Positions 1 through 64,000 of a stretch of DNA of 64,000 nucleotides are shown in pieces. Source of the stretch: Lentisphaeraceae bacterium (GTDB lineage: Bacteria; Verrucomicrobiota; Kiritimatiellia; RFP12; UBA1067). The position numbers and the translations under genes were made by a program. Within the stretch, counting starts at the first letter, position 1. Every line of letters starts with the position of its first letter. The stretch covers positions 2,757 to 66,756 of the forward strand of contig SFPL01000025.1 of the NCBI GenBank assembly GCA_004551905.1. The letters are read 5' to 3'. A model generated the notes under the pieces. That model did no database searches. It saw only the letters and a list, made by a program, of their open reading frames with translations, and was not told where the DNA came from.

Positions 1-1
1 A

Positions 2-1615
2 CGCCCAAATTGGGTCGCGCGCCTCACTGGCCGCTACACCTATGCGTCCGCCACAGCAAGCGACTATGCGTCCGGCACCAAGACGCCGATCACCCCGTTT
101 CTCTACTGTACGTCCAACAAATGGTACTGGTACGATTCGATGGACGTCGACAGCCCCTACCAGTACGTCTACATCTCGCCGGATAGCGGCAGCATCGGCG
201 AGATGGAGATATACGGCTGGACCGCCGCGGACATCGCTGCGGCGGCCGATCCGTTTTTCCCGACGGAGCTGACTGCGGTCAACGGCGACACCGACGGCAA
301 GGTCGAGCTTGCCTGGCGCGGCGGCCTCAATCTTGACTCCTATTCCGTCCAGTACCGCCAGCAGGGTTACGAGGGATGGACGACTGCCGCGGACGGGCTG
401 ACCGCGGATGTGGAGTCCTACGAGCTGAGCGGGTTCGAGATGAACACCACCTACGAGTTCCGCGTACTCGGCCACGCCGGCGCCGAGAGCGGATCGTCGC
501 CGATGGCGAGCGTCTACGTCTACCAGCTCGTCCCCGGGACTGGCACCGGGCTCAACACGCTGCTCTATGGGCCGATCGCATCCCGCCATCTCGGCCAGCG
601 GTTCTGTTTCGAGCAGCGCCTTTCGCCGACGGTGGACGTCCATCAGGCGAGCGGATCGTTTTTCTCGTCCACCAATCTCACTTCGGCGATGGTAATCTAC
701 CGCGGCAAGATAATCCTTCCGCTCACCGGCTCCTACACCTTCACCGCCGTCGTGGAGGGTTCCGACGGCTCGGCGCTCTACATCGACGGCAGCGAGGGCT
801 TCAACGCCTTCAGCGGGGCGTCGCTCAAGAAGACCACGAGGACGCTTGCCGCGGGCGACCACGACATCGAGCTCATCTACCGCAGCGTCAACACCAAGAA
901 GTCGTTCACATTCACCTGGGCGCTCGAAGGCGTGTGGGACGACCGCCCGGTGCCGATGAGCCAGCTGAAGCCCGCGGCGAATTCGGAGATGAACCTCCCC
1001 GACGAGAACGCCACCTACGACGGCTGGGACTTTGCGCCGGCGATCGGTTCGGCGAGCTACATTCCGCGTTTCTGGCGGCTCGGCAACGGATCGTTCAGGA
1101 TGACCGGCGAGAAGGCCGACTATGATGGAGCAAGCCCAGAAGATATGCTTGCGCTGCTGACGCGCGGGCTGGACGGACCATTTACCCTTACGGCGGACTT
1201 CCACACGTCTTCCACGGTTGGCCGTCCGAGCCTTTTCGTCTCCAAGTCGGCGACATCGCTTTACGGCAACAGCCTAAGCTACATCTACGGCGACGGACAG
1301 GTGGGCATGAAGGGCGGCCCTGGCGTCGCCGACTGGGGCGGAGTGAGCTGGAAGAGCGCCGGCGGATCGACGCGGCGGCTGCGGGTGAAGCGGCTCAGGG
1401 ACAAGACGATTACGTTCTCCGACATGGACGTCGCCAGCGGCATCTGGGTCACGCGGCTTACGATGCCGCAGGGCGTCTATGACGGCTGGAGTCTCGCCGC
1501 GGACAAGCTCTGGGTAGGGATATCGCTCTTTGGCAACACGTCCCAAAGGTCGGATGTGACCTTTACCAACCTAAAGCTCAGTCTCGAGAACGGCACGGTG
1601 ATATGGCTTAAGTAG
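2..1615 (+). CDS. secreted carbohydrate-binding protein fragment (discoidin-like, Fn3-like and PA14 domains), 5' end outside the window
   Basis: The frame is open from position 2 with no upstream stop, so the CDS is truncated. The PA14-like stretch reads 'YTFTAVVEGSDGSALYIDG...DHDIELIY'. 'GEMEIYGW' resembles the end of an F5/8 discoidin domain, and 'GKVELAWRGG...YRVLG' is Fn3-like. Confidence 0.55.
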   Translation, partial: RPNWVARLTGRYTYASATASDYASGTKTPITPFLYCTSNKWYWYDSMDVDSPYQYVYISPDSGSIGEMEIYGWTAADIAAAADPFFPTELTAVNGDTDGKVELAWRGGLNLDSYSVQYRQQGYEGWTTAADGLTADVESYELSGFEMNTTYEFRVLGHAGAESGSSPMASVYVYQLVPGTGTGLNTLLYGPIASRHLGQRFCFEQRLSPTVDVHQASGSFFSSTNLTSAMVIYRGKIILPLTGSYTFTAVVEGSDGSALYIDGSEGFNAFSGASLKKTTRTLAAGDHDIELIYRSVNTKKSFTFTWALEGVWDDRPVPMSQLKPAANSEMNLPDENATYDGWDFAPAIGSASYIPRFWRLGNGSFRMTGEKADYDGASPEDMLALLTRGLDGPFTLTADFHTSSTVGRPSLFVSKSATSLYGNSLSYIYGDGQVGMKGGPGVADWGGVSWKSAGGSTRRLRVKRLRDKTITFSDMDVASGIWVTRLTMPQGVYDGWSLAADKLWVGISLFGNTSQRSDVTFTNLKLSLENGTVIWLK

Positions 1616-1674
1616 CCCTGAGCCACCCGCCTGCGCCGAGTCTCCGGCGGACAGGCAAACTGCGAGCCGCGAAA

Positions 1675-1687
1675 TTTGGTATAATAC
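1675..1687 (+). promoter_or_regulatory. extended -10 promoter element TTTGGTATAATAC immediately upstream of rbfA (predicts a leaderless transcript)
   Basis: TATAAT lies at 1680-1685. The rbfA ATG is at 1692, about 7 nt downstream, and there is no SD. The same 13-mer recurs at 43161 and 62254, with close variants at 47767 and 56783. Confidence 0.4.
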
Positions 1688-1691
1688 GCGC

Positions 1692-2060
1692 ATGGCAGTT
1701 GACAGATTAGAGAGGGTGAACAGCCTGCTTCGGCGGGTGATCGCCGAGAACATGCACCACGTGATGCAGGGCGACACGGTGGCACCGGGGCTCTTCACGG
1801 TGACCGAGGTCGCGTGCGGCAAGGACCTGCGCGACGCGACGGTCAAGGTTTCCGTCTTCGGCGACGACACGGTGAAGGAGCTCGGGCTCCAGCACCTCAG
1901 GCACCACGCGCGGCAGTTTCAGGAGGCGATCAACCGAGAGGTGCGGCTCAAGTTCGTCCCCCGGCTCACCTTCCAGCTTGACCGCTCGCTCGAGAAGGGC
2001 GACGCGGTGCTGGCGATCCTCGACCAGCTCGACATCCCCGCCGGGTCCGCCGACAAGTAG
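1692..2060 (+). CDS. rbfA: ribosome-binding factor A
   Basis: It is 122 aa and begins 'RVNSLLRRVIAENM'. The 'VTEV..DLRDATVKVSVFGDD' and 'RLKFVPRLTFQLDRS' stretches follow the RbfA conservation pattern. Confidence 0.85.
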   Translation: MAVDRLERVNSLLRRVIAENMHHVMQGDTVAPGLFTVTEVACGKDLRDATVKVSVFGDDTVKELGLQHLRHHARQFQEAINREVRLKFVPRLTFQLDRSLEKGDAVLAILDQLDIPAGSADK

Positions 2061-2075
2061 GGGAGCGCAGCGCAG

Positions 2076-2756
2076 ATGGCCAATCTCGTCCAGCTGGGAA
2101 TGCTCGAGAAGCTCGACGGCTTTCTCCTCGTCGACAAGCCGGAGGGCATCCAGTTCTCGACCGTTGTCAAGACGGTGAAGCGCAAGTTCAACCTGCCCAA
2201 GGTCGGGCATGGCGGCTCGCTGGACGCGATGGCGTCCGGCCTCATGGTGCTGCTATTCAACGACGCCAACAAGTTCGTCGACCGTGTGATGGGCGCCGAC
2301 CGCGCCTACACCGGCTCGCTGCGGCTCGGCGAGACGACCGACACCGGCGACGCCTGCGGCCGCCCCGTGCCGCCGCCAGCGCAGACGGTCTCCGCCGCCG
2401 ACCTGCGCGGCGATGTCTTCCAGACCGAGCCGCGCTTCTGCTCCGTCCGCCGCGAAGGCTCCGCCGCCTACGAGGTGGTCGACACCGGCGAGCACCAGCA
2501 GTTCCTCGCCCACGTCTACCGCTTCGAGCTCGGCGAGCGGAACGAGAAGGGCGAGACGCCGTTCGAGCTCGTGGCCTCCAAGGGCGTCATCGTCCGCGCG
2601 CTCGCGCTCGATCTTGGCGCGACGCTCGTCTCGCTCCGCCGCGTCCGCGTGGGGCGGTTCGAGGTGAAGGACGCCATTCCGTTCGCCAGGCTCCTGGAAA
2701 TGGAGATGAAGGACTTTCCGTCATGCGTGATGCCGGTCGCACAGGCGTTGCGGTAG
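2076..2756 (+). CDS. truB: tRNA pseudouridine(55) synthase TruB (no PUA extension)
   Basis: The catalytic motif 'GFLLVDKPEGIQFSTVV...KVGHGGSLDAMASGLMVLLFNDANKF' matches the TruB family (..GH.GTLDP.A.G.L..). Confidence 0.9.
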   Translation: MANLVQLGMLEKLDGFLLVDKPEGIQFSTVVKTVKRKFNLPKVGHGGSLDAMASGLMVLLFNDANKFVDRVMGADRAYTGSLRLGETTDTGDACGRPVPPPAQTVSAADLRGDVFQTEPRFCSVRREGSAAYEVVDTGEHQQFLAHVYRFELGERNEKGETPFELVASKGVIVRALALDLGATLVSLRRVRVGRFEVKDAIPFARLLEMEMKDFPSCVMPVAQALR

Positions 2757-3598
2757 GGTTCTTCGACGGCGTCCATGTCGCCCACCGCGAGCTGCTTTCG
2801 CAGGCTGCCGCGGCCTTCACCTTCCGCAACCATCCGCGCACGGTCCTCGCCCCGGACCGTGCGCCGTCGCTCATCCTTTCCGCTGCGGACAGGCTCGCGC
2901 GCTTGCGCGGCTGCGGGCTCGACGAGGTGGTGGCGGTCGACTTCACCCGCGAGCTCGCCGACACCGCGCCGGAGGAATTCGCAGCGTCGCTTCTCGTTCT
3001 CGCCGCGAAGTTCACCGCTGCCGGCGCGCCGCGCGTACTCTGCGGCCCCAACTGGCGTTTCGGACGCGGAGGCGTTGGCGACGCCGCGCTCCTTCGGCGG
3101 CTCGGCGCCGAGGTGGTCGAGGTGCCGTTCGTCGAATACCGCGGCGAGGCCATATCCTCCACCCGCATCCGCGAGGCGATCGAGCGCGGCGAGATGGAGG
3201 ACGCCGCCGCCATGCTCGGACGGACGTTCGAGGCGGATGGCGAGGTGTTCCGCGGCAAAGGCGAAGGGCAGAGACTCGGCTTTCCTACCGTGAATGTGCG
3301 TCCGGATGCGATGTCCGGAGCGGAGCGGCGGGTCGCGCCGCCATGCGGAGTCTATGCCGTCGACTTCGGCTCCGCGCGCGCCGTCGCGAACTACGGTATC
3401 GCGCCGACTTGGGGCGGCGCGGCGTGGAAGGTACCGGTGTGGGAGCTGCACGTTGTCGACGGTGCCGAGGCGATGCCCAGTCCGGGCGAGCGGGTTTCCT
3501 TCGCGCTCAGGCGCTTCATTCGTCCCGAGCGCGAGTTTGCCTCGGCGGAGGAGCTCTGCGAACAGATTGAAAAGGACTGCAAGGAGGCGATGAAATGA
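2723..3598 (+). CDS. ribF: bifunctional riboflavin kinase / FMN adenylyltransferase
   Basis: 'GFFDGVHVAHRELL' is the nucleotidyltransferase motif and 'RGKGEGQRLGFPTVNV' is the riboflavin-kinase motif. The gene overlaps the truB 3' end. Confidence 0.85.
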   Translation: MRDAGRTGVAVGFFDGVHVAHRELLSQAAAAFTFRNHPRTVLAPDRAPSLILSAADRLARLRGCGLDEVVAVDFTRELADTAPEEFAASLLVLAAKFTAAGAPRVLCGPNWRFGRGGVGDAALLRRLGAEVVEVPFVEYRGEAISSTRIREAIERGEMEDAAAMLGRTFEADGEVFRGKGEGQRLGFPTVNVRPDAMSGAERRVAPPCGVYAVDFGSARAVANYGIAPTWGGAAWKVPVWELHVVDGAEAMPSPGERVSFALRRFIRPEREFASAEELCEQIEKDCKEAMK

Positions 3599-4356
3599 GA
3601 TTCGAGCCGAACATGCATACTGCCCTGTGGGGCACGGAGAACTGGGTCTGCTCGGCCCACCACACTTCGCCGAGCGTGATTGCCGAAGGCCCACGCGCCG
3701 GCCAGAAGCTCGACCAGGTCTATCCCGACTTTCCGCTGCTGATGAAGGTGATCGACGCGAAGAGCAGGCTTTCGGTGCAGGTGCATCCGAACGAGACGAC
3801 CTGCAAGGTGACCGGCGGCGATCCCAAGACGGAGATGTGGTGCGCGCTTTCCGACGGGCCGATCTTCGCGGGACTGCGGCCGGGCACGGCTGAAGCCGAG
3901 ATCAAGGAAGCGGTGTCGTCCGGCCGCTTCGAGGAGCTGCTGGTGCGCCACGACGCGAAAAGGGGCGACGTCTTCTTCATACCCGGCGGGCTCGTCCACG
4001 CCATCGGCGACGGTGTGCGCCTCTACGAGGTGCAGCAGAGCTCCAACACCACCTTCCGGCTTTACGACTGGGGACGTGTCGGCGCGGACGGGAGCGCGCG
4101 CGAGCTCCACGTCGACAAGGCGCTCGAGGCGATCGACCTCGCGCTGCCGGTGCCGCGTCCGGTGCGTGAGCTTGACACTCCTTATTTCCGCTTCACCCAG
4201 GTCGACCTCGACGGCGAGCGCACCTTTGCCGCGGCGCCCGGCGGCTACCTCTGCGTCTTCGGCGAGCAGACCGGCTGCGTGCTGCTAGCTGACGGCGAGT
4301 CGGAGACCATCTCTGCCGCCGGCGAACACCTGATGGTCACCGAGTTCAAGCGCTGA
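3595..4356 (+). CDS. manA: type I mannose-6-phosphate isomerase (cupin)
   Basis: 'LWGTENWV', 'LSVQVHPNE' and 'GGLVHAIGDGVRLYEVQQSSNTTFRLYDWGR' match bacterial class I phosphomannose isomerase. The start is coupled to ribF by an ATGA overlap. Confidence 0.75.
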   Translation: MRFEPNMHTALWGTENWVCSAHHTSPSVIAEGPRAGQKLDQVYPDFPLLMKVIDAKSRLSVQVHPNETTCKVTGGDPKTEMWCALSDGPIFAGLRPGTAEAEIKEAVSSGRFEELLVRHDAKRGDVFFIPGGLVHAIGDGVRLYEVQQSSNTTFRLYDWGRVGADGSARELHVDKALEAIDLALPVPRPVRELDTPYFRFTQVDLDGERTFAAAPGGYLCVFGEQTGCVLLADGESETISAAGEHLMVTEFKR

Positions 4357-4376
4357 AGTATAGCGGTATTGGGGGG

Positions 4377-4405
4377 TTGACAGGGGGACGGGGATATGTT
4401 ATATT
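4377..4405 (+). promoter_or_regulatory. sigma70-like promoter TTGACA-17nt-TATATT in an AT-rich island
   Basis: TTGACA is at 4377-4382 and TATATT at 4400-4405, with an exact 17-nt spacer. It sits 230 nt upstream of the giant gene and upstream of the hairpin at 4487-4540. Confidence 0.4.
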
Positions 4406-4438
4406 TAACGCATGATTGGTAAAAATGCGAGAATTTCA

Positions 4439-4448
4439 GGGGGGGGGG
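4439..4448 (+). repeat. G10 homopolymeric tract
   Basis: Ten consecutive G between the promoter-like element and the hairpin terminator. It lies upstream of the giant surface-protein gene. Confidence 0.9.
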
Positions 4449-4486
4449 CAAATCTAACAGATTTCCCTTCATCTCTGAAGAAACCT

Positions 4487-4540
4487 GGCGTCGCAGCTGC
4501 AGCCGTTCAAACCGGCGGCAGCTGCGACGCCAAGTTTTTG
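4487..4540 (+). terminator. intrinsic terminator-like hairpin (14-bp perfect inverted repeat, extendable to about 18 bp) followed by a T-tract
   Basis: ggcgtcgcagctgc(4487-4500) ... gcagctgcgacgcc(4518-4531), with inner pairing gccg/cggc, then 'aagttttt'. Confidence 0.6.
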
Positions 4541-4602
4541 GTATGCACCTTTACGTTGATGTCAATAGTTAACCGCCACCCGCAAACATGAAGGAGTCGG
4601 AC

Positions 4603-7600
4603 ATGAAACAAGCAATGAAACTCGTGGTGTCTATCGCGTGCGCCGTGCTAGGCGCGGCAACGGCGCTCGCCGTCGCAGACACGACCTTCTACATTCCGTC
4701 GATTCCCGAAACCGCGGCCAGACCCGGCGAGCCCGCGATGCCAGTCGTTGAAGTGTACGACAATTCTACCCACGAGTTGCTTTCGGAGGCGAGCGACTAC
4801 ACGATCTCCTATACGAACAACACCCAGAACGGCGTAGGCCAGGTGGTGGTTTCCGGTCTTGGAAACTACGCCGCCGTCACCAACACGTTCGATTTCAACG
4901 TCTATGTTTCCTATCCCGTCCTCGCCGGCATGACGCCTCTCAGGTACGTGGAGATAACCGGCACCCAGTTCTACCACACCGGCCTCAGGCCGTCCGACCA
5001 CCAGATCGAAGTCGAGTTCATGACCATCACCTACGTGGACAACGGCTACATCTTCGGAACCGAAGCCAGCAACGCGTGGAACTATCCGCACTTTTCGGAA
5101 TGCAACCACAACTACTGCTGGGGCTACGCCGGCTCGCAGGGCACGTCCTCGGGCAAGAAATCCACCGACACCGGGAAGCTCCACCGGTTGATATACAACC
5201 GCGTCGGCGACCATGCGATAGTCCTCGACGGGACTGTGCTCGCCTCGGGAAACAACTGCGCCACCACCGCGAACGTCCACATCGGCCGCCGTTCCGGCTC
5301 CACCAACTACAAGGGGCGCATCTACTCCTTCCGCGCCACTGACCGCGCCACCGGCGAAGTGGTCGTCGATATGGTGCCCGCGAAGAGCGCTGACGGCGTG
5401 ATCGGGTTCTTCGACCGCGTCACTGGGCGCTTCATCGGCCCGTCCGGGTCCTCGACCTCCTCCGTGCTCGGTCCGGAGGCTCCGTTCAGCGACTTCTCGG
5501 TGTCGCCAGTTCCGGTCCAGCACGACTGGTCCGGCGGCGCGGGGCGTCCTTCCACCGGCGCGACCCCGGCGCTGGTCGTCTCCAACCTGACCGCCGGCGT
5601 CGAACTCGAGCAGGGCGTCCACTACACCGTCTCCTACTCGGACAACGTCAGCAACGGCGTCGCCTCTGCGCACATCACCGGTATCGGCGACTATTCCGGC
5701 CAGCACGACACGGTCCTGTTCCGCGTGTTCAACTCGATCTACGAGAAGTACCGTCCGCTCGAATACCTCGAATCGACCGCGTGCGCCCCGTGGATCGGCA
5801 TCGACTACATCCACAAGACCTCGACCCGCACCGAGATGGTCTCCTGCATCGACAGTTCCAAACTCCGCCTCGCCAACTACCAGGCGTCGTTCGGTTCGAG
5901 GAGAGGCGGTGCCGCGAACGAATCGTTCAACTTCTTCTTCAAGTTCAACGGCCAAAACCGCCCGGCATGGACACGCAACGCCGAGACGCAGGGCAGCGAC
6001 AACTCCTATCCCTACGACGAGTGGGTGACGCTCGAGTGCGGCCTCGACAGCGGGCTTAAGGCGACATGGACCGGCGAGACGAGCGGCAAGACGGGTTCGC
6101 TCACGTCCTCGAAGAACGTCGCCGGCTCGGTGCCGTTTGCGCTGTTCTGCCTCAACAACTACAACGGCTACGGCTACAACTACACCGGCGATTCGCCGGC
6201 GGCGATGAAACTCAAGTCGTTCAAGATCTACGAAGACGACGCGTTGGTGCACGACTACGTCCCGGCCCGCCGGATCTCCGACGGCACGCTCGGCGTCTAC
6301 GATGTGATCGACGACCAGTTCTTCAGCAACCGCGGCAGCGGCTCGTTCACGGCCGGCCCCGAAGCCTCCAAGCTCCAGATCGCCGCCGCGATTCCCGACC
6401 AGTCGATCGTCGGCGGTGCTCCGGCGGAGCCGGCGGTGGTCGTGACCGACGCGACGACCGGCGAGACGCTGGAAGAAGGGGTGCACTACTCCGTCTCCTA
6501 CTCCGGCAACGACACGCCCGGCACCGGCCGGGTCATCCTGACCGGTCTCGGCGCCTACGCCGGCGAGATCGGCGGCAAGGACTTCAAGACCTACGACGGT
6601 GGCCCGGCGACGCCCTACCCCAACCTCTCGCGCTCCTACGTCCCGGACGGGCTCATCGGCTTCTGGGACGGCATCGACAACTCCGGCACGGGGACGCACG
6701 ACCCCGCCGCCGCGACCTGGGTCGACCTTTCCGGCCTCGGCTACCACGGCACGATGAACGGCATCGCCACCTGGGCGAACGGCAACGCCATGCACAACGA
6801 GGCGGACGGCCACCCGTGCGTCCTTCCGGCCGCGTTCTCGTCCAACTGGAATTGGCACGACGTCACGGTCGAGTTTGCGTTCCGCCCTTCGGAGCTCGCC
6901 GCGACCCGCGCCATCTTCTCCAACTACAGCGGCGCCTCTCCGTGGGGAACGATCATCTCGCACAACAACGGGACGACGTACACGGACGGTTCGATCCGGC
7001 TCTACAACCGCGACACCGGAGGCGCTGGCGACACCAAGATCGCCTCGGTCGTCAAGGCGGGCGAGCGGGCGTATTTCACGATACTCTCCGAGTACAACTA
7101 CATGTTCGCCTTCCGCGACTCTGCAACCGACGTCCCGGTCAACTCGGGCTCGGTGTACGGACGCAAGGTTTCGACTTCCGCCTTTGAAATCGGCGGCCAG
7201 CCCGACAACGCGGCGTACGGCATGCGCGGCGACATCCACTTCGTCCGCGTCTACAGCCGCAACCTGGACGAGACAGAGCGCGCCTTCAACCGCGCCCTCG
7301 ACGTGATCCGCTACGAGAACAAGTCGCTGAAGTACGTGCTTCCCGCCGAGCTTCCCGACGGCTACGAGTACGACGCGGCGCGCGACGTGCTGCGCGTCAA
7401 GATCGGCGCCAACGCCATCCACACCAAGGGGCTCGTCTCCATCAACGGCGCGACCGCCGCGAAGATGCCGGAGACGTTCGTGGACATCGGCTCCACGGTG
7501 ACGCTCGAGTATTCCGGGGACGGATTCCTCGGCTGGACCAACCTTCCGAGCGTCTACACGTATCCCGGCACGCCGACCTCGGGCAGGGTGACGTTCACCG

Positions 7601-10600
7601 CCGCGGCGCCGGTCCGCGCGGTTGCGCTTTCCTCGGCCCGCTCCGCCGCGGAGTCGGAGCTGACGCCGTATTCCTACGTCCAGAAGGGGATTGTCCGCCT
7701 CTGGGACGGCATCGACAACGTCGGCACCGGAGTCCATGAGAACACGAACCGCTGGATCGACCTTGCCGGCAGCGGCGCACAGTGGATTCTGCGGGAGAAC
7801 TACGGGTCGTTCGCCGCGAAAGCGCTTGCGCTCGCGGGCACCAACAAGGATTCGGCATATTCCGAAGACCCCGTTCCGGGATATCTGTCGGTCGAGTTCT
7901 GCGTCAGGAAGACGAGCGGCAGGAATTTATTCTCGAACCGCGACGACATGAGCCGCATCTTCATTCTCGACAACGACGGCGCGTTCGGCGCATACCGTTG
8001 GCATGACGGTTCCGCCAACTGCCAGCGCGCCTGCCAGTACGGGTATTCGCCGCTCCTGCTCGAGGCGGGCAACGACGTCACCTTGAGCGCGGTATACGCG
8101 AATCTTCTGTCCCCGATGAAGATGCCCGATCTCGTCTACTACTGCAACGGACGCCGCGCCCCCTACGGGAAGTCTCCCGCGAACTTCTGGGGGCAAGGCG
8201 ACTATCCGGCGCTCGGCTCGAGGTACAACAACAATGACAACGTCGTGAACGGCCTGCTCTACTCGATCCGCATGTACGACCGCACGCTCGAGCCGGTCGA
8301 GGTGGCGTTCAACGCCGCGCTTGACCAGATTCGCTTCTTCGGTGCGGACGAGGCGGCGACGTTCGCCAACATGACCTTGCCGGACGGCTACCGCTGGAAC
8401 TCCACCGAGTCGCGTCTGGAGGTGCGGCTTGACTTAAGGACCGTGCGCGGCGCTTCCTCCGTCGCTTCCGGCACCTGGTTCCCGGTCGGTGAAGAGGTGG
8501 AGGTCGTCTTCACGCCGTCCCGGCCGGGAAGTCCCGTCCGCTGGCTCGGCCTGCCGCTCAAGTCCACGCTTTCGGCCGACAAGACGACCTTGTCCTACAC
8601 TGCCGCCGCGCCCGCTTCCGTCACGGTGATGGCGGAGCAGGAGCTGCCCGCGCTTGCATACGTCCCCAATGGACTTGTCGCGCTCTACGACGCCAAGGAA
8701 AACGTCGCTCCCGGCGTCCATTCCGGCACGACCCTCGAATGGCACGACCTTACGGGCCGCAACCGGCAGCCCTGGACGCTTGTGCGCGGTCGCGCCTCTT
8801 TCCTTGACGATGCGCTCGAAGTCGGCGGCCACCTCGCGTGGGCCGGATACTGTCCCATTCACCAGGAAAACCTTCTTCCCGACTGGCAGTCGGTCGAGGC
8901 GAACATCACGCCGTTCCGCACCAACGGCGCAATGCTGGTAGTCTTTGACCGCAATGTCAGCCGGATCCTCGCCGTCAACGCGGACCCCGGCTCCCGGTTC
9001 TTCTGCGGCAACAAGTCGTCCAAGGCGAGCTGCGCGACCGATCCGGCGGTTGCCGGATTCGCGAACGACACCTATTCCTCGGTCTACGCCGACGGCGGCA
9101 CCGCGCCCTCGGCCTTCTACCTCGGCGGACGCGAGATTACCGCGAGAACGGTTGCATCGGTGGACTGGTCGACGGACAACGACTACCCGTCGCTCGGCGG
9201 ACGCTACAACTCCGGCGACGGACGCTACCTCGGCCTCTTCCATGTGGTCAGGCTCTACGGCCGGGAACTTTCCGCGACCGAAGTCGCGTTCAACGCCGCG
9301 ATCGACAAGGTGCGCTACCAGGGCGCGTCGCTCCCGGACGTCCTGCCCGCGACCCTCCCCGAAGGATACCGCTACAATCCCGCCGCCGCCGCGCTCGAGG
9401 TGAACATCCGCGCGTTTGCGGCGGAGGGCTCGCTTGCGGTAAACGGCGGCTCCGAGACGAACGTCTGGGTCGAGGTCGGCGGGGAGGTGGCGATCACGGC
9501 GACGCCGGGGGCCGGCCGCGGCGTCCGCGACTGGACGGGACTTCCCGGCGACGCGACGATTTCCGCAGACGCGAGGACGGTGACGTTCAGGGCCGCATCG
9601 CCCGTGGAGGCGGCGGTCGAGTTCGCGAACACGACTGCCGCGACTCCCGCCTCGGCGTATAACACCGACGGACTTCTCGCCGCGTGGGATGCGCTCGACG
9701 CGAATTTCACGTCGGACGGCTGGGCGGCGTCCGGCGAGATGCCGAAGCGGACGAACTGCCTCGCCCTGGACGGCGAGAACTACATCCACAGTACCGTCGC
9801 CGGGGTCAAGAGCGCGCTGATGGAGAAGGCGCTCACGGTGCAGATGTTCCTGCGTCCGCGCAACTTCAGGTGGAGCGGCGGCTACATCCACATCGGCACG
9901 GGAGCGGACGTGCGGGATCTGCTCCTTTCGATGCAGGGCGACCGGTCGATGAAATCCTGGCGCGGCGCGTTCGGCGCCTTGCAGTATGCCGCCACATCGT
10001 CCATGAACCTCTCCTATTCCGGCATCGCCAAGCCGACGGCGGAGTATTTCGGACGGGACACCCTAGTTTCCATCGTGCGCGACGCGGAGGGCGCCAAGCT
10101 CGCCATCGACGACGGTGACTTCTGCGTCACCAACACCGCCTACTCCTCGATTCCCACCACCGACCTCGTCAACATCGGCAAGTGGATCGGCAAGAAAGCC
10201 GCGGAGTTCGACCTCTACGCGGTGAGGATATACAACCGCGTCCTCACGCCTGCGGAGATGCGCTACAACGGCGCAGTCGACCGCGCGAGATTCCTCGGGG
10301 AGGCTTTGGAACTGCCCGAAGGCTACACGAACGACGCGGGCGCCGTGAAGGTGCGCTACACCGTCACGGTGACTGACGGTTCTGGCCTCGTCTCGCTCAA
10401 CGGCGGAACGCCGGCGGCGTCCATCGACGAGTGGGTCGAAAAGGGGACGGCCGCGCGATTCGTCTTCACGCCGGCCTCCGGCTATGCGCTCGACGCCTGG
10501 GAAGGGTTCCCGGACACGGCGACCTACGGCTCCGGCGGCGCGGTCGTTTCGCTGAAGGCGAGCAGTCCCCTGGCGATATCGGTCTCCGGCCTCGAACTGT

Positions 10601-13600
10601 CGGAAGGCGACGACCTCTTCACATCCTCCGCGGCGCTGCCGGTCCCGGCGACGCTCGGCGGCAACAAGGTCTACACGTTCCCGGCCGGCTCCTACACGCT
10701 CGTCGCAAAGAGCGACATGACAATCATGCAGGCGCTCGTCGTGGGCGGCGGCGGCGCGGGCGGCGCCTACTGCGGCGGCGGCGGCGGCGGCGGTGCCGTC
10801 CGCTTCGTGGATCGCCCAGTGTTCATCGCCGCGGGCGAGTCGGTTGTCGTTTCCGTCGGCGCGGGCGGCGCGATCGCCTCCGCATCGGGCGGGGCAGGCT
10901 CGAAGGGCGATTCCTCCATCCTCTCCGCCGGAGACCTTGACATCGAGTCGTTCGGCGGCGGCGGCGGCGGCGGCTGGAACTCCACTTCGCCTTCCGGCGG
11001 CGGCTCAATCGCATCTTCAGGCGGAAGCGCCAACATGAACACCGCGGCGCACATCGACGGCTGGAACTACGATTCGAAGAGCGGTTATCTGGGCGGCATC
11101 AGCTACAACGGCTACAACTGCTATACCTACAGGCTGTATGCTCCCGGCGGCGGCGGCGCGGGCGGCCAGGGCGAGAGCACGGCAGGCTCTGAGACAGCGC
11201 TCCACGGCGGCAGGGGGCTGCTCTGCGCCATCTCCGGCACGCCGACGATCTACGGCTCCGGCGGCGGCGGCGGCGGCAAGGGCGGCGGCCACGGCGGCAT
11301 CAACGCCGGCAATGGCGGCACTGGTTCCGCCAACGGCACCGCCGGCGTGGACGGAACCGGCTCCGGCGGCGGCGGCGGAGGCAACGGCACTGACTACTAC
11401 GGCGGCAAGGGCGGCGACGGCACGATCATCCTCTCCATCATCCCCGGCGACCACAGTGCCGCCGCGTTCAAGGTCGAGCTGGACGATTCCGCGCCATATC
11501 TCGGCTCGCCGGTGGAGCCGGAAGTTACGGTCACCCTCGGCGACACGGTCCTCGTGAAGGACGTCGACTACACTGTCACCTACGTGAACAATACCTCGCC
11601 CGGGCAGGGCGCGGCGATTGTCAGCGGCATCGACGGCTCGCCGGCGGAAGGGCTGACGACCACCAGGTCGTTCACCATCGCCCAGGTGATCTTCGCCGAC
11701 TTCACCGCAGCGGGTCTCGCCGACGGCTCTTCCTGGGCCAACGCGATGGCGCCGCAGGCGGCGCTGACCGCGGCGCAGAACGCCTTCCTGGCCAACGGCT
11801 GGGCGGAGGTCTGGTTCAAGGCCGGCAACTATACGATTTCTGCCGCGCTCACGCTCGCGCGCCCCTGCGCCGTACGCGGCGGTTTCCTCGGCGACGACTC
11901 CGACCCCGCCGCCCTCGACCCCTCCAATCCCGAGACGGTGTTCGATGGCCAGGGCATCCCGTCGAAGGCGAGCGCCGTCGCCCAGGCGCTGACCGACTCT
12001 TCGCCCCTTGCCGGTCTTACCAGCACCTACGAGCGCATCGGGTTCGGGAGGTTCAAGTCGCATGGCTTTGTGAAGACCGGTGGCTCGTCCATCAAGTTCA
12101 AGAACTGCCGCTTCTTCAACAACACCTGGGGTGTCGGTGCGGCATCTACCGGCCGCGGGTTCAACCTGACCGGAACCACCCTGGCCACCGCGACTTTTGA
12201 TGGCTGCGAAATCTCCGGCAATGGAGAAAACGCGTCGTATTGCCATGATCCGGGAACTGGTTTTGGCGGATACATTTCAACTTTCAAGCGGGTCATCATC
12301 GACAATTCGTCGTTTGTTACCAACGGCTGGGGAGGGAGCTATCGTACTGCGCAAGGCAGCGCGATCTACGTGACTTCCGCGCCGGTAACCGCCCGTAACA
12401 CGAAGTTCGTGGCGAACTCGATCAAGCATCCAGGAAACGGCGGCACGGTGAACCTCGTGAATGCGAGCGGCGGGTCGGCGTTCACGAACTGCCTGTGGCT
12501 CGCGAACGGCAACAACTGGTACGGCGCCTTCGGCAACGGCGGCCACTCCGGTGCGCTCTACGTTAATCTTTCGTCCAAGGCCGACACGGTCGATCTCGAC
12601 CACTGCACGTTCGCCTACAACATCGAAGGGTCAATGGATAAATACGATAAAGGCATGCAGTATCCCGCTCCGGCCGGACTGTACGTCTACTGCGGCTCGG
12701 CCAAGGTGCGCAATTCGATCTTCTGGGGCAACTCCATCTCGAGCGACAACACCGCGGCGGCCGACGTCTACCTGCACAGCAACGGCAGCGCGGACATCGA
12801 CTACACGCTGTTCGGAGGACTGGGCAAGGACTACATCAACTCCTATTCCGGCGGCAGGATGGTCCTGGGCGACCACATCGTCGTGGGCGACCCGAACTTC
12901 GTCACCCGTCCGGAAACCGTGGCGACATACATGAACAAGCCGACTGAGTTCGCCATACCGCGGTCCAAAACCTCGGCCGCCGGCTTCTTCTACTCGTACA
13001 CGGCGTCCCTGCGGCTTGGCATCGCATCGTTCGACGTCCACATCGCAGCTGGTTCGGAGACCTATTCTCCCGCGATCGACGGCTCGATTGCCTCGTGGCC
13101 GGTCGGCGACGAGCCGCTGCCCAACGGCGGCATTGCCAACCTCGGCTTCTACGGGACGACGGCGGAGGCGGCGACCTCCCTGCTCGGTGTGCCGTCTGTC
13201 GACGGCGACATCGACGTGTCCTTCCCGGACGACGAGCCTGCCCCGGAGGTGTCGTTCGTCCTTGGCGGCGACGGGACGCCCTACAACGCGAAGGTCACGG
13301 TGTCCGCCGGAACCGGTTCCGCCGCGGCGGCGGGAGAATCGTACCAGTGGACGCGTGATTTCATCGGCCTGCAGCCGGGCGACGTCGTAAAAGCGCTGAG
13401 CGGCTACATGTTCACTCCCGGCGACACGCTCTACGTGAAGGTCACGATTTCCACGCCCGGAAACGCGGACGTGGTCTACACCACCACCGCCCAGGTCGCG
13501 GGCGAGGTTCCGGTCTGGTACGGCCACGGCGGCGACCCCGCCAAGGTGGTCCATGTCCGCAGCGGATCGACCGCGCACAATCCTGCCGGAACAAGCTGGG

Positions 13601-16600
13601 CGGACGCGTTCCCCGATCTTGAAAGCGCATATCAGAAGCTCACTTCCGAGCGGAACGAGATCTGGGTCGCCGGCGACATTGTCCACACCAAGGAGCCCAC
13701 GTACTTCTACTGCAACGTCGCCACCACGGTCCGCGGCGGATTTACCGGCGCCGAGGACTCGCTCGAAGAACGTCCTGTGGACACGGTGTCGACCATCGAC
13801 GGACAGATGCTGTACAACTGCCTGCGGCCCGCCAACTTGAGCACTTTGACATTAGAGCGCCTGAGGTTCAAGAACGGCTACGGCTACGGCATCAACCGGC
13901 CTGAGTGCAATGGCGATCTCGTCGTGGAGGACTGCGACTTCATCTGCAACGGCGCCACCAACAACACCAACCTTGCCGGCTGCGCAATCAGGTTCATCCG
14001 CGCCAGCAACAGCGCCTACCCGACCAGGAACCTGACTGTCCGGCGCTGCCGGTTCGAGGGCAACGGCCGCCGGTACCATGGCAACGGCCAGCTCGACGGC
14101 GCGTGCATCTACATCAACAACGCCGCGTCGTTGACGGTGGAGGACTCCCTCTTCATCACCAACGGCGCCCCATTCTCGCTCTCCAGCTCGTCCAGCGCAG
14201 CTGTGCGGCCGGCGGGCACGTGCATCTACGCCGACGCCACTCCAGTTACGGTGACCGGCTGCCGCTTCGCCGGCAACCGCTCCAGCTCCGGCACCGACGG
14301 CACGGCGACCTACGGCGGCCTCATCTACCTGCTCAACGCCTGCGAGGGCAGCGTCATCCGCAACTGCGCTTTCGTCGCCAACGAGTGCGTTACCAGGACG
14401 GCGACGGCGTCCAAGGCGGGTGCGCTCGGCGGCTCTATCGTGGTCAACTTCGCCGAGGCCATCCGCGAGATGTTCATCGAGAGCTGCACCTTCGCCTGGA
14501 ACCTCTCGGCGGGGTATTCCTTCCCGGCCGACGTCTCCGTCAACAAGGGTGTCGCCAACGTCCACAACTGCATCTTCTCCGGCGGACAGCTGGGCCCGGG
14601 CATTGCCGCCGACACCGGCCGCTACTTCAAGATCGGCTCCAGCGGCTCGCTCAACATCGACTACTCGATGTTCGACTGCGATCTCAAGACGGCCATCGGC
14701 GGCAGCGGCAAGATTGTCATCGCGCCTTCCTGCATCACCAACGCCAATCCGCGCTTCGTGACTTCGTCCCCCGAACTGACGCTCAGGAACCCAGAGAATT
14801 TCTACGCCGCCTACGACGCCGGCGTGGAGAGCGTCGCGGCGACTTGCGACGTGCACCTCGTCTCCGCGGTGGGCTATGTGGACAACGACGGCGTCTTCCA
14901 CACTGGCGGCAACGTCGTCTCGCCCGCCATCGACGCCGGTGACCCGGCGGACGACTGCTCGCTCGAGCCGCATCCAAACGGCGGCTTCATCAACCTCGGC
15001 GCCTACGGCAACACCGTCGAGGCCTCGCGCACCTACAGCGTGGAGCCGGAGATCGTGGACAACCTCGTAACTGTCACCTTCCCCGACGACACCTCGTTCC
15101 CGAAGGTCGATTTCGACCTCAAGGCCGCCGCGCTCGACTACACCGCCACGGTGAAGGTGTTCTGCGGGACGAACGGCTTCGACTCCGCGTCCTTCGAGTC
15201 GCCCGCCATGCCAATCCGCGGCGGCGAGCACTTCACGTATCTCCAGGGGGTGGAGCCGTACGTCAGCGGCAGCACGCTCTACGTGAGAGTGCTTGTCACA
15301 TCAGGAGACCATGTGCTGACTAACGATACCGCCATAACTGTGACTGGTGAGATGCCTTCGTGGTGGGGCAAGGGCGGCGGCAAGGGCGTGATCCACGTCT
15401 GGGCCGGCGCTCCCGGCGCGAACGACGGCTCGTGCTGGCGCGACGCATTCACCGACATCAACTCGGCCATTGCGGCGGTCGACGCTACCACCAAGGAGAT
15501 CTGGATCTCCGGCGACTGGCGTCTCAATAACCGCTCGTTCACCGTCACCCCCTCGCGCAGCATCGCCGTCCGCGGCGGTTTCGCGGCGGTCGAGAACACG
15601 CCGAAGGAGCGTCCCGCGAACACGGTTTCGGTCATCGACGGCAACAACTCCTACAACCCGATGGTTATCAACAACGGCGCGGGCGTCGCCGCCGAGGTGG
15701 ACCGGCTCGTCCTCTACAACGCCTACGACCGCGGTCTCGCCAAGACTGGCGGCGGCGACCTCTCCGTAATCAGCTGCACCTTCCTCACCAACGGCCAGAA
15801 CGGTACCAACGGCGACGCCAACGGCAAGGGCATGCGGGTCTCGTCGGCAGCAGGAGCTCGCATATTCGTAACAAACTCGCTCTTTATGGGCAACATGCTC
15901 ATTCATGAATCCTTCAACAAATCTACTGGTCAAGGTAACGGCTCAGGCATTTACATTGATTCTGGCGCATCGCTTACGGTTGTTGATTGCCGTTTCAATG
16001 GAAATGGGCATCCTTCTGTTACTCCTTCCACGAACCATTCCGCAAATCCGAGGGCGGGTGCATTCTATGGTGGCGCGATTTACTCTGCCGTGCCGACGCA
16101 CCTCAGCTACTCGCGCTTCTGCGGCAACCGCGTAATCCATAGCTACAACAACAACGCCTATTCCGGCGGCGGCACCGTCTTCCTCGCCGGCGCGGCCGGC
16201 GGCTCGACGGTGAAAAACTGCCTGTTCGCCGCCAACCAGGACACCCAGAACTGGTCTGGCACCAGTTTGCCCGTCACCAAGCAGGGCGGTGCGCTGGTCG
16301 TGTCCCTCGACAGCGCCGCCGGCACGGTGGAGATCGAGAACAGCACTTTCGCCTACAACCTCTGCGACGGCAAGTACTGCGCGGCGGGCCTGACGGTCGT
16401 GACGGGCTCGGCGAGCGTCAAGAACTGCGTGTTCGGCGGCAACATGATCGGCGCGAACGCGTCCGACAAGGCGGTCGATATCAACGTCCGCAGCGGCAGC
16501 TCGTGCATCGTCACCTACACGCTGCTCTCCGAGAGCGGCGCGCTGCGTCCGACCGATGTCGCGACGACAGCCGAGGCCGGCGGTACGCTCGAGCTCGGGT

Positions 16601-18849
16601 CGGGGGTGATCTACGGCGATCCGCTCTTCGTCACTCCGATCGCTTCGATCACCAACCTCGTCTACAACTTCGACGGCTCGGTGCAGAAGATCATGTACTT
16701 CAATCCTTCCAGCAAGCCCGACTGGATGATGCAGAACGTCGACGCCCACGTCCTCTCCGAGTCCGGCTACTTCACCAACGACGGCGAGGAGCACGAGGCC
16801 GAGGCTGGCGTCCTCTCGCCGGCGATCGACACTGGCGATCCCTTCGACCCTCTCCGCGACGAGTATGACGCGCCGGAGAACCGCGCCATCAACCAGGGCG
16901 CCTACGGCGGCACCAGGTGGGCGTCGAAGTCCGCGTCCGGCCACGCCGAGGTCGACGGCAATGTGCTGATCACGTTCCCGACCGAGTTCACGCAGCCGCA
17001 GGTGGAGTTCACCGTGGGCGGCGAGGGCACCTTCATTGCCAGCGCCACCATATACCTCTCCTCCAACGGCGGATCGACCTGGGACTACGTCTCCGAAACG
17101 ATCGGCAACCTCGTGCTCGGTCAGACCGTCACCCAACGTGTGCCGCTTGTGTACGAGCCGGGTACGGTGCTGACGGCCAAGGTCGTGCTGGTCGCCAACG
17201 GGATGGACGCCGTCGCGACTTCGCAGGGGACCAGGGCGGAAGGCGAGCTGCCTCCGTGGTTCGGCCATGGCGGCGATCCGGCCAAGGTGGTGCACGTACG
17301 CGAGGGCGCGTTCGGCGCTGGCAACGGCTCGAGCTGGGCCGACGCGGCGACCTCGCTCCACGAGGGCCTGCGGCTCCTGACTGCCGAGCGGAACGAACTT
17401 TGGTTTGCGGGCACGAATGTTGTCGCAGGAGCCTCGCCGTCGTATAATTTCGACTTCCCAGTCCTCATTCGCGGCGGTTTTGATTCGACGGAAGATTCTA
17501 TCGAAGAGCGCAAAGATGGAGTGAAGTCGCTTTTGACGGCGAACTACCTTTTCGATAATCTGAATCTGGCCAACTCGCAGAGCGTGTACATCGAGCGCAT
17601 AATCTTCAGCAAGGGCCAGACGAGGAACTTCATCCGCAACGGCGGAGCCGGCGACCTCGCGTTCAGCGAGTGCGAGTTCGTGGACGGCCGCTCCAACTAC
17701 ACCGGCGCAGGCGGCTACTTCACGGGCTCGTCCGGGAAGACGGCCAATCTCGCGTTCACCAACTGCGTGTTCCGCAACAACCGGTTTTACTACGGCGTCG
17801 GCTACGAATATGGTCAGTCCGGCTCGAAGGCGGCGTACTTCGCGAATTTCGCGAGCGTCACCATCGAAGGCTGCCTCTTCGTGGACAACGGCACTGGATT
17901 CGACTCGGTGGCGCCTCTCGCCAACGCCAAGGCCGCCGTCTTCGAGGCGACCGGCTGCCGTCTGAACGTTGTCAACACGCGCTTCGTGGCGAACAGCGAC
18001 TTCGTAAGGAACGTCGGCGGGTTCATCTCGCTCCAGACCGGCACCGGCGGCTCCGTGTTCCGCAACTGCGTGTTCGCGGGCAACATCAACGCAAATGACA
18101 ACACGTACGGCGTCAGCGCCGGCAGCGAGTGCTCGATGGGCGGCATAATCTACGTGACGGGCAACTTCGAGGAGAGGCCCGAGATCACGATCGACCACTG
18201 CACCTTCGCGTACAACCCCGCGGGATCCTACGGCTGCCCGGCAGCCATCTACGTGCAGCGCGGAATCGTGAACGTCTCGAACTCGATCTTCCACGCGAAC
18301 ATGCTCAGCAGGGAGAACATTTGCCCGGCCGACATCTACGTGAGGTACGAGAACGACGATCCGCTTGGCGCGCAGTGCCACGTCTCCTACTCGATGTTCG
18401 ACGACCTGGGGACGAATAATATCCGCGCCGTTTCCGGAGGAATAATTACTACGAACAATGTTTATGTCGCCGATCCTCTGTTGGTGACAACGATGGACGA
18501 CCTGCTGGCATGTCTGCCCGCGTGCACCGTCTCGGGCGCGCGGCTCTCCCTCGACCGCAAAAATCTGCGCTTCGTCAACAACGCGGCGACGCTGGAAAGA
18601 CTGGAGTCGTTCAACATGCACCTCAGGAGCCGCGCGGGCTGGTACGACGAGCGCACGGGCGAGTGGTGCAGCACCTCCGGCGCGCCCTCGCCGGCGATTG
18701 ACGCCGGCGACCCGGCGGCGGACTACTCGAAGGAGCCGAACCGCGCCGGAGTGGGCTTCCCCGGCCGCCGCGTCAACCTCGGCGCATACGGCAACACGCC
18801 CTGGGCGTCGATGACTCCGCATCCCGGCAACCTGTTCATTCTGAGGTAG
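4603..18849 (+). CDS. giant secreted multidomain protein (about 4750 aa): signal peptide, Ig-like repeats, 4 LamG-like modules, glycine-rich domain, 4 tandem pectate-lyase-fold beta-helix modules with choice-of-anchor-Q-like C-terminal motifs
   Basis: The SD 'aaggag' precedes the ATG at 4603; an alternative in-frame ATG is at 4588. The signal peptide is 'MKQAMKLVVSIACAVLGAATALAVA'. Ig-like repeats have the form 'P.VVV...L..G..Y.VSY..N...G...V.G.G.Y.G'. LamG-like motifs are 'VRVYSRNLDETERAFNRALDVIRY', 'IRMYDRTLEPVEVAFNAALDQIRF', 'VRLYGRELSATEVAFNAAIDKVRY' and 'VRIYNRVLTPAEMRYNGAVDRARF', at about 7240, 8270, 9250 and 10220. The glycine-rich region, 'LVVGGGGAGGAYCGGGGGGGAV...VGAGGA', spans about 10700-11450. 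The beta-helix modules begin with caps like 'WYGHGGDPAKVVHVR' at about 13510, 15360 and 17260. Each module ends 'SPAIDAGDP...NLGAYGNT'. Confidence 0.9.
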   Translation: MKQAMKLVVSIACAVLGAATALAVADTTFYIPSIPETAARPGEPAMPVVEVYDNSTHELLSEASDYTISYTNNTQNGVGQVVVSGLGNYAAVTNTFDFNVYVSYPVLAGMTPLRYVEITGTQFYHTGLRPSDHQIEVEFMTITYVDNGYIFGTEASNAWNYPHFSECNHNYCWGYAGSQGTSSGKKSTDTGKLHRLIYNRVGDHAIVLDGTVLASGNNCATTANVHIGRRSGSTNYKGRIYSFRATDRATGEVVVDMVPAKSADGVIGFFDRVTGRFIGPSGSSTSSVLGPEAPFSDFSVSPVPVQHDWSGGAGRPSTGATPALVVSNLTAGVELEQGVHYTVSYSDNVSNGVASAHITGIGDYSGQHDTVLFRVFNSIYEKYRPLEYLESTACAPWIGIDYIHKTSTRTEMVSCIDSSKLRLANYQASFGSRRGGAANESFNFFFKFNGQNRPAWTRNAETQGSDNSYPYDEWVTLECGLDSGLKATWTGETSGKTGSLTSSKNVAGSVPFALFCLNNYNGYGYNYTGDSPAAMKLKSFKIYEDDALVHDYVPARRISDGTLGVYDVIDDQFFSNRGSGSFTAGPEASKLQIAAAIPDQSIVGGAPAEPAVVVTDATTGETLEEGVHYSVSYSGNDTPGTGRVILTGLGAYAGEIGGKDFKTYDGGPATPYPNLSRSYVPDGLIGFWDGIDNSGTGTHDPAAATWVDLSGLGYHGTMNGIATWANGNAMHNEADGHPCVLPAAFSSNWNWHDVTVEFAFRPSELAATRAIFSNYSGASPWGTIISHNNGTTYTDGSIRLYNRDTGGAGDTKIASVVKAGERAYFTILSEYNYMFAFRDSATDVPVNSGSVYGRKVSTSAFEIGGQPDNAAYGMRGDIHFVRVYSRNLDETERAFNRALDVIRYENKSLKYVLPAELPDGYEYDAARDVLRVKIGANAIHTKGLVSINGATAAKMPETFVDIGSTVTLEYSGDGFLGWTNLPSVYTYPGTPTSGRVTFTAAAPVRAVALSSARSAAESELTPYSYVQKGIVRLWDGIDNVGTGVHENTNRWIDLAGSGAQWILRENYGSFAAKALALAGTNKDSAYSEDPVPGYLSVEFCVRKTSGRNLFSNRDDMSRIFILDNDGAFGAYRWHDGSANCQRACQYGYSPLLLEAGNDVTLSAVYANLLSPMKMPDLVYYCNGRRAPYGKSPANFWGQGDYPALGSRYNNNDNVVNGLLYSIRMYDRTLEPVEVAFNAALDQIRFFGADEAATFANMTLPDGYRWNSTESRLEVRLDLRTVRGASSVASGTWFPVGEEVEVVFTPSRPGSPVRWLGLPLKSTLSADKTTLSYTAAAPASVTVMAEQELPALAYVPNGLVALYDAKENVAPGVHSGTTLEWHDLTGRNRQPWTLVRGRASFLDDALEVGGHLAWAGYCPIHQENLLPDWQSVEANITPFRTNGAMLVVFDRNVSRILAVNADPGSRFFCGNKSSKASCATDPAVAGFANDTYSSVYADGGTAPSAFYLGGREITARTVASVDWSTDNDYPSLGGRYNSGDGRYLGLFHVVRLYGRELSATEVAFNAAIDKVRYQGASLPDVLPATLPEGYRYNPAAAALEVNIRAFAAEGSLAVNGGSETNVWVEVGGEVAITATPGAGRGVRDWTGLPGDATISADARTVTFRAASPVEAAVEFANTTAATPASAYNTDGLLAAWDALDANFTSDGWAASGEMPKRTNCLALDGENYIHSTVAGVKSALMEKALTVQMFLRPRNFRWSGGYIHIGTGADVRDLLLSMQGDRSMKSWRGAFGALQYAATSSMNLSYSGIAKPTAEYFGRDTLVSIVRDAEGAKLAIDDGDFCVTNTAYSSIPTTDLVNIGKWIGKKAAEFDLYAVRIYNRVLTPAEMRYNGAVDRARFLGEALELPEGYTNDAGAVKVRYTVTVTDGSGLVSLNGGTPAASIDEWVEKGTAARFVFTPASGYALDAWEGFPDTATYGSGGAVVSLKASSPLAISVSGLELSEGDDLFTSSAALPVPATLGGNKVYTFPAGSYTLVAKSDMTIMQALVVGGGGAGGAYCGGGGGGGAVRFVDRPVFIAAGESVVVSVGAGGAIASASGGAGSKGDSSILSAGDLDIESFGGGGGGGWNSTSPSGGGSIASSGGSANMNTAAHIDGWNYDSKSGYLGGISYNGYNCYTYRLYAPGGGGAGGQGESTAGSETALHGGRGLLCAISGTPTIYGSGGGGGGKGGGHGGINAGNGGTGSANGTAGVDGTGSGGGGGGNGTDYYGGKGGDGTIILSIIPGDHSAAAFKVELDDSAPYLGSPVEPEVTVTLGDTVLVKDVDYTVTYVNNTSPGQGAAIVSGIDGSPAEGLTTTRSFTIAQVIFADFTAAGLADGSSWANAMAPQAALTAAQNAFLANGWAEVWFKAGNYTISAALTLARPCAVRGGFLGDDSDPAALDPSNPETVFDGQGIPSKASAVAQALTDSSPLAGLTSTYERIGFGRFKSHGFVKTGGSSIKFKNCRFFNNTWGVGAASTGRGFNLTGTTLATATFDGCEISGNGENASYCHDPGTGFGGYISTFKRVIIDNSSFVTNGWGGSYRTAQGSAIYVTSAPVTARNTKFVANSIKHPGNGGTVNLVNASGGSAFTNCLWLANGNNWYGAFGNGGHSGALYVNLSSKADTVDLDHCTFAYNIEGSMDKYDKGMQYPAPAGLYVYCGSAKVRNSIFWGNSISSDNTAAADVYLHSNGSADIDYTLFGGLGKDYINSYSGGRMVLGDHIVVGDPNFVTRPETVATYMNKPTEFAIPRSKTSAAGFFYSYTASLRLGIASFDVHIAAGSETYSPAIDGSIASWPVGDEPLPNGGIANLGFYGTTAEAATSLLGVPSVDGDIDVSFPDDEPAPEVSFVLGGDGTPYNAKVTVSAGTGSAAAAGESYQWTRDFIGLQPGDVVKALSGYMFTPGDTLYVKVTISTPGNADVVYTTTAQVAGEVPVWYGHGGDPAKVVHVRSGSTAHNPAGTSWADAFPDLESAYQKLTSERNEIWVAGDIVHTKEPTYFYCNVATTVRGGFTGAEDSLEERPVDTVSTIDGQMLYNCLRPANLSTLTLERLRFKNGYGYGINRPECNGDLVVEDCDFICNGATNNTNLAGCAIRFIRASNSAYPTRNLTVRRCRFEGNGRRYHGNGQLDGACIYINNAASLTVEDSLFITNGAPFSLSSSSSAAVRPAGTCIYADATPVTVTGCRFAGNRSSSGTDGTATYGGLIYLLNACEGSVIRNCAFVANECVTRTATASKAGALGGSIVVNFAEAIREMFIESCTFAWNLSAGYSFPADVSVNKGVANVHNCIFSGGQLGPGIAADTGRYFKIGSSGSLNIDYSMFDCDLKTAIGGSGKIVIAPSCITNANPRFVTSSPELTLRNPENFYAAYDAGVESVAATCDVHLVSAVGYVDNDGVFHTGGNVVSPAIDAGDPADDCSLEPHPNGGFINLGAYGNTVEASRTYSVEPEIVDNLVTVTFPDDTSFPKVDFDLKAAALDYTATVKVFCGTNGFDSASFESPAMPIRGGEHFTYLQGVEPYVSGSTLYVRVLVTSGDHVLTNDTAITVTGEMPSWWGKGGGKGVIHVWAGAPGANDGSCWRDAFTDINSAIAAVDATTKEIWISGDWRLNNRSFTVTPSRSIAVRGGFAAVENTPKERPANTVSVIDGNNSYNPMVINNGAGVAAEVDRLVLYNAYDRGLAKTGGGDLSVISCTFLTNGQNGTNGDANGKGMRVSSAAGARIFVTNSLFMGNMLIHESFNKSTGQGNGSGIYIDSGASLTVVDCRFNGNGHPSVTPSTNHSANPRAGAFYGGAIYSAVPTHLSYSRFCGNRVIHSYNNNAYSGGGTVFLAGAAGGSTVKNCLFAANQDTQNWSGTSLPVTKQGGALVVSLDSAAGTVEIENSTFAYNLCDGKYCAAGLTVVTGSASVKNCVFGGNMIGANASDKAVDINVRSGSSCIVTYTLLSESGALRPTDVATTAEAGGTLELGSGVIYGDPLFVTPIASITNLVYNFDGSVQKIMYFNPSSKPDWMMQNVDAHVLSESGYFTNDGEEHEAEAGVLSPAIDTGDPFDPLRDEYDAPENRAINQGAYGGTRWASKSASGHAEVDGNVLITFPTEFTQPQVEFTVGGEGTFIASATIYLSSNGGSTWDYVSETIGNLVLGQTVTQRVPLVYEPGTVLTAKVVLVANGMDAVATSQGTRAEGELPPWFGHGGDPAKVVHVREGAFGAGNGSSWADAATSLHEGLRLLTAERNELWFAGTNVVAGASPSYNFDFPVLIRGGFDSTEDSIEERKDGVKSLLTANYLFDNLNLANSQSVYIERIIFSKGQTRNFIRNGGAGDLAFSECEFVDGRSNYTGAGGYFTGSSGKTANLAFTNCVFRNNRFYYGVGYEYGQSGSKAAYFANFASVTIEGCLFVDNGTGFDSVAPLANAKAAVFEATGCRLNVVNTRFVANSDFVRNVGGFISLQTGTGGSVFRNCVFAGNINANDNTYGVSAGSECSMGGIIYVTGNFEERPEITIDHCTFAYNPAGSYGCPAAIYVQRGIVNVSNSIFHANMLSRENICPADIYVRYENDDPLGAQCHVSYSMFDDLGTNNIRAVSGGIITTNNVYVADPLLVTTMDDLLACLPACTVSGARLSLDRKNLRFVNNAATLERLESFNMHLRSRAGWYDERTGEWCSTSGAPSPAIDAGDPAADYSKEPNRAGVGFPGRRVNLGAYGNTPWASMTPHPGNLFILR
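10741..10800 (+). repeat. in-frame (GGC)n trinucleotide tract encoding the paired poly-Gly runs of the glycine-rich domain
   Basis: The sequence is gtgggcggcggcggcgcgggcggcgcctactgcggcggcggcggcggcggcggt. Similar (GGC)5-8 tracts occur at about 10951, 11145, 11262 and 11364, and in the paralog at about 39355, 39880, 40515, 40890, 41005 and 41140. Confidence 0.85.
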
Positions 18850-18880
18850 TAGCTCGCCGTTAGATATTAGAAGATTTGGG

Positions 18881-18905
18881 CCAACGCATCATTGGGATGC
18901 GTTGG
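18881..18905. terminator. hairpin (10-bp perfect inverted repeat ccaacgcatc/gatgcgttgg, 5-nt loop) between the convergent giant gene and thiC
   Basis: Both arms were read directly. There is no clear U-tract, so it may act as a bidirectional terminator or processing site. Confidence 0.3.
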
Positions 18906-18985
18906 AAGTGATTCGGCAGCCATCGGCCAGCGGCAATGCCTATGAAAGCAGGTCTGATAGCCGCGTGTGCCGCCGCGGCGGAGCG

Positions 18986-20290
18986 CTATAGGCCCTTGGC
19001 GAGCTCGCGGATGCGGCGCGAGGTGCGGACGGCGCAGAACTGCTTGCCGCACATCGAGCAGTGGTCGTCGCCGTGCGCCTCGTCGGTGAACGCGCGCGTC
19101 TTCAGCCACCGCGCCTTCGCGCGCAACGGGTCGAGGCAGAGCTTGAACTGGCGGTCCCAGTCGAACGCCGCGCGAGCGTCGGACATCGCGTCGTCGCGGT
19201 CGCGCGCGCCGGGGAGGCGGCGGGCGACGTCGCCCGCGTGCGCGGCGATCTTGTAGGCGATGCAGCCCTGGTGCACCTCCTCGGCGTCGGGAAGGCCGAG
19301 GTGCTCGGCCGGCGTCACATAGCAGAGGAGCGACGCGCCGTAGGTGGCTGCGGCGGTCGCGCCGATCGCCGAGACGATGTGGTCATATCCGGGCGCGATG
19401 TCGGTGACGACGGGGCCGAGGACGTAGAAGGGGGCTTTCTTGCAGACTTCTTGCTGGCGCTCCATGTTCATCTGGATCTGGTCGAAGGGGACGTGGCCCG
19501 GGCCCTCGACCATCGTCTGCACGCCGCGCGCGCGGCAGCGCTCGACGAGCTCGCCGAGGACGTCCAGCTCGCCGAACTGCGCGGCGTCGGAGGCGTCGGC
19601 GAGGCAGCCGGGGCGCAGCCCGTCGCCCAAGGAGACGGTGACGTCGTGCTCCGCGAGGATGTCCATCACCTCGTCCCAGTTGGCGTAGAGCGGGTTCTCC
19701 GCCTTGTTCTCCATCATCCACTCGGCCATGATCGCGCCGCCGCGCGAGACGATGCCCATCTTGCGCTTCATCGCCGCGGGGATGTGCTTTAGGAGGAGCC
19801 CGGCGTGCAGGGTCATGAAGTCGACTCCCTGTTCGGCCTGGCGGCGGATGACGCCGATGAGAAACTTGGGGTCCATCTTCGGGATGTCGCCGAGGAGCGA
19901 AATGGTCTCGTAGATGGGCACGGTGCCGAGCGGCTTCGGCGAGGCGTCGAGCATACCCTGTCGGATCGTCGCGATCTCGTCCTCGGACGACGCGACCGAG
20001 AGGTCCATCACGAAGTCCGCCCCGGCGTCGAGCGCCACCTTGAGCTTCTCGAGCTCGTCGCCCTTGCCGGAGTGGGTCACGCTGCGGCCGAGGTTGGCGT
20101 TGATCTTGGTGGTGAACATCCGCCCCACGCCGACCGGTGTGCAGTTGCGGTGAGCGGGGTTGAGCGGGATCACCGCCTCGCCGGACTCGACGGCGGCGCG
20201 CACCGTCTCGGCGTCGAGTCCCTCGTCCTTGGCAACGCGCTTCATCGCGTCGGTGATGATTCCCTTATGGGCTGCTGCAAGTTGTGTCAT
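18986..20290 (-). CDS. thiC: phosphomethylpyrimidine synthase ThiC
   Basis: N-terminal 'GIITDAMKRVAKDEGLDAETVRAAVESGEAVIPLNPAHRNCTPVGVG' and C-terminal 'CSMCGKQFCAVR' Fe-S motif. Confidence 0.95.
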   Translation of the reverse strand: MTQLAAAHKGIITDAMKRVAKDEGLDAETVRAAVESGEAVIPLNPAHRNCTPVGVGRMFTTKINANLGRSVTHSGKGDELEKLKVALDAGADFVMDLSVASSEDEIATIRQGMLDASPKPLGTVPIYETISLLGDIPKMDPKFLIGVIRRQAEQGVDFMTLHAGLLLKHIPAAMKRKMGIVSRGGAIMAEWMMENKAENPLYANWDEVMDILAEHDVTVSLGDGLRPGCLADASDAAQFGELDVLGELVERCRARGVQTMVEGPGHVPFDQIQMNMERQQEVCKKAPFYVLGPVVTDIAPGYDHIVSAIGATAAATYGASLLCYVTPAEHLGLPDAEEVHQGCIAYKIAAHAGDVARRLPGARDRDDAMSDARAAFDWDRQFKLCLDPLRAKARWLKTRAFTDEAHGDDHCSMCGKQFCAVRTSRRIRELAKGL

Positions 20291-20392
20291 GGCTGTTTCC
20301 TTTTACTAATATTTTTTAGCCACAAGGTACACAAAGTTCACATAGCACACAAAACCTTGTGCCCCTTGTGTTCTCGGTGGCTGAAAATCATG

Positions 20393-21505
20393 TCATATCC
20401 TGTTGTCCCAGTTCTTGAAGACGACCTCCTGACCGTTCGCCTTGATCGCTTCGTACACTTCCTTCGGCGCGCGGCGGTCGGTGAGAGTGAACTGGGCGAC
20501 GTCGGCGGCGTGCTCCTTTTCGAGCACGGCGTAGCCGCCCGGCGTCACGCGCGAGCCGGCGCTCATGTTGTCCGCCGCCACTTGGACGATGTAGTCGCGG
20601 AACTTCGGAGCCTCGCGGGTCGAGACGGTCATGCAGCACTGCGGGAAGCAGATGCGGAAGGCGAGCATCATCAGGTCGACGTCGCGCTCCTCGACTTCGC
20701 ACGGCGGCACGAACCCGCCCTCGACGCGGCAGAAGCGCGGGAAGGCGAACTGCACCTTCGACTCGTAGCACTCCTTCATGAGGTAGAGCGCGTGCGCCGC
20801 GAGGCTCGCCGCCTCCCTGCGCCACGGCGTAAGCCCGAGCAGGAAGGCGCAGCCGAGGATGCGGAAGCCGGCCCTGCCGGCGCGGAGCTGGGTCCAGAGC
20901 CGCCATTCGTAGTTGGACTTCGGCCCGGCCGGGTGGAAGTACTTGTAGCGTTCCTGGTCGTAGGTCTCCTGGAAGCAGGTGAGGGACTCGAAGCCGGCCT
21001 TGAACATCGCGCGGTAGCCTTCCTCGGTCTGCGGCGCGACTTCGAGCGAGAGGTTGGAGAACATCGGCTTCAGGAGGCGGGCGACGTCGCAGAAGTGCTC
21101 GACCGAGTTGACCTTCGGGTCTTCGCCGGCGACGATAAGGAGGTTGTCGATGCCGCTTTCCCGGATCGCCTCGGCCTCGACGCGGATCTCGTCCAGGGTA
21201 AGGTTGCGCCGCACCGTGCCGGTGTGCTCGCGGCGGAAGTCGCAGTAGCGGCAGTGGTTGACGCAGGTGTTGCCGATGTAGAGGGGGGCGTAGACGCTGA
21301 CGGTCTTGCCGTAGTACTTGATCCGCGCGAGGCGGGCCTTTTTGCGCATCGCGTCCATGAAGGGGTACGCGGCGGGCGAGATGAGGTTGAGGAGGTCGAA
21401 CCAGTCGTGGCGGTCCTTCGCGAGCGAAGCCTCAACCATCTCCGGCGTCACCTTGGCGAAGTAGTCGTCGACCTGCTCGGCCGTGTATTTCAGCAGCGGG
21501 AACAT
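20393..21505 (-). CDS. thiH: 2-iminoacetate synthase ThiH (radical SAM)
   Basis: 'YIGNTCVNHCRYCDFRR' is the CxxxCxxC radical SAM motif. The overall length and neighbouring thiG and thiC fit ThiH/biotin-synthase-like. Confidence 0.8.
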   Translation of the reverse strand: MFPLLKYTAEQVDDYFAKVTPEMVEASLAKDRHDWFDLLNLISPAAYPFMDAMRKKARLARIKYYGKTVSVYAPLYIGNTCVNHCRYCDFRREHTGTVRRNLTLDEIRVEAEAIRESGIDNLLIVAGEDPKVNSVEHFCDVARLLKPMFSNLSLEVAPQTEEGYRAMFKAGFESLTCFQETYDQERYKYFHPAGPKSNYEWRLWTQLRAGRAGFRILGCAFLLGLTPWRREAASLAAHALYLMKECYESKVQFAFPRFCRVEGGFVPPCEVEERDVDLMMLAFRICFPQCCMTVSTREAPKFRDYIVQVAADNMSAGSRVTPGGYAVLEKEHAADVAQFTLTDRRAPKEVYEAIKANGQEVVFKNWDNRI

Positions 21506-21513
21506 CGGAGCGG

Positions 21514-22278
21514 CTACTTGAAGATGTCCATCGGGCTGGTGGCGCTCGCGGTGGCGCGGGAGGAGGGAGGACCGGCCTTGAGCGCAATTTCGGCGGCCTG
21601 GACGGCGAGGCCGAACGCCTTCGCCATGGCCACCGGGTCGTCCGCCACGGCGACGGCGGTGTTGGCGAGGACGGCGTCAGCGCCGAGCTCGATCGCCTCG
21701 GCGGCGTGGGAGGGGAGGCCGATGCCGGCGTCGACGACGACGGGCACGTGGCTCTGCTCGACGATGATCTCGATCATGTCGCGGGTGCGGATGCCGCGGT
21801 TGGAGCCGATGGGGCTGCCGAGCGGCATAACCGCCGCGGCGCCGGCGTCCTCGCAGTGGCGCGCGAGGACGGGGTCGGCGTTGATGTAGGGGAGGACGAC
21901 CATCCCGAGCTTCGCGCATTCCCTCACAGCCTCCAGCGTCTCGACCGGGTCTGGCAGCAGGTAGCGCGCGTCGGGGTGGACCTCGATCTTGATCCAATTG
22001 TAGCCGGCGGCGAGCCCAAGCTTGGCGATGCGCACGGCCTCGGCGGCGTTGCGCGCGCCGGAGGTGTTGAGCATCACCTCGACCTTCGAGCGGTCGATGA
22101 CGCCGAGGATGTCGTCGTGCGCGGCGTCGTCCTCATGGACGCGCGTGAGCGCGGTGGTGACGAGCTCGGTGCCGCTCGCCGCGATGGCTGCCTTCAGGAG
22201 CTCGCCCGAGGCGAACTTGCCTGTTCCCAGAAAGAAGCGGCTCGAGAACTTCCTGCCGCCGATGACCAGTTCCTTCAT
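21514..22278 (-). CDS. thiG: thiazole synthase ThiG
   Basis: The start is 'MKELVIGGRKFSSRFFLGTGKFAS', matching E. coli ThiG 'FTGTGKFAS'. The second in-frame Met was chosen because the riboswitch and SD 'ggaggaagg' lie immediately upstream. The ORF-track start is at 22299. Confidence 0.9.
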   Translation of the reverse strand: MKELVIGGRKFSSRFFLGTGKFASGELLKAAIAASGTELVTTALTRVHEDDAAHDDILGVIDRSKVEVMLNTSGARNAAEAVRIAKLGLAAGYNWIKIEVHPDARYLLPDPVETLEAVRECAKLGMVVLPYINADPVLARHCEDAGAAAVMPLGSPIGSNRGIRTRDMIEIIVEQSHVPVVVDAGIGLPSHAAEAIELGADAVLANTAVAVADDPVAMAKAFGLAVQAAEIALKAGPPSSRATASATSPMDIFK

Positions 22279-22282
22279 TGTT

Positions 22283-22366
22283 CCTTCCTCCGCCGGCATT
22301 ACCCGGATCAGGTTCGCGGGTCTTATCTCAGCAGGCGACGCACCCTGCGCGCCAGCACCCCGTTGA
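22283..22366 (-). promoter_or_regulatory. TPP (THI-box) riboswitch controlling thiG-thiH-thiC
   Basis: The reverse complement reads 5'-GGGGUGCUGGCGCGCAGGGUGCGUCGCCUGCUGAGAUAAGACCCGCGAACCUGAUCCGGGUAAUGCCGGCGGAGGAAGGAACAAUG. It contains the conserved CUGAGA and ACC..GAACCUGAUC.GG.UAAUGCC.GCG.AGG elements. Its 3' side overlaps the SD and start codon. Confidence 0.85.
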
Positions 22367-22373
22367 TGGGTGT

Positions 22374-22386
22374 GTATTATACCATA
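22374..22386 (-). promoter_or_regulatory. minus-strand extended -10 (TATGGTATAATAC) driving the riboswitch and thi operon
   Basis: The reverse complement of 22374-22386 is TATGGTATAATAC. The predicted TSS is about 7 nt upstream of the riboswitch 5' end. Confidence 0.4.
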
Positions 22387-22423
22387 AATTTGCGTTTGCC
22401 CCTATTGCGTCTTTCCGCCGGAT

Positions 22424-22436
22424 GTGATATACTACA
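22424..22436 (+). promoter_or_regulatory. candidate rpoD promoter (TGTGATATACTAC), divergent from the thi promoter
   Basis: TGn-extended -10 TATACT at 22428-22433, followed by 'ttgaca' at 22445-22450. rpoD begins at 22463 or 22490. Confidence 0.3.
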
Positions 22437-22462
22437 CCAAACACTTGACAAAGTGAGAATGG

Positions 22463-24565
<2,103 letters not shown>

Positions 24566-24653
24566 CGAACACGAAAGTCCGCCCGCCTGGGTTGCGAACC
24601 GGCGGGCACAACCTGAAACCAGAAACCAGGAAGAAAGAAGGAGAAGAGAAGTA

Positions 24654-25151
24654 ATGAACTGCATCATCAACGGAGTGTGTGGCCTCTTTGCCGCCCCCAC
24701 CCAGTGCGCGGCGATCACTCTCGCCGTCGTCGCGTTCGTCGCCGGCGTGCTGGCGACGTGCATCGTCTGCCGCCTCTGCCGCGGCTGCGGCTGCAAGTCC
24801 GGCAAGTCCCAGTCCCGCCAGGGCGCGCGCCCTCAGCAGGCGCCCCGCCGCGTGGAGCAGCCGTTCGAGAAGCGCAAGCCGCATCCCGCCCCCGCCGATG
24901 GCTCGGTGGAGATCTACGTCGGCAACCTGAGCTACGACATGACGGAGGACCAGCTCCGCGCCGAGTTCGAGGCGTTTGGCAAGGTCAACTCGACCAGACT
25001 GGTGATGAACCGCTTCAACGGCAAGTCCAAGGGCTTCGGCTTCGTCCAGATGCCGAACCGGGACGAGGCGGAGCGCGCGTGCGCGGCGATCAACGAGAAG
25101 GAGATCATGGGCCGCCGCGTGAAGTGCAACGAGGCCAAGAACCTCATCTGA
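24654..25151 (+). CDS. RNA-binding protein (single RRM) with a predicted N-terminal transmembrane helix and Cys-rich segment
   Basis: The RRM RNP motifs are 'IYVGNLSY' (RNP2) and 'KGFGFVQM' (RNP1). The N-terminus is 'AAITLAVVAFVAGVLATCIVCRLCRGCGCKSGK'. A good SD 'aaggagaa' precedes the ATG. Confidence 0.8.
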   Translation: MNCIINGVCGLFAAPTQCAAITLAVVAFVAGVLATCIVCRLCRGCGCKSGKSQSRQGARPQQAPRRVEQPFEKRKPHPAPADGSVEIYVGNLSYDMTEDQLRAEFEAFGKVNSTRLVMNRFNGKSKGFGFVQMPNRDEAERACAAINEKEIMGRRVKCNEAKNLI

Positions 25152-25164
25152 ACGGGGGCCGCCC

Positions 25165-25731
25165 ATGCAGGAGAAAACCGCGCCGACGGCGCTCGTCCCG
25201 CTGGCCGACGGCTACGAGGAGATCGAGGCGGCGACCATCGTCGACGTCCTGCGCCGCGGCGACGTCGAGGTGACGACCGCCGCGGTCGGCGGCTCGCTCG
25301 AGGTCCGCGGCGCCCACGGCATGGGCACCCGCGCCGACGCGCTCTTCGCCGAGGTGCAGGAGCGGGACTTCGACGCGATCGTCCTGCCGGGCGGCGGCGA
25401 GGGCACCGACAACCTTCGCAAGTGCAGTGCGCTCCTGGAGCGAATCGTGCGCCAGCGCGAGCAGCGCGGGCTCCTCGCGGCGGTCTGCGCGGCGCCGACC
25501 GTCCTCTCCGCCGCGGGCGTACTTTCGCCCAACCAGCACGCCACCTGCTACCCCACCTGCCAGCTTGAGCTCGACTGCCCGTGGATCAACCAGCCGGTCG
25601 TCGAGCACAACGGCATCGTCACCGGCCAGGCGCCGGGCTCGGCGATGCTCTTCTCGCTCGTGGTTCTCAAGGTCCTCGCCGGCGAACAGGTGGTCCGCAA
25701 GGTCGCCCGGGGCATGGTGTTCGATTTCTGA
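25165..25731 (+). CDS. DJ-1/PfpI (ThiJ/YajL) family protein
   Basis: 'FDAIVLPGGGEGTDNL...LLAAVCAAPTVLSAAGVL' carries the nucleophile-elbow Cys in a DJ-1 context. Confidence 0.8.
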   Translation: MQEKTAPTALVPLADGYEEIEAATIVDVLRRGDVEVTTAAVGGSLEVRGAHGMGTRADALFAEVQERDFDAIVLPGGGEGTDNLRKCSALLERIVRQREQRGLLAAVCAAPTVLSAAGVLSPNQHATCYPTCQLELDCPWINQPVVEHNGIVTGQAPGSAMLFSLVVLKVLAGEQVVRKVARGMVFDF

Positions 25732-25734
25732 CGG

Positions 25735-27192
25735 ATGCTCGAGCGGCTGTCGATCTCGTCCTTCAGGTTCTTACTCGCGGGCAAGGGGCTTTCGTTCCGC
25801 ACCACGGGGAAGTACCTGGGCGAGTCGATGTTCGTCGGCATCGTCGTCGGGCTCGCGGCGGCCGCGTTCCGCTGGATGATCCACTGGGGGCGTGTGCTGC
25901 TGCTCGACGGCGTCGGGCACCACGCGGAGCTCTCCTGCCTGCACACCGGCTCGGCGGTGGCGGCCGACTTCTCGGTCGAGGCGATGCTCTGCGACCCGCG
26001 GCGCTGGACGCTTCTCGTGCTGCCGATGGTCGGCGCCGCGCTGGGCTGGCTGCTCATCCGCCGCTTCTCCAAGCTCGAGAACGCGCGCGGCACTGACTGC
26101 GCCATCCGCGCCTACCACCAGCGCGACGGCTACGTGACGAGCGAGGTGGTGCCGGTCAAGCCGCTCGCCTCGGTGCTTACCGTCGCCTCCGGCGGCTCGG
26201 CCGGCTACGAGGGCCCGGTCACGCTCGTCGGCGCTGCCTGCGGCTCGGCGGTCGCGAGGATGATGAACCTCACCCCTCGCGCGCGGCGCATCCTGATGGC
26301 CGCCGGCCTCGCCGCCGGCATCGGCGCGCTCTTCCAGGCCCCGCTCGCCGGGGCGATCTTCGGCTGCGAGATTTTCTACTCCTCGAGCGACGTCGAGTAC
26401 GAGACGATGGTGCCTTCGTTCGTGGCCTCGGCCGTCTCCTACACCGTCTTCGCCTGCTTCTACGGCTGGGCGCCGCTCTTCTCGATGCCCGGCGAGTGCG
26501 TCTACGACTCCGGCCTCAGGCTCTTCCCCTACTTCTGCCTCGCGCTCGTGGTGGCGCTGGGGGCGCGGTTCTACATCATGTTCTTTCGCGCCACCGAGAC
26601 CTGGTTCAAGCGCGCGCGCATGCCCGGCCTCGCCAAGGTCGCGCTCGGCGGGCTCGTGACCGGCGTGATCGGCTTCTTCGTGCCCGACATCCTCGGCACC
26701 AGCTACCCGCTCATCGGCGCCTGCCTCTCGGCCGGCTTCGCGTCCGACTTCGGCGCCGCCGTGCCGCTCTCCGCCGCCGGCTTCTTCTGCTTCTTCGTGA
26801 TGAAGGCGGTGGCCACCTCGTTCACCGTCGGCTCCGGCGGCTCCGGCGGCGTCTTCGCGCCGGCGATCGTCTGCGGCGGCTCGCTCGGCGCTGCGGTCGG
26901 TCTCTGCTTCCACAGTCTGCTGCCGCCGTCGGTCGGCATCCAGCCTGCGGCGTTCGCGCTCGTCGGCATGGCCGGCTTCCTCGCCTCGGCGGTGCGCATC
27001 CCGCTGACGGCGGTGGTGATCGTGGCGGAGATCTCGGGCAACCACGGCCTGCTGCTGCCGGCGATGTGGGTGTGCGGCATCTCCTTCTGGCTCAACGACA
27101 GCTGGTCGCTCTACCGCAGTCAGCCCCACAGCCGTTTCTCATCGCCGGTCCACCGCGCGGACATGATCCCAGCCGGGGAGGGCAGGGCGTGA
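25735..27192 (+). CDS. ClC family voltage-gated chloride channel / H+-Cl- antiporter
   Basis: Three selectivity-filter motifs are present: 'GSGGSAGYEGP' (GxEGP-like), 'GALFQAPLAGAIFGCEIFY' and 'GGVFAPAIVCG' (GxFxP). Confidence 0.9.
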   Translation: MLERLSISSFRFLLAGKGLSFRTTGKYLGESMFVGIVVGLAAAAFRWMIHWGRVLLLDGVGHHAELSCLHTGSAVAADFSVEAMLCDPRRWTLLVLPMVGAALGWLLIRRFSKLENARGTDCAIRAYHQRDGYVTSEVVPVKPLASVLTVASGGSAGYEGPVTLVGAACGSAVARMMNLTPRARRILMAAGLAAGIGALFQAPLAGAIFGCEIFYSSSDVEYETMVPSFVASAVSYTVFACFYGWAPLFSMPGECVYDSGLRLFPYFCLALVVALGARFYIMFFRATETWFKRARMPGLAKVALGGLVTGVIGFFVPDILGTSYPLIGACLSAGFASDFGAAVPLSAAGFFCFFVMKAVATSFTVGSGGSGGVFAPAIVCGGSLGAAVGLCFHSLLPPSVGIQPAAFALVGMAGFLASAVRIPLTAVVIVAEISGNHGLLLPAMWVCGISFWLNDSWSLYRSQPHSRFSSPVHRADMIPAGEGRA

Positions 27193-28121
27193 AGCGCGCG
27201 GTTCCATACGTCAACGAGTCGGTTGCCACCCGGGACCTGAAGTACTACATCTTCGACTGGGACGACAACATCCTCCACATGCCCACCAAGATCCGCATGG
27301 AGCGGCTCGAGGACGACGGCACGTGGCGCCCGGTGGAGCTCTCCACCGCCACCTTCGCGCTGGTGAGGTCCGACACCGAGCACTACCGCGCCCCCGGCGG
27401 CAAGTGGCGCGAGGCTTTCCGCAACTTCGAGGACTCCCCGCAGCGAGACAACTTCCTCGAGGACACCCGCGCCGCGCTCGCGCGCATCGCCGCCGGCGAG
27501 CGCCCCGGCCCCAGCTTCAACGCGCTCAGGAAGACGCTCCGGGAAGGGCGCATTTTCGCGATCGTCACCGCCCGCGGCCACTCCCCCGCCGCCGTAGAGC
27601 GCGCGGTGAGGTGCTTCATCGACGAGGTCCTCACCCCAGGGGAGCGCGAGGAGATGATGAGCTCGCTGCGCGGCTACCGGCAGTGGCTGGACGGCGTGGG
27701 CGACGGCGAGTTCGGCACCGACGAGGAGGAGCTCGACTACTACCTCTCGATGTGCCGCTACTCTGCCGTCACTTACGAGGGCTTCGCCAAGCGCATGGCG
27801 GCGGACCCAATCTACCAGGAGAAGCTCGCCGTCGCCAGCACCGCCGCGCAGCCGGAGCTCGCCAAGGAGTTCGCGATCCGCGACTTCGTGGAGCACGTCT
27901 TCCACATGCTCCGCCGGAGCGGCAACCTCAACCGCCCGGTGTCGATCGGCTTCTCCGACGACGACAAGGGCAACGTAAAGTCGGTCTCGCGCTACATCGT
28001 GGGCGAGCTCGCCCGCCGCTTCGAGGGCATCAAGTTCGTGGTCTACGACACCTCCGACCGCACACTTTCGAAGGGGCGCAAGGTCTGCGTCTCGGGCCAA
28101 CTCAACCTGCCGGGTTTTTGA
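27189..28121 (+). CDS. hypothetical protein, possible HAD-superfamily-like hydrolase
   Basis: The GTG start overlaps the ClC stop. Motifs are 'YYIFDWDDNILHM' (DxDx-like motif I), 'FAIVTARG' (motif II-like) and 'GFSDDDKGN' (motif IV-like). The call is weak. Confidence 0.45.
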   Translation: MKRAVPYVNESVATRDLKYYIFDWDDNILHMPTKIRMERLEDDGTWRPVELSTATFALVRSDTEHYRAPGGKWREAFRNFEDSPQRDNFLEDTRAALARIAAGERPGPSFNALRKTLREGRIFAIVTARGHSPAAVERAVRCFIDEVLTPGEREEMMSSLRGYRQWLDGVGDGEFGTDEEELDYYLSMCRYSAVTYEGFAKRMAADPIYQEKLAVASTAAQPELAKEFAIRDFVEHVFHMLRRSGNLNRPVSIGFSDDDKGNVKSVSRYIVGELARRFEGIKFVVYDTSDRTLSKGRKVCVSGQLNLPGF

Positions 28122-28135
28122 AAGGAGAAAAACAC

Positions 28136-30133
28136 ATGAATACATCAAGAAGGGCATTCCTGTCCATGCTCTCAGCCGCCACCGGCGCGTTCGCCGCGCC
28201 GAAGGGGCTCTACGCCGCGCTCTCGCCCGAGCGCCGGCTCCGCCTCGGCGTCGTATCGGACGTGCACATCCAACTCGGCCAGACCGCCGACCTCGCGAAG
28301 TGGCGCAAGGCGCTCGAGCACTTCCGCGACGTCAAGGTCGACTGCGTCGTCGTTGCCGGCGACATCGCCAACGAGGGACGGGTGGCGGAGCTGGAGGCGT
28401 TCGCCAAGACCTGGTTCGACGTCTTCCCCGGCGACCGGCGGCCCGACGGCGAGAAGGTGGAGCGCGTGTTCATCTTCGGCAACCACGATGTCAGCGAATG
28501 GAGCCACCGCTCCAGCCAGTCCTACGCGAAGAAGGACGAGAAGGGCAATCCGGTCCTGGACGCCGACGGGAAGCCGGTGATCGACGAGGAGGAGTTCCGC
28601 GCGAAGCACCTCTACTGGTCGCGCGAGGCGGTGTGGAAGCGGCTCTTCGGCGAGGAGTACTCCCACTTCTACGCCAAGAACGTCAAGGGCTACTGGTTCC
28701 TCGCCTCCCATTGGCGCAACGGCGGCGTCGGCGGCAAGCAAGAGTACGAGGCCGTGGAGCTGCCCGGCTACCTCAAGGAGCACGCCGACGAGCTCGGCCG
28801 CGTGAAGCCGTTCTTCTTCGTCCAGCATATGCACCCGCAAGGCACCTGCCACGGCAGCGACGCCTGGTGGCCGGACTGCGGTCGGAACACCACCGCGGTG
28901 CTCAAGGAGTTCCCCAACGCAGTCGCGTTTTCCGGCCACTCCCACTGTGCGCTTGCTGACGAGCGCGCCGTCTGGCAGGGCGGTTTCACCAGCTTCGGCA
29001 CCGCCTCGCTCTCCTACTCCTGGCAGCTCCAGGGCGAGTTCGACGGCGACGCCGTGCCGCCGCCCGGCTGCGAGCCGCTCGGCGGCGGCTACTGCAACGC
29101 CGGCTACGTGGTCGACGTCCACGACGGCTTCCTCGCCGTGCGCAGGATCGAGTTTCGCCACCTGAAGCCGATCGGCGACGACTGGATCGTGCCGGTGCCG
29201 CTCAATCCCGCCGCGCCCGAGTTCGCCTTCGCCCCGCGCGCCGCGGCGAAGCAGCCGCCCGCCTACCCCGAGCAGCCCAAGGTGGAGCTGGACGAAGTCG
29301 AGGTCAATAACGGCGGAAAGAAGCTCAGGGTCTCGTTCCCTGCCGTCCAGCAGGGCGACAAGTCCCGCTCCCGCGTCTACGGCTACGAGATCACGATGCG
29401 GAAGAAGGACGGTACCTCTGCTGCGGTCAGGACCATCCGCTCGGCCGGATGCGACATGCCGCTGTCGCTGGAGCCAGACCGCGTCTGCTGGCTACTGCCG
29501 GCGACCGCGGCGTTCGTCAGGGACTGCGACTTCGAGATCGTGCCGGTGGACTGCTTCCGCCGCCGCGCGCCCCGGCGCCGCGGATCGATCGCGCTCTTCG
29601 GCGGCGCCTCCGCCTGCTGCCGCGCCGCGACCGCGGCGAAGCGGGTCTGGGAGCGCGAGCTGGGGATGGGCGTCGATACCTTCGCCGTCGACGGCTCCGG
29701 GCTCGTGGTGGCGAAGGAGAAGAACACCGCAGCCATCGGCCAGTTCAACGAGGTGTGGCGGCACGGCAAGCGCCACGACCTCTACGTGGTGTGGATCGAG
29801 CCGGAGGACGTCCCGGCCAAGCCGAAGGCGGTAGCCAAGGCGCTTGGAGAGGTGCTGTCCCGCATCCGCCATTGCGTTCCGAACGCGAAGATCGCGGTCT
29901 TCGCGCCGCTGTCAGCCGCGTCGGCATCCGCTGAGGAGCTTGGCGCGGTCGTCGCTGCGGTCAAGGACAGCTGCGCGAATGGCGGAGCTAACTGCCTCGA
30001 CCTCGCCGAAGACGCTGCGTTCAAGGACGGCAAGGCCACCTTCGAGCCGGGAGGCAAGCGCCTCGACGAGCACGGCTACGCCGTCGCAGCCCCCGCCCAG
30101 GCCGCGTTTCTGCGCAAGGTGCTGGAGGGCTGA
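28136..30133 (+). CDS. Tat-secreted calcineurin-like metallophosphoesterase with a roughly 300-aa C-terminal extension
   Basis: The SD 'aaaggagaaa' precedes the ATG. The Tat signal is 'MNTSRRAFLSMLSAATGAFAAPKG'. Phosphoesterase motifs are 'GVVSDVHIQ', 'VVAGDIANEG' and 'FGNHDV'. Confidence 0.8.
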   Translation: MNTSRRAFLSMLSAATGAFAAPKGLYAALSPERRLRLGVVSDVHIQLGQTADLAKWRKALEHFRDVKVDCVVVAGDIANEGRVAELEAFAKTWFDVFPGDRRPDGEKVERVFIFGNHDVSEWSHRSSQSYAKKDEKGNPVLDADGKPVIDEEEFRAKHLYWSREAVWKRLFGEEYSHFYAKNVKGYWFLASHWRNGGVGGKQEYEAVELPGYLKEHADELGRVKPFFFVQHMHPQGTCHGSDAWWPDCGRNTTAVLKEFPNAVAFSGHSHCALADERAVWQGGFTSFGTASLSYSWQLQGEFDGDAVPPPGCEPLGGGYCNAGYVVDVHDGFLAVRRIEFRHLKPIGDDWIVPVPLNPAAPEFAFAPRAAAKQPPAYPEQPKVELDEVEVNNGGKKLRVSFPAVQQGDKSRSRVYGYEITMRKKDGTSAAVRTIRSAGCDMPLSLEPDRVCWLLPATAAFVRDCDFEIVPVDCFRRRAPRRRGSIALFGGASACCRAATAAKRVWERELGMGVDTFAVDGSGLVVAKEKNTAAIGQFNEVWRHGKRHDLYVVWIEPEDVPAKPKAVAKALGEVLSRIRHCVPNAKIAVFAPLSAASASAEELGAVVAAVKDSCANGGANCLDLAEDAAFKDGKATFEPGGKRLDEHGYAVAAPAQAAFLRKVLEG

Positions 30134-30143
30134 CGGGCGCGGT

Positions 30144-30887
30144 ATGGAGGAAAGGCTGCAGAACATAATCGCGCGGGCCGGCGTCGCCTCGCGGCGCGGC
30201 GCGGCGGAGCTGGTGGAGTCGGGCGCGGTGACGGTCGACGGCGTCGTCGTGCGCGAGCCCGGGATGCGGCCGGCGGAGGGCGCGGTGGTGCGCGTCCACG
30301 GGCGCCGCGTCGGCGCGAGGGAGCGGACGCGGACGGTGGCGCTCTACAAGCCGGTCGGGGTGGTGTCGACGATGAGCGACCCGAACGGCGAGCGGACGGT
30401 GGCGGACCTCGTGCGCGTCCCGGAGCGGCTGGTGCCGGCGGGCCGGCTCGACCGCGACTCCGAGGGGCTGATGGTGATGTCCAACGACGGCGCGCTCGTC
30501 AACCGCCTCACCCATCCGCGCTTCGGCCACGAGAAGACCTATATCGTGAAGGTGGCGGGGCGCTGGAGCGAGGAGAAGCTCGCCACGCTGCGCTCGCCGC
30601 TGAAGATGGACGACGGCTACGTGATCCGACCGGTGCCGGTCGAGGTGGTGGAGCTTCGGCGGGACAACACCGCGGTTCTCAAGTTCGTCCTCGGCGAGGG
30701 GCGCAAGCGCCAGATCCGCAAGATGTGCTCGCTCGCGCACCTGGTGGTGCTCTCGCTCAAGCGGGTGGCGATCGGCGGGTATTTTCTGCCGCAGGACATG
30801 AAGCCAGGCGAGTGGCGGGACCTCGGTCCCGGGGAACTTGCGCTCTTGACAAAATCCGGCGGCGGGTGTATCATTCTCCCCCACTAA
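30144..30887 (+). CDS. rluB: rRNA pseudouridine synthase, RsuA/RluB family (S4 domain plus catalytic domain)
   Basis: The S4 domain is 'RLQNIIARAGVASRRGAAELVESGAVTVDG'. The catalytic stretch is 'LYKPVGVVSTMSD...GRLDRDSEGLMVMSNDGALVNRLTHPRFGHEKTY'. Confidence 0.8.
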   Translation: MEERLQNIIARAGVASRRGAAELVESGAVTVDGVVVREPGMRPAEGAVVRVHGRRVGARERTRTVALYKPVGVVSTMSDPNGERTVADLVRVPERLVPAGRLDRDSEGLMVMSNDGALVNRLTHPRFGHEKTYIVKVAGRWSEEKLATLRSPLKMDDGYVIRPVPVEVVELRRDNTAVLKFVLGEGRKRQIRKMCSLAHLVVLSLKRVAIGGYFLPQDMKPGEWRDLGPGELALLTKSGGGCIILPH

Positions 30888-30916
30888 AGGAACGCGGGAG
30901 TGTCCACAGGAGAAAA

Positions 30917-33463
30917 ATGTCGAAGAAACTGCTGATAGTAGAGTCGCCGGCGAAGGCGAAGACGATAGGAAAGTACCTTGGCGACGGGTTCGTGGTCAAG
31001 AGCTCGGTGGGCCACATCCGCGACCTGCCGAAGGAGAACGGCGCGATCAAGATCGAGGAGCGAGGCCCCGGCAAGTGGACCTTCGAGCCGCGGTATGTGG
31101 TCTCGGAGGGCAAGGAGAAGGTGGTGTCCGAGCTCAAGGCGGCCACGAAGAAGGCCGACGAGATCTACCTCGCGAGCGATCCCGACCGCGAGGGGGAGGC
31201 GATCGCCTGGCACCTGCGCGAGGTGCTCTCGCCCGTCGCCGATGGCAAGCCGTTCCTCCGCGTCACCTACAACGAGATTACCAAGAGCGCGGTGAAGAAG
31301 GCGGTGGAGTCGCCGCGCGACATCGACATGCCGCTCGTGGACGCGCAGCAGACGCGGCGCATCCTCGACCGGCTCGTCGGCTACCGGATCTCGCCGCTCC
31401 TGTGGAAGAACATCAACTGCCCCAACAACCGCACGCTCTCGGCGGGACGGGTGCAGTCGGTGGCGCTGAGGCTGCTGGTGGAGCGCCAGCGCGAGATCGA
31501 CGCGTTCAAGCCGGAGACGTACTTCCTGATGGGCGTGGAGGCGAAGAAGGACGGCGACGAGAAGATCTTCGCGGCGCGGCTTGCGCGGCTCGACGGCGAG
31601 AAGCCGGAAGTGCGCGACCGCGACACGGCCAACCGCATCCTGCTCGACCTCGCCGGGGCTGCGCTCTCGGTGGAGGACGTCAAGTGCCAGCCGCGCGCGC
31701 GCCACGCGCTGCCGCCGTTCACCACCTCGACCCTGCAGCAGGCGGCCTCGAGCGTGCTCGGCTACTCGCCGGGCAAGACGATGAAGATCGCCCAGGCGCT
31801 CTACGAGCACGGCCTCATCACCTACATGCGCTCCGACTCGGTGAACGTCTCCCAGCAGGCGCGCGCCGCAGCGAAGGAGTTTATCGTCTCGAACTACGGC
31901 GCGGAGTACTATCCCGAGAAGCCGAACTTCTACGCCGCGAAGGCCAAGGGCGGCGTCGAGGCGCAGGAGGCGCACGAGGCGATCAGGCCTACCGACGTCT
32001 CGCGGACGCCGCAGGCGTCCGGGCTCGAGGCCCAGGACCTGAAGCTCTACGACCTCGTGTGGCGGCGGTTCGTGGCCTCCCAGATGGCCGACGCGCGCAC
32101 CTCGGTGCGCTCGATCTCGCTCAAGGCGGTCAAGCCCGCGCTCGCCCACTCCTACCTCTTCACCGCCACGGCGACGATTATCGATTTCGACGGCTTCCTC
32201 AAGGTTACCAAGCTCTCGCTGAAGAAGAAGACGAAGGACGGCGAGGACGATGAGGACAGCGACGAGGTGGCGTACCTCCCCGACGTGAAGGCAGGCGACC
32301 CGCTGCAGGCGGTGCGCTGGCTCTCGGAGGAGAAGCAGACCAAGGGCCCGGCGCACTACTCCGAGGCGAGCCTCATCAAGGCGCTGGAGGAGAACGGCGT
32401 GGGGCGTCCGTCCACCTACGCGGCGACGATCGAGACCCTGAAGCTGCGCGAGTACGCGAAGAACGAGAAGCGCAAGCTGGTGCCGCTCGAGCGCGGCAAG
32501 CTGGTGTGCGACTGGCTGGTGAAGAAGATGGACGACCTCTTCTCCGTGGGCTACACCGCCAAGATGGAGGCGGAGCTCGACCAGGTGGAGGAGAAGGGCG
32601 TCGCGATGGACGACATGCTCAGCGGCTTCTACGCGCGGCTCCTGAAGGAGATCAGCGACGCCTCGGAGCCGCCGCCGGACCGCGCCAAGTTCGACGCTGT
32701 CTTCGCGCTGCTCGCGCAGGTGAAGGAGTGGAAGCCGGCGAAGAAGGTGGGCAGACGCGTCTACGACGACCGTGCCTTCGTGGAGAGCGTGAAGGCCCAG
32801 GCGGAGGAGGGCACCCGGCCGCTCTCGATGCGCCAGCTGCAGTCGCTTGTACGCGTCGCCGCCTGGTACCACGACCAGATCCCGGACTGCGAGGCACGCC
32901 TCGCCGCCGCGTCGCTGGTGCCGCAGAAGACCATGCAGTCCTTCGCCGACCCGGACCTGGTGAAGTACTGCTTCGAGAAGATGGACTGCATCCCCGAGCT
33001 GCAGAGCAACCGTTTCCTCATCTCGGTGCGCGAGCAGGCCATACACGGCCGCGGCCTCACCCAGCGCCAGCTCTGGGTGGTCGCGCGCGCGATCCTCGAG
33101 AAGGTGGCCGGCCGGCCCGACGAGGCGGAGATACGCGCGCGGCTCTCGGACTTTGCCGACGCAGCGGTGTCGTCGCCAGCCGACGGCATCGCCGGCGAGC
33201 TGCTCCAGATGCTCAAGTCGGTCAAGGTGTTCCGCGCGCCAACCCGCTTCGGCAAGCGGATCTACGACGACAAGTCCTTCTACAAGTCGCTGACCGAGCA
33301 GTACTCTCGCCGCCAAGTGCTCTCGGACCGCCAGGTCGCGGCCCTCAAGCGGATCGTCAAGGCCTACCGCGAGCAGATCCCCGACTACGATGCGAAGAAG
33401 GATGCGCTGGGGCTCGAGTCGAAGGGCAAGGAGGACAAGGAAGGTGGTGACGGCGCCGAATAG
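30917..33463 (+). CDS. topA: DNA topoisomerase I
   Basis: The Toprim N-terminus is 'KLLIVESPAKAKTIGKYLGDGFVVKSSVGHIRDLP', the active-site region is 'LITYMRSDS', and C-terminal repeats read 'RVYDDRAF'/'RIYDDKSF'. Confidence 0.95.
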   Translation: MSKKLLIVESPAKAKTIGKYLGDGFVVKSSVGHIRDLPKENGAIKIEERGPGKWTFEPRYVVSEGKEKVVSELKAATKKADEIYLASDPDREGEAIAWHLREVLSPVADGKPFLRVTYNEITKSAVKKAVESPRDIDMPLVDAQQTRRILDRLVGYRISPLLWKNINCPNNRTLSAGRVQSVALRLLVERQREIDAFKPETYFLMGVEAKKDGDEKIFAARLARLDGEKPEVRDRDTANRILLDLAGAALSVEDVKCQPRARHALPPFTTSTLQQAASSVLGYSPGKTMKIAQALYEHGLITYMRSDSVNVSQQARAAAKEFIVSNYGAEYYPEKPNFYAAKAKGGVEAQEAHEAIRPTDVSRTPQASGLEAQDLKLYDLVWRRFVASQMADARTSVRSISLKAVKPALAHSYLFTATATIIDFDGFLKVTKLSLKKKTKDGEDDEDSDEVAYLPDVKAGDPLQAVRWLSEEKQTKGPAHYSEASLIKALEENGVGRPSTYAATIETLKLREYAKNEKRKLVPLERGKLVCDWLVKKMDDLFSVGYTAKMEAELDQVEEKGVAMDDMLSGFYARLLKEISDASEPPPDRAKFDAVFALLAQVKEWKPAKKVGRRVYDDRAFVESVKAQAEEGTRPLSMRQLQSLVRVAAWYHDQIPDCEARLAAASLVPQKTMQSFADPDLVKYCFEKMDCIPELQSNRFLISVREQAIHGRGLTQRQLWVVARAILEKVAGRPDEAEIRARLSDFADAAVSSPADGIAGELLQMLKSVKVFRAPTRFGKRIYDDKSFYKSLTEQYSRRQVLSDRQVAALKRIVKAYREQIPDYDAKKDALGLESKGKEDKEGGDGAE

Positions 33464-34394
33464 GTTCCTCTCCGGCGATCCGCTCGCACAGCGGTTCTCG
33501 GAGCACCTCCACGCGGAGCGCAACGCCTCCGCGAACACTCGCGTTGGCTACATGATGGACCTCGGCCAGCTCGCGACCTCGGCCTGGGGCGAGGCTGCGG
33601 AGCCGCCGTTTCCGTGGGCGGAGCTCGGCGAGGCGCGCGCCCGTGCTTTCCTGCTGGAGCTCTCGAAGTCTGGCGAGGCGGCGTCGTCCGTCCGCCGCAA
33701 GCTCGCCGCCGCGCGCACCTTCTACCGCTACCTCCAGGGCGCGGGGCTGGTGGCCGCGAACCCGTTTTCGTACCTGCGCGGGCCGAAGGCGAGCCACGCC
33801 CTGCCGAAGACGCTCTCGCCGTCCGAGGTGGCCAGGTTCCTCGAGCAGCCGGCGAAGGACCGCGCCGCCGGAATCGTCGGCGAGGAGACGGCGCTCCGCG
33901 ACGCCGCGCTCTTCGAGGCGCTCTACTCCACCGGCTGCCGCATCGGCGAGATGACCGGCGCGAACTGGGGCGACGCCGACCTCGAGCGCGGCACGATGGT
34001 GGTGACCGGAAAGGGGTCCAAGGACCGGCTGGTGATCCTGGGCGGGCCTGCCCGCCAGGCGCTCTGTCGGCTCAGGGCCGCGCTCGCCGCCCGCGGCGCG
34101 GAGCTCGTCGCGCGCGACGCGCCGATCTTCCTCTCCGCCCGCGGCGCCAGGCTCTCGCCGCGCGAGGCGCAGCGGACGATGAAGCGCTATCTCGCCGAGG
34201 CGGGCCTGCCGACCGACCTGACCCCGCACAAGCTCAGGCACAGCTTCGCCACACACCTCCTGGACGGCGGAGCGAACCTTCGGAGCGTCCAGGAGATGCT
34301 CGGCCACGCGTCGCTCTCGACGACGCAGATCTACACCCATGTCTCGGTGGAGCGGCTCAAGGACGCCGTCGCCTCCGCGCATCCGCGGGGATAG
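33444..34394 (+). CDS. xerC: tyrosine site-specific recombinase XerC/XerD
   Basis: 'RHSFATHLLDGGANLRSVQEMLGHASLSTTQIYTHV' is the R..H..Y catalytic box. The GTG start overlaps the topA stop. Confidence 0.85.
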   Translation: MVTAPNRFLSGDPLAQRFSEHLHAERNASANTRVGYMMDLGQLATSAWGEAAEPPFPWAELGEARARAFLLELSKSGEAASSVRRKLAAARTFYRYLQGAGLVAANPFSYLRGPKASHALPKTLSPSEVARFLEQPAKDRAAGIVGEETALRDAALFEALYSTGCRIGEMTGANWGDADLERGTMVVTGKGSKDRLVILGGPARQALCRLRAALAARGAELVARDAPIFLSARGARLSPREAQRTMKRYLAEAGLPTDLTPHKLRHSFATHLLDGGANLRSVQEMLGHASLSTTQIYTHVSVERLKDAVASAHPRG

Positions 34395-34409
34395 GGGGAA
34401 CATCCGGCG

Positions 34410-35255
34410 ATGACCACGAAAGGCGAGAACAGGGTGCGCGCGGCGCTTTTGGGCGTTTCGCTCCTCACGCTCGTCTACGGCTTCGGGGAGCTGATCTTCG
34501 TGCACGCGCCGTTCGTGTTCTCAGACCCGCTCGAGGACATGTCCTTCGGCTGGTACGTGCCGATCTTCTCCGCCTACGTGGTCTGGCGCGAGCGCCGCGA
34601 GCTCATGGCCTCGCTCGGCGAGCCGAGCCTCGCAGGGCTTGCGGCGGCGCTCGCCGCGCTCTTCGTTGGCTTCCTCGGCGTCCGCGGGGTGCAGATCCGG
34701 TTCGAGATCGTCGCCTTCGCCGCGCTGCTCGTGGCGGTGCCCTGGGCGATGTACGGCCGCCGCACCGCCGCGCGGCTTGCGTTCCCCGCGGCGTTCCTGC
34801 TTTTCTGCATTCCGCTCGCGACCTTCCTCGACGTCGTGACCGTGCACCTCCGGCTCCTGGCCAGCGCCGTCGCCGCGGCGATTCTGCATGGTGTCGGTGC
34901 CGGGGTGGAGCGCGTCGGCACCACGATCACCACCTCCGGCGGCTTCGCGATCGACGTCGCCGCGCCGTGCGCGGGGCTGCGGTCGATCTTCGCGCTCCTC
35001 GCGCTCGCGGCCGGCTACGGCTACTTCGCGCTCGGCGGCTGGTGGCGCCGCGCGGCGCTCTTCGCGCTCGCGGTGCCGATCGCAGTCGTCGGCAACATCG
35101 CGCGCGTGCTGATGATCTGCCTCGTCGGCACCTGGTGCTCGCCGTCCTTCGCGACCGGCTTCTACCACGACTACTCCGGCTACGTCGTATTCCTCGTCGC
35201 CATCGCAATGATGGTGGGCTGCGCCGAGCTGCTGCGCGGAAGGAGGCGGAAATGA
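34410..35255 (+). CDS. exosortase (EpsH-like, multi-pass membrane cysteine transpeptidase family)
   Basis: It has 8 predicted TM segments. 'AIDVAAPCAGLRSIFALLALA' is the catalytic Cys region and 'VGNIARVLMI' carries the conserved Asn/Arg. Both are family signatures. Confidence 0.8.
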   Translation: MTTKGENRVRAALLGVSLLTLVYGFGELIFVHAPFVFSDPLEDMSFGWYVPIFSAYVVWRERRELMASLGEPSLAGLAAALAALFVGFLGVRGVQIRFEIVAFAALLVAVPWAMYGRRTAARLAFPAAFLLFCIPLATFLDVVTVHLRLLASAVAAAILHGVGAGVERVGTTITTSGGFAIDVAAPCAGLRSIFALLALAAGYGYFALGGWWRRAALFALAVPIAVVGNIARVLMICLVGTWCSPSFATGFYHDYSGYVVFLVAIAMMVGCAELLRGRRRK

Positions 35256-35848
35256 GCGCCCCGCGCCTGCTGGTCCCGTCCCTCGCCGCCGCCGCGGTGG
35301 TCGCGACGATGGTCGCGCAGACCTCGCTGCCGCCGCCGGAGGCCGCCGCGGATCCAGTGGTGCGGCTCGGCGACATCGCCGGCTGCGTCGCCGAGGACTC
35401 CGCCGCGACCGACGTCGAGCTCGGCGCGCTGCCGCCAGACACCCGCATCCTGCGGCGCGTCTACTTCGGGCCCGGCGGCGCGCGGCACGTGGTGACCGCG
35501 GTCATCGGCGGGCGCACCAAGAGCTCGATCCACCGTCCCGAGCTCTGCCTGCCGGCGCAGGGCTACCTCATGCGCGATCCGCGCGGCGCTGAGTTCGCCG
35601 GCGTTCCCTGGCGGATCATGCGGATCGAGCGCGGCTCGGTGGCCGAGCCTCTGCGCTTCGCCTACACCTTCTTCAACCAGGACGGCCGCCGCACCGCTTC
35701 CCACGTCGAGCGCATCCTGACCGACGTCTGGGACCGCTCGGTGCGCTCGCGGATCGACCGCTGGGTGATGCTGACCGTCAATTCCTCGGGCTGCGGTGAA
35801 GACGGCTTAGGCGAGTTCCTGGCCGCGCTGAAAGGAGCGATCGAATGA
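35252..35848 (+). CDS. exosortase-associated EpsI family protein
   Basis: The start overlaps the exosortase stop by ATGA. It has an N-terminal TM segment and an 'HRPELCLPAQGY' motif matching the EpsI 'H.PE.CLPG.G' signature. Confidence 0.7.
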   Translation: MSAPRLLVPSLAAAAVVATMVAQTSLPPPEAAADPVVRLGDIAGCVAEDSAATDVELGALPPDTRILRRVYFGPGGARHVVTAVIGGRTKSSIHRPELCLPAQGYLMRDPRGAEFAGVPWRIMRIERGSVAEPLRFAYTFFNQDGRRTASHVERILTDVWDRSVRSRIDRWVMLTVNSSGCGEDGLGEFLAALKGAIE

Positions 35849-37737
35849 CAGCGAGAATCCTGCCCTATGTCGTGCCGTTCCTCGGAGCGCTGGCCCTGAC
35901 GCTGGTCCTTACGCCGATCGTGCGCGGGGTCAACCGCCGGCTTGGGATGGTCGACCGGCCGGGCGGCCGCCGGATTAACCGGACGCCCATTCCGCGCGGC
36001 GGCGGCGTGGCGCTCTTCCTCGGCATTGCCGTTTCCTATTCGCTCTTTCTCCTCCTCTCCGGCCACCAGCCGCTCGGCCCGGTGCCTACGTACGTGTTCT
36101 GGCGGCTCTCGGCGCTTGCCGCGCTGTCGACGGCGATCGGGCTTGCGGACGACAAGTGGTCGCTTCCGCCGCTCGCGAAGCTCGCCGGGCAGCTGGTGGT
36201 GGGACTGCTGGTCTGGCTCTGGGCGGGGCTCGGCTTCTCCGACCTCTGGCCGTCCATCCCCGCGCCGGTCGACTGCGTCCTCACCGTCTTCTGGGTGGTC
36301 GGGGCGATGAACGCGTTCAACCTGATCGACGGGCTGGACGGGCTCGCGAGCGGGCTGGCGCTGATCGCGGTGGTCGGCATGGCGGGCGGGCTCTTCTTCG
36401 TGCGCTGCACCGCGCAGGTGACGTTCTACGCCGCCGTCGCCGGCGGGCTTCTCGGCTTCCTGCGCTACAACTACAACCCCGCGAGCGTGTTTCTCGGCGA
36501 CTCCGGCTCGATGCTGATCGGCTACATAATCGCGGTGCTGCCGCTCTGCTCGCACGTGCAGAACTCGCTGCTCGTATCGGTCGGCGTTCCACTGCTGTCG
36601 ATGGGAGTGCCGATCTTCGACACCTCGCTCGCCATCTTGCGCCGCGCGTTGCGGCGGATGCTCCTGCGGAACCCGGTCTCGCGGCTCGCGGCCGGCGTAA
36701 CCTCGGCCGACTCCGACCACATCCACCACCGCATCCTCCGGGCGATGGGGCTGAACCAGCGCAAGGCGGCGTGGACGCTCTACGCGATCGCCATCTTCCT
36801 GGTGGCGGTCGGTCTGGTGGCGGCCTCGCTCCGCTCGCGCGCGGCCGGGCTCTGGCTCGCCGCCTTCGCCGCAGCCACGGTGATCGTCTTCCGCGACATG
36901 GCGCGCGTGGAGTTCTTCGACGCCGGGATGCTGCTGAGCCGAGCCGCCCACGCGCACGACTCTGTGAGCCGCCGCCGCCGCGCCAGGTTCGCGGTGCCGT
37001 TCTACCTCGCCGCCGACATCTGCGTGCTCGTCGTCTCGTTCGCCGTCCTCGTCTTCGCGCTCCAGCTGCCGCATTCCCTCGCCCACGTCCGCGTGGCGCT
37101 GCCGATCACCGTCGCCGCCTCGTTCGCCGCGCTCGTGTTCATGCGCACCTACGTTACCGTCTGGTCGCGGGCGATGCCGTCCAACTACGCGCGGCTCTTC
37201 CTCGCCTGCGCCGGCGGCTCGCTTGCGGGCTCGGTCGCTGTCTACTACATCGCGCCCGGGGCAGACGGCGACATGCTCTTCGCCTTCGCGTCAGGCTACG
37301 CGCTCCTCACCTTCCTCGGCACGCTCTCCGTCCGCGTGGTGCGCATGCTGGCGCGGGACTTCTTCTACGCGCTCGACTGCGGCCGGCTCGTCGCCCGCAG
37401 GGACGTCTCGCGGGTGCTCGTCTACGGCTCGGGCCTCCGCTACCGCGCCTTCCGCCGCGAGCTCGTGCGCCGCACCCCCGAGAACAACCGCATCATCGTC
37501 GGCATCGTCGACGACGACATCCTGCTGCGTGGGCACTACATCGGCGGCCTCAAGGTCTGGGGCACGCTCGCCAAGGCGCCGGACATCATCAACCGGCTCA
37601 ACGTCGATACCTTCGTGATCGCCTGCGAACTGAGCGACGAGCGCCTCAACGTCGTGCGCCGCCTGCTCGCCCCGACCGGCGTCGCCATTTCCCGCTTCAC
37701 CTTCGGCGAAGAGCCGATCCAGCCAATAAGGAAATAA
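35845..37737 (+). CDS. initiating sugar-phosphate transferase (WecA/WbpL glycosyltransferase family 4) fused to a C-terminal cytoplasmic Rossmann-like domain
   Basis: 'GAMNAFNLIDGLDGLASG' and 'VFLGDSGSMLIGY' match the MraY/WecA motifs. The C-terminal half 'VLVYGSGLRYRAFRRELV...IVGIVDDD...VDTFVIA' resembles the NAD/CoA-binding domain of WbaP/PglC-type polyisoprenyl-phosphate transferases. Confidence 0.8.
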   Translation: MTARILPYVVPFLGALALTLVLTPIVRGVNRRLGMVDRPGGRRINRTPIPRGGGVALFLGIAVSYSLFLLLSGHQPLGPVPTYVFWRLSALAALSTAIGLADDKWSLPPLAKLAGQLVVGLLVWLWAGLGFSDLWPSIPAPVDCVLTVFWVVGAMNAFNLIDGLDGLASGLALIAVVGMAGGLFFVRCTAQVTFYAAVAGGLLGFLRYNYNPASVFLGDSGSMLIGYIIAVLPLCSHVQNSLLVSVGVPLLSMGVPIFDTSLAILRRALRRMLLRNPVSRLAAGVTSADSDHIHHRILRAMGLNQRKAAWTLYAIAIFLVAVGLVAASLRSRAAGLWLAAFAAATVIVFRDMARVEFFDAGMLLSRAAHAHDSVSRRRRARFAVPFYLAADICVLVVSFAVLVFALQLPHSLAHVRVALPITVAASFAALVFMRTYVTVWSRAMPSNYARLFLACAGGSLAGSVAVYYIAPGADGDMLFAFASGYALLTFLGTLSVRVVRMLARDFFYALDCGRLVARRDVSRVLVYGSGLRYRAFRRELVRRTPENNRIIVGIVDDDILLRGHYIGGLKVWGTLAKAPDIINRLNVDTFVIACELSDERLNVVRRLLAPTGVAISRFTFGEEPIQPIRK

Positions 37738-37754
37738 TGAAAGGACAGCGAAAA

Positions 37755-38915
37755 ATGAAGACCACCATCGTCAATGCCCACGTCGTCTCCCCCGGTGTCG
37801 ACCTCGAGAACGCGGTTGTCGTCGTCGAGGACGGGCGGATCAAGTCCGTCAGGAAGGGCCCTGCGTCCGCGAAGGCGGACAAGAACAACACCGTCGTCGA
37901 CGTGCGCGGGCAGTACCTGATGCCCGGCTTCATCGACGTTCATACCCACGGCGCGCTCGGCTACGACTTCTGCGACGCGGACGAGAAGGCCGTCTTCGAG
38001 TTCGCCAGGGCGAAGCTCCAGGAGGGCGTGACGACCGTCCTCCCCACCACTCTCACCGTCTCGCACGACGAGCTCGTCAGGGCTGCGAAGAACGCCAAAA
38101 AGTACGCCGACTCTGGCATGCCATACGCGAAGGTGCCGGCCATCCACCTCGAGGGGCCGTTCATCAACGTCAAGTGCTGCGGCGCCCAGAACCCGAAGTA
38201 CGTGCGCAGGCCCGACATCAAGGAGGTCAAGGCGATCGCCAAGGTCTATCCGGTGAAGCTCATCTCCTACGCGGTCGAGTCCGAGGGCGGCGCCAAGTTC
38301 GCCAAGGAGTGCTTCAGGGCCGGCGTGGTGCCGAGCTGCGGGCACACCGGCGCCAAGTTCGCCGACCTCAAGCCGGCGTACAGGAACGGCCTTAGGCACA
38401 TGACCCACTTCTGCAACCAGATGACCCCGCTCCACCACCGCGAGGTCGGCATGGTCGGCGCCGGGTTCCTGGTCGAGGACCTCAACACCGAGGTCATCTG
38501 CGACAAGATCCACCTCTGCCCCGACATGCTCCGGCTCATCTTTACCCGCCGCAGCCTCGAGCACATCCAGATGATCACCGACTCGCTCCGCTGCTCGCAC
38601 TGCAGGGACGGCTACGCCTTCGAGATGGGCGGGCTCAAGGTGCTGCTCAAGAACGGCGAGGCGCGCCTCGTCGAGGGCGGCAACCTCGCCGGCTCCACGC
38701 TCTGGATGGGGATGGGGCTCAAGAACGTCCACGACGTCACCGGCATCCCGCTCAAGGACCTCGTCCGCTGCACCTCCTGGAACCAGGCGATCGAGCTTGG
38801 CTGGGGCAAGGATCTCGGCAAGGTCGAGAAGGGGTATGTCGCCGACCTCGTGGTGATCAACCCGCGGAGCTGGAAGCCGTCGGCCGTCTTCGTTGACGGT
38901 ATCCAGAAGATTTGA
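37755..38915 (+). CDS. nagA: N-acetylglucosamine-6-phosphate deacetylase
   Basis: Motifs 'LMPGFIDVHTHGALGYDF' and 'HLEGPFIN' are present. Confidence 0.9.
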   Translation: MKTTIVNAHVVSPGVDLENAVVVVEDGRIKSVRKGPASAKADKNNTVVDVRGQYLMPGFIDVHTHGALGYDFCDADEKAVFEFARAKLQEGVTTVLPTTLTVSHDELVRAAKNAKKYADSGMPYAKVPAIHLEGPFINVKCCGAQNPKYVRRPDIKEVKAIAKVYPVKLISYAVESEGGAKFAKECFRAGVVPSCGHTGAKFADLKPAYRNGLRHMTHFCNQMTPLHHREVGMVGAGFLVEDLNTEVICDKIHLCPDMLRLIFTRRSLEHIQMITDSLRCSHCRDGYAFEMGGLKVLLKNGEARLVEGGNLAGSTLWMGMGLKNVHDVTGIPLKDLVRCTSWNQAIELGWGKDLGKVEKGYVADLVVINPRSWKPSAVFVDGIQKI

Positions 38916-38923
38916 TATACTAC
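38911..38923 (+). promoter_or_regulatory. candidate tRNA-Ser promoter (TTTGATATACTAC)
   Basis: A variant of the recurring extended -10 motif. It lies about 40 nt upstream of the tRNA 5' end. Confidence 0.3.
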
Positions 38924-38962
38924 GCGCATTCACGGCCCCGAGTCTCTTCGGGGCCCGGTGCA

Positions 38963-39056
38963 GGAGGGATGGCCGAGTGGCTGAAGGCAACGGTTTGCTA
39001 AATCGTCATACGGACTAATCTTCGTATCGGGGGTTCGAATCCCCCTCCCTCCGCCA
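38963..39056 (+). tRNA. tRNA-Ser (anticodon GCT), type II with long variable arm, CCA encoded
   Basis: The acceptor stem GGAGGGA pairs with TCCCTCC. The D-arm is GCC...GGC. The anticodon loop is T-T-GCT-A-A. The long variable arm is TCATACGGACTAATCTTCGTATCG. The T-arm is GGGGGTTCGAATCCCCC, with discriminator G and CCA. Confidence 0.85.
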
Positions 39057-39072
39057 GTTTGGATCTTGCCCC

Positions 39073-39104
39073 TTGACAGATTCGGTCGGGTATGGTATTA
39101 TAAT
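39073..39104 (+). promoter_or_regulatory. candidate promoter of the second giant-protein gene (TTGACA ... TGGTATTATAAT)
   Basis: TTGACA is at 39073-39078 and the extended -10 TATGGTATTATAAT ends at 39104. The TTGACA spacing of 20 nt is long, so the extended -10 probably dominates. The SD 'aaggggtaaaga' precedes the ATG at 39140. Confidence 0.35.
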
Positions 39105-39139
39105 CATCGTTCAATTCACAAGCTTTAAGGGGTAAAGAC

Positions 39140-42100
39140 ATGAAGAAACTCGCGTATGGTTTTGCTTTGTCTGCCGCGGTCGCGTTCGGCGCGGCGAATG
39201 CGTGGGCCGACCAGGCGACGAGCTATGTCTCGGTGAGTTCGGGCGATGCGACGATAGTCGACCTTGGCGACCAGTTCGCCGTCGTATTCTCCAATGCGCA
39301 GTCCTCGGCAACGCTGGTCGCGCTTCGGCCCTGCTCGCTCCTGCGTACGCTCGTCGTCGGCGGCGGCGGCGCTGGCGGTCAGTGCATGGGCGGCGGCGGA
39401 GGTGGCGGCCAGGTGCTGGAGTCGTACGATGTCCACATCATTTCGGCGGATGATGAATTTACGCTTTCTGTGGGCGCCGGCGGTGCCAAGGGCACTGGCT
39501 ATAACGCCGGTCTCCAGGGCGGCACTTCGTCGCTAACCTTGCCTGGCGGCACCTCGCTGGTCGCATATGGCGGCGGTGGTGGCGGCGGATACTCCGCCCA
39601 GGCACCGACTGCAAACGCCGACGGCGAGATAGGCGCCGGCGGCGGCAATGGTTTTGGCTACGCGACGGCGCCGACAAAAGGGACTCACTACAACTACGGC
39701 AATCCCGGCGGTCTTGCCCAGGGCGGCGGCGGCGGCGCGGGCGCGGCGGGCGAGAATCCCGGGCTCCACGCCGAGAGCGTGCTCTACGGCGACGAGACCG
39801 CCTATCGCACCCAGGCCGGCTACGGCGGCGAGGGCGTATCGAGCGATATCTCCGGCGTCGCCGAGGTCTATGGCTCCGGCGGCGGCGGCGGCGGCGGCCA
39901 GAATCACTGGTCGCAGGTCCATGCCCCCGGCGGCACCCACGCAGGTGCGGGTGCCGTCCGTACCGACAAGACTGGCGGCGGCGATGGCGTGAAAGAGGCG
40001 CTTCCGGCCGACGAGGGATTTGGCGCTGGCGGCGGCGGCGGCAGCTTCTCTCAGACTGGCAGCAGTGGCCAGGCCCAGGCGACGAAGGGCGGCTGCGGAA
40101 CGGTCATTCTGCGTTTCTCGAAGACGGACCTCACAACACTGTTGTTTGAGGTGGATCCGATCCCCGACCAGTATTTCACCGGTTCGGCGCAGACTCCGGC
40201 AGTGGTGGTCCGTCATATCGACGGCGGCACCGTCGTCGAACCGGCAAACTATGATGTCGTCTACGAGGACAATGTCAATCCCGGCACTGCCAGGGTGACT
40301 GTTGCCGGCAAGGGTGCATACGAAGGAATCCGCGCCTCTGCCAGCTTTGTGATCTTGGACATGGTGAGCGACGAGTACGCGGCGTATGACGACCTTTCAG
40401 TGCGGAGGATAAGAGTCGGCGACCGCATCGTCTACATCTTCACCAACACAACCGATGTCTTCACCTTCAGGGCGCTTGTCAACCTTACGCTCGCCGACGC
40501 GCTCGTCGTGGGCGGCGGCGGCTCGGGCGGCCACACCATCGGCGGCGGCGGAGGAGGCGGGGCGGTCGTCACCTCCACGGTTCAGCGCGTGATGATCGCG
40601 GGCAGGGAATATTTCATAAATGTCGGCGCGGGCGGCCTTCATGCGACCACCGGGGGCTTCGCGTCCGGGGTTCAGGGCGGTACTTCCACATTGACCTTCC
40701 AGGACGCCTCCACATTGGTCGCCTATGGCGGTGGTGGTGGCGGCGGGTACAACAAGGGCCCCACTTCGTCGGCGACAGGCGAGATCGCGTCCGGCGGCGG
40801 CAGTGGCGCCGGTGGAACGTTTTCCGCCGGTGCTGACGGCGTCAACTATTCCTCCGCCTTCGGCAATATCGGCGGAACTGGAACGGGTAACTACGGCGGC
40901 GGTGGCGGCGGCGCGGGAACGGCCGGACAGAACAGTTCCGTTAAAGGCGGAGACGGCGGCGAAGGTATCGTAAGTTCCATCACTGGCATTGCCGAGGTGT
41001 ACGGCTCTGGCGGCGGCGGCGGCGCGCGCAACGAAGGCACTCCTGGCGCAGGCGGAACCAACGCCGGCAGCGGGACGAACGGCGTGCAGATTGGGTTTGC
41101 GCCGTTGATTATGTCAGGCCGCAACGGCTTTGGCGCGGGCGGCGGCGGAGGCGGCTTCAAGAGCGGCGGCGGCTATTACGGCGGCGACGGCGGCTGCGGC
41201 ACCATTATTCTTTCCTTTACTCTCGGCGCCAATGTCGGCCAGCCGACGATCGCCTCGAAGTCGATTACATTCCCTGACGGCATCACCCAGCCCAAAGTGA
41301 CGGTGACGCTGGGAAATTCGCGTTTGGAGTATGGTTTCGCAGCCACCGTCAGGATTGTGCTGCGGGACGGCGACGGCACCGAACTGTGCGCCAGGTCCTT
41401 CGCCGGCGTGGTGGCTGGCAAGCCGGTGGAATGGCCGGCGCCGCTGTGCGTGGAGCCGGGAACGACGGTGACGGCGCACATCGAGGTAACCTGCGACGGC
41501 GCGGACGATGTGTACGGCAGCGTGACGGAAGTCGCCGCTGGCGAGATGTCCCCATATTACGGACGCGGCGGCGGTGCGGGCGTCATCCATGTGCGGCAGG
41601 GCGCGACCGGGCTTAATAACGGCAGCGACTGGTTCAACGCCTACACCGACTTCCGTGCGGCGATAAAGGAGCTGAGTGCGGAGCGCCCCGAGCTCTGGTT
41701 CTCTGGCGACGAGACCAATCCGTTGGTGAAGGCGACAATTTTGCCGCCAGTTGCGGCGGTAATCCGCGGCGGATTCGCGGGCACCGAGAACAGTGCGGCG
41801 GAGCGCGCCGAGGGGGCGATGTCGCTCTGTGACGCGGTCAACAGTGGATACTGCTTCGACTTCGAGAACACGCAGGCGATAACGCTCGACGGCTTCCATC
41901 TCAAGCGCGGAGAGAACCACAACCTCAAAAAGAGCGGGGCTGGCGACATCACAGTCACCAACTGCGTCTCGAGCGATGCCTCTGGAAAGTCGAACGGCCA
42001 CGGAGGCTACTTGATCGGCAGCTCGGAGACGGTGGCGAGGTTTGCCAATGTTCGTTTCTCGAACCTCTTCGGCGGAGAGAGGAACGGCGACAACAAGGGA

Positions 42101-43102
42101 ACTGCGCTCTATCTCGATACGTTTTCGCGGGTGTACATCGACGGCTGCACCTTCTCAACCAATGGCTGTAGCTTCAGCTGCGGCTTCGACAACTCGATGT
42201 ACGAACAGGACGGCGCGGCGCTCTTCGCCAAGAACGCGCCGCTCACCGTGCGCGGCACGCGCTTCCTCGCCAATCGCTCGCAGATACTCAACTATGGCAA
42301 CGTCGAGCGCGGCGGCGTGGTGCGCGTGACCGGCTCGTGCGGCGCGACGGCCTTCACTAACTGCCTCTTCGTCGGCAATGAGGTGGTCCATGGTTATTGG
42401 AGTATTACAGAAATCAAGAGCGATACGGGCGGCATGCTGGCGGCAAGCCCGTCGTCGGGCACGGTGGACATAGTGAACTGCACCTTCGCGATGGGACTTG
42501 CGTCCATAACATACGGTCCAGCGGCGGTGGCGGTGCGCAGCGGCACGGTGAACGTGTTGAACAGCATCTTCTACGGCAACACCAACTGCGCCTGGAACAC
42601 GGCTGGCTTCGATATCCATGTCGCGGCAGGCGCGACGGCGAACATTTCCCACTGCCTCTTCGAGGACGACTCCGCTGGGCGCATTGTCTGCGCCGAAGGC
42701 GGTACGGCCAATCTCGCGACCTCGACCTTCGTTTACGGCAATCCGCTGTTCGTGACGGATACTGCGCCGTCAAGCTTCCTGAGGATGGCGAAGCCGGATA
42801 AAATAGGTGATTCCATCCTCCTCAACGAGAGCAAGATTGGGGAGCTGACGGCGTTCAACGCGCATGTCCGCGGCGGCCTCGGTTACTTCGATGAGAAGAC
42901 GGGCGAGCTGGTGGCGGACTTCAAGTCGCACGGAGCGGTTTCTCCGGCTCAGGACGCCGGGAATCCGGCGGCGATCTTCTATTCCGGCGAGCCGGACTGC
43001 CAGCACGGCTGGCACGGCCGCCGCGGCAACCTCGGCTACTACGGCAACACGCCGTGGGCGACGATGACCCAGCTCCCGGGCTCTCTATACTACATAAGAT
43101 GA
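39140..43102 (+). CDS. secreted 1320-aa paralog of the giant protein: signal peptide, two copies of the glycine-rich domain, Ig-like repeat, one pectate-lyase-fold beta-helix module, and the same C-terminal tail
   Basis: The signal peptide is 'MKKLAYGFALSAAVAFGAANAWA'. Glycine-rich copies 'LVVGGGGAGGQCMGGGGGGGQV...VGAGGA' (about 39350) and 'LVVGGGGSGGHTIGGGGGGGAV...VGAGG' (about 40500) each end '...CGT(I/V)IL(R/S)F'. The Ig-like repeat is 'PAVVVRHIDGGTVVEPANYDVVYEDNVNPGTARVTVAGKGAYEG'. The beta-helix cap is 'YYGRGGGAGVIHVRQGATG...SDWFNAYTDFRAAIKEL'. The end is 'SPAQDAGNPAA...GNLGYYGNTPWATMTQLPGSLYYIR'. Confidence 0.9.
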   Translation: MKKLAYGFALSAAVAFGAANAWADQATSYVSVSSGDATIVDLGDQFAVVFSNAQSSATLVALRPCSLLRTLVVGGGGAGGQCMGGGGGGGQVLESYDVHIISADDEFTLSVGAGGAKGTGYNAGLQGGTSSLTLPGGTSLVAYGGGGGGGYSAQAPTANADGEIGAGGGNGFGYATAPTKGTHYNYGNPGGLAQGGGGGAGAAGENPGLHAESVLYGDETAYRTQAGYGGEGVSSDISGVAEVYGSGGGGGGGQNHWSQVHAPGGTHAGAGAVRTDKTGGGDGVKEALPADEGFGAGGGGGSFSQTGSSGQAQATKGGCGTVILRFSKTDLTTLLFEVDPIPDQYFTGSAQTPAVVVRHIDGGTVVEPANYDVVYEDNVNPGTARVTVAGKGAYEGIRASASFVILDMVSDEYAAYDDLSVRRIRVGDRIVYIFTNTTDVFTFRALVNLTLADALVVGGGGSGGHTIGGGGGGGAVVTSTVQRVMIAGREYFINVGAGGLHATTGGFASGVQGGTSTLTFQDASTLVAYGGGGGGGYNKGPTSSATGEIASGGGSGAGGTFSAGADGVNYSSAFGNIGGTGTGNYGGGGGGAGTAGQNSSVKGGDGGEGIVSSITGIAEVYGSGGGGGARNEGTPGAGGTNAGSGTNGVQIGFAPLIMSGRNGFGAGGGGGGFKSGGGYYGGDGGCGTIILSFTLGANVGQPTIASKSITFPDGITQPKVTVTLGNSRLEYGFAATVRIVLRDGDGTELCARSFAGVVAGKPVEWPAPLCVEPGTTVTAHIEVTCDGADDVYGSVTEVAAGEMSPYYGRGGGAGVIHVRQGATGLNNGSDWFNAYTDFRAAIKELSAERPELWFSGDETNPLVKATILPPVAAVIRGGFAGTENSAAERAEGAMSLCDAVNSGYCFDFENTQAITLDGFHLKRGENHNLKKSGAGDITVTNCVSSDASGKSNGHGGYLIGSSETVARFANVRFSNLFGGERNGDNKGTALYLDTFSRVYIDGCTFSTNGCSFSCGFDNSMYEQDGAALFAKNAPLTVRGTRFLANRSQILNYGNVERGGVVRVTGSCGATAFTNCLFVGNEVVHGYWSITEIKSDTGGMLAASPSSGTVDIVNCTFAMGLASITYGPAAVAVRSGTVNVLNSIFYGNTNCAWNTAGFDIHVAAGATANISHCLFEDDSAGRIVCAEGGTANLATSTFVYGNPLFVTDTAPSSFLRMAKPDKIGDSILLNESKIGELTAFNAHVRGGLGYFDEKTGELVADFKSHGAVSPAQDAGNPAAIFYSGEPDCQHGWHGRRGNLGYYGNTPWATMTQLPGSLYYIR

Positions 43103-43160
43103 CAATATTCGCTCGGCGGACTGCCGGTAGTCGGCGTCTGAGCCACTTTCTGCGGCGGAA

Positions 43161-43173
43161 TTTTGGTATAATA
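43161..43173 (+). promoter_or_regulatory. extended -10 TTTGGTATAATAC upstream of the fucosidase / efflux operon
   Basis: An exact copy of the 13-mer at 1675. The ATG is at 43224 with SD 'aaaggggag'. Confidence 0.4.
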
Positions 43174-43223
43174 CCCATAAATCTTCCGGGTATGTCCGGT
43201 AAAAACACGAAAGGGGAGCTAAT

Positions 43224-44300
43224 ATGGCAATTGGATGCGACAGAAGGGCGTTCATCGGCGGCGCGGCGGCGGCGCTGGCGGCGGGCTGCGTGGGACCAGC
43301 GACGAAGGAAGTGGCTGAAGCCGCGGCGCTCGCGGCGACGCGGAAGTGGTTCAAGGAGGCCCAGTTCGGGATGATGGCCCACTGGGGTCTCTACACGCTT
43401 CTCGGCGGCGAATGGAACGGCAAGCCCGGCGTGCGCGCCTACGGCGAGTGGATCCAGTACGGCAACAAGATCCCGTTGAAGGACTACTCCGCGCTCGCCA
43501 AGGCGTTCAACCCGGTGCTGTTCGATCCGCTCGACTGGATGAAGCGCGCCAGCGACGCGGGGATGAAGTACTTCGTCATCACCTCCAAGCACCACGACGG
43601 CTTTGCGCTCTACCGCTCGAAGGCGTCGAAGTACAACGTGGTGGACGCGACGCCGTTCGGTCGCGACATCATCGAGGAGATCGCCGAGGCCTGCCGCGCC
43701 ACCGGCATCAAGCTCGGCCTCTACTACTCCCAGGACCTCGACTGGAGCGACCCCGACGGCGGCGGGCTCAAGAACGCCACCGCCAAGGTCAACTGGGGCG
43801 ACGAGGACTGGCGCAACACCTGGGATTGGCCGACCGACCGCAGCTACGACTTCACCCGCTACTTCGAGCGCAAGTGCAAGCCGCAGGTGAAGGAGATCCT
43901 CACCCAGTACGGCGACCTCTGCCTGGTCTGGTTCGACGTTCCCTGCACCATCACCAAGGAGCAGTGCCTGGAGCTCAAGGGCATGGTGCGCCGCTACCAG
44001 CCCGGCTGTCTCATCAACGGCAGGCTCGGCTACGGCCTCGGCGACTACCAGACGCCGGGCGACAACATGATCGCCGAGAAGACCGAGGCCGGGGTGCTCT
44101 ACGAGACCGTGGGCACGATGAACGACTCGTGGGGGTACCGTCCGACCGACACCCACTACAAGACCGTGGCGGAGATCCTCAAGATCAAGGCCGACTGCGC
44201 CAAGATCGGCTCGAACTACATGCTCAACATCGGCCCCGATCCGCTCGGGCGCATTCCGGTCGCGGGCATCCAGATCCTCGACGGCCTCGCCAAGGCGTGA
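43224..44300 (+). CDS. alpha-L-fucosidase, glycoside hydrolase family 29, Tat/lipoprotein-type signal
   Basis: 'RRAFIGGAAAALAAGC' is a Tat-like signal with a lipobox-like Cys. 'WFKEAQFGMMAHWGLYT' and 'YFVITSKHHDGFALY' are GH29 N-terminal motifs. Confidence 0.85.
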   Translation: MAIGCDRRAFIGGAAAALAAGCVGPATKEVAEAAALAATRKWFKEAQFGMMAHWGLYTLLGGEWNGKPGVRAYGEWIQYGNKIPLKDYSALAKAFNPVLFDPLDWMKRASDAGMKYFVITSKHHDGFALYRSKASKYNVVDATPFGRDIIEEIAEACRATGIKLGLYYSQDLDWSDPDGGGLKNATAKVNWGDEDWRNTWDWPTDRSYDFTRYFERKCKPQVKEILTQYGDLCLVWFDVPCTITKEQCLELKGMVRRYQPGCLINGRLGYGLGDYQTPGDNMIAEKTEAGVLYETVGTMNDSWGYRPTDTHYKTVAEILKIKADCAKIGSNYMLNIGPDPLGRIPVAGIQILDGLAKA

Positions 44301-45751
44301 TGGTGAGGCTGGAGTCCGCGATAGTCGCGCTTGCCGCGCTTGTCGCCGTCGGCTGCTCCACCATCGGCGCGGCTCGCCGCGCCCAGCGCGCCGCGGAGCC
44401 TGCCGCCAGCGGCGAGCAGGCCGCCGTCGGGCGCGTCTCGCTCGCGGGGCGCGGCCTTGCCGGACTCGTCGACTTCGCGCTCACCAACCGTCCCCAGATT
44501 GTGCGCTCGCGGCTGGCGGTGGAGGATGAGCGGCTGGCGCTCCGCGCACTTGCCGCCGACGCGCCGCTCGCGAGCTCCACGCCCTGGACTGCCCTCACGG
44601 CGTCAGTTGGCGCCGGCTTCGGCGGCTCGGAGTCATCCCAGGACTTCCGCGAGGCGAAGCGCATCCACGGCGGCACTGCCTCGGCCTCGCTGTCGCTTGA
44701 TCTGCTGATCTGGGACTTCGGCCGTTACAATGCCCGCGCCTCGGCGCAGCGCGAGCGCGTCCTCGCCGCGGAGCTGGACCTCGCCGCCGCCGGCTACACC
44801 GTGTTCAAGGAAGTCGTGGACACCTACTTCGACCTCCTGGAGCGCGATGCGTTGCTCGTCGTCGCCTGCACCAACGAACACGAGTTCGCGGTGCATCTCG
44901 AGCAGGCCGAGCGCGCGCTCGAGGCCGGCGAGTTGCAGGAGCTGGACGTCCTACGGGCGCGGCTCGACCTCTCGGTCGCGAAGGAGAAGACGCTTTCGGC
45001 GTCAAACGCCGTCACCACCGCCTTCGCCCAGCTCGCGTGCGCACTCGGGCTCGACGCCTCGCTCGTCGAGCGCGAGGACGTGCTGCCGCGCCTGGAGGAT
45101 CCGCTCCGCTTCGTCATGCAGGGCTTTGCCGCGACGACCGGCGGCTCGGACGAGGTCTACGCCTTCGCCCGCACCAACTCGCCGGCGATGCAGGTTACGC
45201 GCGCCAAGCTGCGCGCGGCGTCCGCGGCGGTCGACGCGGCGGTTGCGGACCTGATGCCGGAGGTATCGGTGTCGGCGTCGCTTTCCTGGACCGATCCGAT
45301 GTGGGCGCTGAAGTGGGGCGTGTCGGCGGCGCAGTCGCTCTTCCAGGGCTTCCGCCGCACCACGGCGGTCGACCGCGCGCGGGTGGCGCTGGAGCAGGCC
45401 GAGACCGACGTCGCCGCCGCCGAGCATACGCTCTCGCGCGACCTGGAGCTCGCGGTCGCCGCGCGCGATAACGCCGCCGAGGCGCAGTTGCGCGCCGAGG
45501 ACTCGCTCCGCCAGGCACTGGAGAACTTCGCGGTGGTGAGGAGCAAGTTCGAGCTCGGCGAGGCCAACCGGGTGGACTTCGGGGACGCCGTCGCGGCGCT
45601 CTCGTCGTCTGTCGGCGGCGTCGTGAGCGCGTTCTACAGCGGCCAGGTCGCCGAAGCCGATCTCTTCAGGCTCGCCGGGGTTTATCCTGTTTACGACGAA
45701 AAGGCTGTCGTCGCGAGCGACGCGATCAACAAGCTGGAGGAGGGGAAATGA
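44300..45751 (+). CDS. TolC-like outer membrane efflux protein
   Basis: The start is coupled to the fucosidase stop by ATGA. It has a lipoprotein-like signal 'ALAALVAVGCS', about 480 aa, and two repeats of Ala/Leu/Arg/Glu-rich coiled-coil segments typical of the OMF family. Confidence 0.65.
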   Translation: MVRLESAIVALAALVAVGCSTIGAARRAQRAAEPAASGEQAAVGRVSLAGRGLAGLVDFALTNRPQIVRSRLAVEDERLALRALAADAPLASSTPWTALTASVGAGFGGSESSQDFREAKRIHGGTASASLSLDLLIWDFGRYNARASAQRERVLAAELDLAAAGYTVFKEVVDTYFDLLERDALLVVACTNEHEFAVHLEQAERALEAGELQELDVLRARLDLSVAKEKTLSASNAVTTAFAQLACALGLDASLVEREDVLPRLEDPLRFVMQGFAATTGGSDEVYAFARTNSPAMQVTRAKLRAASAAVDAAVADLMPEVSVSASLSWTDPMWALKWGVSAAQSLFQGFRRTTAVDRARVALEQAETDVAAAEHTLSRDLELAVAARDNAAEAQLRAEDSLRQALENFAVVRSKFELGEANRVDFGDAVAALSSSVGGVVSAFYSGQVAEADLFRLAGVYPVYDEKAVVASDAINKLEEGK

Positions 45752-47028
45752 CGAGATGCGAGATTGCCGCAGCCGCGCTGGCGACGGCGCTTGTTGCCGG
45801 GTGCTCCGACGGCACCGCCGCCGGGTCGTCAAAGAATGGGCCGGCGTTCCGGTTCGCGCCGATCGTGCGGACGGACATCGTGCGCACGGTGGAGGCGACC
45901 GGCAAGGTGACGCCGCGCAACACCGCCGACGGCATCCCCGTCGGCGCGCAGGTGAATGGCAAGGTCATCAAGATGTTCGTGGACTACAACTCCACCGTCA
46001 CCAACGGCCAGGTGGTGGCGCTCATCGACCCGCTCGTCTACGAGGCGACGTACAAGAGCGCACTGGCGCAGCTGCATGTCAACGAGGCCAATGTCGAGGT
46101 GCGCCGGGCGGCGGTGGAGTCCGCCAAGGCGGCGCTCGACCTCGCCGAGAAGACGTTCGCGCGCAAGCGGTCGCTCGCCGAGCGCAAGCTCGCCGCGCAG
46201 GCCGACTTCGACAGCGCTGAGTCCGCGCTCGCCCGCGCGAAGGCGGACCTCGGCAGCGCCGAGGCGGCAGTGAAGAGCGCGCTCGCGAGCGTCGAGCAGA
46301 GCGAGGCGGCGGTGAGTAAGGCGAAGGCCGACCTCGACTACTGCACCATCCGCTCGCCAGTCAACGGCGTGGTGATCGCACGCAAGGTGGACGAGGGCGA
46401 GACCGTGGTCTCGTCCATGAATGCGGTGCCGGTGCTGACGATCGCCGAGGACCTGAAGACGATCTGGATCGAGGCGACGGTGCCCGAGGCCGACGTCGGC
46501 GACATCAAGGTGGGGCAGGAGGTTACCTTCACCGCCGACGCCTACCGCCGCCGCTTCAAGGGCAAGGTGCGGCAGATCCGCCTCGCCGCCACCACCACCA
46601 ACAACGTGGTCACCTATCCGATCATCATCGAGGCGGACAACCCCGGCGAAATGCTCTTCCCCGGCATGACCGCCACGCTCTCCATCGAGACGGCGCGTGC
46701 CGAAAACGCGATCGTCGTCTCTGCGGCGGCGTTCAGGTTCCGTCCCAAGGACTCCGACCGGGCTTCGGGCGAGGCGCCGCGCGGCCGGAAGATCTGGCTC
46801 GTCGGGCCGGACGGCAAGCTCTCCGCCAGGGCTGTTTCCGAGGGCGTCACCGACGGCTCCTTCACCCAGATCCTCGACGCCGACGACCTCGAGGGCTCCA
46901 AGGCGGTTGCCGGCTACGAGACGGTCCGCACCGCCGCCGCGTCCGCCGCCGGCGATACCCGCAATCCGTTCATGCCCAAGATGCCGCGCCGCGGCACCCG
47001 CGGCACCGCCCCCGAGCCGAAGAAGTAA
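45748..47028 (+). CDS. efflux periplasmic adaptor subunit (HlyD/MacA family), lipoprotein
   Basis: Lipobox 'LVAGCSDG', a long coiled-coil region ('SAEAAVKSALASVEQSEAAVSKAKADL') and 'CTIRSPVNGVV' are present. A beta-barrel/MP domain follows. Confidence 0.8.
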   Translation: MTRCEIAAAALATALVAGCSDGTAAGSSKNGPAFRFAPIVRTDIVRTVEATGKVTPRNTADGIPVGAQVNGKVIKMFVDYNSTVTNGQVVALIDPLVYEATYKSALAQLHVNEANVEVRRAAVESAKAALDLAEKTFARKRSLAERKLAAQADFDSAESALARAKADLGSAEAAVKSALASVEQSEAAVSKAKADLDYCTIRSPVNGVVIARKVDEGETVVSSMNAVPVLTIAEDLKTIWIEATVPEADVGDIKVGQEVTFTADAYRRRFKGKVRQIRLAATTTNNVVTYPIIIEADNPGEMLFPGMTATLSIETARAENAIVVSAAAFRFRPKDSDRASGEAPRGRKIWLVGPDGKLSARAVSEGVTDGSFTQILDADDLEGSKAVAGYETVRTAAASAAGDTRNPFMPKMPRRGTRGTAPEPKK

Positions 47029-47723
47029 TGTCTCACCTCATCGAGCTAAGGGACCTCTACAAGATCTACGCGCAGGGCGAGGAGCCGGTGCACGCGCTGG
47101 ACGGCGTGTCGGTCTCGGTCGACGAGGGGGAGTTCGTCGCGATCATGGGCGCGTCCGGCTCGGGCAAGTCGACGATGCTCAACATCCTCGGCTGCCTCGA
47201 CACGCCGACCTCCGGCTCCTACCTGCTCGACGGCATCGAGGTCGCGCGGCGCACGCGGCGCGAGCTCGCTCACATCCGCAACCGCAAGCTCGGGTTCGTC
47301 TTCCAGAACTTCAACCTGCTGCCGCGCACCAGCGCGGTGGAGCAGGTGGAGCTGCCCGACCTCTACATGGGCAGGCTCTCCCGCTCCGCCCGCCGCCTCC
47401 GCGCGCTGGAGCTCCTCGACCGCGTGGGGCTCGGCGGCCGCGCCACCCACAAGCCGTCGGAGCTCTCCGGCGGCCAGCAGCAGCGCGTAGCCATCGCTCG
47501 CGCGCTCATGAACGAACCGCCGGTGCTTTTCGCCGACGAGCCGACTGGCAACCTCGACACCATGGCGTCGGTCGAAATCATGAAGCTCTTCACCGAGCTT
47601 TCCGCCGAGGGGATAACAATCGTGATGGTCACCCACGAGGACGATATCGCAGCCTACGCGAAGCGCCACCTGGTGATGAAGGACGGCAAGCTGGTCCGCG
47701 ACGACCGACGTAATCTTGGATGA
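47028..47723 (+). CDS. ABC transporter ATP-binding protein (MacB/LolD-like ATPase domain only)
   Basis: Walker A is 'GASGSGKST', the signature is '[15 protein letters not shown]' and Walker B is '[11 protein letters not shown]'. At 231 aa it has no FtsX/permease domain, and no permease gene follows. Confidence 0.9.
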
Positions 47724-47766
47724 TAGCGGGAATCGCGGCTACGGGCTGTGCATTTAGGCGGGGATT

Positions 47767-47777
47767 TTTGGTATAAT
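47767..47777 (+). promoter_or_regulatory. extended -10 TTTGGTATAAT upstream of the aldose-epimerase gene
   Basis: A motif copy (TTTGGTATAATTC). The ATG is at 47820. Confidence 0.35.
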
Positions 47778-47819
47778 TCACCTTCAGCATTGACCTAAAA
47801 GAGCTGATACGGACCAGAC

Positions 47820-48737
47820 ATGAACGCCGAATACCTCAACTCACACTACGGCGCCCCCGGGCGCATCGTCTTCCGAGCCGGCCTCGCCGGCTACCCCAAC
47901 GCGCTCATCGCCAACAAGTACGGCTCGGCCGAGATCTCGCTTCTCGGCGCGAACGTGCTCGACTACCGCCCGACAGGCGTCGGGCCGGTGATCTTCCGCC
48001 CGGCGAAGCGCGACTACAACCGCGGCGACTCGATCCATGCGGGCGTTCCGGTCTGCTGGCCGCAGTTCGGCAACCGTTTCTCCAAGGAGCTCCCGCAGCA
48101 CGGCTTCGCGCGCAGGCTCGTCTTTGAGGTCCGCGGCACCGAGTACTCCGAGGAGAAGACCGAGATCGTGCTGGGACTCAGGTCCGACGCCGAGACCCGC
48201 AAGGTCTGGCCCCACGACTTCGACCTCGAGTACACGGTCTCGGTGACGATGAAGCTCAATCTCGCGCTCGCCACCACCAACACCGGGTCGGAGCCGTTCG
48301 CCTTCAGCTGCGGCTTCCACCCCTATCTCCGCGTCGGCGAGCGCGACCGCTCGCGCGTGCGCGGGCTCGACGGCCTCGTCTACTTCGACGGCGTCGCCGG
48401 CGTGCCGGACATGGCGCAGTGCGGCGACCTCGCGCTCGACCACGACACCGACCACATCTTCGCCATGCCGACCGCCCCCAAGCACGAGTATGCGCTCGTC
48501 GACGAGTCCGCCGGCCGCGCGACCGCGCTGGTCTCGTCCGGCAACGACGCCGCGGTGGTCTGGAACCCGGGCCCGGGCGGGAAGCTCGCGGACCTCGAGC
48601 CGGAGGACTGGCGGCGTTTCGCCTGCGTCGAGCCGGTGAGCGACTGGCCCGGCGGCCGCACCCTCGCGCCCGGCGAGCGCCACGTCCTCGCCGCGTCGAT
48701 CCAGTGCACGCTCCGTCCCGGCCGTTCAGAGGGCTGA
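47820..48737 (+). CDS. aldose 1-epimerase family protein (glucose-6-phosphate 1-epimerase / YeaD-like)
   Basis: 'GGIPVCWPQFG' appears here as 'AGVPVCWPQFGNRF', and 'GFHPYL' and 'VVWNPG' match the D-hexose-6-phosphate mutarotase family. Confidence 0.7.
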   Translation: MNAEYLNSHYGAPGRIVFRAGLAGYPNALIANKYGSAEISLLGANVLDYRPTGVGPVIFRPAKRDYNRGDSIHAGVPVCWPQFGNRFSKELPQHGFARRLVFEVRGTEYSEEKTEIVLGLRSDAETRKVWPHDFDLEYTVSVTMKLNLALATTNTGSEPFAFSCGFHPYLRVGERDRSRVRGLDGLVYFDGVAGVPDMAQCGDLALDHDTDHIFAMPTAPKHEYALVDESAGRATALVSSGNDAAVVWNPGPGGKLADLEPEDWRRFACVEPVSDWPGGRTLAPGERHVLAASIQCTLRPGRSEG

Positions 48738-48741
48738 GGCC

Positions 48742-49425
48742 ATGGGGATGATGCGCGAGCGGGCCGACGAGAGCCATGTGCTGCACGTGAAGGACATCAC
48801 GCGCCCGATTGAGTTCGACCTTTCGCGTCCGCTGGAGGTGGAGGTGGGCTGCGGCAAGGGACGGTTCCTCGTCGCGCGCGCGGCGGCGAACCCGGACTGC
48901 GACTTCCTCGGCATCGAGCGGATGCTCGAGCGCGTGCGGCTCTTCGACGGCAAGTGTCGGCGCGGGCACGTGGACAACGCGGCGGTGCTGCGGCTCGAGG
49001 CGCTCTACACCTTCCACTACCTGCTGCCCGCCCACCACATCCGCCGCGTATACGTGTTCTTCCCCGACCCATGGCCGAAGAAGAAGCACCATTCGCACCG
49101 GCTCTTCGGCCCGCTCTTCCGCAACGCGCTGTGGAAGCGCCTCGAGACCGGCGGGAAGATCGAGTTCGCGACCGACCACGGGGAGTACTTCGGCGAGGTG
49201 TGCGAAGGGTTCGCCGCGGACGCGCGCTTCCGCCGCGTCGAGCCGATGCCGCGGCCGAAGGAGGTGTGGACGGAGTTCGAGGAGATGTTCCGCGAGCAGG
49301 GGCTGCCGATCCACGCCGCCGCATGGGAGGCGCTCGCAGGCGACGACGCGCCGCTTGCGCCGCTCACGGTGCCGCCGGAGGCGGAGCCGCGCGAAGGGGT
49401 GGCGAGGCGTCCGCCGCGGGAATAA
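48742..49425 (+). CDS. trmB: tRNA (guanine46-N7)-methyltransferase
   Basis: 'VEVGCGKGRFL' is the SAM motif and 'FFPDPWPKKKHHSHRL' is the TrmB signature. Confidence 0.85.
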   Translation: MGMMRERADESHVLHVKDITRPIEFDLSRPLEVEVGCGKGRFLVARAAANPDCDFLGIERMLERVRLFDGKCRRGHVDNAAVLRLEALYTFHYLLPAHHIRRVYVFFPDPWPKKKHHSHRLFGPLFRNALWKRLETGGKIEFATDHGEYFGEVCEGFAADARFRRVEPMPRPKEVWTEFEEMFREQGLPIHAAAWEALAGDDAPLAPLTVPPEAEPREGVARRPPRE

Positions 49426-49474
49426 CGGGTTTCACAAGAACAAACAACGCAAGCAACGGAAGGAACAACGGAAA

Positions 49475-50194
49475 ATGGCAATTTTGGCAAGTTCGCTCGT
49501 AGACGGGTACATGAAGTCGAACTTCATGGGCCAGAGCATCGTGCTCGTCCAGCTGCTGGGCTCGGTCGTCATGGTGGCGGTCGCGATCGGCAAGTGGAAG
49601 TCGCTGGCGTCGTACGCCGGCGCGGCGCGGCGGTTTCTGCGCGACTTCGCGACCGGCAACACCGTGCTTGAATACTACATGCGCCGGCGCCCGAACGTCC
49701 GCCGCGGCGTCGAGGGCATCTACAAGGTGACGTGCGAGCGGCTCCTCGCGCTGCTCACGCCCGAGGTCCGCTCGCATCTCGTCGGCCAGCAGGACGATGG
49801 CGCGGCGGCGCTCACGGCGCGCGAGATCGAGCTCGTGCGCGGCACCTGCGAGCACATGCTCGACGAGGAGGAGATCCTCGTCGGCAAGGGCATGGGGATC
49901 ATCGCGACGATCGTGGCGCTTGCGCCGATGCTGGGACTGCTCGGCACGGTGTGGGGCGTCCTCGACGCGTTCGCGGAGATGGGCGCCGCCGGCAGCGCCA
50001 ACCTCGCGACGATCGCGCCGTCGATCTCCTCCGCGCTGGTGACGACGGTGGTGGGCCTGATCGTCGCCATCCCCGGCACCGCGCTCTTCACCCGGCTGAA
50101 CGCCTCGATCAGGTCTATCAGCGCCGACATGGAGGGCTTCGCCGACGAGCTCGTCGGCCGCATCGCCTGCGAGTACCAGGGGAAGGGGGCCTGA
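49475..50194 (+). CDS. exbB: MotA/TolQ/ExbB proton-channel protein
   Basis: 'APMLGLLGTVWGVLDAF' and 'IAPSISSALVTTVVGLIVAIP' are the conserved TM2/TM3 motifs. Confidence 0.85.
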   Translation: MAILASSLVDGYMKSNFMGQSIVLVQLLGSVVMVAVAIGKWKSLASYAGAARRFLRDFATGNTVLEYYMRRRPNVRRGVEGIYKVTCERLLALLTPEVRSHLVGQQDDGAAALTAREIELVRGTCEHMLDEEEILVGKGMGIIATIVALAPMLGLLGTVWGVLDAFAEMGAAGSANLATIAPSISSALVTTVVGLIVAIPGTALFTRLNASIRSISADMEGFADELVGRIACEYQGKGA

Positions 50195-50198
50195 GAAG

Positions 50199-50615
50199 AT
50201 GTCGATGAGGCGCAGGGCGCGCGCGCGGCGCGAAGGGGCGAAGGCGGAGATCAACATGAACTCTCTCATCGACCTCACCTTCATCCTCCTGGTGGTGTTC
50301 ATCGTAACGCTGCCGACGCTGGAGCAGTCGATCCACGTGCTGCTGCCGGTCGGCAAGACCCAGAAGGCGCAGAACGACAAAAAGAAGGTGTTCTCCATCA
50401 CCGTCGACTCGATCGGCAAGCTCTTCGTCGGCGATGCACCGGTCACGATGGAAAACCTCAAGGGTATGCTCTCGAAGGCGGTGGCCGACGACCCGGAGCT
50501 GAGCGTGCTGGTCCGCGGCGACGTGCGCGTCGGCTACGGCGACGTCTACGAGGTGGTCAAGGCGGCGAAGGACGCGAACGTGCGCCACCTCGGCCTCGTC
50601 AGCAGGGAGAACTGA
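50199..50615 (+). CDS. exbD: ExbD/TolR biopolymer transport protein
   Basis: 'MNSLIDLTFILLVVFIV' is the single TM, with a periplasmic domain. It is 138 aa. Confidence 0.85.
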   Translation: MSMRRRARARREGAKAEINMNSLIDLTFILLVVFIVTLPTLEQSIHVLLPVGKTQKAQNDKKKVFSITVDSIGKLFVGDAPVTMENLKGMLSKAVADDPELSVLVRGDVRVGYGDVYEVVKAAKDANVRHLGLVSREN

Positions 50616-50628
50616 GGCGACTGAGGCG

Positions 50629-51519
50629 ATGGAGATCTGGAGACCAGAGAACCCCGACGAGCGCGAGCCCAAGGTGCTCAGCGCCGCCAACCTGTGCATC
50701 GCCGTCGCGCTGCACGTGGCGCTCTTCGCCGGTTTCTGGGTCTTCGCCGTCTTCCACGGGCTCTTCGACAAGGAGGAGGAAATCATCCCCATCGACCTTA
50801 CCGTGGTGGTGGTCGAGAATCTCGACGGCAAGGAGGACGAGCCGCCGCCGCTAAAGAAGCCGGAGCCTCCTCCTCCTCCTCCTCCGAAACCCAAGATGAC
50901 GAAACCCAAACCGGAGCCGAAGAAACCCGATCCGCCGAAGGAACTCGAGAAAATCGCCACCAACGTGGTGGCGAAGATCGAGAAGAAGAAGGACGAGCCC
51001 AAGAAAACCGAGAAGAAAGAGGAACCCAAGAAGACGAAGGAGGAGCTGCGCAGGGAACGGATGAACGACATGCGCAAAAGAGCAAAGGTGGTCAACAAGA
51101 CGACCATCGTCAAGGCGTCGAGCAAGCCGCAGCCGAATGGCCGCACCGACAGGAAGACGCTCACCGATGCCGAAATCGCCAAGCTATTAAACCAGGGATA
51201 CAAGCCGGGCAGGTCGACCAATCTCGCCTCCAATGCCGAGCAGCTGGCCTATTCGCTGATCAAGCAGGAATTTGAGCGGAAGTGGGATGTTCCGCCGTGG
51301 ACCGACACCCTGAAGCCGATGACGATCCGGGTGTGGTTCGGTCCTGGTGGTAGGATTGTGAAGAAAAAGATTGAGAAGAGCTCTGGCGACATCCGTGCGG
51401 ACCAGTCGCTCAAGGCCGCCGCCGAGCGCGTCGGGGCGATACCTGCGCTGGCGCCGGAGTTCATCGAGAAGTACCGCAAGAGCGGCGTGCCTCTGCAGTT
51501 CACGGTCAAGCCGCACTAA
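50629..51519 (+). CDS. tonB: TonB-family energy transducer (proline/lysine-rich spacer, C-terminal TonB domain)
   Basis: N-terminal TM 'IAVALHVALFAGFWVFAVF', spacer 'PPPPPPPKPKMTKPKPEPKKPDPPK', and a C-terminal roughly 90-aa domain. Confidence 0.7.
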   Translation: MEIWRPENPDEREPKVLSAANLCIAVALHVALFAGFWVFAVFHGLFDKEEEIIPIDLTVVVVENLDGKEDEPPPLKKPEPPPPPPPKPKMTKPKPEPKKPDPPKELEKIATNVVAKIEKKKDEPKKTEKKEEPKKTKEELRRERMNDMRKRAKVVNKTTIVKASSKPQPNGRTDRKTLTDAEIAKLLNQGYKPGRSTNLASNAEQLAYSLIKQEFERKWDVPPWTDTLKPMTIRVWFGPGGRIVKKKIEKSSGDIRADQSLKAAAERVGAIPALAPEFIEKYRKSGVPLQFTVKPH

Positions 51520-51534
51520 GGGGGCGATGGCGGG

Positions 51535-53292
51535 ATGACTTTCGCAGGATGCATTCTTCTGGCGGTGATCGAGCTTACCGTGGTCGCGGGCGGCGAATTG
51601 CGGACGCGCGCGTTCTTCGACGCCAACAACGTGAAGGTGGGCGACCCGCTCGTCCTCACCGTCGACTTCATCGGCGACGCAGATTTCCGCAGCCTCCATC
51701 CGCCGGCGCTCGCGAGATCGGTCTCCTCGCGCGACTGGAAGGTGGACGACGCCAGCGCCAAGACCGACACCTACCGCGACGCGCGGCGGCTCACCTACCG
51801 GGTGCGGCCGATGCGCGAGGGCGTGCTCTGGTTCCCTGGACTCGAGTTCTCCTATCGCGGAACGGACGGCTCCGAGCGGCTGGTGCGCTCGAACGAGATC
51901 CCCGTCCACGCGAAGCGCGGCGCCGAGGTGGTGGTGGCGGGAATGGGCGAGGACCTCAATGAAATGCCGCGGCCGGCGGAGCTGGTGACCGAGCTCGGCT
52001 CGAAGCCGTGGGGAACTGATGCCGCGGCAGTTGGCGAGGACGCCCTCTTCGCCTGGCGCAGGGCGTGCGCAAAACCGACTGCGGACGCCTTCAAGGAGTT
52101 CGACTTCCCCGAGGCGCGTCTCAACGAGGCGCGCTGCGCCATCCTCGTCGGCGAATGGTCGCGTGCGCTTTCCGTGCTGCGCTCGCTTGAGTGGCGCATT
52201 GGCCAGACGCAGGAGGTGGAGCGGAATATCGTCGCTGCGCTCGCGGTCAAGTACGAGAACCCGGCCGTGGAGCTGCCGGTCTGGCGCCAGGTGCTGCGTC
52301 CGCTCCTCAGGCATGCCTGGACAGGACGCCTCGCCGTCGTCGCCGGTGTGCTAGCCGCGCTCGCGTTCGCCTTCTGGCTTTTCGGGCGCATCGTTCGCGC
52401 GCTTGCCTGCCTCACGCTCCTTGCCGCGCTGCTCGTCCCGGAGCAGTCCCGCGCCGAGGACGTCTTCGACCACATGGAGCGGCAGGTCCGCGAGATGGAG
52501 GAGCAGATGCGACGGATGGGCGCGGGCTTCGGCTCGCTGGGTTTCTTCGAGAAGGAGGAAGTGGAGCCGGTGCGGGTCAATGCCTCGGTCTCGGCCAGCA
52601 AGGCCCGTCCGACGGTCGGCGAGTCGTTCGAGTTCGTCGTCTCGCTGGACGCGCCCGCCACGGTGACGCTCTCGAACGTGCGCGTCTCGCCGTCGGAGAC
52701 GTTCGGGATCAAGGTGACCGGCAAGGTGCGCGTGCTCACGGACGCCAAGAGCACCAATCCCTCCAACGTCGTCAAGCGCCTGGCGATACCGGTGAGGTAC
52801 GACGTTCCCTTCCGCGGACGCGTCTCTTTCGGCGTGGACGGCATGGCTGCAGGGCGCGTTGCGCGCGGCGGGCGCTTCTCGATGTCGTTCTCGCGCTCGT
52901 TCCACGCCGACGCGCCGGCGATTGCGCTGGAGATCGCGCCGCCGCCGTCGGCCGGGCGGCCCGACGGCTACGCTGGCGTCGTCTCGGAGGGCCTGCGCAT
53001 CCACGAGCTCTGCGACATCCTGACGGTGGAGACGAACGACGTCGTCTGCATCACCTACCGGATGTACCCGACGAACGGCTATGTGCCGCGGTCGTACATG
53101 CCGCCAGGCTCGGCGTTCGAGATGTCGCGCAACGAGAACGGCAGCACAATCGAATACCGCCGGTTCTTCGTGGCGGACGGCGCGCCGAAGACGCCGCTGG
53201 TCAAGGTGGTCTATTTCGACCCGCGCACGCAGTCCTACAAGACCGCCGCCACCGGCGGCACGGCACTCAAGTACATGCCCCCGTCCCCTTAG
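51535..53292 (+). CDS. BatD-like protein (hypothetical; signal peptide, extracytoplasmic beta-rich N-domain, one mid-protein TM)
   Basis: The N-terminal domain 'AFFDANNVKVGDPLVLTVDFIGDADFRSL' and the TM 'LAVVAGVLAALAFAFWLFGRIV' near residue 270 follow the Bacteroides BatD layout. The call is weak. Confidence 0.4.
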   Translation: MTFAGCILLAVIELTVVAGGELRTRAFFDANNVKVGDPLVLTVDFIGDADFRSLHPPALARSVSSRDWKVDDASAKTDTYRDARRLTYRVRPMREGVLWFPGLEFSYRGTDGSERLVRSNEIPVHAKRGAEVVVAGMGEDLNEMPRPAELVTELGSKPWGTDAAAVGEDALFAWRRACAKPTADAFKEFDFPEARLNEARCAILVGEWSRALSVLRSLEWRIGQTQEVERNIVAALAVKYENPAVELPVWRQVLRPLLRHAWTGRLAVVAGVLAALAFAFWLFGRIVRALACLTLLAALLVPEQSRAEDVFDHMERQVREMEEQMRRMGAGFGSLGFFEKEEVEPVRVNASVSASKARPTVGESFEFVVSLDAPATVTLSNVRVSPSETFGIKVTGKVRVLTDAKSTNPSNVVKRLAIPVRYDVPFRGRVSFGVDGMAAGRVARGGRFSMSFSRSFHADAPAIALEIAPPPSAGRPDGYAGVVSEGLRIHELCDILTVETNDVVCITYRMYPTNGYVPRSYMPPGSAFEMSRNENGSTIEYRRFFVADGAPKTPLVKVVYFDPRTQSYKTAATGGTALKYMPPSP

Positions 53293-53452
53293 TCGCGAAT
53301 CACCCGCCGTCGCCCAGGCTACGGCGAGCAGGCCGAGCGGATTTTCGGGCGGGTTCTGGAACAAAGAGAGTCGAGAATATGCTATACTATGCACATTGGC
53401 AATGCCGATTCGGCATCAAACCAAGTTACAGTGACAAAACAAAGGAGCAGAC

Positions 53453-54331
53453 ATGAACAAACTGGCAACAAGTCTTTCGGTGGCGCTGTGCGCGGGCGCG
53501 CTTTTCGGGGCCACCGACGAAATCGGGATGGCGGTCGCGCGGACTTTCGCCGGCAAGACGGCGGTCATAACCGGCGCAGCGAGCGGAATGGGGCTCTGCA
53601 CCTCCAGGACGCTCGCGGCTGCGGGCGCGACCGTGTTCATGTGCGACATCAACGGCGACGGCGTCAGGAAGGCCGCAGACGAGATCAATGCACAGGGCAA
53701 GGGCAGGGCGTATGCGGTCGAAGCGGACGTAAGGAAATTTGAGGACGCCGAGCGTTCGGCGGCGCTGGCGGTCGAAAAGACGGGGAAGATCGATCTGCTC
53801 ATCAACTACGCCGGTGGCAACGAGGCGCGGTGCTGCTCGAGCTACAAGCCCATCTACGAGCAGCCGCAGGAGGTCATCGACTGGGGCCTCGACACAAACC
53901 TGAAGGGGGCGGTCTACTTCTCCCGCGCGTGCATGCCGTACATGGTCAAGGCCAAGAGCGGCGTCATCGTCACGCTCGGCTCCGTGACGGGCTTCGAGTG
54001 CGACGGAAACAGCACCTACGGCATCACCAAGGCAGGTCTCGACCGTCTCGCCCTGACTCTTGCCAAGGCTGGCGCACCGTATGGCATCCGCGCGTTCTGC
54101 GTCGCGCCCGGCCCGGTGCTGACGCGTCCGGCGATGGCGAAGATGAAGACGGCGCTCGGCTTTGCCTCGGAGCCGCAGGAAGTCGTGGACTACATCCTCT
54201 TCATGGCGTCGCCGAAGGGCCGCTCCATCACCGGCACCACCCACGTCATTGACGCCGGGCGTCTCGTTCTGTCGCGCAGCAGCACCGCCGACGCCCTGCA
54301 GGACGGCTCGGGAAGGAACTACAGGAAATGA
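53453..54331 (+). CDS. SDR family oxidoreductase
   Basis: 'GKTAVITGAASGMGL' is the TGxxxGxG motif. 'YGITKAG' is the YxxxK active site. An N-terminal hydrophobic leader is present. Confidence 0.85.
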   Translation: MNKLATSLSVALCAGALFGATDEIGMAVARTFAGKTAVITGAASGMGLCTSRTLAAAGATVFMCDINGDGVRKAADEINAQGKGRAYAVEADVRKFEDAERSAALAVEKTGKIDLLINYAGGNEARCCSSYKPIYEQPQEVIDWGLDTNLKGAVYFSRACMPYMVKAKSGVIVTLGSVTGFECDGNSTYGITKAGLDRLALTLAKAGAPYGIRAFCVAPGPVLTRPAMAKMKTALGFASEPQEVVDYILFMASPKGRSITGTTHVIDAGRLVLSRSSTADALQDGSGRNYRK

Positions 54332-55368
54332 GCGCCGCTCTCGCGGTCTGTGCTTTGCTTGCGGCGGTCCCGTCGCCTTCCGAGATGCGCGGGCCGTTTC
54401 CGATCATGTCCACGCCCTACCACGAGGACGGGGCGGTGGACTACGCCGCCCTCGCCCGCGAGGCGCAATGGACTGACGACTGTGGATGCCCTGGCGTCAT
54501 CTGGTGCCAGTCCAACGACGCCGTCGACCTCCTGACTGCCGAGGAGAAGTTCAGGGGGTTCGAGGCGTGCGCTAAGGCGGTTGAGGGGCGCAAGATCGTC
54601 CTCGCCCTCGGCGCCAACGGAACGAACGCGACGGAGATGCTCGAGTTAGCCGCTGAGATAGAGCGCGTCGCCGAAAGGCATCCGGCCGCGAAGATAGCGA
54701 TGATATCGCGTCCGCCGGACGACGCCCGCTCGCAGGCCGACATCGAGTCGGCGTGGGACGCGCTTGGGCGCGTTGCGAAGCGTCCGGTCATCTTCCAGAC
54801 GTATGGGACGAAGGAGACGCCGACTCCCTCCGTCGAGCTGATCGTGCGACTGGCCGAGCGCCATCCGCACGCCTTCGGATACGTGAAGGAAGAGGCGGCG
54901 GGATGGGAGGCCAACGAGCGCATGTTGAAGGAGAACGCCGCGAAACCCGTGATGAAGACGGTGTTCGCCGGATGGGGCGGATGGCAGTGGCTCCTGCAGC
55001 TTCGCCACTGCGGCAGCGAGGGTCTCGTCACCGAACGCTGCGCCTACGCTCCGATCCTCGGCGAGATATGGCGGCGATACGAGAGGGGCGAACGCGGCCT
55101 CGCACTCACCGAGGCCTACGCTATGTACAGGCTCCTCATCGACCAGCGCAACATGCCAGGCGGCCTCAGGGGCTACTCGCTCTACCTTCTCAACAAGGAG
55201 GGGGTGTTCAGGAACATGGTCTCGCGCCAGTACGAGGAGGCGAATGTCACCGAGGGCGGGAGTTTCGGCGCGGGGCGCAGGTGGAAGCTCGACAAGGTGA
55301 CGCTCAACGACCTCCAGAAGAAGGAACTAGACCTTTTGTACAACGACATGATGGAGTTCGTGAAATGA
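54328..55368 (+). CDS. dihydrodipicolinate synthase / N-acetylneuraminate lyase family protein
   Basis: 'IMSTPYHEDGAVDYAAL' is a DapA-like N-terminus (..TPF.EDG.ID...L). It has an N-terminal hydrophobic leader and overlaps its neighbours by 4 nt. Confidence 0.55.
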   Translation: MSAALAVCALLAAVPSPSEMRGPFPIMSTPYHEDGAVDYAALAREAQWTDDCGCPGVIWCQSNDAVDLLTAEEKFRGFEACAKAVEGRKIVLALGANGTNATEMLELAAEIERVAERHPAAKIAMISRPPDDARSQADIESAWDALGRVAKRPVIFQTYGTKETPTPSVELIVRLAERHPHAFGYVKEEAAGWEANERMLKENAAKPVMKTVFAGWGGWQWLLQLRHCGSEGLVTERCAYAPILGEIWRRYERGERGLALTEAYAMYRLLIDQRNMPGGLRGYSLYLLNKEGVFRNMVSRQYEEANVTEGGSFGAGRRWKLDKVTLNDLQKKELDLLYNDMMEFVK

Positions 55369-56534
55369 AAGACGGCGCCTTTTCCGGCCAGTCCGACAAC
55401 ATGGTCAAGGCCGTCCAGGCGCCGTCAAATGCAGTCACAAGAAGGTGGTTTTGCCTTGGCCTCGCCTCGGGGGCTGCCGCGTTCGGGCTCGGCTGCGTCG
55501 GAAGCAGGCGCTCGGCATGTGAGAACACGGCTGTGCGCGCGGCCGTTCGGAAGTGCGTCGAAGACGGCCTTTACGCTGGGCTTGCCTGCGCCTCCAGCCG
55601 CGGCGACATGTATCTTGAGGGCTCACTGCGGATCGGCGGGCCGAAGCTGCCGGTCACGGACGAGTCCCTTTTCGACCTCGCCTCCGTCGGGAAGACGCAG
55701 ACAGCCGCGCTTTGTGCGCTCCTGTACGCGGACGGCAGGCTCGACGTGGATGCGCCGTTTACCGAATACATTCCGGAGCATGTCCTTGCGAAGGAGAACT
55801 GCCGCATCACGGTGCGAGACCTTGCGACGCATTCCGGCGGCTTCGACAACTCCAAGCCCTACATGGTGGCGGACCCCGCCGCGATGTTCGAGGAACTCTA
55901 CCGCAAGCGTCCGGTGTGGCCTCGCGGCGAGCGCTTCTGCTACGCCTGCTCGAACTTCGTGTATCTGGGGCTGATCGTAGAAAAACTTACCGGCCTCGAC
56001 CTCGACGCGGCGGCGCGACAGATGCTGTGGGGCCCCCTCGGCATGTCGCGCACGACGTGGAACACGGTCGTCGGGTACCAGGATGTCGCGGAATACCCGC
56101 AGTCCACCTACGGCGGACCGAAGCGCAAGATAGGCGAACACAACGACATCTGCGCGCATCTCGCGCCGCGCCCGATGGGCAATGGAGCAAATTTCTCAAC
56201 GGCTCCCGATATGCTGAAGTTCGTGACGGACATGCTGCGCCGCGAACGGTTCCCGAAGGCGTACTACGACCTCCAGTTTGCGCCGTCTTTCGAGAAGGGA
56301 GGCTATCGCCGTAGTTTCGGGTGGGAATTGACCGCAGAGAAATCCGCATATTTCGTCTGGGCGAAGACAGGGTTTTCGTCCCATGCGATCTGCCATCCTG
56401 GATGGACAGGTTCCGTCATCGCAGTGGATCCGAATCACGACTTTGCCGGCGTCGTGCTCGGCAACAGGATAGCCAGCAAGGAGAAGACCATGGGCCCCAG
56501 GATGAAGATTCTTGACATGATGAGGACTGCCTAG
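55365..56534 (+). CDS. serine hydrolase, beta-lactamase/transpeptidase-like family (Tat signal)
   Basis: 'RRWFCLGLASGAAAFGLGC' is a Tat/lipobox signal. 'ASVGKT' is the SxxK motif. 'YACSNF' and 'HPGWTG' are class-C-like motifs. Confidence 0.8.
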   Translation: MKDGAFSGQSDNMVKAVQAPSNAVTRRWFCLGLASGAAAFGLGCVGSRRSACENTAVRAAVRKCVEDGLYAGLACASSRGDMYLEGSLRIGGPKLPVTDESLFDLASVGKTQTAALCALLYADGRLDVDAPFTEYIPEHVLAKENCRITVRDLATHSGGFDNSKPYMVADPAAMFEELYRKRPVWPRGERFCYACSNFVYLGLIVEKLTGLDLDAAARQMLWGPLGMSRTTWNTVVGYQDVAEYPQSTYGGPKRKIGEHNDICAHLAPRPMGNGANFSTAPDMLKFVTDMLRRERFPKAYYDLQFAPSFEKGGYRRSFGWELTAEKSAYFVWAKTGFSSHAICHPGWTGSVIAVDPNHDFAGVVLGNRIASKEKTMGPRMKILDMMRTA

Positions 56535-56764
56535 ATTGCGGCAGTCGCGTGTGCGGCACTGGCGTGCCGCGCCGCTTTTGCGGCTTCGCCGCAGTGCCTG
56601 GTGCCTGGTGCAATGGATCCAGCGAAGTGAAAGCACCTCTGCCCTCCACTGATGGTGGAATCTGGTCGCGGGTGATTCAATATGATGTGCCGCCGGTTCC
56701 GTATTTCGGCTCTGGCCACCACAATGGGTTGTGGAGGAGTTTTCAAAAAAAACACAATCCCCCC

Positions 56765-56793
56765 TTGTCAAACTCACGGAAACTTGGTATATT
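56765..56793 (+). promoter_or_regulatory. strong sigma70-like promoter of HU gene: TTGTCA-17-TATATT with upstream A8 and C6 tracts
   Basis: TTGTCA is at 56765-56770 and TATATT at 56788-56793, preceded by TGG (extended -10). An A8 tract at 56745-56752 is UP-element-like. Confidence 0.5.
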
Positions 56794-56857
56794 ACTCACA
56801 TCCACGGCGGAAAGGGTTTTTCGCGTGGTTCACTAGTGAAACAAAAAGGATCCAAAC

Positions 56858-57151
56858 ATGGCTAAGAAAGTTCCTGCCACCAAGTCCGAGATCATGGCCG
56901 CCATCGCTGACGCCGCCGGCATCAGCAAGAAGCAGGCCGTGGCCGCCTACGAGAAGTTCCTCGCGATCGCCTACGAGGGCGCGAAGGGCGCAAAGGGCAT
57001 CGTCCTTCCGGGTCTCGGCAAGCTGATCAAGATCAACCGCAAGTCGCGCATGGGCCGCAATCCCGCGACCGGCGAGCAGATCAAGATCGCCGCGAAGAAG
57101 GTCGTGAAGTTCCGCGTTGCCAAGGCGGCGAAGGACGCGGTCCTCGCCTAA
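56858..57151 (+). CDS. hup: HU family DNA-binding protein
   Basis: 'SEIMAAIADAAGISKKQAVAAYEKFL' and 'GKLIKINRKSRMGRNPATGEQIKIAAKKVVKFR' are present. It is 97 aa. Confidence 0.9.
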   Translation: MAKKVPATKSEIMAAIADAAGISKKQAVAAYEKFLAIAYEGAKGAKGIVLPGLGKLIKINRKSRMGRNPATGEQIKIAAKKVVKFRVAKAAKDAVLA

Positions 57152-57272
57152 CGGCACGATGGCGACTTGATTTCGAAGTTGCCGCAGACGGGCGCGGGCC
57201 GAAAGCTCGCGCCTGTCTTATTGATTTCACCGGTCGTTTCCAAGGGCGGCTATTCTCACAGAGGGAAACAAA

Positions 57273-59384
57273 ATGAAGAATCTTAAACTGGCAATGGTGG
57301 CTCTTATCGCGGCAACAGCCGCGGCGGAGGAGGCAGCGCCCGCGCTTTCGGTGGAGACGCTGTCGCCAACGACCGTGCATGTGAAGGATGTCAGGTCGCA
57401 GGGGAGCCTCCTCAACCGCTACGGCATGATTGAGGACATGAAGGCACCCGCCGTCGCCGCGCCCGTCGGCGGCAAGGTTGATTGCGCTTTCGGAGTGGTC
57501 GAGGCGAAGCGCGAGGGGAAGGGATGGACGATACGCTTCCCGCTCGAGAAAGTCGAGCGCGTCTACGGCCTTGGCGACGCAAGCCGCAAGGGCATCCAGC
57601 GCCGGCCGGGACGATATGAGATGTATGTGAAGAACATCGCCAGCTACATTCCGATTCCAATGGTCATCACTTCGAAGGGCCGCGGGTTCCTGCTGAACAC
57701 CACTTGGCCGAGCGTGGTCGACGTGGGCAAGGCCGACCCCGACGCTATCGTCTGTACCGTCGACGGCGGCGACATCGACTTCTATGTCTTCACCGGACGG
57801 GACTACCGCGAGCTGCTTGACGCCTACACCCGTCTCACCGGCCGTCCAGCGCTGCTGCCCGCCTTCGCCTTCGGCTTCTCCTATGTCTGCAACCAGTGGA
57901 TTGACGCGTTCAACCTCCTTCGCGAGGCGCGCGATTTCCGCGACCGCGAGTTGCCCTGCGACGTAATCGGCCTCGAGCCGGGGTGGATGGAGACCTTCTA
58001 CGATTTTTCGACCCGCAAGCGCTGGGACCCCGGCAGGTTCTACATGCCGTATTGGATGAAATCAGACGCGCGGTACTTCTTCTCCCGCGGCCTTGAGCGG
58101 ATGGGCTTCAAGCTTTCGCTCTGGCTCTGCTGCAACTACGACCTCACCCGCTACGAGGAGGAGCTCCTGGAGGGCAAGTGGAAGGGCGCCATGGAGCGTG
58201 ACGCGAAGCCGCAGGAGATCGACGAGACTTTCGTCGACGAGCATGTTGTCAAGCCCAATGCCATCAGGGACCCGCGCTACAACATCGAGTGCGGGCGCGC
58301 GCGGGCGCTCGGTCCGGAGGGGACGCGCCCATGGTTCGAGCATCTCAAGTACTTCTGCGACACGGGGGCGAAGTGCTTCAAGCTCGATGCGTCCAGTCAG
58401 GTGGACCCGTCCTCGCGCAAGTGGGCAAACGGCCGCTCCGACGCGGAAAACCACAACGCCTATCCCGTCATCTACGCCAAGCAGATGAGCGAAGGCTACG
58501 AGACCTACACGAAGAGCCGCGCGATGGTGTACACCTCCTGCGGATTTACCGGCATCCAGCGCTATGTCGCCACCTGGGCCGGCGACACCGGCGGCGGGGT
58601 GGGCACGCTCGTTTCCTGTCTCAACCTCGCGGCGAGCGGACACTCGAACCAGAGCTGCGACATGTCCATCTTCGACGCGGACAGCAAGCCAGATCCGGCC
58701 GCCATCCACTACGGCTTCCTCTCGCCCTGGAGCCAGCAGAACAACTGGGACTACCACCAGCAGCCGTGGTACCAGGAGAACGAGGGCTTCGAAAGCTTCC
58801 GGGCGATGGACGGCCTGCGCTACCGGCTCTTCCCGTATCTCTACACGGCCGCGGCCGAGGCGCACCGCACCGGCTGGCCGATGATGCGTCCGCTCGCGTT
58901 CGTGCATCCCGACCGCGAGGACTACGCCGACGTTGTCACCACGTACTACCTTGGTGACGACCTCGTGGTGACGGCGTTCGCCGACGAGGAGATCGTTCCT
59001 CCGGGAGAGTGGTACGACTTCTTCGACGGTGTCAAGGTGGTCGGGCCGGCGCGGCGGAAGGTCGTCCCGTCGCTCCGCCGCGGCGGCGGACTGCTGGTGC
59101 GCGCCGGCGCGGTGGTTCCGATGTGGCCGCTGAAGCAGCACCTTGACCGCGGCTGGAACGAGACGGTCGAGCTCCACGTCTGGCCCGGCGACGGTGAGGC
59201 GACGCTCTACGAGGACGACGGAGACTCGCTCGCCTATCGCGACGGTGCCTACGCGCTCACGCGCATCGTCAACCGCGGAGGCAAGCTGGAGATCGGGCAG
59301 CGCCAGGGCTCCTTCGCAGGCATGCCCGCCGCGCAGCCGAAGTTCGTCATCGTCAACGAATCAGTCCCTCGTAGACACAGATAA
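57273..59384 (+). CDS. glycoside hydrolase family 31 (alpha-glucosidase/alpha-xylosidase-like), secreted
   Basis: It has a signal peptide. 'LPCDVIGLEPGWM' is the catalytic region and 'ATWAGDTGG' is the GH31 W.GDN-type motif. Confidence 0.75.
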   Translation: MKNLKLAMVALIAATAAAEEAAPALSVETLSPTTVHVKDVRSQGSLLNRYGMIEDMKAPAVAAPVGGKVDCAFGVVEAKREGKGWTIRFPLEKVERVYGLGDASRKGIQRRPGRYEMYVKNIASYIPIPMVITSKGRGFLLNTTWPSVVDVGKADPDAIVCTVDGGDIDFYVFTGRDYRELLDAYTRLTGRPALLPAFAFGFSYVCNQWIDAFNLLREARDFRDRELPCDVIGLEPGWMETFYDFSTRKRWDPGRFYMPYWMKSDARYFFSRGLERMGFKLSLWLCCNYDLTRYEEELLEGKWKGAMERDAKPQEIDETFVDEHVVKPNAIRDPRYNIECGRARALGPEGTRPWFEHLKYFCDTGAKCFKLDASSQVDPSSRKWANGRSDAENHNAYPVIYAKQMSEGYETYTKSRAMVYTSCGFTGIQRYVATWAGDTGGGVGTLVSCLNLAASGHSNQSCDMSIFDADSKPDPAAIHYGFLSPWSQQNNWDYHQQPWYQENEGFESFRAMDGLRYRLFPYLYTAAAEAHRTGWPMMRPLAFVHPDREDYADVVTTYYLGDDLVVTAFADEEIVPPGEWYDFFDGVKVVGPARRKVVPSLRRGGGLLVRAGAVVPMWPLKQHLDRGWNETVELHVWPGDGEATLYEDDGDSLAYRDGAYALTRIVNRGGKLEIGQRQGSFAGMPAAQPKFVIVNESVPRRHR

Positions 59385-59402
59385 CAAAGGAGGTAGTCCG
59401 CC

Positions 59403-62228
59403 ATGAAGCGAAGCACGTTCATGATCCTGGCCGCGTTTGCCGCTGCTGCCGCCGGAGCGGCCGGCGAAGACCAGCTCCTCTCCGCCTTTCGCTCGCCCCC
59501 GCCCGCGGCGCGCCCGCAGGTCTGGTGGCACTGGATAAACGGCAACGTGACCCGCGAGGGAATCGTCGCCGACCTCGACGCCATGGCCGCCGTGGGCATC
59601 GGCGGCGCGACGATCTTCGACGTCGGCGTCGAAATCCCTCCGGGCCCGGTCAAGTTCAACACTCAGGAGTGGACCGACACCGTCGCCTTCGCAGTCGCCG
59701 AGGCCGCGAAGCGCCGCATCGAGATCTGCCTCCACAACTGCAGCGGCTACTCTACCTCCGGCGGACCGTGGATCGCGCCCTCCAACTCGATGAAGGTCGT
59801 CTCCTACTCGCTCGTGGACGTCGCGGGTCCGCGGCGCTTCGCAGCGGCGCTGAGCGCTCCGCCGAACAAGTACGGCTTCTACGAGGACGTCGCGGTGCTC
59901 GCCTGGCCGGTGCCGGCGGCCGAGCGTTCGCAGGATGGCTCGGCCGGCAAGATCGCGGAAGTCAAGCGCGACAACAAGGAGATAGTCTACGAGTTCGAAT
60001 ACCCCGCCGACTTCCGCGCCTCGCGCTGGGAGTGCCGCATCCGCGACGCGGCGCAAGCCTGGAACTCGACCATCGAGGCGACGCTTTCCGCCGCTGACGC
60101 CGACGGCAAGTGGCGCGAGGTCTCGCGCGAGACGTTGTATGCGCGCTACTGTAACCAGGACGACGAGAACGTCCGGTCCTTCGGCTTCCCAGAGGCATCG
60201 TCCCGCCGCTGGCGGCTCGTCGTGAAGGCGGTAGACTGCTCGACCGGCAACTTCAAGTTCGAGGCCATGCCGCTTTCCCGCAGCGCCCGGATCTCCAACA
60301 TCGCCAACAAGGGCTGGTTCATCTCCACCGGCGCGGCTACGCGTCCATACTCCGCAGCGCCCGACCAGGTCGTCAGGAGCAAGGACGTCCTCGACCTCAC
60401 CGCCAAGTTTGACCGCGCGACCGGCGTCCTCGACTGGGACGTCCCTGTCGGCGCCTGGCGGGTGATGCGCGTCGGCTACGCCGCGAACGGCATGAAGTGC
60501 AATCCCACGTCGGACAGTGGAGCGGGGCTCGAGTGCGACAAGCTTGACAAGGCTGGCGTCCGCGCCGTCTTCGGCAATTACGTCGCCAGGGTCTGCGACC
60601 GCGTCGGCCCGTCCCTCGCCGGCAAGGTCGAGTTCGGCCTCAACAGCGTGCTGGTGGACAGCTGGGAGGCCGGCATGCAGAACTGGACGCAGGGCTTCGA
60701 GCGCGAGTTCGCGCGGCGGCGCGGCTACGACATCGCGCCCTGGCTGCCGACGCTCGCGGGCGTGGTCGTGGACGGCGTCGACGAAAGCGAGCGGTTCCTC
60801 GCGGACTTCCGGGACGTCATCTCGCACCTGCTGGCGGAGAACTTCTCCGACGAGCTCGCGCGCCTCTGCCACGAGCGCGGGCTCAGGCTCAGCGTCGAGT
60901 CCTACGGCGGGCTGCCGTCCACCCCAGAGCTCTACGGACGCGCCGAGGACATCACCATGTGCGAGTTCTGGATCAACCCAGGCTGCCGGGCCCGGGATAT
61001 GGACGAACGCTGTGTGCGCAGCGTCGTCGCCCGCGCACGGAAGCGTCCCGACCGCGGCAACCGCATCATCGCCGCCGAGGCGTTCACGGCGTGGCCCACC
61101 AACGACCGCTGGCAGATCGACCCCTACACGCTCAAGTCGACTGGCGACCATATGTACGCGCTCGGCGTCAACCGGATTGTCTATCACCGCTACGCGCACC
61201 AGCCGTGGACCAAGGGCAACCTCGCGCCCGGCATGACGATGGGGGCGTGGGGCACGCACTTCGAGCGCACCAACACCTGGTGGTTCGACCAGAAGGGGTG
61301 GATCGACTACCAGACGCGCTGCCAGGCGCTGCTGCAGGACGGCGAGTTCGTCGACGAGAAGACCTACGGTGACGAGATCTGGATCCACCGCCGCTACGCC
61401 GACGGCACCGATGGGTTCTTCGTCGCCTGCGACAACGCCGAGACGCGCGCCGTGCAGGTGTCACTGCCGGTCACCGGCCGTGTGCCCGAAATCTGGGACG
61501 CCGAGACCGGCGAGATCTCGCTTGCGCCGGTCTGGACCGACTCGAACAACAGGACCGTGCTCTCGCTCAAGCTGAGGCCGTCAGGTTCGGCGTTCGTGAT
61601 GTTCCGTCCCCGTCCGACGTCGGGCGCGGTGGCGAAGCGCGCCGTGCGCGAAACGGCGGCGGACGAGGTGAAGGGGACCTGGACGGTGTCCTTCGAGGCG
61701 TCGTATCCCGACGTCCCGGCACCGGTGAAGATGAACTCCCTCGCCTCGCTCTCTAAGCACTCCAATCCAGAGGTCCGCTACTTCGCGGGCCACGCCACCT
61801 ATCGGATGAAGTTCGCCGATGCGCGGCCGCGGAATCCGGGCAGCCGCGTGGTCCTCGACCTCGGCGAGGTGAAGAACCTGGCGGCGGTGACGGTGAACGG
61901 TCGCGAGTTTCCTGTTCTCTGGCGGCCGCCGTTCCGCGTGGACGTGACCGACGCCTGGAAGGAAGAGAACGAGATTGCCGTCCGGGTGACGACGCTCTGG
62001 CCCAACCGGCTCATCGGCGACGAGCTGCTGCCGGAGGATCGCGTGTGGCAGGGAGGCTGGTACGGCGGTAGCGTCGCCAAGATCCCGGAGTGGGTGCGCC
62101 GTGGCGAGAAGAGCCCGACCGGCCGCCACACCTTCACGACCTGGCACCACTGGCAAGCCGAGGACAAGGACAAGCTCGTCCCCGCCGGCCTGCTCGGTCC
62201 GGTGAAGCGCGTTGTGATGGAAGAGTGA
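59403..62228 (+). CDS. secreted glycosyl hydrolase (GH106-like / GH2-sugar-binding-like family, possible alpha-L-rhamnosidase)
   Basis: It has a signal peptide. 'RPQVWWHWINGNVTREGIVADLDAMAAVGIGGATIFDVG' is an N-terminal signature I associate with this hydrolase family. The family assignment is by recollection only. Confidence 0.5.
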   Translation: MKRSTFMILAAFAAAAAGAAGEDQLLSAFRSPPPAARPQVWWHWINGNVTREGIVADLDAMAAVGIGGATIFDVGVEIPPGPVKFNTQEWTDTVAFAVAEAAKRRIEICLHNCSGYSTSGGPWIAPSNSMKVVSYSLVDVAGPRRFAAALSAPPNKYGFYEDVAVLAWPVPAAERSQDGSAGKIAEVKRDNKEIVYEFEYPADFRASRWECRIRDAAQAWNSTIEATLSAADADGKWREVSRETLYARYCNQDDENVRSFGFPEASSRRWRLVVKAVDCSTGNFKFEAMPLSRSARISNIANKGWFISTGAATRPYSAAPDQVVRSKDVLDLTAKFDRATGVLDWDVPVGAWRVMRVGYAANGMKCNPTSDSGAGLECDKLDKAGVRAVFGNYVARVCDRVGPSLAGKVEFGLNSVLVDSWEAGMQNWTQGFEREFARRRGYDIAPWLPTLAGVVVDGVDESERFLADFRDVISHLLAENFSDELARLCHERGLRLSVESYGGLPSTPELYGRAEDITMCEFWINPGCRARDMDERCVRSVVARARKRPDRGNRIIAAEAFTAWPTNDRWQIDPYTLKSTGDHMYALGVNRIVYHRYAHQPWTKGNLAPGMTMGAWGTHFERTNTWWFDQKGWIDYQTRCQALLQDGEFVDEKTYGDEIWIHRRYADGTDGFFVACDNAETRAVQVSLPVTGRVPEIWDAETGEISLAPVWTDSNNRTVLSLKLRPSGSAFVMFRPRPTSGAVAKRAVRETAADEVKGTWTVSFEASYPDVPAPVKMNSLASLSKHSNPEVRYFAGHATYRMKFADARPRNPGSRVVLDLGEVKNLAAVTVNGREFPVLWRPPFRVDVTDAWKEENEIAVRVTTLWPNRLIGDELLPEDRVWQGGWYGGSVAKIPEWVRRGEKSPTGRHTFTTWHHWQAEDKDKLVPAGLLGPVKRVVMEE

Positions 62229-62253
62229 CGCGGCGGATTGCGCGGCCGGCGAA

Positions 62254-62266
62254 TATGGTATAATAC
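62254..62266 (+). promoter_or_regulatory. extended -10 TATGGTATAATAC placed 8-9 nt before the ATG of the TPR gene (leaderless)
   Basis: TATAAT is at 62259-62264 and the ATG at 62273. There is no SD. Confidence 0.4.
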
Positions 62267-62272
62267 GCAAAA

Positions 62273-64000
62273 ATGACTTTTCCCGCCATAGTCTTTGCGA
62301 CGATGATAGCGGCGCTTACGGTGGCGCCGTCGGATCGGCTCGCCATGGCCGACCGCCTTTTCAACCGCGGCGATTACGCGGCCGCGCGCCGCGAGTACGC
62401 GGCGCTCAAGGGCGAAAGGGGGGTGGACGAGGCCAATGTCCTCTATCGGCTGGCGGCGACCTCCGAGGGACTGAAGGACGCCAAAGGCACGGTGGCCGAC
62501 GCCGACGCCTTCCTCGCCAAGTTCGCCGACCACCGGCTGGCCGACCGCGTGCGGCTCATGCGCGCGCTTGCCTGCGAGGGTGAGGAGCGGCGCAAGGAGC
62601 TGAGGATGCTCGACCGCGACGACGCCGATCCGTCGCTCCGCGCCGAGGCGCTTTTCCACCTCGCGAGGATGTCCAACGACGCCGCGCTCTACGAACGCTG
62701 CCGCAAGCTCGACCCGAAGGGGCGCTACGCCGCCTACGCCTCGTTCTACCACGCCTCCGCCGCGCTGGAGAACGCCGACGCCGCAGCGCGGCGCCGCGGG
62801 CTCGCGGAGCTGATGGAGGTCGTCTACGGCAAGGACGCCGCGCTCGCGAAGGACGCGCTCTACCTCGCCGCGGTGCACAGCTACCGCGAGGCGAAGTACG
62901 GCGAAAGCGCCGCGCTGCTGAAGCGCTACCAGAAGCTCTACCCCGGCGACGCGCGCCTCGGCGAGGTGCGGCGGCTCGCCGCGCTGAGCGAGCTGATGGG
63001 CGGACACTACGCCGCCGCGCTCGCCTGCTGCACCGACGACAAGGACGATACCCTCGTCTTCGTGAAGACCACCGCCAACGAGCGCATGGGCAACCGCGAC
63101 GAGGCGCTTAAGCTGGCGCGGAAGTACCTCGAGGATTTCCCGCAGGGGCGCCACCGAGACGCGCTCGAGCTGGAGCGCGCGAGGATGGAGTTCGACGCTG
63201 CGGCGAAGTCCGGCGACAAGGCGAAGGCGCTCGACGCGGCGAAGCGCGCCGTCGCCTTCGGCAAGGGCGCGGTCGCGTTCGACCGGCTCCGCTGTGCGTG
63301 GGCGCTGGAGCTCGTCGGCGAGGCGGAGAAGGCCGAGGCGGAGTACGCGTCGGTGGCGAAGGACTTTCCCGGCAAGGGTGACGCGGCGGAGGCGATGTAC
63401 CGGCGGGCGATGTCGCTTCTCCGGCGCGAGCAGTGGGCGGCGGCGGAGCTTTCGCTCGCCGAGGCGCTTGCGTCCGGGATCGACGGCGAGAGGCGCGCGC
63501 TGGCGCTCTACTGGCGCGGTGTGGCGTCCGTGAGGGCCGGCCACGCGGCCGAGGGGGTGGCGCTGCTGAAGGACGCGGTCAAGGCGGGGCTGCCGCTCGA
63601 CGAGTCGCGCGAGGCGCGGCTGATGATCGCCGACGCGGACTTCAACGCCGGTCGCACCGATGAGGCCAAGGCGGCGTACAGGGAGCTGATCAGCCAGGGC
63701 GCGCTCGAGCGTATGGGCGCGGCGAAGACTTTGTCGGTGGGCAATCTCCTGGGCGGCGAGGAGGCGAAGCTCTGCGCACAGGCGCTGGTGAAGAGCGACT
63801 CCGCCGAGTGGCGTCAGGCCGGCTACGCGCTGCTCGGCTCGGTGGAGGAGGCGGCAGGCGCGTACGGTGCCGCGGCCTACGCCTATTCGAAGGCGATGGA
63901 GGAGAAGTGCTCCACCGAGTCGCTCGCCAGGGTGGCGCTGCGGCTCGGGGTGCTCGAATCGCGCGGCGGCGATCCGGTCAAGGCCGAGGAGGCGCTGAAG
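62273..64000 (+). CDS. tetratricopeptide-repeat protein, 3' end outside the window
   Basis: It has an N-terminal TM/signal 'FPAIVFATMIAALTVA'. Repeated 'A..L...G.Y..A...Y' TPR-like helices continue to the end of the window. It is not in the ORF track because no stop occurs before position 64000. Confidence 0.7.
   Translation, partial: MTFPAIVFATMIAALTVAPSDRLAMADRLFNRGDYAAARREYAALKGERGVDEANVLYRLAATSEGLKDAKGTVADADAFLAKFADHRLADRVRLMRALACEGEERRKELRMLDRDDADPSLRAEALFHLARMSNDAALYERCRKLDPKGRYAAYASFYHASAALENADAAARRRGLAELMEVVYGKDAALAKDALYLAAVHSYREAKYGESAALLKRYQKLYPGDARLGEVRRLAALSELMGGHYAAALACCTDDKDDTLVFVKTTANERMGNRDEALKLARKYLEDFPQGRHRDALELERARMEFDAAAKSGDKAKALDAAKRAVAFGKGAVAFDRLRCAWALELVGEAEKAEAEYASVAKDFPGKGDAAEAMYRRAMSLLRREQWAAAELSLAEALASGIDGERRALALYWRGVASVRAGHAAEGVALLKDAVKAGLPLDESREARLMIADADFNAGRTDEAKAAYRELISQGALERMGAAKTLSVGNLLGGEEAKLCAQALVKSDSAEWRQAGYALLGSVEEAAGAYGAAAYAYSKAMEEKCSTESLARVALRLGVLESRGGDPVKAEEALK

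Follow-up and report, generated by a model that had tools for sequence, protein, structure and literature searches.

A 4,748-residue protein of lectin-fold and beta-helix modules from a Kiritimatiellae bacterium, a putative surface scaffold for glycan binding

The gene, its start and its surroundings

The window (the whole 64,000-nt stretch of DNA analyzed) contains one gene that takes up 22% of its length, as the first-pass annotation had stated. Its reading frame is open throughout 4588..18849 on the + strand and comprises 4753 codons when counted from the ATG at 4588. The ATG at 4603 is the true start. An AAGGAG ribosome-binding site lies ahead of it at 4592-4597, the relative P0177 begins with MKQAMKLVV, which matches a start at 4603, and the P0177 loci L080 and L081 have ACG in place of the 4588 ATG. 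Together these three observations give a protein of 4,748 aa; thus the start at 4603 proposed in the first-pass annotation was correct, but its length of 4753 aa was not. The features of the locus are as follows.

4377..4405, +, promoter-like site: TTGACA, 17-nt spacer, TATATT, TG extension
4406..4602, +, 5′ leader of ∼190 nt: G10 run at 4439-4448, hairpin, AAGGAG at 4592-4597
4603..18849, +, coding sequence, 4,748 aa and stop (TAG, with a second TAG directly after)
4603..4677, +, Sec-type signal peptide MKQAMKLVVSIACAVLGAATALAVA
4699..4917, +, Ig-like beta-sandwich 1
4918..5487, +, ConA/LamG/pentraxin-like jelly roll 1 (domX), with the motif L.Y.E.TGTQ...
5539..5763, +, Ig-like beta-sandwich 2
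5764..6366, +, ConA-like jelly roll 2 (domX)
6388..6606, +, Ig-like beta-sandwich 3
6592..7617, +, LamG unit 1: Laminin_G_3-like domain and ∼100-aa B-repeat-like beta domain (Pfam 17 bits)
7630..8634, +, LamG unit 2 (Pfam 19.6 bits; self-BLAST)
8635..9687, +, LamG unit 3 (Laminin_G_3 33.0 bits)
9688..10620, +, LamG unit 4 (Pfam 21 bits; self-BLAST)
10684..11433, +, Gly_rich_2 domain (PF21722)
11479..11673, +, Ig-like beta-sandwich 4
11674..13194, +, beta-helix module M1 (Beta_helix 20.6 bits)
13195..15051, +, beta-helix module M2: FPDD Ig spacer, N-cap, coils, closing motif (Beta_helix 32.3 bits)
15052..16947, +, beta-helix module M3
16948..18846, +, beta-helix module M4
18826..18846, +, C-terminal tag GNLFILR

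The 14.2-kb gene is real, intact and under purifying selection. GC3 is uniform over the whole frame (0.78-0.91 per 300-codon block), and dN/dS against collinear intact relatives in metagenome-assembled genomes (MAGs) of other Kiritimatiellae is 0.1-0.56 in every domain block. The antisense frames of 1029, 959 and 459 aa, which had been dismissed as artefacts, are indeed shadow ORFs, with GC1 of 0.85-0.91, GC3 of 0.54-0.56 and one common relative frame. Because all internal DNA repeats stay at or below ∼65 nt and 85% identity, assembly collapse is not a concern; the stretches at 13516 and 17257, which had been thought near-identical and prone to collapse, share only 44 of 61 nt. We rejected read-through of the stop into a hidden transmembrane anchor, since the two TAG codons are followed by AT-rich non-coding sequence. 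An exact-sequence look-up of the 4753-aa and 4748-aa products gave no match.

Upstream, the promoter-like site matches 11 of 12 positions, compared with 0.1 such sites expected in shuffled sequence, and homology with L080 and L081 starts exactly at its −35 element, beyond which the upstream gene differs. The leader is ∼90% conserved in these two loci, where the G run is longer, and folds strongly (−78.3 kcal/mol, z −6.3), with a 19-bp hairpin at 4487-4532 followed by UUUUU; it matched no Rfam family at threshold. We considered this hairpin as a terminator of the upstream operon and rejected that reading because promoter and leader accompany the gene into a different context.

The adjacent genes are housekeeping genes (rbfA, truB, ribF, thiC, thiH, thiG and rpoD), and housekeeping genes also flank the gene in L080; no phage genes were found around it at either locus, and no secretion or anchoring machinery is encoded next to it. 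Elsewhere in the window are genes for GH29, GH31 and GH106 enzymes and, 15.5 kb downstream, for an exosortase (unclassified, 34410-35255) and an exopolysaccharide (EPS)-priming glycosyltransferase. Four paralogues of the gene adjoin a divergently transcribed XylR-type sugar-sensor/AraC regulator.

Domain architecture

The signal peptide predicted in the first-pass annotation can be read by eye in the sequence as MKQAMKLVVSIACAVLGAATALAVA followed by D, with likely cleavage between AVA and D, and P0177 has the same peptide at its N-terminus. Self-BLAST revealed two copies of an Ig-like domain plus a ∼190-aa domain and then a third Ig-like domain. Thus, the claim of at least three Ig-like repeats over 4700-6600 holds for the three Ig-like domains, which are beta-sandwiches in AF2 models, but it overlooked two interleaved ConA-like jelly rolls, here called domX. 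Ig1, whose AF2 strands have pLDDT of 85-96, has no Pfam match and aligns by self-BLAST to Ig3 (40% identity) and to Ig4, which lies ahead of the beta-helix modules and is of the same type (38-42% identity to Ig1 and Ig3). The two domX units are 25% identical over the whole unit; they have no Pfam match, and their fold was assigned from the predicted structure.

The four LamG-like modules of ∼330 aa that had been proposed next are present, each with the jelly-roll signature VR.Y...FN.A.D..R[YF] reported for them. The curated gathering cut-off of Laminin_G_3 (PF13385), 27.6 bits, is passed by unit 3 alone, the other units reaching 17-21 bits. The LamG assignment is thus supported by HMM for unit 3 and, for units 1, 2 and 4, by their homology to each other and to unit 3 (BLAST E 1e-16 to 1e-34). 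The second part of each unit may resemble an InlB B-repeat/Flg_new_2 domain (PF18998), a likeness only, as unit 3 reaches 15.8 bits in this single case against a cut-off of 23.6 bits. A PDB sequence search with the LamG-unit profile found no relatives. The ConA-like jelly roll of the four LamG units and two domX units is the fold of Laminin_G_3, LG, pentraxin and CBM40-type lectins, from which the present domains differ in that domX lacks a Pfam match and three of the four units lie below the cut-off.

The glycine-rich domain annotated at about 10700-11450 is a Gly_rich_2 domain, with a match of 64.3 bits (cut-off 24.3) that spans 221 of 226 profile positions. It also matches the PHROG phage families phrog_2295 (73.5 bits) and, from the tail category, phrog_863, whereas no other part of the protein has a PHROG match. 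A PDB sequence search found no solved relative of this domain, which occurs in two copies in a 1,320-aa paralogue in the same window (39140-43102).

The C-terminal part consists of four tandem, mutually homologous right-handed beta-helix modules of ∼520-630 aa (27-34% identity) that start at aa 2363, 2870, 3489 and 4121 (nt 11674, 13195, 15052 and 16948), within about 50 nt of the borders first proposed (11650, 13200, 15050 and 16950). The internal repeats of the protein are beyond chance (self-BLAST E 1e-9 to 1e-46). Against a Beta_helix (PF13229) cut-off of 25.9 bits, M2 scores above and the other three modules below. The marks of the module family are an N-cap (G.SW.DA/E.W/RGGF), PbH1-like coils, DP.F.T...H, the closing motif SPAID...NLGAYGNT and, on the last module, the tag. 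All are found in M2-M4, and M1 has them without the WYGHGG lead-in. The closing motif (SPAIDAGDP...NLGAYGNT in the first-pass annotation) is indeed in all four modules, but the view that all four are built alike fails for M1, since M1 lacks both the FPDD Ig spacer and the WYGHGG/WWGKGG motif of M2-M4 and is preceded by a different Ig.

The fold had been described as that of pectate lyases. The right-handed beta-helix is confirmed, but membership in a pectate-lyase family is not: Pfam and NCBIfam models for these enzymes (PL1, PL3, PL9; Pec_lyase_C, Pectate_lyase_3) gave no match at E≤0.1, nor did any CAZyme-type model of either collection match a module at that level, and NCBIfam had no match for any part of the protein. 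The modules share the right-handed helix and the Asn/Cys ladders (NC.F..N) with Beta_helix/PbH1 proteins, RbmB (9ozd), PL6 alginate lyases, Pel9A (1ru4), AlgE4 (2pyg) and phage tailspike depolymerases. Enzymes predominate among the best structural matches, and the fold matches also include tailspikes. Compared with these solved lyases, epimerases and tailspikes, however, identity by structure is only 7-17% and no family-level PL or GH sequence match exists; the N-cap (G.SW.DA ... E.W ... RGGF), the closing motif (SPAIDAGDP..EP.PNG.R.NLGAYGNT) and the arrangement in four tandem copies are the modules' own. Over 284 aligned modules, the positions conserved at ≥80% are Asn/Cys/Phe/Gly ladder positions and residues of the cap and closing motif; in this alignment, no conserved acid/base or Ca-site cluster is seen in the central coils.

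A large family with a mosaic history

Word-indexed searches gave only 2, 10 and 13 matches and far under-reported the family. An exhaustive search with a profile of the module (profile A1) recovered 19,730 representatives with a threshold of E≤1e-3 and, at the stricter E≤1e-30, 815 cluster representatives. The module is present at full length in more than 150 representatives, and many contain 2-4 modules. Genomes with full-module relatives are nearly all Kiritimatiellae, Lentisphaerae or rumen MAGs. Collinear open relatives occur in RUG11534 (81% identity over aa 789-4753) and Kiritimatiellae MB2.95_2 (63% identity), and the overall architecture recurs in P0021 (4010 aa) and P0177 (5192 aa). 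The domain combination had been called unmatched, which is true in that no characterized relative was found in the family, but the combination is not unique. Given its membership in a large uncharacterized family of rumen/gut Kiritimatiellae, the protein is ordinary in kind. A search of the literature on Kiritimatiellae beta-helix or giant proteins, PF21722/Gly_rich_2 and exosortase found nothing relevant. We set aside P0002, a beta-helix fragment fused to a GHMP kinase, which looks like a chimeric gene call or contig.

A close relative named by NCBI, MBQ3315254.1 (P0013; a partial ‘right-handed parallel beta-helix repeat-containing protein’ of a Kiritimatiellae bacterium), and its cluster mate P0177 have the signal peptide, domain order, closing motifs and C-terminal tag of the present protein. 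P0177 further shares the promoter and leader, and its identity is 89-99% over the N-terminal block and 64-79% over the modules. It differs in having two additional domX units that follow the signal peptide, a LamG cassette that is only 57-62% identical, and another context, between ispF and mutL-ftsZ. At the nucleotide level, L080 is 94-97% identical as far as about 6700 and 56-76% beyond that point, and L001 is 55-75% identical over 6700-10600 and 88-99% thereafter; in the LamG block dS is raised along with dN. L001 and L005 show no synteny with the window's neighbours. The best reading of this mosaic is that block-wise recombination diversifies the gene, with the four-LamG cassette probably the most exchangeable block.

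A probable role in glycan binding

Kiritimatiellae are common polysaccharide degraders of the rumen and gut, few of which have been cultured. In the PVC (Planctomycetota-Verrucomicrobiota-Chlamydiota) group of bacteria, surface proteins that are giant and modular are to be expected. We consider it somewhat probable that the protein is a Sec-exported, surface-displayed, multivalent scaffold that binds, and possibly cleaves, glycans and is diversified by block recombination. On this model, Sec would export the protein to the exterior or surface of the rumen/gut cell, where six ConA/LamG-type lectin-fold domains (two domX and four Laminin_G_3), spaced by Ig-like domains, would bind carbohydrate. 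Together, the Gly_rich_2 domain and the four diverged beta-helix modules would make up a long C-terminal stalk whose grooves could bind polysaccharide chains and might cleave them, and the 7-residue C-terminal tag would direct final localization or attachment. The carbohydrate-related surroundings speak for this model: the GH29, GH31 and GH106 genes of the window, the sugar-sensor regulators next to four paralogues, and the presence of the tag on a CE4 deacetylase-domX protein and a LamG-BspA-LRR protein. Export as an autotransporter, two-partner or type I adhesin is not indicated, as the corresponding Pfam domains (beta-barrel, TPS, RTX) are absent, an N-terminal signal peptide is present and the C-terminus is a beta-helix module plus the tag.

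The possibility that we weighed most heavily against a binding scaffold is a multi-enzyme polysaccharide depolymerase, with the modules as lyases, hydrolases or epimerases of differing specificity and the LamG and domX units as targeting carbohydrate-binding modules. The lack of a conserved acid/base cluster over 284 modules points to binding rather than catalysis, and the modules match no CAZyme-type model. The enzymes among the best structural matches would fit catalysis, although most solved beta-helices are enzymes, which biases the ranking of such matches towards them. Catalytic residues are often not conserved between families of beta-helix depolymerases. The glycoside hydrolases in the surrounding genome, the sugar-responsive regulators beside some paralogues and a CE4 enzyme in the tag family would all fit degradation, and we regard a depolymerase as possible, if the less likely reading.

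A structural fibre or matrix component (S-layer-like, or a biofilm scaffold), in which the repeats give length and rigidity with no specific ligand, would suit a protein of such extreme length, with its Ig spacers, four rod-like beta-helices and Gly-rich domain, as well as the exosortase and EPS-priming glycosyltransferase downstream. We think it unlikely: the presence of six lectin-fold domains and the replacement of the LamG cassette as a block suggest that ligands are recognized and that this recognition is being diversified, and domain sets differ greatly among paralogues. Derivation from a phage or tailocin receptor-binding protein is suggested by the tail-category match of Gly_rich_2 and the tailspikes among the fold matches, and is opposed by the housekeeping flanks free of phage genes, the confinement of PHROG matches to the Gly-rich domain and the signal peptide; a pseudogene or assembly artefact is opposed by intact relatives under purifying selection and by the absence of DNA repeats long enough to collapse. 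We consider this whole group of explanations highly improbable.

These results leave current understanding in place. The value of the gene lies in being a full-length, well-delimited example of a family (at least 815 cluster representatives) to which public annotation gives only generic names, and which probably accounts for much of the contact of Kiritimatiellae with glycans. In practical terms it provides exact module boundaries, a profile (A1) that recognizes the module, a case of LamG block exchange between strains and a testable C-terminal tag.

The C-terminal tag

The protein ends in TPHPGNLFILR. Among 145 family C-termini, Gly is found at −7 in 97% and Arg or Lys at −1 in 90%, giving a pattern of G-x-(4-5 hydrophobic)-R/K that always closes the last module and never an internal one. 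The tag region has AF2 pLDDT <50, and the 5-residue hydrophobic run of this protein is too short to span a membrane.

The tag invites comparison with PEP-CTERM/exosortase and GlyGly-CTERM signals. A PEP-CTERM signal consists of a PEP motif, a transmembrane helix and an Arg-rich end, and GlyGly-CTERM occurs on Rhombotarget A, itself a beta-helix protein. Like these signals, the tag lies at the extreme C-terminus, where a small/Pro-rich stretch leads into hydrophobic residues and then a basic last residue. It is also a portable element, present on secreted proteins that are otherwise unrelated, and an exosortase gene lies in the same window. In contrast to PEP-CTERM-type signals, it has a hydrophobic run of only 4-5 residues, no transmembrane helix and no PEP motif. 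NCBIfam sorting-signal models did not match the tail, a regular-expression scan of the window and 23 related loci found no canonical PEP-CTERM tail, and none of the 23 loci encodes an exosortase. We tentatively suggest that in Kiritimatiellae/Lentisphaerae-type bacteria the tag could act as a C-terminal signal for sorting or attachment of a kind not described before, maybe read by dedicated machinery, possibly the exosortase at 34410-35255. If so, it would define a whole surface proteome, with the giant protein among its largest cargoes. The same tag is carried by proteins that have no beta-helix, of the architectures fn3-PA14, CE4 polysaccharide deacetylase-domX and LamG-BspA-LRR.

Reading frame of the giant gene

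The giant gene lies in a single forward-strand open reading frame (4588-18849; 4753 codons, 22% of the window) that ends in TAG TAG. Its functional start is the ATG at 4603, because AAGGAG lies ahead of it at 4592-4597, the close relative P0177 starts MKQAMKLVV, and the two genomic loci of P0177 (L080 and L081) have ACG in place of the ATG at 4588. The first-pass annotation had placed the start correctly at 4603 but counted 4753 aa, five too many for a protein of 4,748 aa.

GC3 was 0.78-0.91 in all 15 blocks of 300 codons, and dN/dS (Nei-Gojobori) was 0.1-0.56 in every domain block. The long antisense ORFs had been dismissed as artefacts, rightly so: GC1 of 0.85-0.91, GC3 of 0.54-0.63 and one common relative frame are the signature of shadow ORFs. 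Collinear open frames were found at two related loci, L001 (RUG11534; 81% identity to aa 789-4753) and L005 (Kiritimatiellae MB2.95_2; 63% identity to aa 1114-4753), and were interrupted only where the locus or contig ends. DNA repeats inside the gene reach at most 65 nt and 85% identity, and a pair earlier called near-identical matches at only 44 of 61 nt. An assembly-collapse or frameshift artefact is thus unlikely.

Domain architecture

The architecture was assembled from self-BLAST, Pfam, alignments and two AF2 models.

Domains of the giant protein (aa, counted from nt 4588; domX, ConA/LamG-like jelly roll)
6-30, signal peptide
38-110, Ig1
111-300, domX1
318-392, Ig2
393-593, domX2
601-673, Ig3
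669-2011, four LamG units
2033-2282, Gly_rich_2
2298-2362, Ig4
2363-2869, beta-helix M1
2870-3488, beta-helix M2
3489-4120, beta-helix M3
4121-4753, beta-helix M4

Every LamG unit comprises Laminin_G_3 (Pfam; 33 bits in unit 3, 17-21 bits in the remaining three) followed by a ~100-aa domain weakly like the InlB B-repeat (15.8 bits, under the cut-off), and Gly_rich_2 was unambiguous (64.3 bits). Pairwise identity among M1-M4 is 27-34%. The description of these modules as built alike holds for M2-M4, which share a FPDD Ig spacer and a W[YWF]G[HK]GG lead-in, but not for M1, which has neither.

A large family of modular proteins

The giant protein is a further member of a large, catalogued but uncharacterised family of modular beta-helix/lectin surface proteins. 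An exhaustive HMMER search at E≤1e-3 recovered 19,730 representatives, of which 7,099 remained at 1e-10 and 815 at 1e-30. A full-length module match was present in more than 150, and many had 2-4 modules, one of them 12 matched stretches. A word-indexed homology search gave only 2-13 matches for this low-complexity, repeat-rich protein, compared with the thousands from the exhaustive profile search, so that rarity judged from it would mislead. Full-module relatives in a genome scan with a four-module profile came almost only from rumen 'RUG' and Kiritimatiellae/Lentisphaerae MAGs.

Among the relatives, P0021 (4010 aa) has the same domain order (signal peptide, Ig, domX, Ig, four LamG, Gly-rich, Ig, three modules and C-terminal tag), P0014 (4205 aa) has numerous Ig-domX units and four modules, and the minimal members P0001, P0003 and P0004 consist of signal peptide, Gly_rich_2, Ig, a single module and tag. 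A close relative, MBQ3315254.1, is labelled 'right-handed parallel beta-helix repeat-containing protein [Kiritimatiellae bacterium]' by NCBI, and its cluster includes P0177, the full-length form of 5,192 aa. We found no characterised function for any family member and no publications in a literature search on the family. The earlier statement that no characterised protein matches is borne out, but the implied uniqueness is not, given the representatives at the strictest threshold and P0021. Overall, the first-pass observation stands with corrections and its interpretation in part. P0002 (549 aa, ENA), a GHMP-kinase joined in frame to a beta-helix fragment with 57% identity to M2, probably stems from a chimera in the contig or in the gene call.

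The window itself contains a paralogue, which is directly preceded by tRNA-Ser(GCU) at 38963-39056.
39140-43102, + strand, 1,320-aa paralogue: signal peptide, two Gly_rich_2 (79.8 bits), Ig, FPDG Ig spacer, one module; ends in the tag ...PGSLYYIR

Module conservation and proposed function

Fold matches of the modules include alginate lyase (24.3), a phage pectin-lyase-like protein (24.2), Vag8 (24.0) and Pel9A (22.5), as well as alginate epimerases, many tailspikes, Rhombotarget A, NosD and PfbA, all at 7-17% sequence identity; pectate-lyase and other CAZyme-type models in Pfam and NCBIfam gave no sequence match. When M4 was aligned with 283 near-full modules drawn from 145 proteins, positions conserved in at least 80% formed three groups: an N-cap (G127, W130, E150, W152, RGGF, E182, R188), a ladder of Asn/Cys/Phe/Gly, and a C-terminal block (DP..VT, H558, S-P-A-I-D, E596-P, N-G, N610-L-G-A-Y-G-N-T). 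Because no conserved acid/base cluster was seen in the central coils of this alignment, the pattern weakly favours binding, or highly varied specificities, over a single common catalytic mechanism.

On balance, we favour a Sec-exported, surface-displayed scaffold that would bind glycans at many sites. A multi-enzyme depolymerase is a less likely but serious alternative. A purely structural fibre is improbable, and a phage-derived protein or artefact, for all the tailspike-like folds, is very hard to credit beside the collinear frames in relatives. A glycan role in general terms is supported by the carbohydrate context, because the window encodes a GH29 alpha-L-fucosidase, a GH31 and a GH106 alpha-L-rhamnosidase, a CE4 enzyme shares the C-terminal tag, and XylR-type regulators (Peripla_BP_3 plus AraC HTH) lie directly beside four family paralogues at related loci, mostly divergently.
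L006 16982-18247, XylR-type regulator
L009 7707-8927, XylR-type regulator
L012 5568-6842, XylR-type regulator
L020 4778-6463, XylR-type regulator

The GH29/GH31/GH106 degradation set and a MacAB-like efflux pair occupy 43224-44300, 57273-59384, 59403-62228 and 45748-47723.

A portable C-terminal tag

The newest element of the case is a portable C-terminal tag of the form G-x-(4-5 hydrophobic)-R/K, common to ~90% of family members. Among 145 family proteins with complete C-termini, position -7 was Gly in 97%, positions -6 to -2 were hydrophobic (mean 4.2 of 5), position -1 was R (65%), K (25%) or Q (4%), and the tag followed G.YGNT by 15-16 residues; the terminal residue was R or K in 138 of 161 family proteins. 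The tag is absent from internal modules, is unstructured in the AF2 model (pLDDT below 50), has too few residues to cross a membrane and matched no NCBIfam sorting-signal model. With Gly at -7, it also ends unrelated secreted proteins that lack a beta-helix.
140-1615 (tag 1592-1612), window, fn3-PA14 protein, ...ENGTVIWLK
L003 14959-18744, LamG + BspA-LRR protein, ...PSGSVYYIR
L006 18294-21065, CE4 deacetylase + domX protein, ...APGSVYYLR

The window also encodes an exosortase, which fits no named Xrt subtype, and an adjoining fusion protein.
34410-35255, + strand, exosortase (PF09721, 159 bits; TIGR02602, 133.9 bits, above the cut-off of 105.55)
35845-37737, + strand, GT4/WecA-like + EPS sugar-transferase fusion

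Canonical PEP-CTERM tails were seen neither in the window nor in 23 related loci. Any functional link between the tag and the exosortase is hypothetical.

Mosaic evolution and chromosomal context

Nucleotide identity changes in blocks along the gene.

Nucleotide identity of the giant gene to related loci
L080, 4603 to ~6700: 94-97%
L080, ~6700 to ~14200: 56-78%
L080, 14203-15100: 92-96%
L080, after 15100: patchy
L001, 6700-10600: 55-75%
L001, 10600 to end: 88-99%

The four-LamG cassette (6700-10600) is only 55-76% identical to both loci, whereas each flanking block matches one of the two loci at 88-99%. The sharp breakpoints, located where Ig3 meets LamG-1 and where LamG-4 meets the Gly-rich domain, indicate block recombination of the cassette. 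Because dS climbs together with dN in the LamG block (dS 0.75, versus 0.07-0.21 outside), the comparison points to a block swapped in from a divergent allele, not to positive selection acting locally. P0177 carries two additional domX units right after a signal peptide identical to that of the giant protein.

The giant gene lies between rbfA-truB-ribF-PMI and thiC-thiH-thiG, rpoD in the window, and between ispF and mutL-ftsZ-ftsA-ftsQ-ddl in L080. Such different contexts in close relatives imply that promoter and gene would have moved as one unit between housekeeping neighbourhoods. None of the window neighbours is present in L001 or L005. Immediately downstream in L001 is a reverse-strand 606-aa ORF with the size and position of the L080 mutL, and the two loci may share a context.

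Promoter and leader

A near-consensus, TG-extended promoter (11/12 match) is predicted at 4377-4405, ahead of a ~190-nt leader (4377-4602 with the promoter) that matched no Rfam family. Homology to L080 and L081 begins exactly at the -35 element, with ~90% identity across the leader, even though another gene lies upstream there, which assigns the leader to the giant gene. Its folding energy is -78.3 kcal/mol (z -6.3). It contains a G10 homopolymer at 4439-4448, longer in L080 and L081, and a 19-bp hairpin at 4487-4532 followed by U5 (to 4539); the hairpin-U5 could act as an attenuator, or the G10 as a phase-variable tract.

Follow-up and report, generated by a model that had tools for sequence, protein, structure and literature searches.

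Genes at the locus

Two genes for modular proteins, A and B, lie in the window, the stretch of 64,000 nucleotides that was analysed (Table 1). Protein A consists of a signal peptide, a Gly-rich domain (G1), an Ig-like spacer, a second Gly-rich domain (G2), a beta-sandwich, a right-handed beta-helix and a flexible C-terminal heptapeptide, in that order. Judged from the sequence, the N-terminus, MKKLAYGFALSAAVAFGAANAWA followed by DQ, is a probable Sec signal peptide. An independent Logan contig encodes an identical protein, and the GC3 of the gene is 0.78. Protein B begins with a signal peptide and three Ig-like repeats interleaved with two unassigned units. These are followed by four units of a LamG-like domain plus a sandwich, one Gly-rich domain, an Ig-like repeat, four beta-helix modules and the tail.

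An earlier interpretation made from the letters of the DNA (the sequence-only reading) had placed a tRNA-Ser and a separate promoter upstream of A. Both were located, the promoter as a near-consensus match only; B has an equally good promoter-like site. Genes nearby encode a GH29 fucosidase, a GH31 protein, a GH106 rhamnosidase, NagA and an aldose epimerase, and the neighbourhood is of the glycan-forager type.

Table 1. Coordinates of genes and features in the window
Feature	Position	Strand	Details
Third tail-bearing gene	2..1615	+	5' end beyond window; FN3 and PA14 domains; ends GTVIWLK
Promoter-like site, gene B	4377..4405		consensus match
Gene B CDS	4588..18849	+	4753 aa
Gly-rich domain of B	10648..11466	+	aa 2021-2293, PF21722
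Tandem beta-helix modules of B (n=4)	11665..18816	+	aa 2360-2864, 2868-3482, 3486-4115, 4119-4743
C-terminal heptapeptide of B	18826..18846	+	GNLFILR
Exosortase gene	34410..35255		
tRNA-Ser(GCT)	38963..39056		
Sigma-70-like promoter-like site, gene A	39073..39101	+	TTGACA-17-TATTAT, upstream TG, 11/12 positions; consensus match only
Gene A CDS	39140..43102	+	1320 aa + stop
Signal peptide of A	39140..39208	+	aa 1-23, putative cleavage between AWA and DQ, read from sequence
Gly-rich domain 1 (G1)	39248..40144	+	aa 37-335, PF21722 type, G1-specific insert
Ig-like beta-sandwich spacer of A	40145..40363	+	aa 336-408, matches four B copies
Gly-rich domain 2 (G2)	40409..41245	+	aa 424-702; predicted TNF-like sandwich and glycine-rich lattice
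Beta-sandwich before helix, A	41246..41539	+	aa 703-800, AF2 pLDDT ~95 (model residues 1-100)
Right-handed beta-helix of A	41540..43075	+	aa 801-1312, N-cap (YYGRGGGAGVIHVR...W...), C-cap/closing motif
C-terminal tail of A	43076..43099	+	PGSLYYIR; core heptapeptide G-x5-R = aa 1314-1320

Relationship between the two proteins

A and B have four module types in common, plus the same type of C-terminal ending. Judged by alignment, A is an old paralogue of B, homologous to it module by module. The sequence-only reading had likewise described A as a paralogue of the giant protein B that shares its Gly-rich, Ig-like and beta-helix modules and its tail, and alignments and Pfam agree with it. At the DNA level the best identity, 84%, is reached only in stretches of about 70 nt, so the paralogy is old. 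Orthologues of A, about 1310-1330 aa long and 65-89% identical, can be found in other metagenome assemblies. Because A has orthologues of its own, the term "compact paralog" used for it earlier should not be taken to mean that it arose from B.

The Ig-like spacer has no Pfam match. With phmmer, it matches residues 33-108, 302-383, 596-671 and 2293-2367 of B (E 6e-4 to 3e-10), so the repeat thought to be common to the two proteins is present once in A and four times in B. The sandwich in front of the helix gives FN3/Ig-like structural matches.

The beta-helix module

BLASTP aligns residues 709-1320 of A with residues 4128-4753 of B at 35% identity over about 650 columns (E 3e-81), and with residues 2853-3482 and 3486-4115 at 28-30% identity (E 1e-47 and 1e-44). 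The AF2 model of the C-terminal module of A comprises the sandwich and a beta-helix (pLDDT 88), and the Pfam model Beta_helix gives the helix of A 22.2 bits, below its cutoff. The closing motif, or C-cap, of A is SPA.DAG.P...NLGYYGNTPWA, and each of the four modules of B closes with a G.YG.T motif. N-cap, closing motif and tail are common to both proteins, as had been proposed. Across 26 diverse helix modules, conservation is concentrated in the caps.

The beta-helix fold is also found in many polysaccharide lyases and hydrolases. A could be a secreted carbohydrate-active enzyme whose helix acts as a lyase or glycosidase and whose Gly-rich and Ig-like domains target it to the substrate in the manner of CBMs, but we consider this rather unlikely. 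In the PDB, the C-terminal module is indeed closest in fold to beta-helix glycosidases, a GH87 enzyme (7c7d, E 2e-4) and one from Akkermansia (8pvs), but with TM-scores of 0.2 or lower. The profile marginally matches a PL6 alginate lyase (E 0.55), yet neither Pfam nor NCBIfam gives any catalytic family match. The gene adjoins that of the GH29 fucosidase in a saccharolytic genome region. Within the helices of the 26 modules, no charged residue is invariant (A2 positions 190-500), and no Asp, Glu, Lys or Arg is conserved in the turns. Four tandem modules in B, and zero to four in relatives, would also be unusual for an enzyme. Together with these tandem helices, the order of Gly-rich domain, helix and tail fits a stalk better than an enzyme.

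The C-terminal tail

The most widely shared element is the tail, with the consensus G-x5-[R/K]-COOH. It follows a frequent Pro, is composed of hydrophobic residues and ends with Arg or Lys; its one invariant residue is the Gly at -7. The tail is present only at the true C-terminus, and in B it follows the last helix module and is absent from the internal ones. In the model of A it is disordered (pLDDT below 50). It also terminates many unrelated secreted proteins of the lineage, with LRR, LamG, PKD, PA14 or propeller domains. A crude test of hydrophobicity rates 30 of the 37 ORFs with the tail as likely to bear a signal peptide, compared to 75 of 327 others. The third tail-bearing gene in the window has no Gly-rich module and no helix module, and its 37%-identical homologue, P0248, ends GTVIMLR.

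The signals of the PEP-CTERM/exosortase, LPXTG/sortase, GlyGly-CTERM and MYXO-CTERM systems are also found at the extreme C-terminus. Like these tripartite signals, the tail occurs many times per genome, sits on signal-peptide-bearing proteins that otherwise have nothing in common, and is not seen in homologues from other lineages. Unlike them, it is only seven residues long; its five hydrophobic residues are not enough to cross a membrane, and its basic part is one Arg or Lys at the end. It has attributes 1, 2, 6, 7 and 8 of Haft's list and lacks 3, 4 and 5. The tail fits no known sorting signal; its distribution suggests that it may be an undescribed sorting tag.

Does the exosortase, whose gene is 4 kb upstream of A, process the tail as a signal of the PEP-CTERM type? 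The exosortase gene lies between the two paralogues, and the frequent Pro, hydrophobic residues and basic end of the tail are in keeping with such a role. This is nevertheless very improbable. In A and B the tail has no PEP motif, no hydrophobic stretch of transmembrane length and no Arg cluster, so three defining attributes fail. The NCBIfam PEP-CTERM models match neither protein, and no other locus examined has an exosortase. No PEP-CTERM ORFs were detected in the window or in about 0.6 Mb of related Kiritimatiellae loci; among the loci examined, they were met only in those of Planctomycetes. The exosortase gene itself is single and generic, and the genes around it, between B and A, are housekeeping genes. 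Given such a gene and a tail without PEP-CTERM features, a functional tie of A and B to the exosortase locus is not supported.

The Gly-rich domains

The Pfam family PF21722 (Gly_rich_2, cutoff 24.3 bits) matches A in two stretches with 79.8 bits and B once with 57 bits; the domain boundaries in Table 1 are the HMM envelopes. The positions first given for the duplicated domain of A were about right, but each copy starts about 100 nt earlier. G1 and G2 are 43% identical, while G2 and the copy in B are 44% identical. Orthologues with 52-53% overall identity retain a G1-type copy with its characteristic insert. Since G1 and G2 are no closer to each other than G2 is to the copy in B, and the G1-type copy is kept in distant orthologues, the duplication within A is, by this comparison, ancient.

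The AF2 model of G2 has a pLDDT of 92.8 and a pTM of 0.92. In the PDB, Foldseek matches it to the Pam3 fibre (7ypx, E 4e-6), to the Bxb1 tail-tip chains of 9d93 (E 1e-5) and to the TG domain of ALK/LTK (E 2e-3 to 3e-2, probability 0.4-0.9). A search of BFVD yields 218 viral hits at E <= 1e-3; the best of these have TM-scores of 0.6-0.75 and are 27-33% identical in sequence. Phage proteins named "glycine-rich domain" make up the majority, and in some of them PA14, FN3 or ConA-like domains are also present. The Gly-rich domains are thus predicted to fold like the TNF-like plus glycine-rich tips found on phage tail fibres (Pam3 gp24, 7ypx/7yfw; Salmonella phage S16 gp38; Bxb1, 9d93) and like the ligand-binding domain of ALK/LTK. 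In the phage tips, the glycine-rich part is a polyglycine-II lattice.

Pam3 gp24 consists of an alpha-helical, a TNF-like and a glycine-rich domain; it is thought to recognise host receptors and resembles the S16 adhesin gp38 (PMC9942802; PMC13243192). By our own count, G2 has about 12 glycine-rich motifs, compared to 12 in Pam3 gp24. Partner domains (PA14, FN3, ConA/LamG) are also the same. Phage fibre tips with this fold are trimers.

The likeness to the extracellular TG domain of ALK/LTK (7nx4, 7nx1, 7n00, 7lrz) is at the level of the fold, with TM-scores of only about 0.25-0.3. No significant sequence similarity was found, the profile match being marginal (E 0.05-0.09). TG is an extracellular binding module, the role likewise assigned to the Gly-rich domain, but the ligands of ALK, the ALKAL cytokines, have no bacterial counterpart.

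It is highly improbable that A is the receptor-binding protein of a prophage or tailocin, residing in the chromosome by chance. The Gly-rich fold is commonest among phage tail-fibre proteins, and the profile of the helix has a marginal match (E 0.004) in the tail fibre of a crAss-like phage. However, A is cellular and begins with a putative Sec signal peptide, there are no phage genes within the window, and the many paralogues per genome carry a tail specific to the bacterial lineage. The domain order is also reversed: the Gly-rich domain is N-terminal and duplicated in A, but forms the C-terminal tip in phage fibres. A lacks their N-terminal virion-attachment helix, and its Gly-rich domain is fused to a beta-helix and a lineage-specific C-terminal tag.

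Where neither residue is Gly, G1 and G2 are identical at 58 of 164 positions, G1 and the B copy at 42 of 160, and G2 and the B copy at 45 of 153. These values, 26-35%, compare to about 8% in shuffles (about 12 +/- 3 identities), and none of 2000 shuffles attains the observed counts. Among 40 diverse copies, the non-Gly positions V34 and Y198 are invariant, and F11, L32, V72, S93, A105, A169 and V266 nearly so. The likeness extends beyond Gly runs, as VY.F...LVVGGGG, VGAGG, ITG...YGSGGGGG and GT(I/V)IL align. Composition-corrected BLAST of the domain alone, A against B, gives a weak signal (E 0.013-0.024), and (GGGGS)n linkers make up most of what a profile search of the PDB retrieves, but a merely compositional resemblance of low-complexity Gly runs is refuted, almost beyond doubt, by Pfam scores two to three times the cutoff, the invariant positions, the single ordered fold predicted by AF2 and the shuffle test.

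The wider family

Rumen and gut Kiritimatiellae carry many proteins like A and B, with several genes per genome. Counted over A, B and 120 relatives, a protein has zero to four Gly-rich domains and zero to four beta-helix modules. The Gly-rich domains always come first, then the helix, then the tail; many members bear just one of the two modules. The variable module counts and the several genes per genome agree with the proposed modular duplication, and sequence comparison supports an origin of the family by shuffling and duplicating modules. The further proposal that the Gly-rich domain, rather than the beta-helix, is the conserved functional core fails because both are equally conserved (identity across 14 orthologues of A is 0.84 for the helix and 0.80 and 0.82 for the Gly-rich domains) and each occurs without the other.

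A putative surface adhesin

We infer that A, an old paralogue of B, is probably exported by Sec and acts outside the cell or at its surface as a modular, adhesin-like binding protein of a rumen or gut Kiritimatiellae bacterium. The presence of the same tail on unrelated exported proteins with adhesin-type domains supports this reading.

Giant adhesins (RTX proteins of the LapA/SiiE/MpIBP type) and the giant proteins of the PVC superphylum are, like A and B, very long secreted proteins with tandem Ig-like, lectin-like or beta-helix modules. They have binding heads at one end and an anchor at the other, as proposed here for A and B. Extracellular giant proteins of the PVC superphylum with CASH beta-helices have both a Sec signal peptide and arrays of such helices (PMC12057145). 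Unlike RTX adhesins, A and B have no RTX repeats and, since an N-terminal signal peptide is present, no T1SS-type architecture. They also differ from giant adhesins in the binding-head domain (PF21722) and in the C-terminal element.

The chlamydial polymorphic membrane proteins (Pmp), which are autotransporter passengers, are likewise beta-helical surface proteins of the PVC superphylum. By eye, the helix turns of A and B contain F..N and GG[AV][ILV]-like motifs, as in Pmp. A and B lack the C-terminal beta-barrel translocator of Pmp, and no Pmp model of NCBIfam or Pfam matches them.

As an adhesin, A would present its two N-terminal Gly-rich domains as distal ligand-binding heads; the ligand might be a glycan, or a molecule on the surface of another cell or particle. 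Both the Ig-like domain and the beta-sandwich would be spacers. Next to the attachment point, the beta-helix would serve as a rigid stalk or as a shaft that binds glycans without catalytic activity. Going by its distribution, the terminal G-(hydrophobic x5)-R/K may be a tag, specific to the lineage, that steers the protein to the cell envelope or keeps it there. In B the same design would reach further and carry additional heads of lectin type (LamG-like).

Shared Modules of the Two Proteins

Proteins A and B, the products of the two large genes in the table, are homologous module by module. At the C-terminus, BLASTP pairs A709-1320 with B4128-4753 (E 3e-81; 650 columns, 35% identical) and, at 28-30% identity, with two more modules of B. 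This helix module, predicted to be a beta-sandwich followed by a right-handed beta-helix, is found by a module HMM in four tandem copies in B. Nearer the N-terminus lie domains of Pfam family PF21722 (Gly_rich_2), two in A (G1 and G2) and one in B. The gathering cutoff is 24.3 bits, and both proteins pass it: A reaches 79.8 bits over two stretches, whereas B reaches 57.0 bits, or 64 bits when its domain is run alone.

Composition-corrected BLASTP of the Gly-rich domains of A against that of B reaches only E about 0.02, and does not by itself support their homology. The question was settled by the HMMs, by the structure and by the columns in which neither sequence has glycine. Identity in these columns is 26-35%, versus about 8% in shuffled sequences, and 0 of 2000 shuffles matched the observed value. 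Conserved non-Gly positions are also common to 40 diverse copies of the domain. The similarity thus reaches beyond glycine runs, and the kinship that the sequence-only reading had claimed for the two proteins stands.

In both A and B, an Ig-like copy directly follows a Gly-rich domain. Neither this spacer nor the sandwich before the helix has a Pfam match, and NCBIfam assigns A and B to no family at E <= 0.1. When the two genes are compared as DNA, 84% identity is reached in just two stretches of some 70 nt, so that recent gene conversion has not taken place. No other family member occurs in the window.

Genes, sites and protein modules discussed in the text (window coordinates in nucleotides; protein coordinates in residues)
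Feature	Position	Strand	Remarks
First ORF	2-1615	+	FN3+PA14; 5' end beyond window; ends GTVIWLK; no similarity to A or B
Promoter-like site of B	4377-4405		near-consensus extended -10; 11/12 positions match
Gene B	4588-18849	+	ORF, 4753 aa
Exosortase	34410-35255		281 aa; generic; passes TIGR02602 subfamily model, below every NCBIfam subtype cutoff
tRNA-Ser(GCT)	38963-39056		upstream of A
Promoter-like site of A	39073-39101		near-consensus extended -10; 11/12 positions match
Gene A	39140-43102	+	ORF, 1320 aa
Gly-rich domains	A 37-335, A 424-702; B 2021-2293		HMM envelopes
Ig-like repeat	A 336-408; B 33-108, 302-383, 596-671, 2293-2367
Helix modules of B	2360-2864, 2868-3482, 3486-4115, 4119-4743		module HMM

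Evolution of the Family

Among A, B and 120 relatives, a protein may have one to four Gly-rich domains and none to four helix modules, with the Gly-rich domains always first. Many tail-bearing proteins of related loci contain helix modules without a Gly-rich domain, and many database relatives consist of Gly-rich domains only. This free variation in module number, together with the homology of the modules of A and B, bears out the earlier proposal that the family was built by modular duplication.

Orthologues of A are about 1310-1330 aa long and 65-89% identical to it. G1 is no closer to G2 (43% identity) than is the copy in B (44% to G2), and orthologues at 52-53% overall identity retain a G1-type copy with its characteristic insert. 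The duplication that gave G1 and G2 is old. The Gly-rich domain had also been suggested to be the functional core in place of the helix. This suggestion fails, since each module occurs without the other and the helix is equally conserved: mean identity to A over 14 orthologues is 0.84 for the helix, 0.80 for G1, 0.82 for G2, 0.74 for the Ig-like repeat and 0.75 for the sandwich.

A protein identical to A is encoded on an independent contig. Relatives of A come from Kiritimatiellae-labelled MAGs from rumen, yak caecum and sheep rectum, where they are annotated as "right-handed parallel beta-helix repeat-containing" or "glycine-rich domain-containing" proteins. A adds a new and uncharacterised protein to a domain family that is already catalogued.

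The Glycine-Rich Domain

An AlphaFold2 model of G2 (A 424-702, 40-sequence alignment) has a pLDDT of 92.8, a pTM of 0.92 and about 11 beta-strands. Its glycine runs are modelled at pLDDT >90 and are classed by DSSP as neither helix nor strand. In a Foldseek search of the PDB, the model matches the fibre of cyanophage Pam3 (7ypx, E 3.7e-6, TM 0.47/0.52; 7yfw, E 3e-3), a pair of chains from the tail tip of mycobacteriophage Bxb1 (9d93; 9d93_Q at E 1e-5, the other at 2e-5) and the TNF-like/glycine-rich domain of ALK/LTK (E 2e-3 to 3e-2). The domain is thereby predicted to have the TNF-like plus glycine-rich fold of Pam3 gp24, S16 gp38 and ALK/LTK. Single-sequence searches of the PDB gave no real match, and a PDB profile search with the domain gave only marginal ALK matches and (GGGGS)n-linker artefacts.

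Pam3 gp24 consists of an alpha-helical attachment domain, a domain that is TNF-like and one that is glycine-rich, the last being a four-layer lattice of 12 glycine-rich motifs. Host-receptor recognition has been proposed for this domain, which has been likened to the S16 adhesin gp38 (PMC9942802). A 2026 survey classes Pam3, Bxb1 gp33/gp29, S16 gp38 and ALK together as glycine-rich PPII-bundle domains (PMC13243192).

Among predicted viral structures (BFVD), 218 match at E <= 1e-3, the best at TM 0.6-0.75 and 27-33% identity. These are chiefly phage "glycine-rich domain-containing proteins", with prasinovirus proteins as well, and several are fused to PA14, FN3 or ConA-like domains. A profile search of 1.84 billion representative proteins returned 21,423 with E <= 1e-3, of which 883 have E <= 1e-30. 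As many as 15 copies occur in one protein, and the proteins are as long as 7335 aa. The domain is already catalogued and widespread, and is functionally uncharacterised in cellular organisms; a literature search for PF21722 found nothing specific. It crosses the boundary between viruses and cells widely.

Giant low-G+C proteins of viral or protist appearance (P0126, P0132, P0157 and others from that profile search) carry the domain in up to 15 copies, and it is seen in prasinovirus proteins too.

The Beta-Helix Module

The C-terminal module of A (701-1320) was modelled with AlphaFold2 from a 26-sequence alignment, at a pLDDT of 88.2. The model opens with a sandwich of seven strands (residues 1-100); then come an N-cap, the long right-handed beta-helix and a C-cap. 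About 35 short, regularly periodic strands make up the helix (residues 195-492), so that the module is predicted to form a beta-helix solenoid. Pfam PF13229 (Beta_helix) scores 22.2 bits (E 1e-4) on A aa 808-1320, under its cutoff of 25.9 bits, and precomputed PF13229 matches are present in several homologues. A PDB profile search with the helix gave only a marginal phage-fibre match. All helix modules of B end in a G.YG.T closing motif, which therefore belongs to the helix fold.

Beta-helices are also found in enzymes, and the module's PDB fold matches include beta-helix glycosidases, with a GH87 beta-helix at the top, besides Ig/FN3 domains. These matches are weak, however (TM <= 0.2). In the alignment of 26 modules, the invariant polar residues are confined to the caps (H117, W131, W153, E183 and R189; H542, S568-P569 and E584), whereas inside the helix (positions 190-500) the invariant or near-invariant residues are only Gly, Cys, Asn, Thr, Phe and Ala. 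This distribution disfavours a family-wide catalytic groove, and it is unlikely that A is a beta-helix enzyme.

The C-Terminal Heptapeptide

Protein A ends eight residues past the helix C-cap, in ...QLPGSLYYIR, and B ends in ...PHPGNLFILR. In the model of A, pLDDT is <50 over these last eight residues. The heptapeptide of B follows its last module alone and is lacking in the internal ones. Regardless of which domain comes last, the tail follows it: either a helix C-cap or, directly, a Gly-rich domain, as in ...CGTVILSVSPINGLMIILK.

When A and B are pooled with 120 relatives (122 proteins), 92 have a terminal R or K after four or more hydrophobic residues. The only fixed residues are this R/K and the Gly at -7, which 89 of these 92 have. 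The proteins without the strict tail are mostly loose variants or truncated gene calls, and a looser criterion raises the number of tail-bearing proteins to about 105 of the 122. Across 42 Kiritimatiellae-like loci and the window, where gene sets are crude ORF calls, 52 of 317 genes end in the motif, versus 0.37 predicted from the frequency of the pattern inside proteins, a count inflated because the loci were fetched via tail-bearing proteins.

An unbiased by-catch can be found in eight tail-bearing proteins without a helix module. Their domains are BspA-type LRR (LRR_5), LamG, PKD, InlB-B repeats, PQQ beta-propeller, PA14+FN3, a sigma-70 fusion and Gly_rich_2 with PKD. There are three tail carriers in the window, and at least eight each in the sampled loci of RUG10963 and RUG10640. 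The window's first ORF encodes a third secreted-type protein, and its homologue P0248 (37% identical) carries a signal peptide and has GTVIMLR as its last residues. Among tail-bearing ORFs whose N-terminus is complete, 30 of 37 appear to start with a signal peptide in a crude hydrophobicity test, versus 75 of 327 others; the calls of signal peptides were made by eye and with a crude script. The tail is absent from the loci of Planctomycetes and other phyla, some of which have PEP-CTERM ORFs of the classical kind in its place. A search of about 0.6 Mb of loci for a conserved partner gene near tail-bearing genes found none.

PEP-CTERM substrates have a Pro-Glu-Pro motif, which is absent from the tails of A and B, with no NCBIfam match. 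They also have a hydrophobic stretch of transmembrane length and an Arg-rich cluster, whereas the hydrophobic run of the tail is five residues long and is closed by just one R or K. With these differences, it is very improbable that A is an exosortase substrate. No PEP-CTERM-like ORF was found in the window; in the related loci such ORFs were found only in those of Planctomycetes, and an exosortase in none.

Haft lists eight attributes of small C-terminal sorting signals (10.1101/2023.06.07.544157). The tail has attributes 1, 2, 6 and 7, being C-terminal, present several times per genome, and borne by signal-peptide carriers that are otherwise unrelated, and it has attribute 8. It lacks attributes 3-5, which call for a signature with at least three invariant residues, for a transmembrane helix and for two to five basic residues in a cluster.

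It is quite conceivable, if somewhat short of probable, that the heptapeptide G-[F/L/S/T/M]-x-[L/I/Y]-[I/Y/F]-[V/L]-[R/K]-COOH is an undescribed sorting or retention signal without a transmembrane segment. It would mark the adhesin-like surface proteome of gut and rumen Kiritimatiellae, possibly of some Lentisphaerae, and be read by machinery other than the classical exosortase/PEP-CTERM system. Its clients would include A, B and the first ORF of the window. A literature search for a C-terminal signal in Kiritimatiellae found nothing specific.

By eye, the tail resembles the prepilin motif G|FTLIE, and also the strand that ends the Gly-rich domain (GTVILxF); both likenesses were set aside.

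Some proteins join an ECF-type sigma-70 domain (regions 2 and 4) at the N-terminus to LamG, LRR, Gly-rich or beta-helix domains (L013:14980-18747, P0031, P0059 and P0063). Most of these odd fusions of sigma factor and surface protein end in the tail or in its Q-ending variant.

Tail-bearing beta-helix proteins of Kiritimatiellae type also occur on contigs assigned to unrelated taxa: L002, L021 (CAVCXQ01, "Muribaculaceae"), L035 (CAVCJC01, "Lachnospira hominis") and L028 (CAZCSQ01, "Erysipelotrichaceae"). These contigs are probably mis-binned in their MAGs.

Genomic Context

The window has a G+C content of 66%, and about 35 genes can be picked out by G+C at codon positions. Between B and A lies a housekeeping set: thiC, thiH, a thiG-like gene, rpoD, an RRM protein, DJ-1, a ClC channel, a pseudouridine synthase, topA and xerC. 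It is followed by a lone exosortase gene adjoining a GT4 WecA-like transferase, and then by nagA and tRNA-Ser(GCT). On the 3' side of A are a GH29 alpha-L-fucosidase and TolC/MacA/MacB-like genes, and farther on an aldose epimerase, GH31 and a GH106 rhamnosidase. In a synteny check of the fetched loci, the neighbours of A (nagA, fucosidase, TolC) were kept only on a contig of the same species, L001, and were not found around homologues in the other loci.

The TolC-like, MacA-like and MacB/LolD-like ATPase genes, at 43346-47723 (+), come after those for A and the fucosidase. They were rejected as a dedicated exporter, since the arrangement is not conserved near homologues of A in other fetched loci and a permease gene could not be identified beside the ATPase gene.

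The leader of B (within 4377-4587) extends about 180 nt past its promoter-like site. In it, a perfect inverted repeat of 14 bp (4488-4501 / 4518-4531) precedes a T-run. This element, which the terminator scan did not call, could act as an attenuator or could terminate the gene upstream.

GC3 is 0.78 in A, 0.86 in B and 0.84 in the first ORF (140-1615), versus 0.91-0.96 in the intervening housekeeping genes. Codon use of the surface-protein genes differs from that of the housekeeping genes between them. Very long antisense ORFs in B (4648-7737 and 15943-18822, both -) and in A (41114-42001, -) lack the G+C pattern of a coding frame and were dismissed as frame shadows of high-G+C genes. The ORF at 27323-30133 (+) matches a metallophosphoesterase only over aa 307-542, and has an atypical G+C pattern with a GC3 of 0.78; it was probably called too long.

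Proposed Function

What the analysis establishes is the order of the domains and their predicted folds. By analogy with proteins of similar fold, A is rather likely to be an adhesin-like surface protein. From what is established for signal peptides, it would be exported to the periplasm by Sec and cleaved after AWA. The two Gly-rich domains may bind a ligand, as in phage fibre tips and ALK/LTK. The helix would be a stalk beside the attachment point, with the Gly-rich heads distal, because the order Gly-rich, helix, tail is invariant and conserved catalytic residues are lacking. The tail, judging from its distribution, may direct the protein to the envelope or retain it there. In B, four LamG-like-plus-sandwich units and three extra helices would provide more lectin-type heads and more reach.

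Type I secreted RTX adhesins differ from A, which has a signal peptide: they have no N-terminal signal peptide, and carry GGxGxD nonapeptides and a C-terminal T1SS signal. No HemolysinCabind/RTX match was found in A or B in Pfam or NCBIfam. Autotransporters and chlamydial Pmp proteins have a C-terminal beta-barrel translocator, which A lacks, with no such Pfam or NCBIfam family. It is also very improbable that A, whose predicted Gly-rich fold is shared with phage fibres, is itself a phage protein.

Significance

The TNF-like plus glycine-rich domain is known chiefly from phage fibre tips and the human ALK/LTK receptors. Here, in a gut lineage without cultured members, it recurs as the putative head of cellular surface proteins that are very large. 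In the literature searched, neither this phage/ALK-type domain as a repeated head of giant cellular surface proteins nor a seven-residue C-terminal tag without a transmembrane segment is described. The spread of the domain over 21,423 cluster representatives points to a cell-surface recognition tool common to viruses and bacteria.

If the heptapeptide is merely a conserved structural ending, A, B and their kin would be ordinary uncharacterised adhesin-like proteins. If it is a sorting tag, the surface proteins of rumen Kiritimatiellae, presumed glycan foragers, could be listed by a simple rule on sequence, and there would be a handle on a new pathway for export or anchoring in diderm PVC bacteria.
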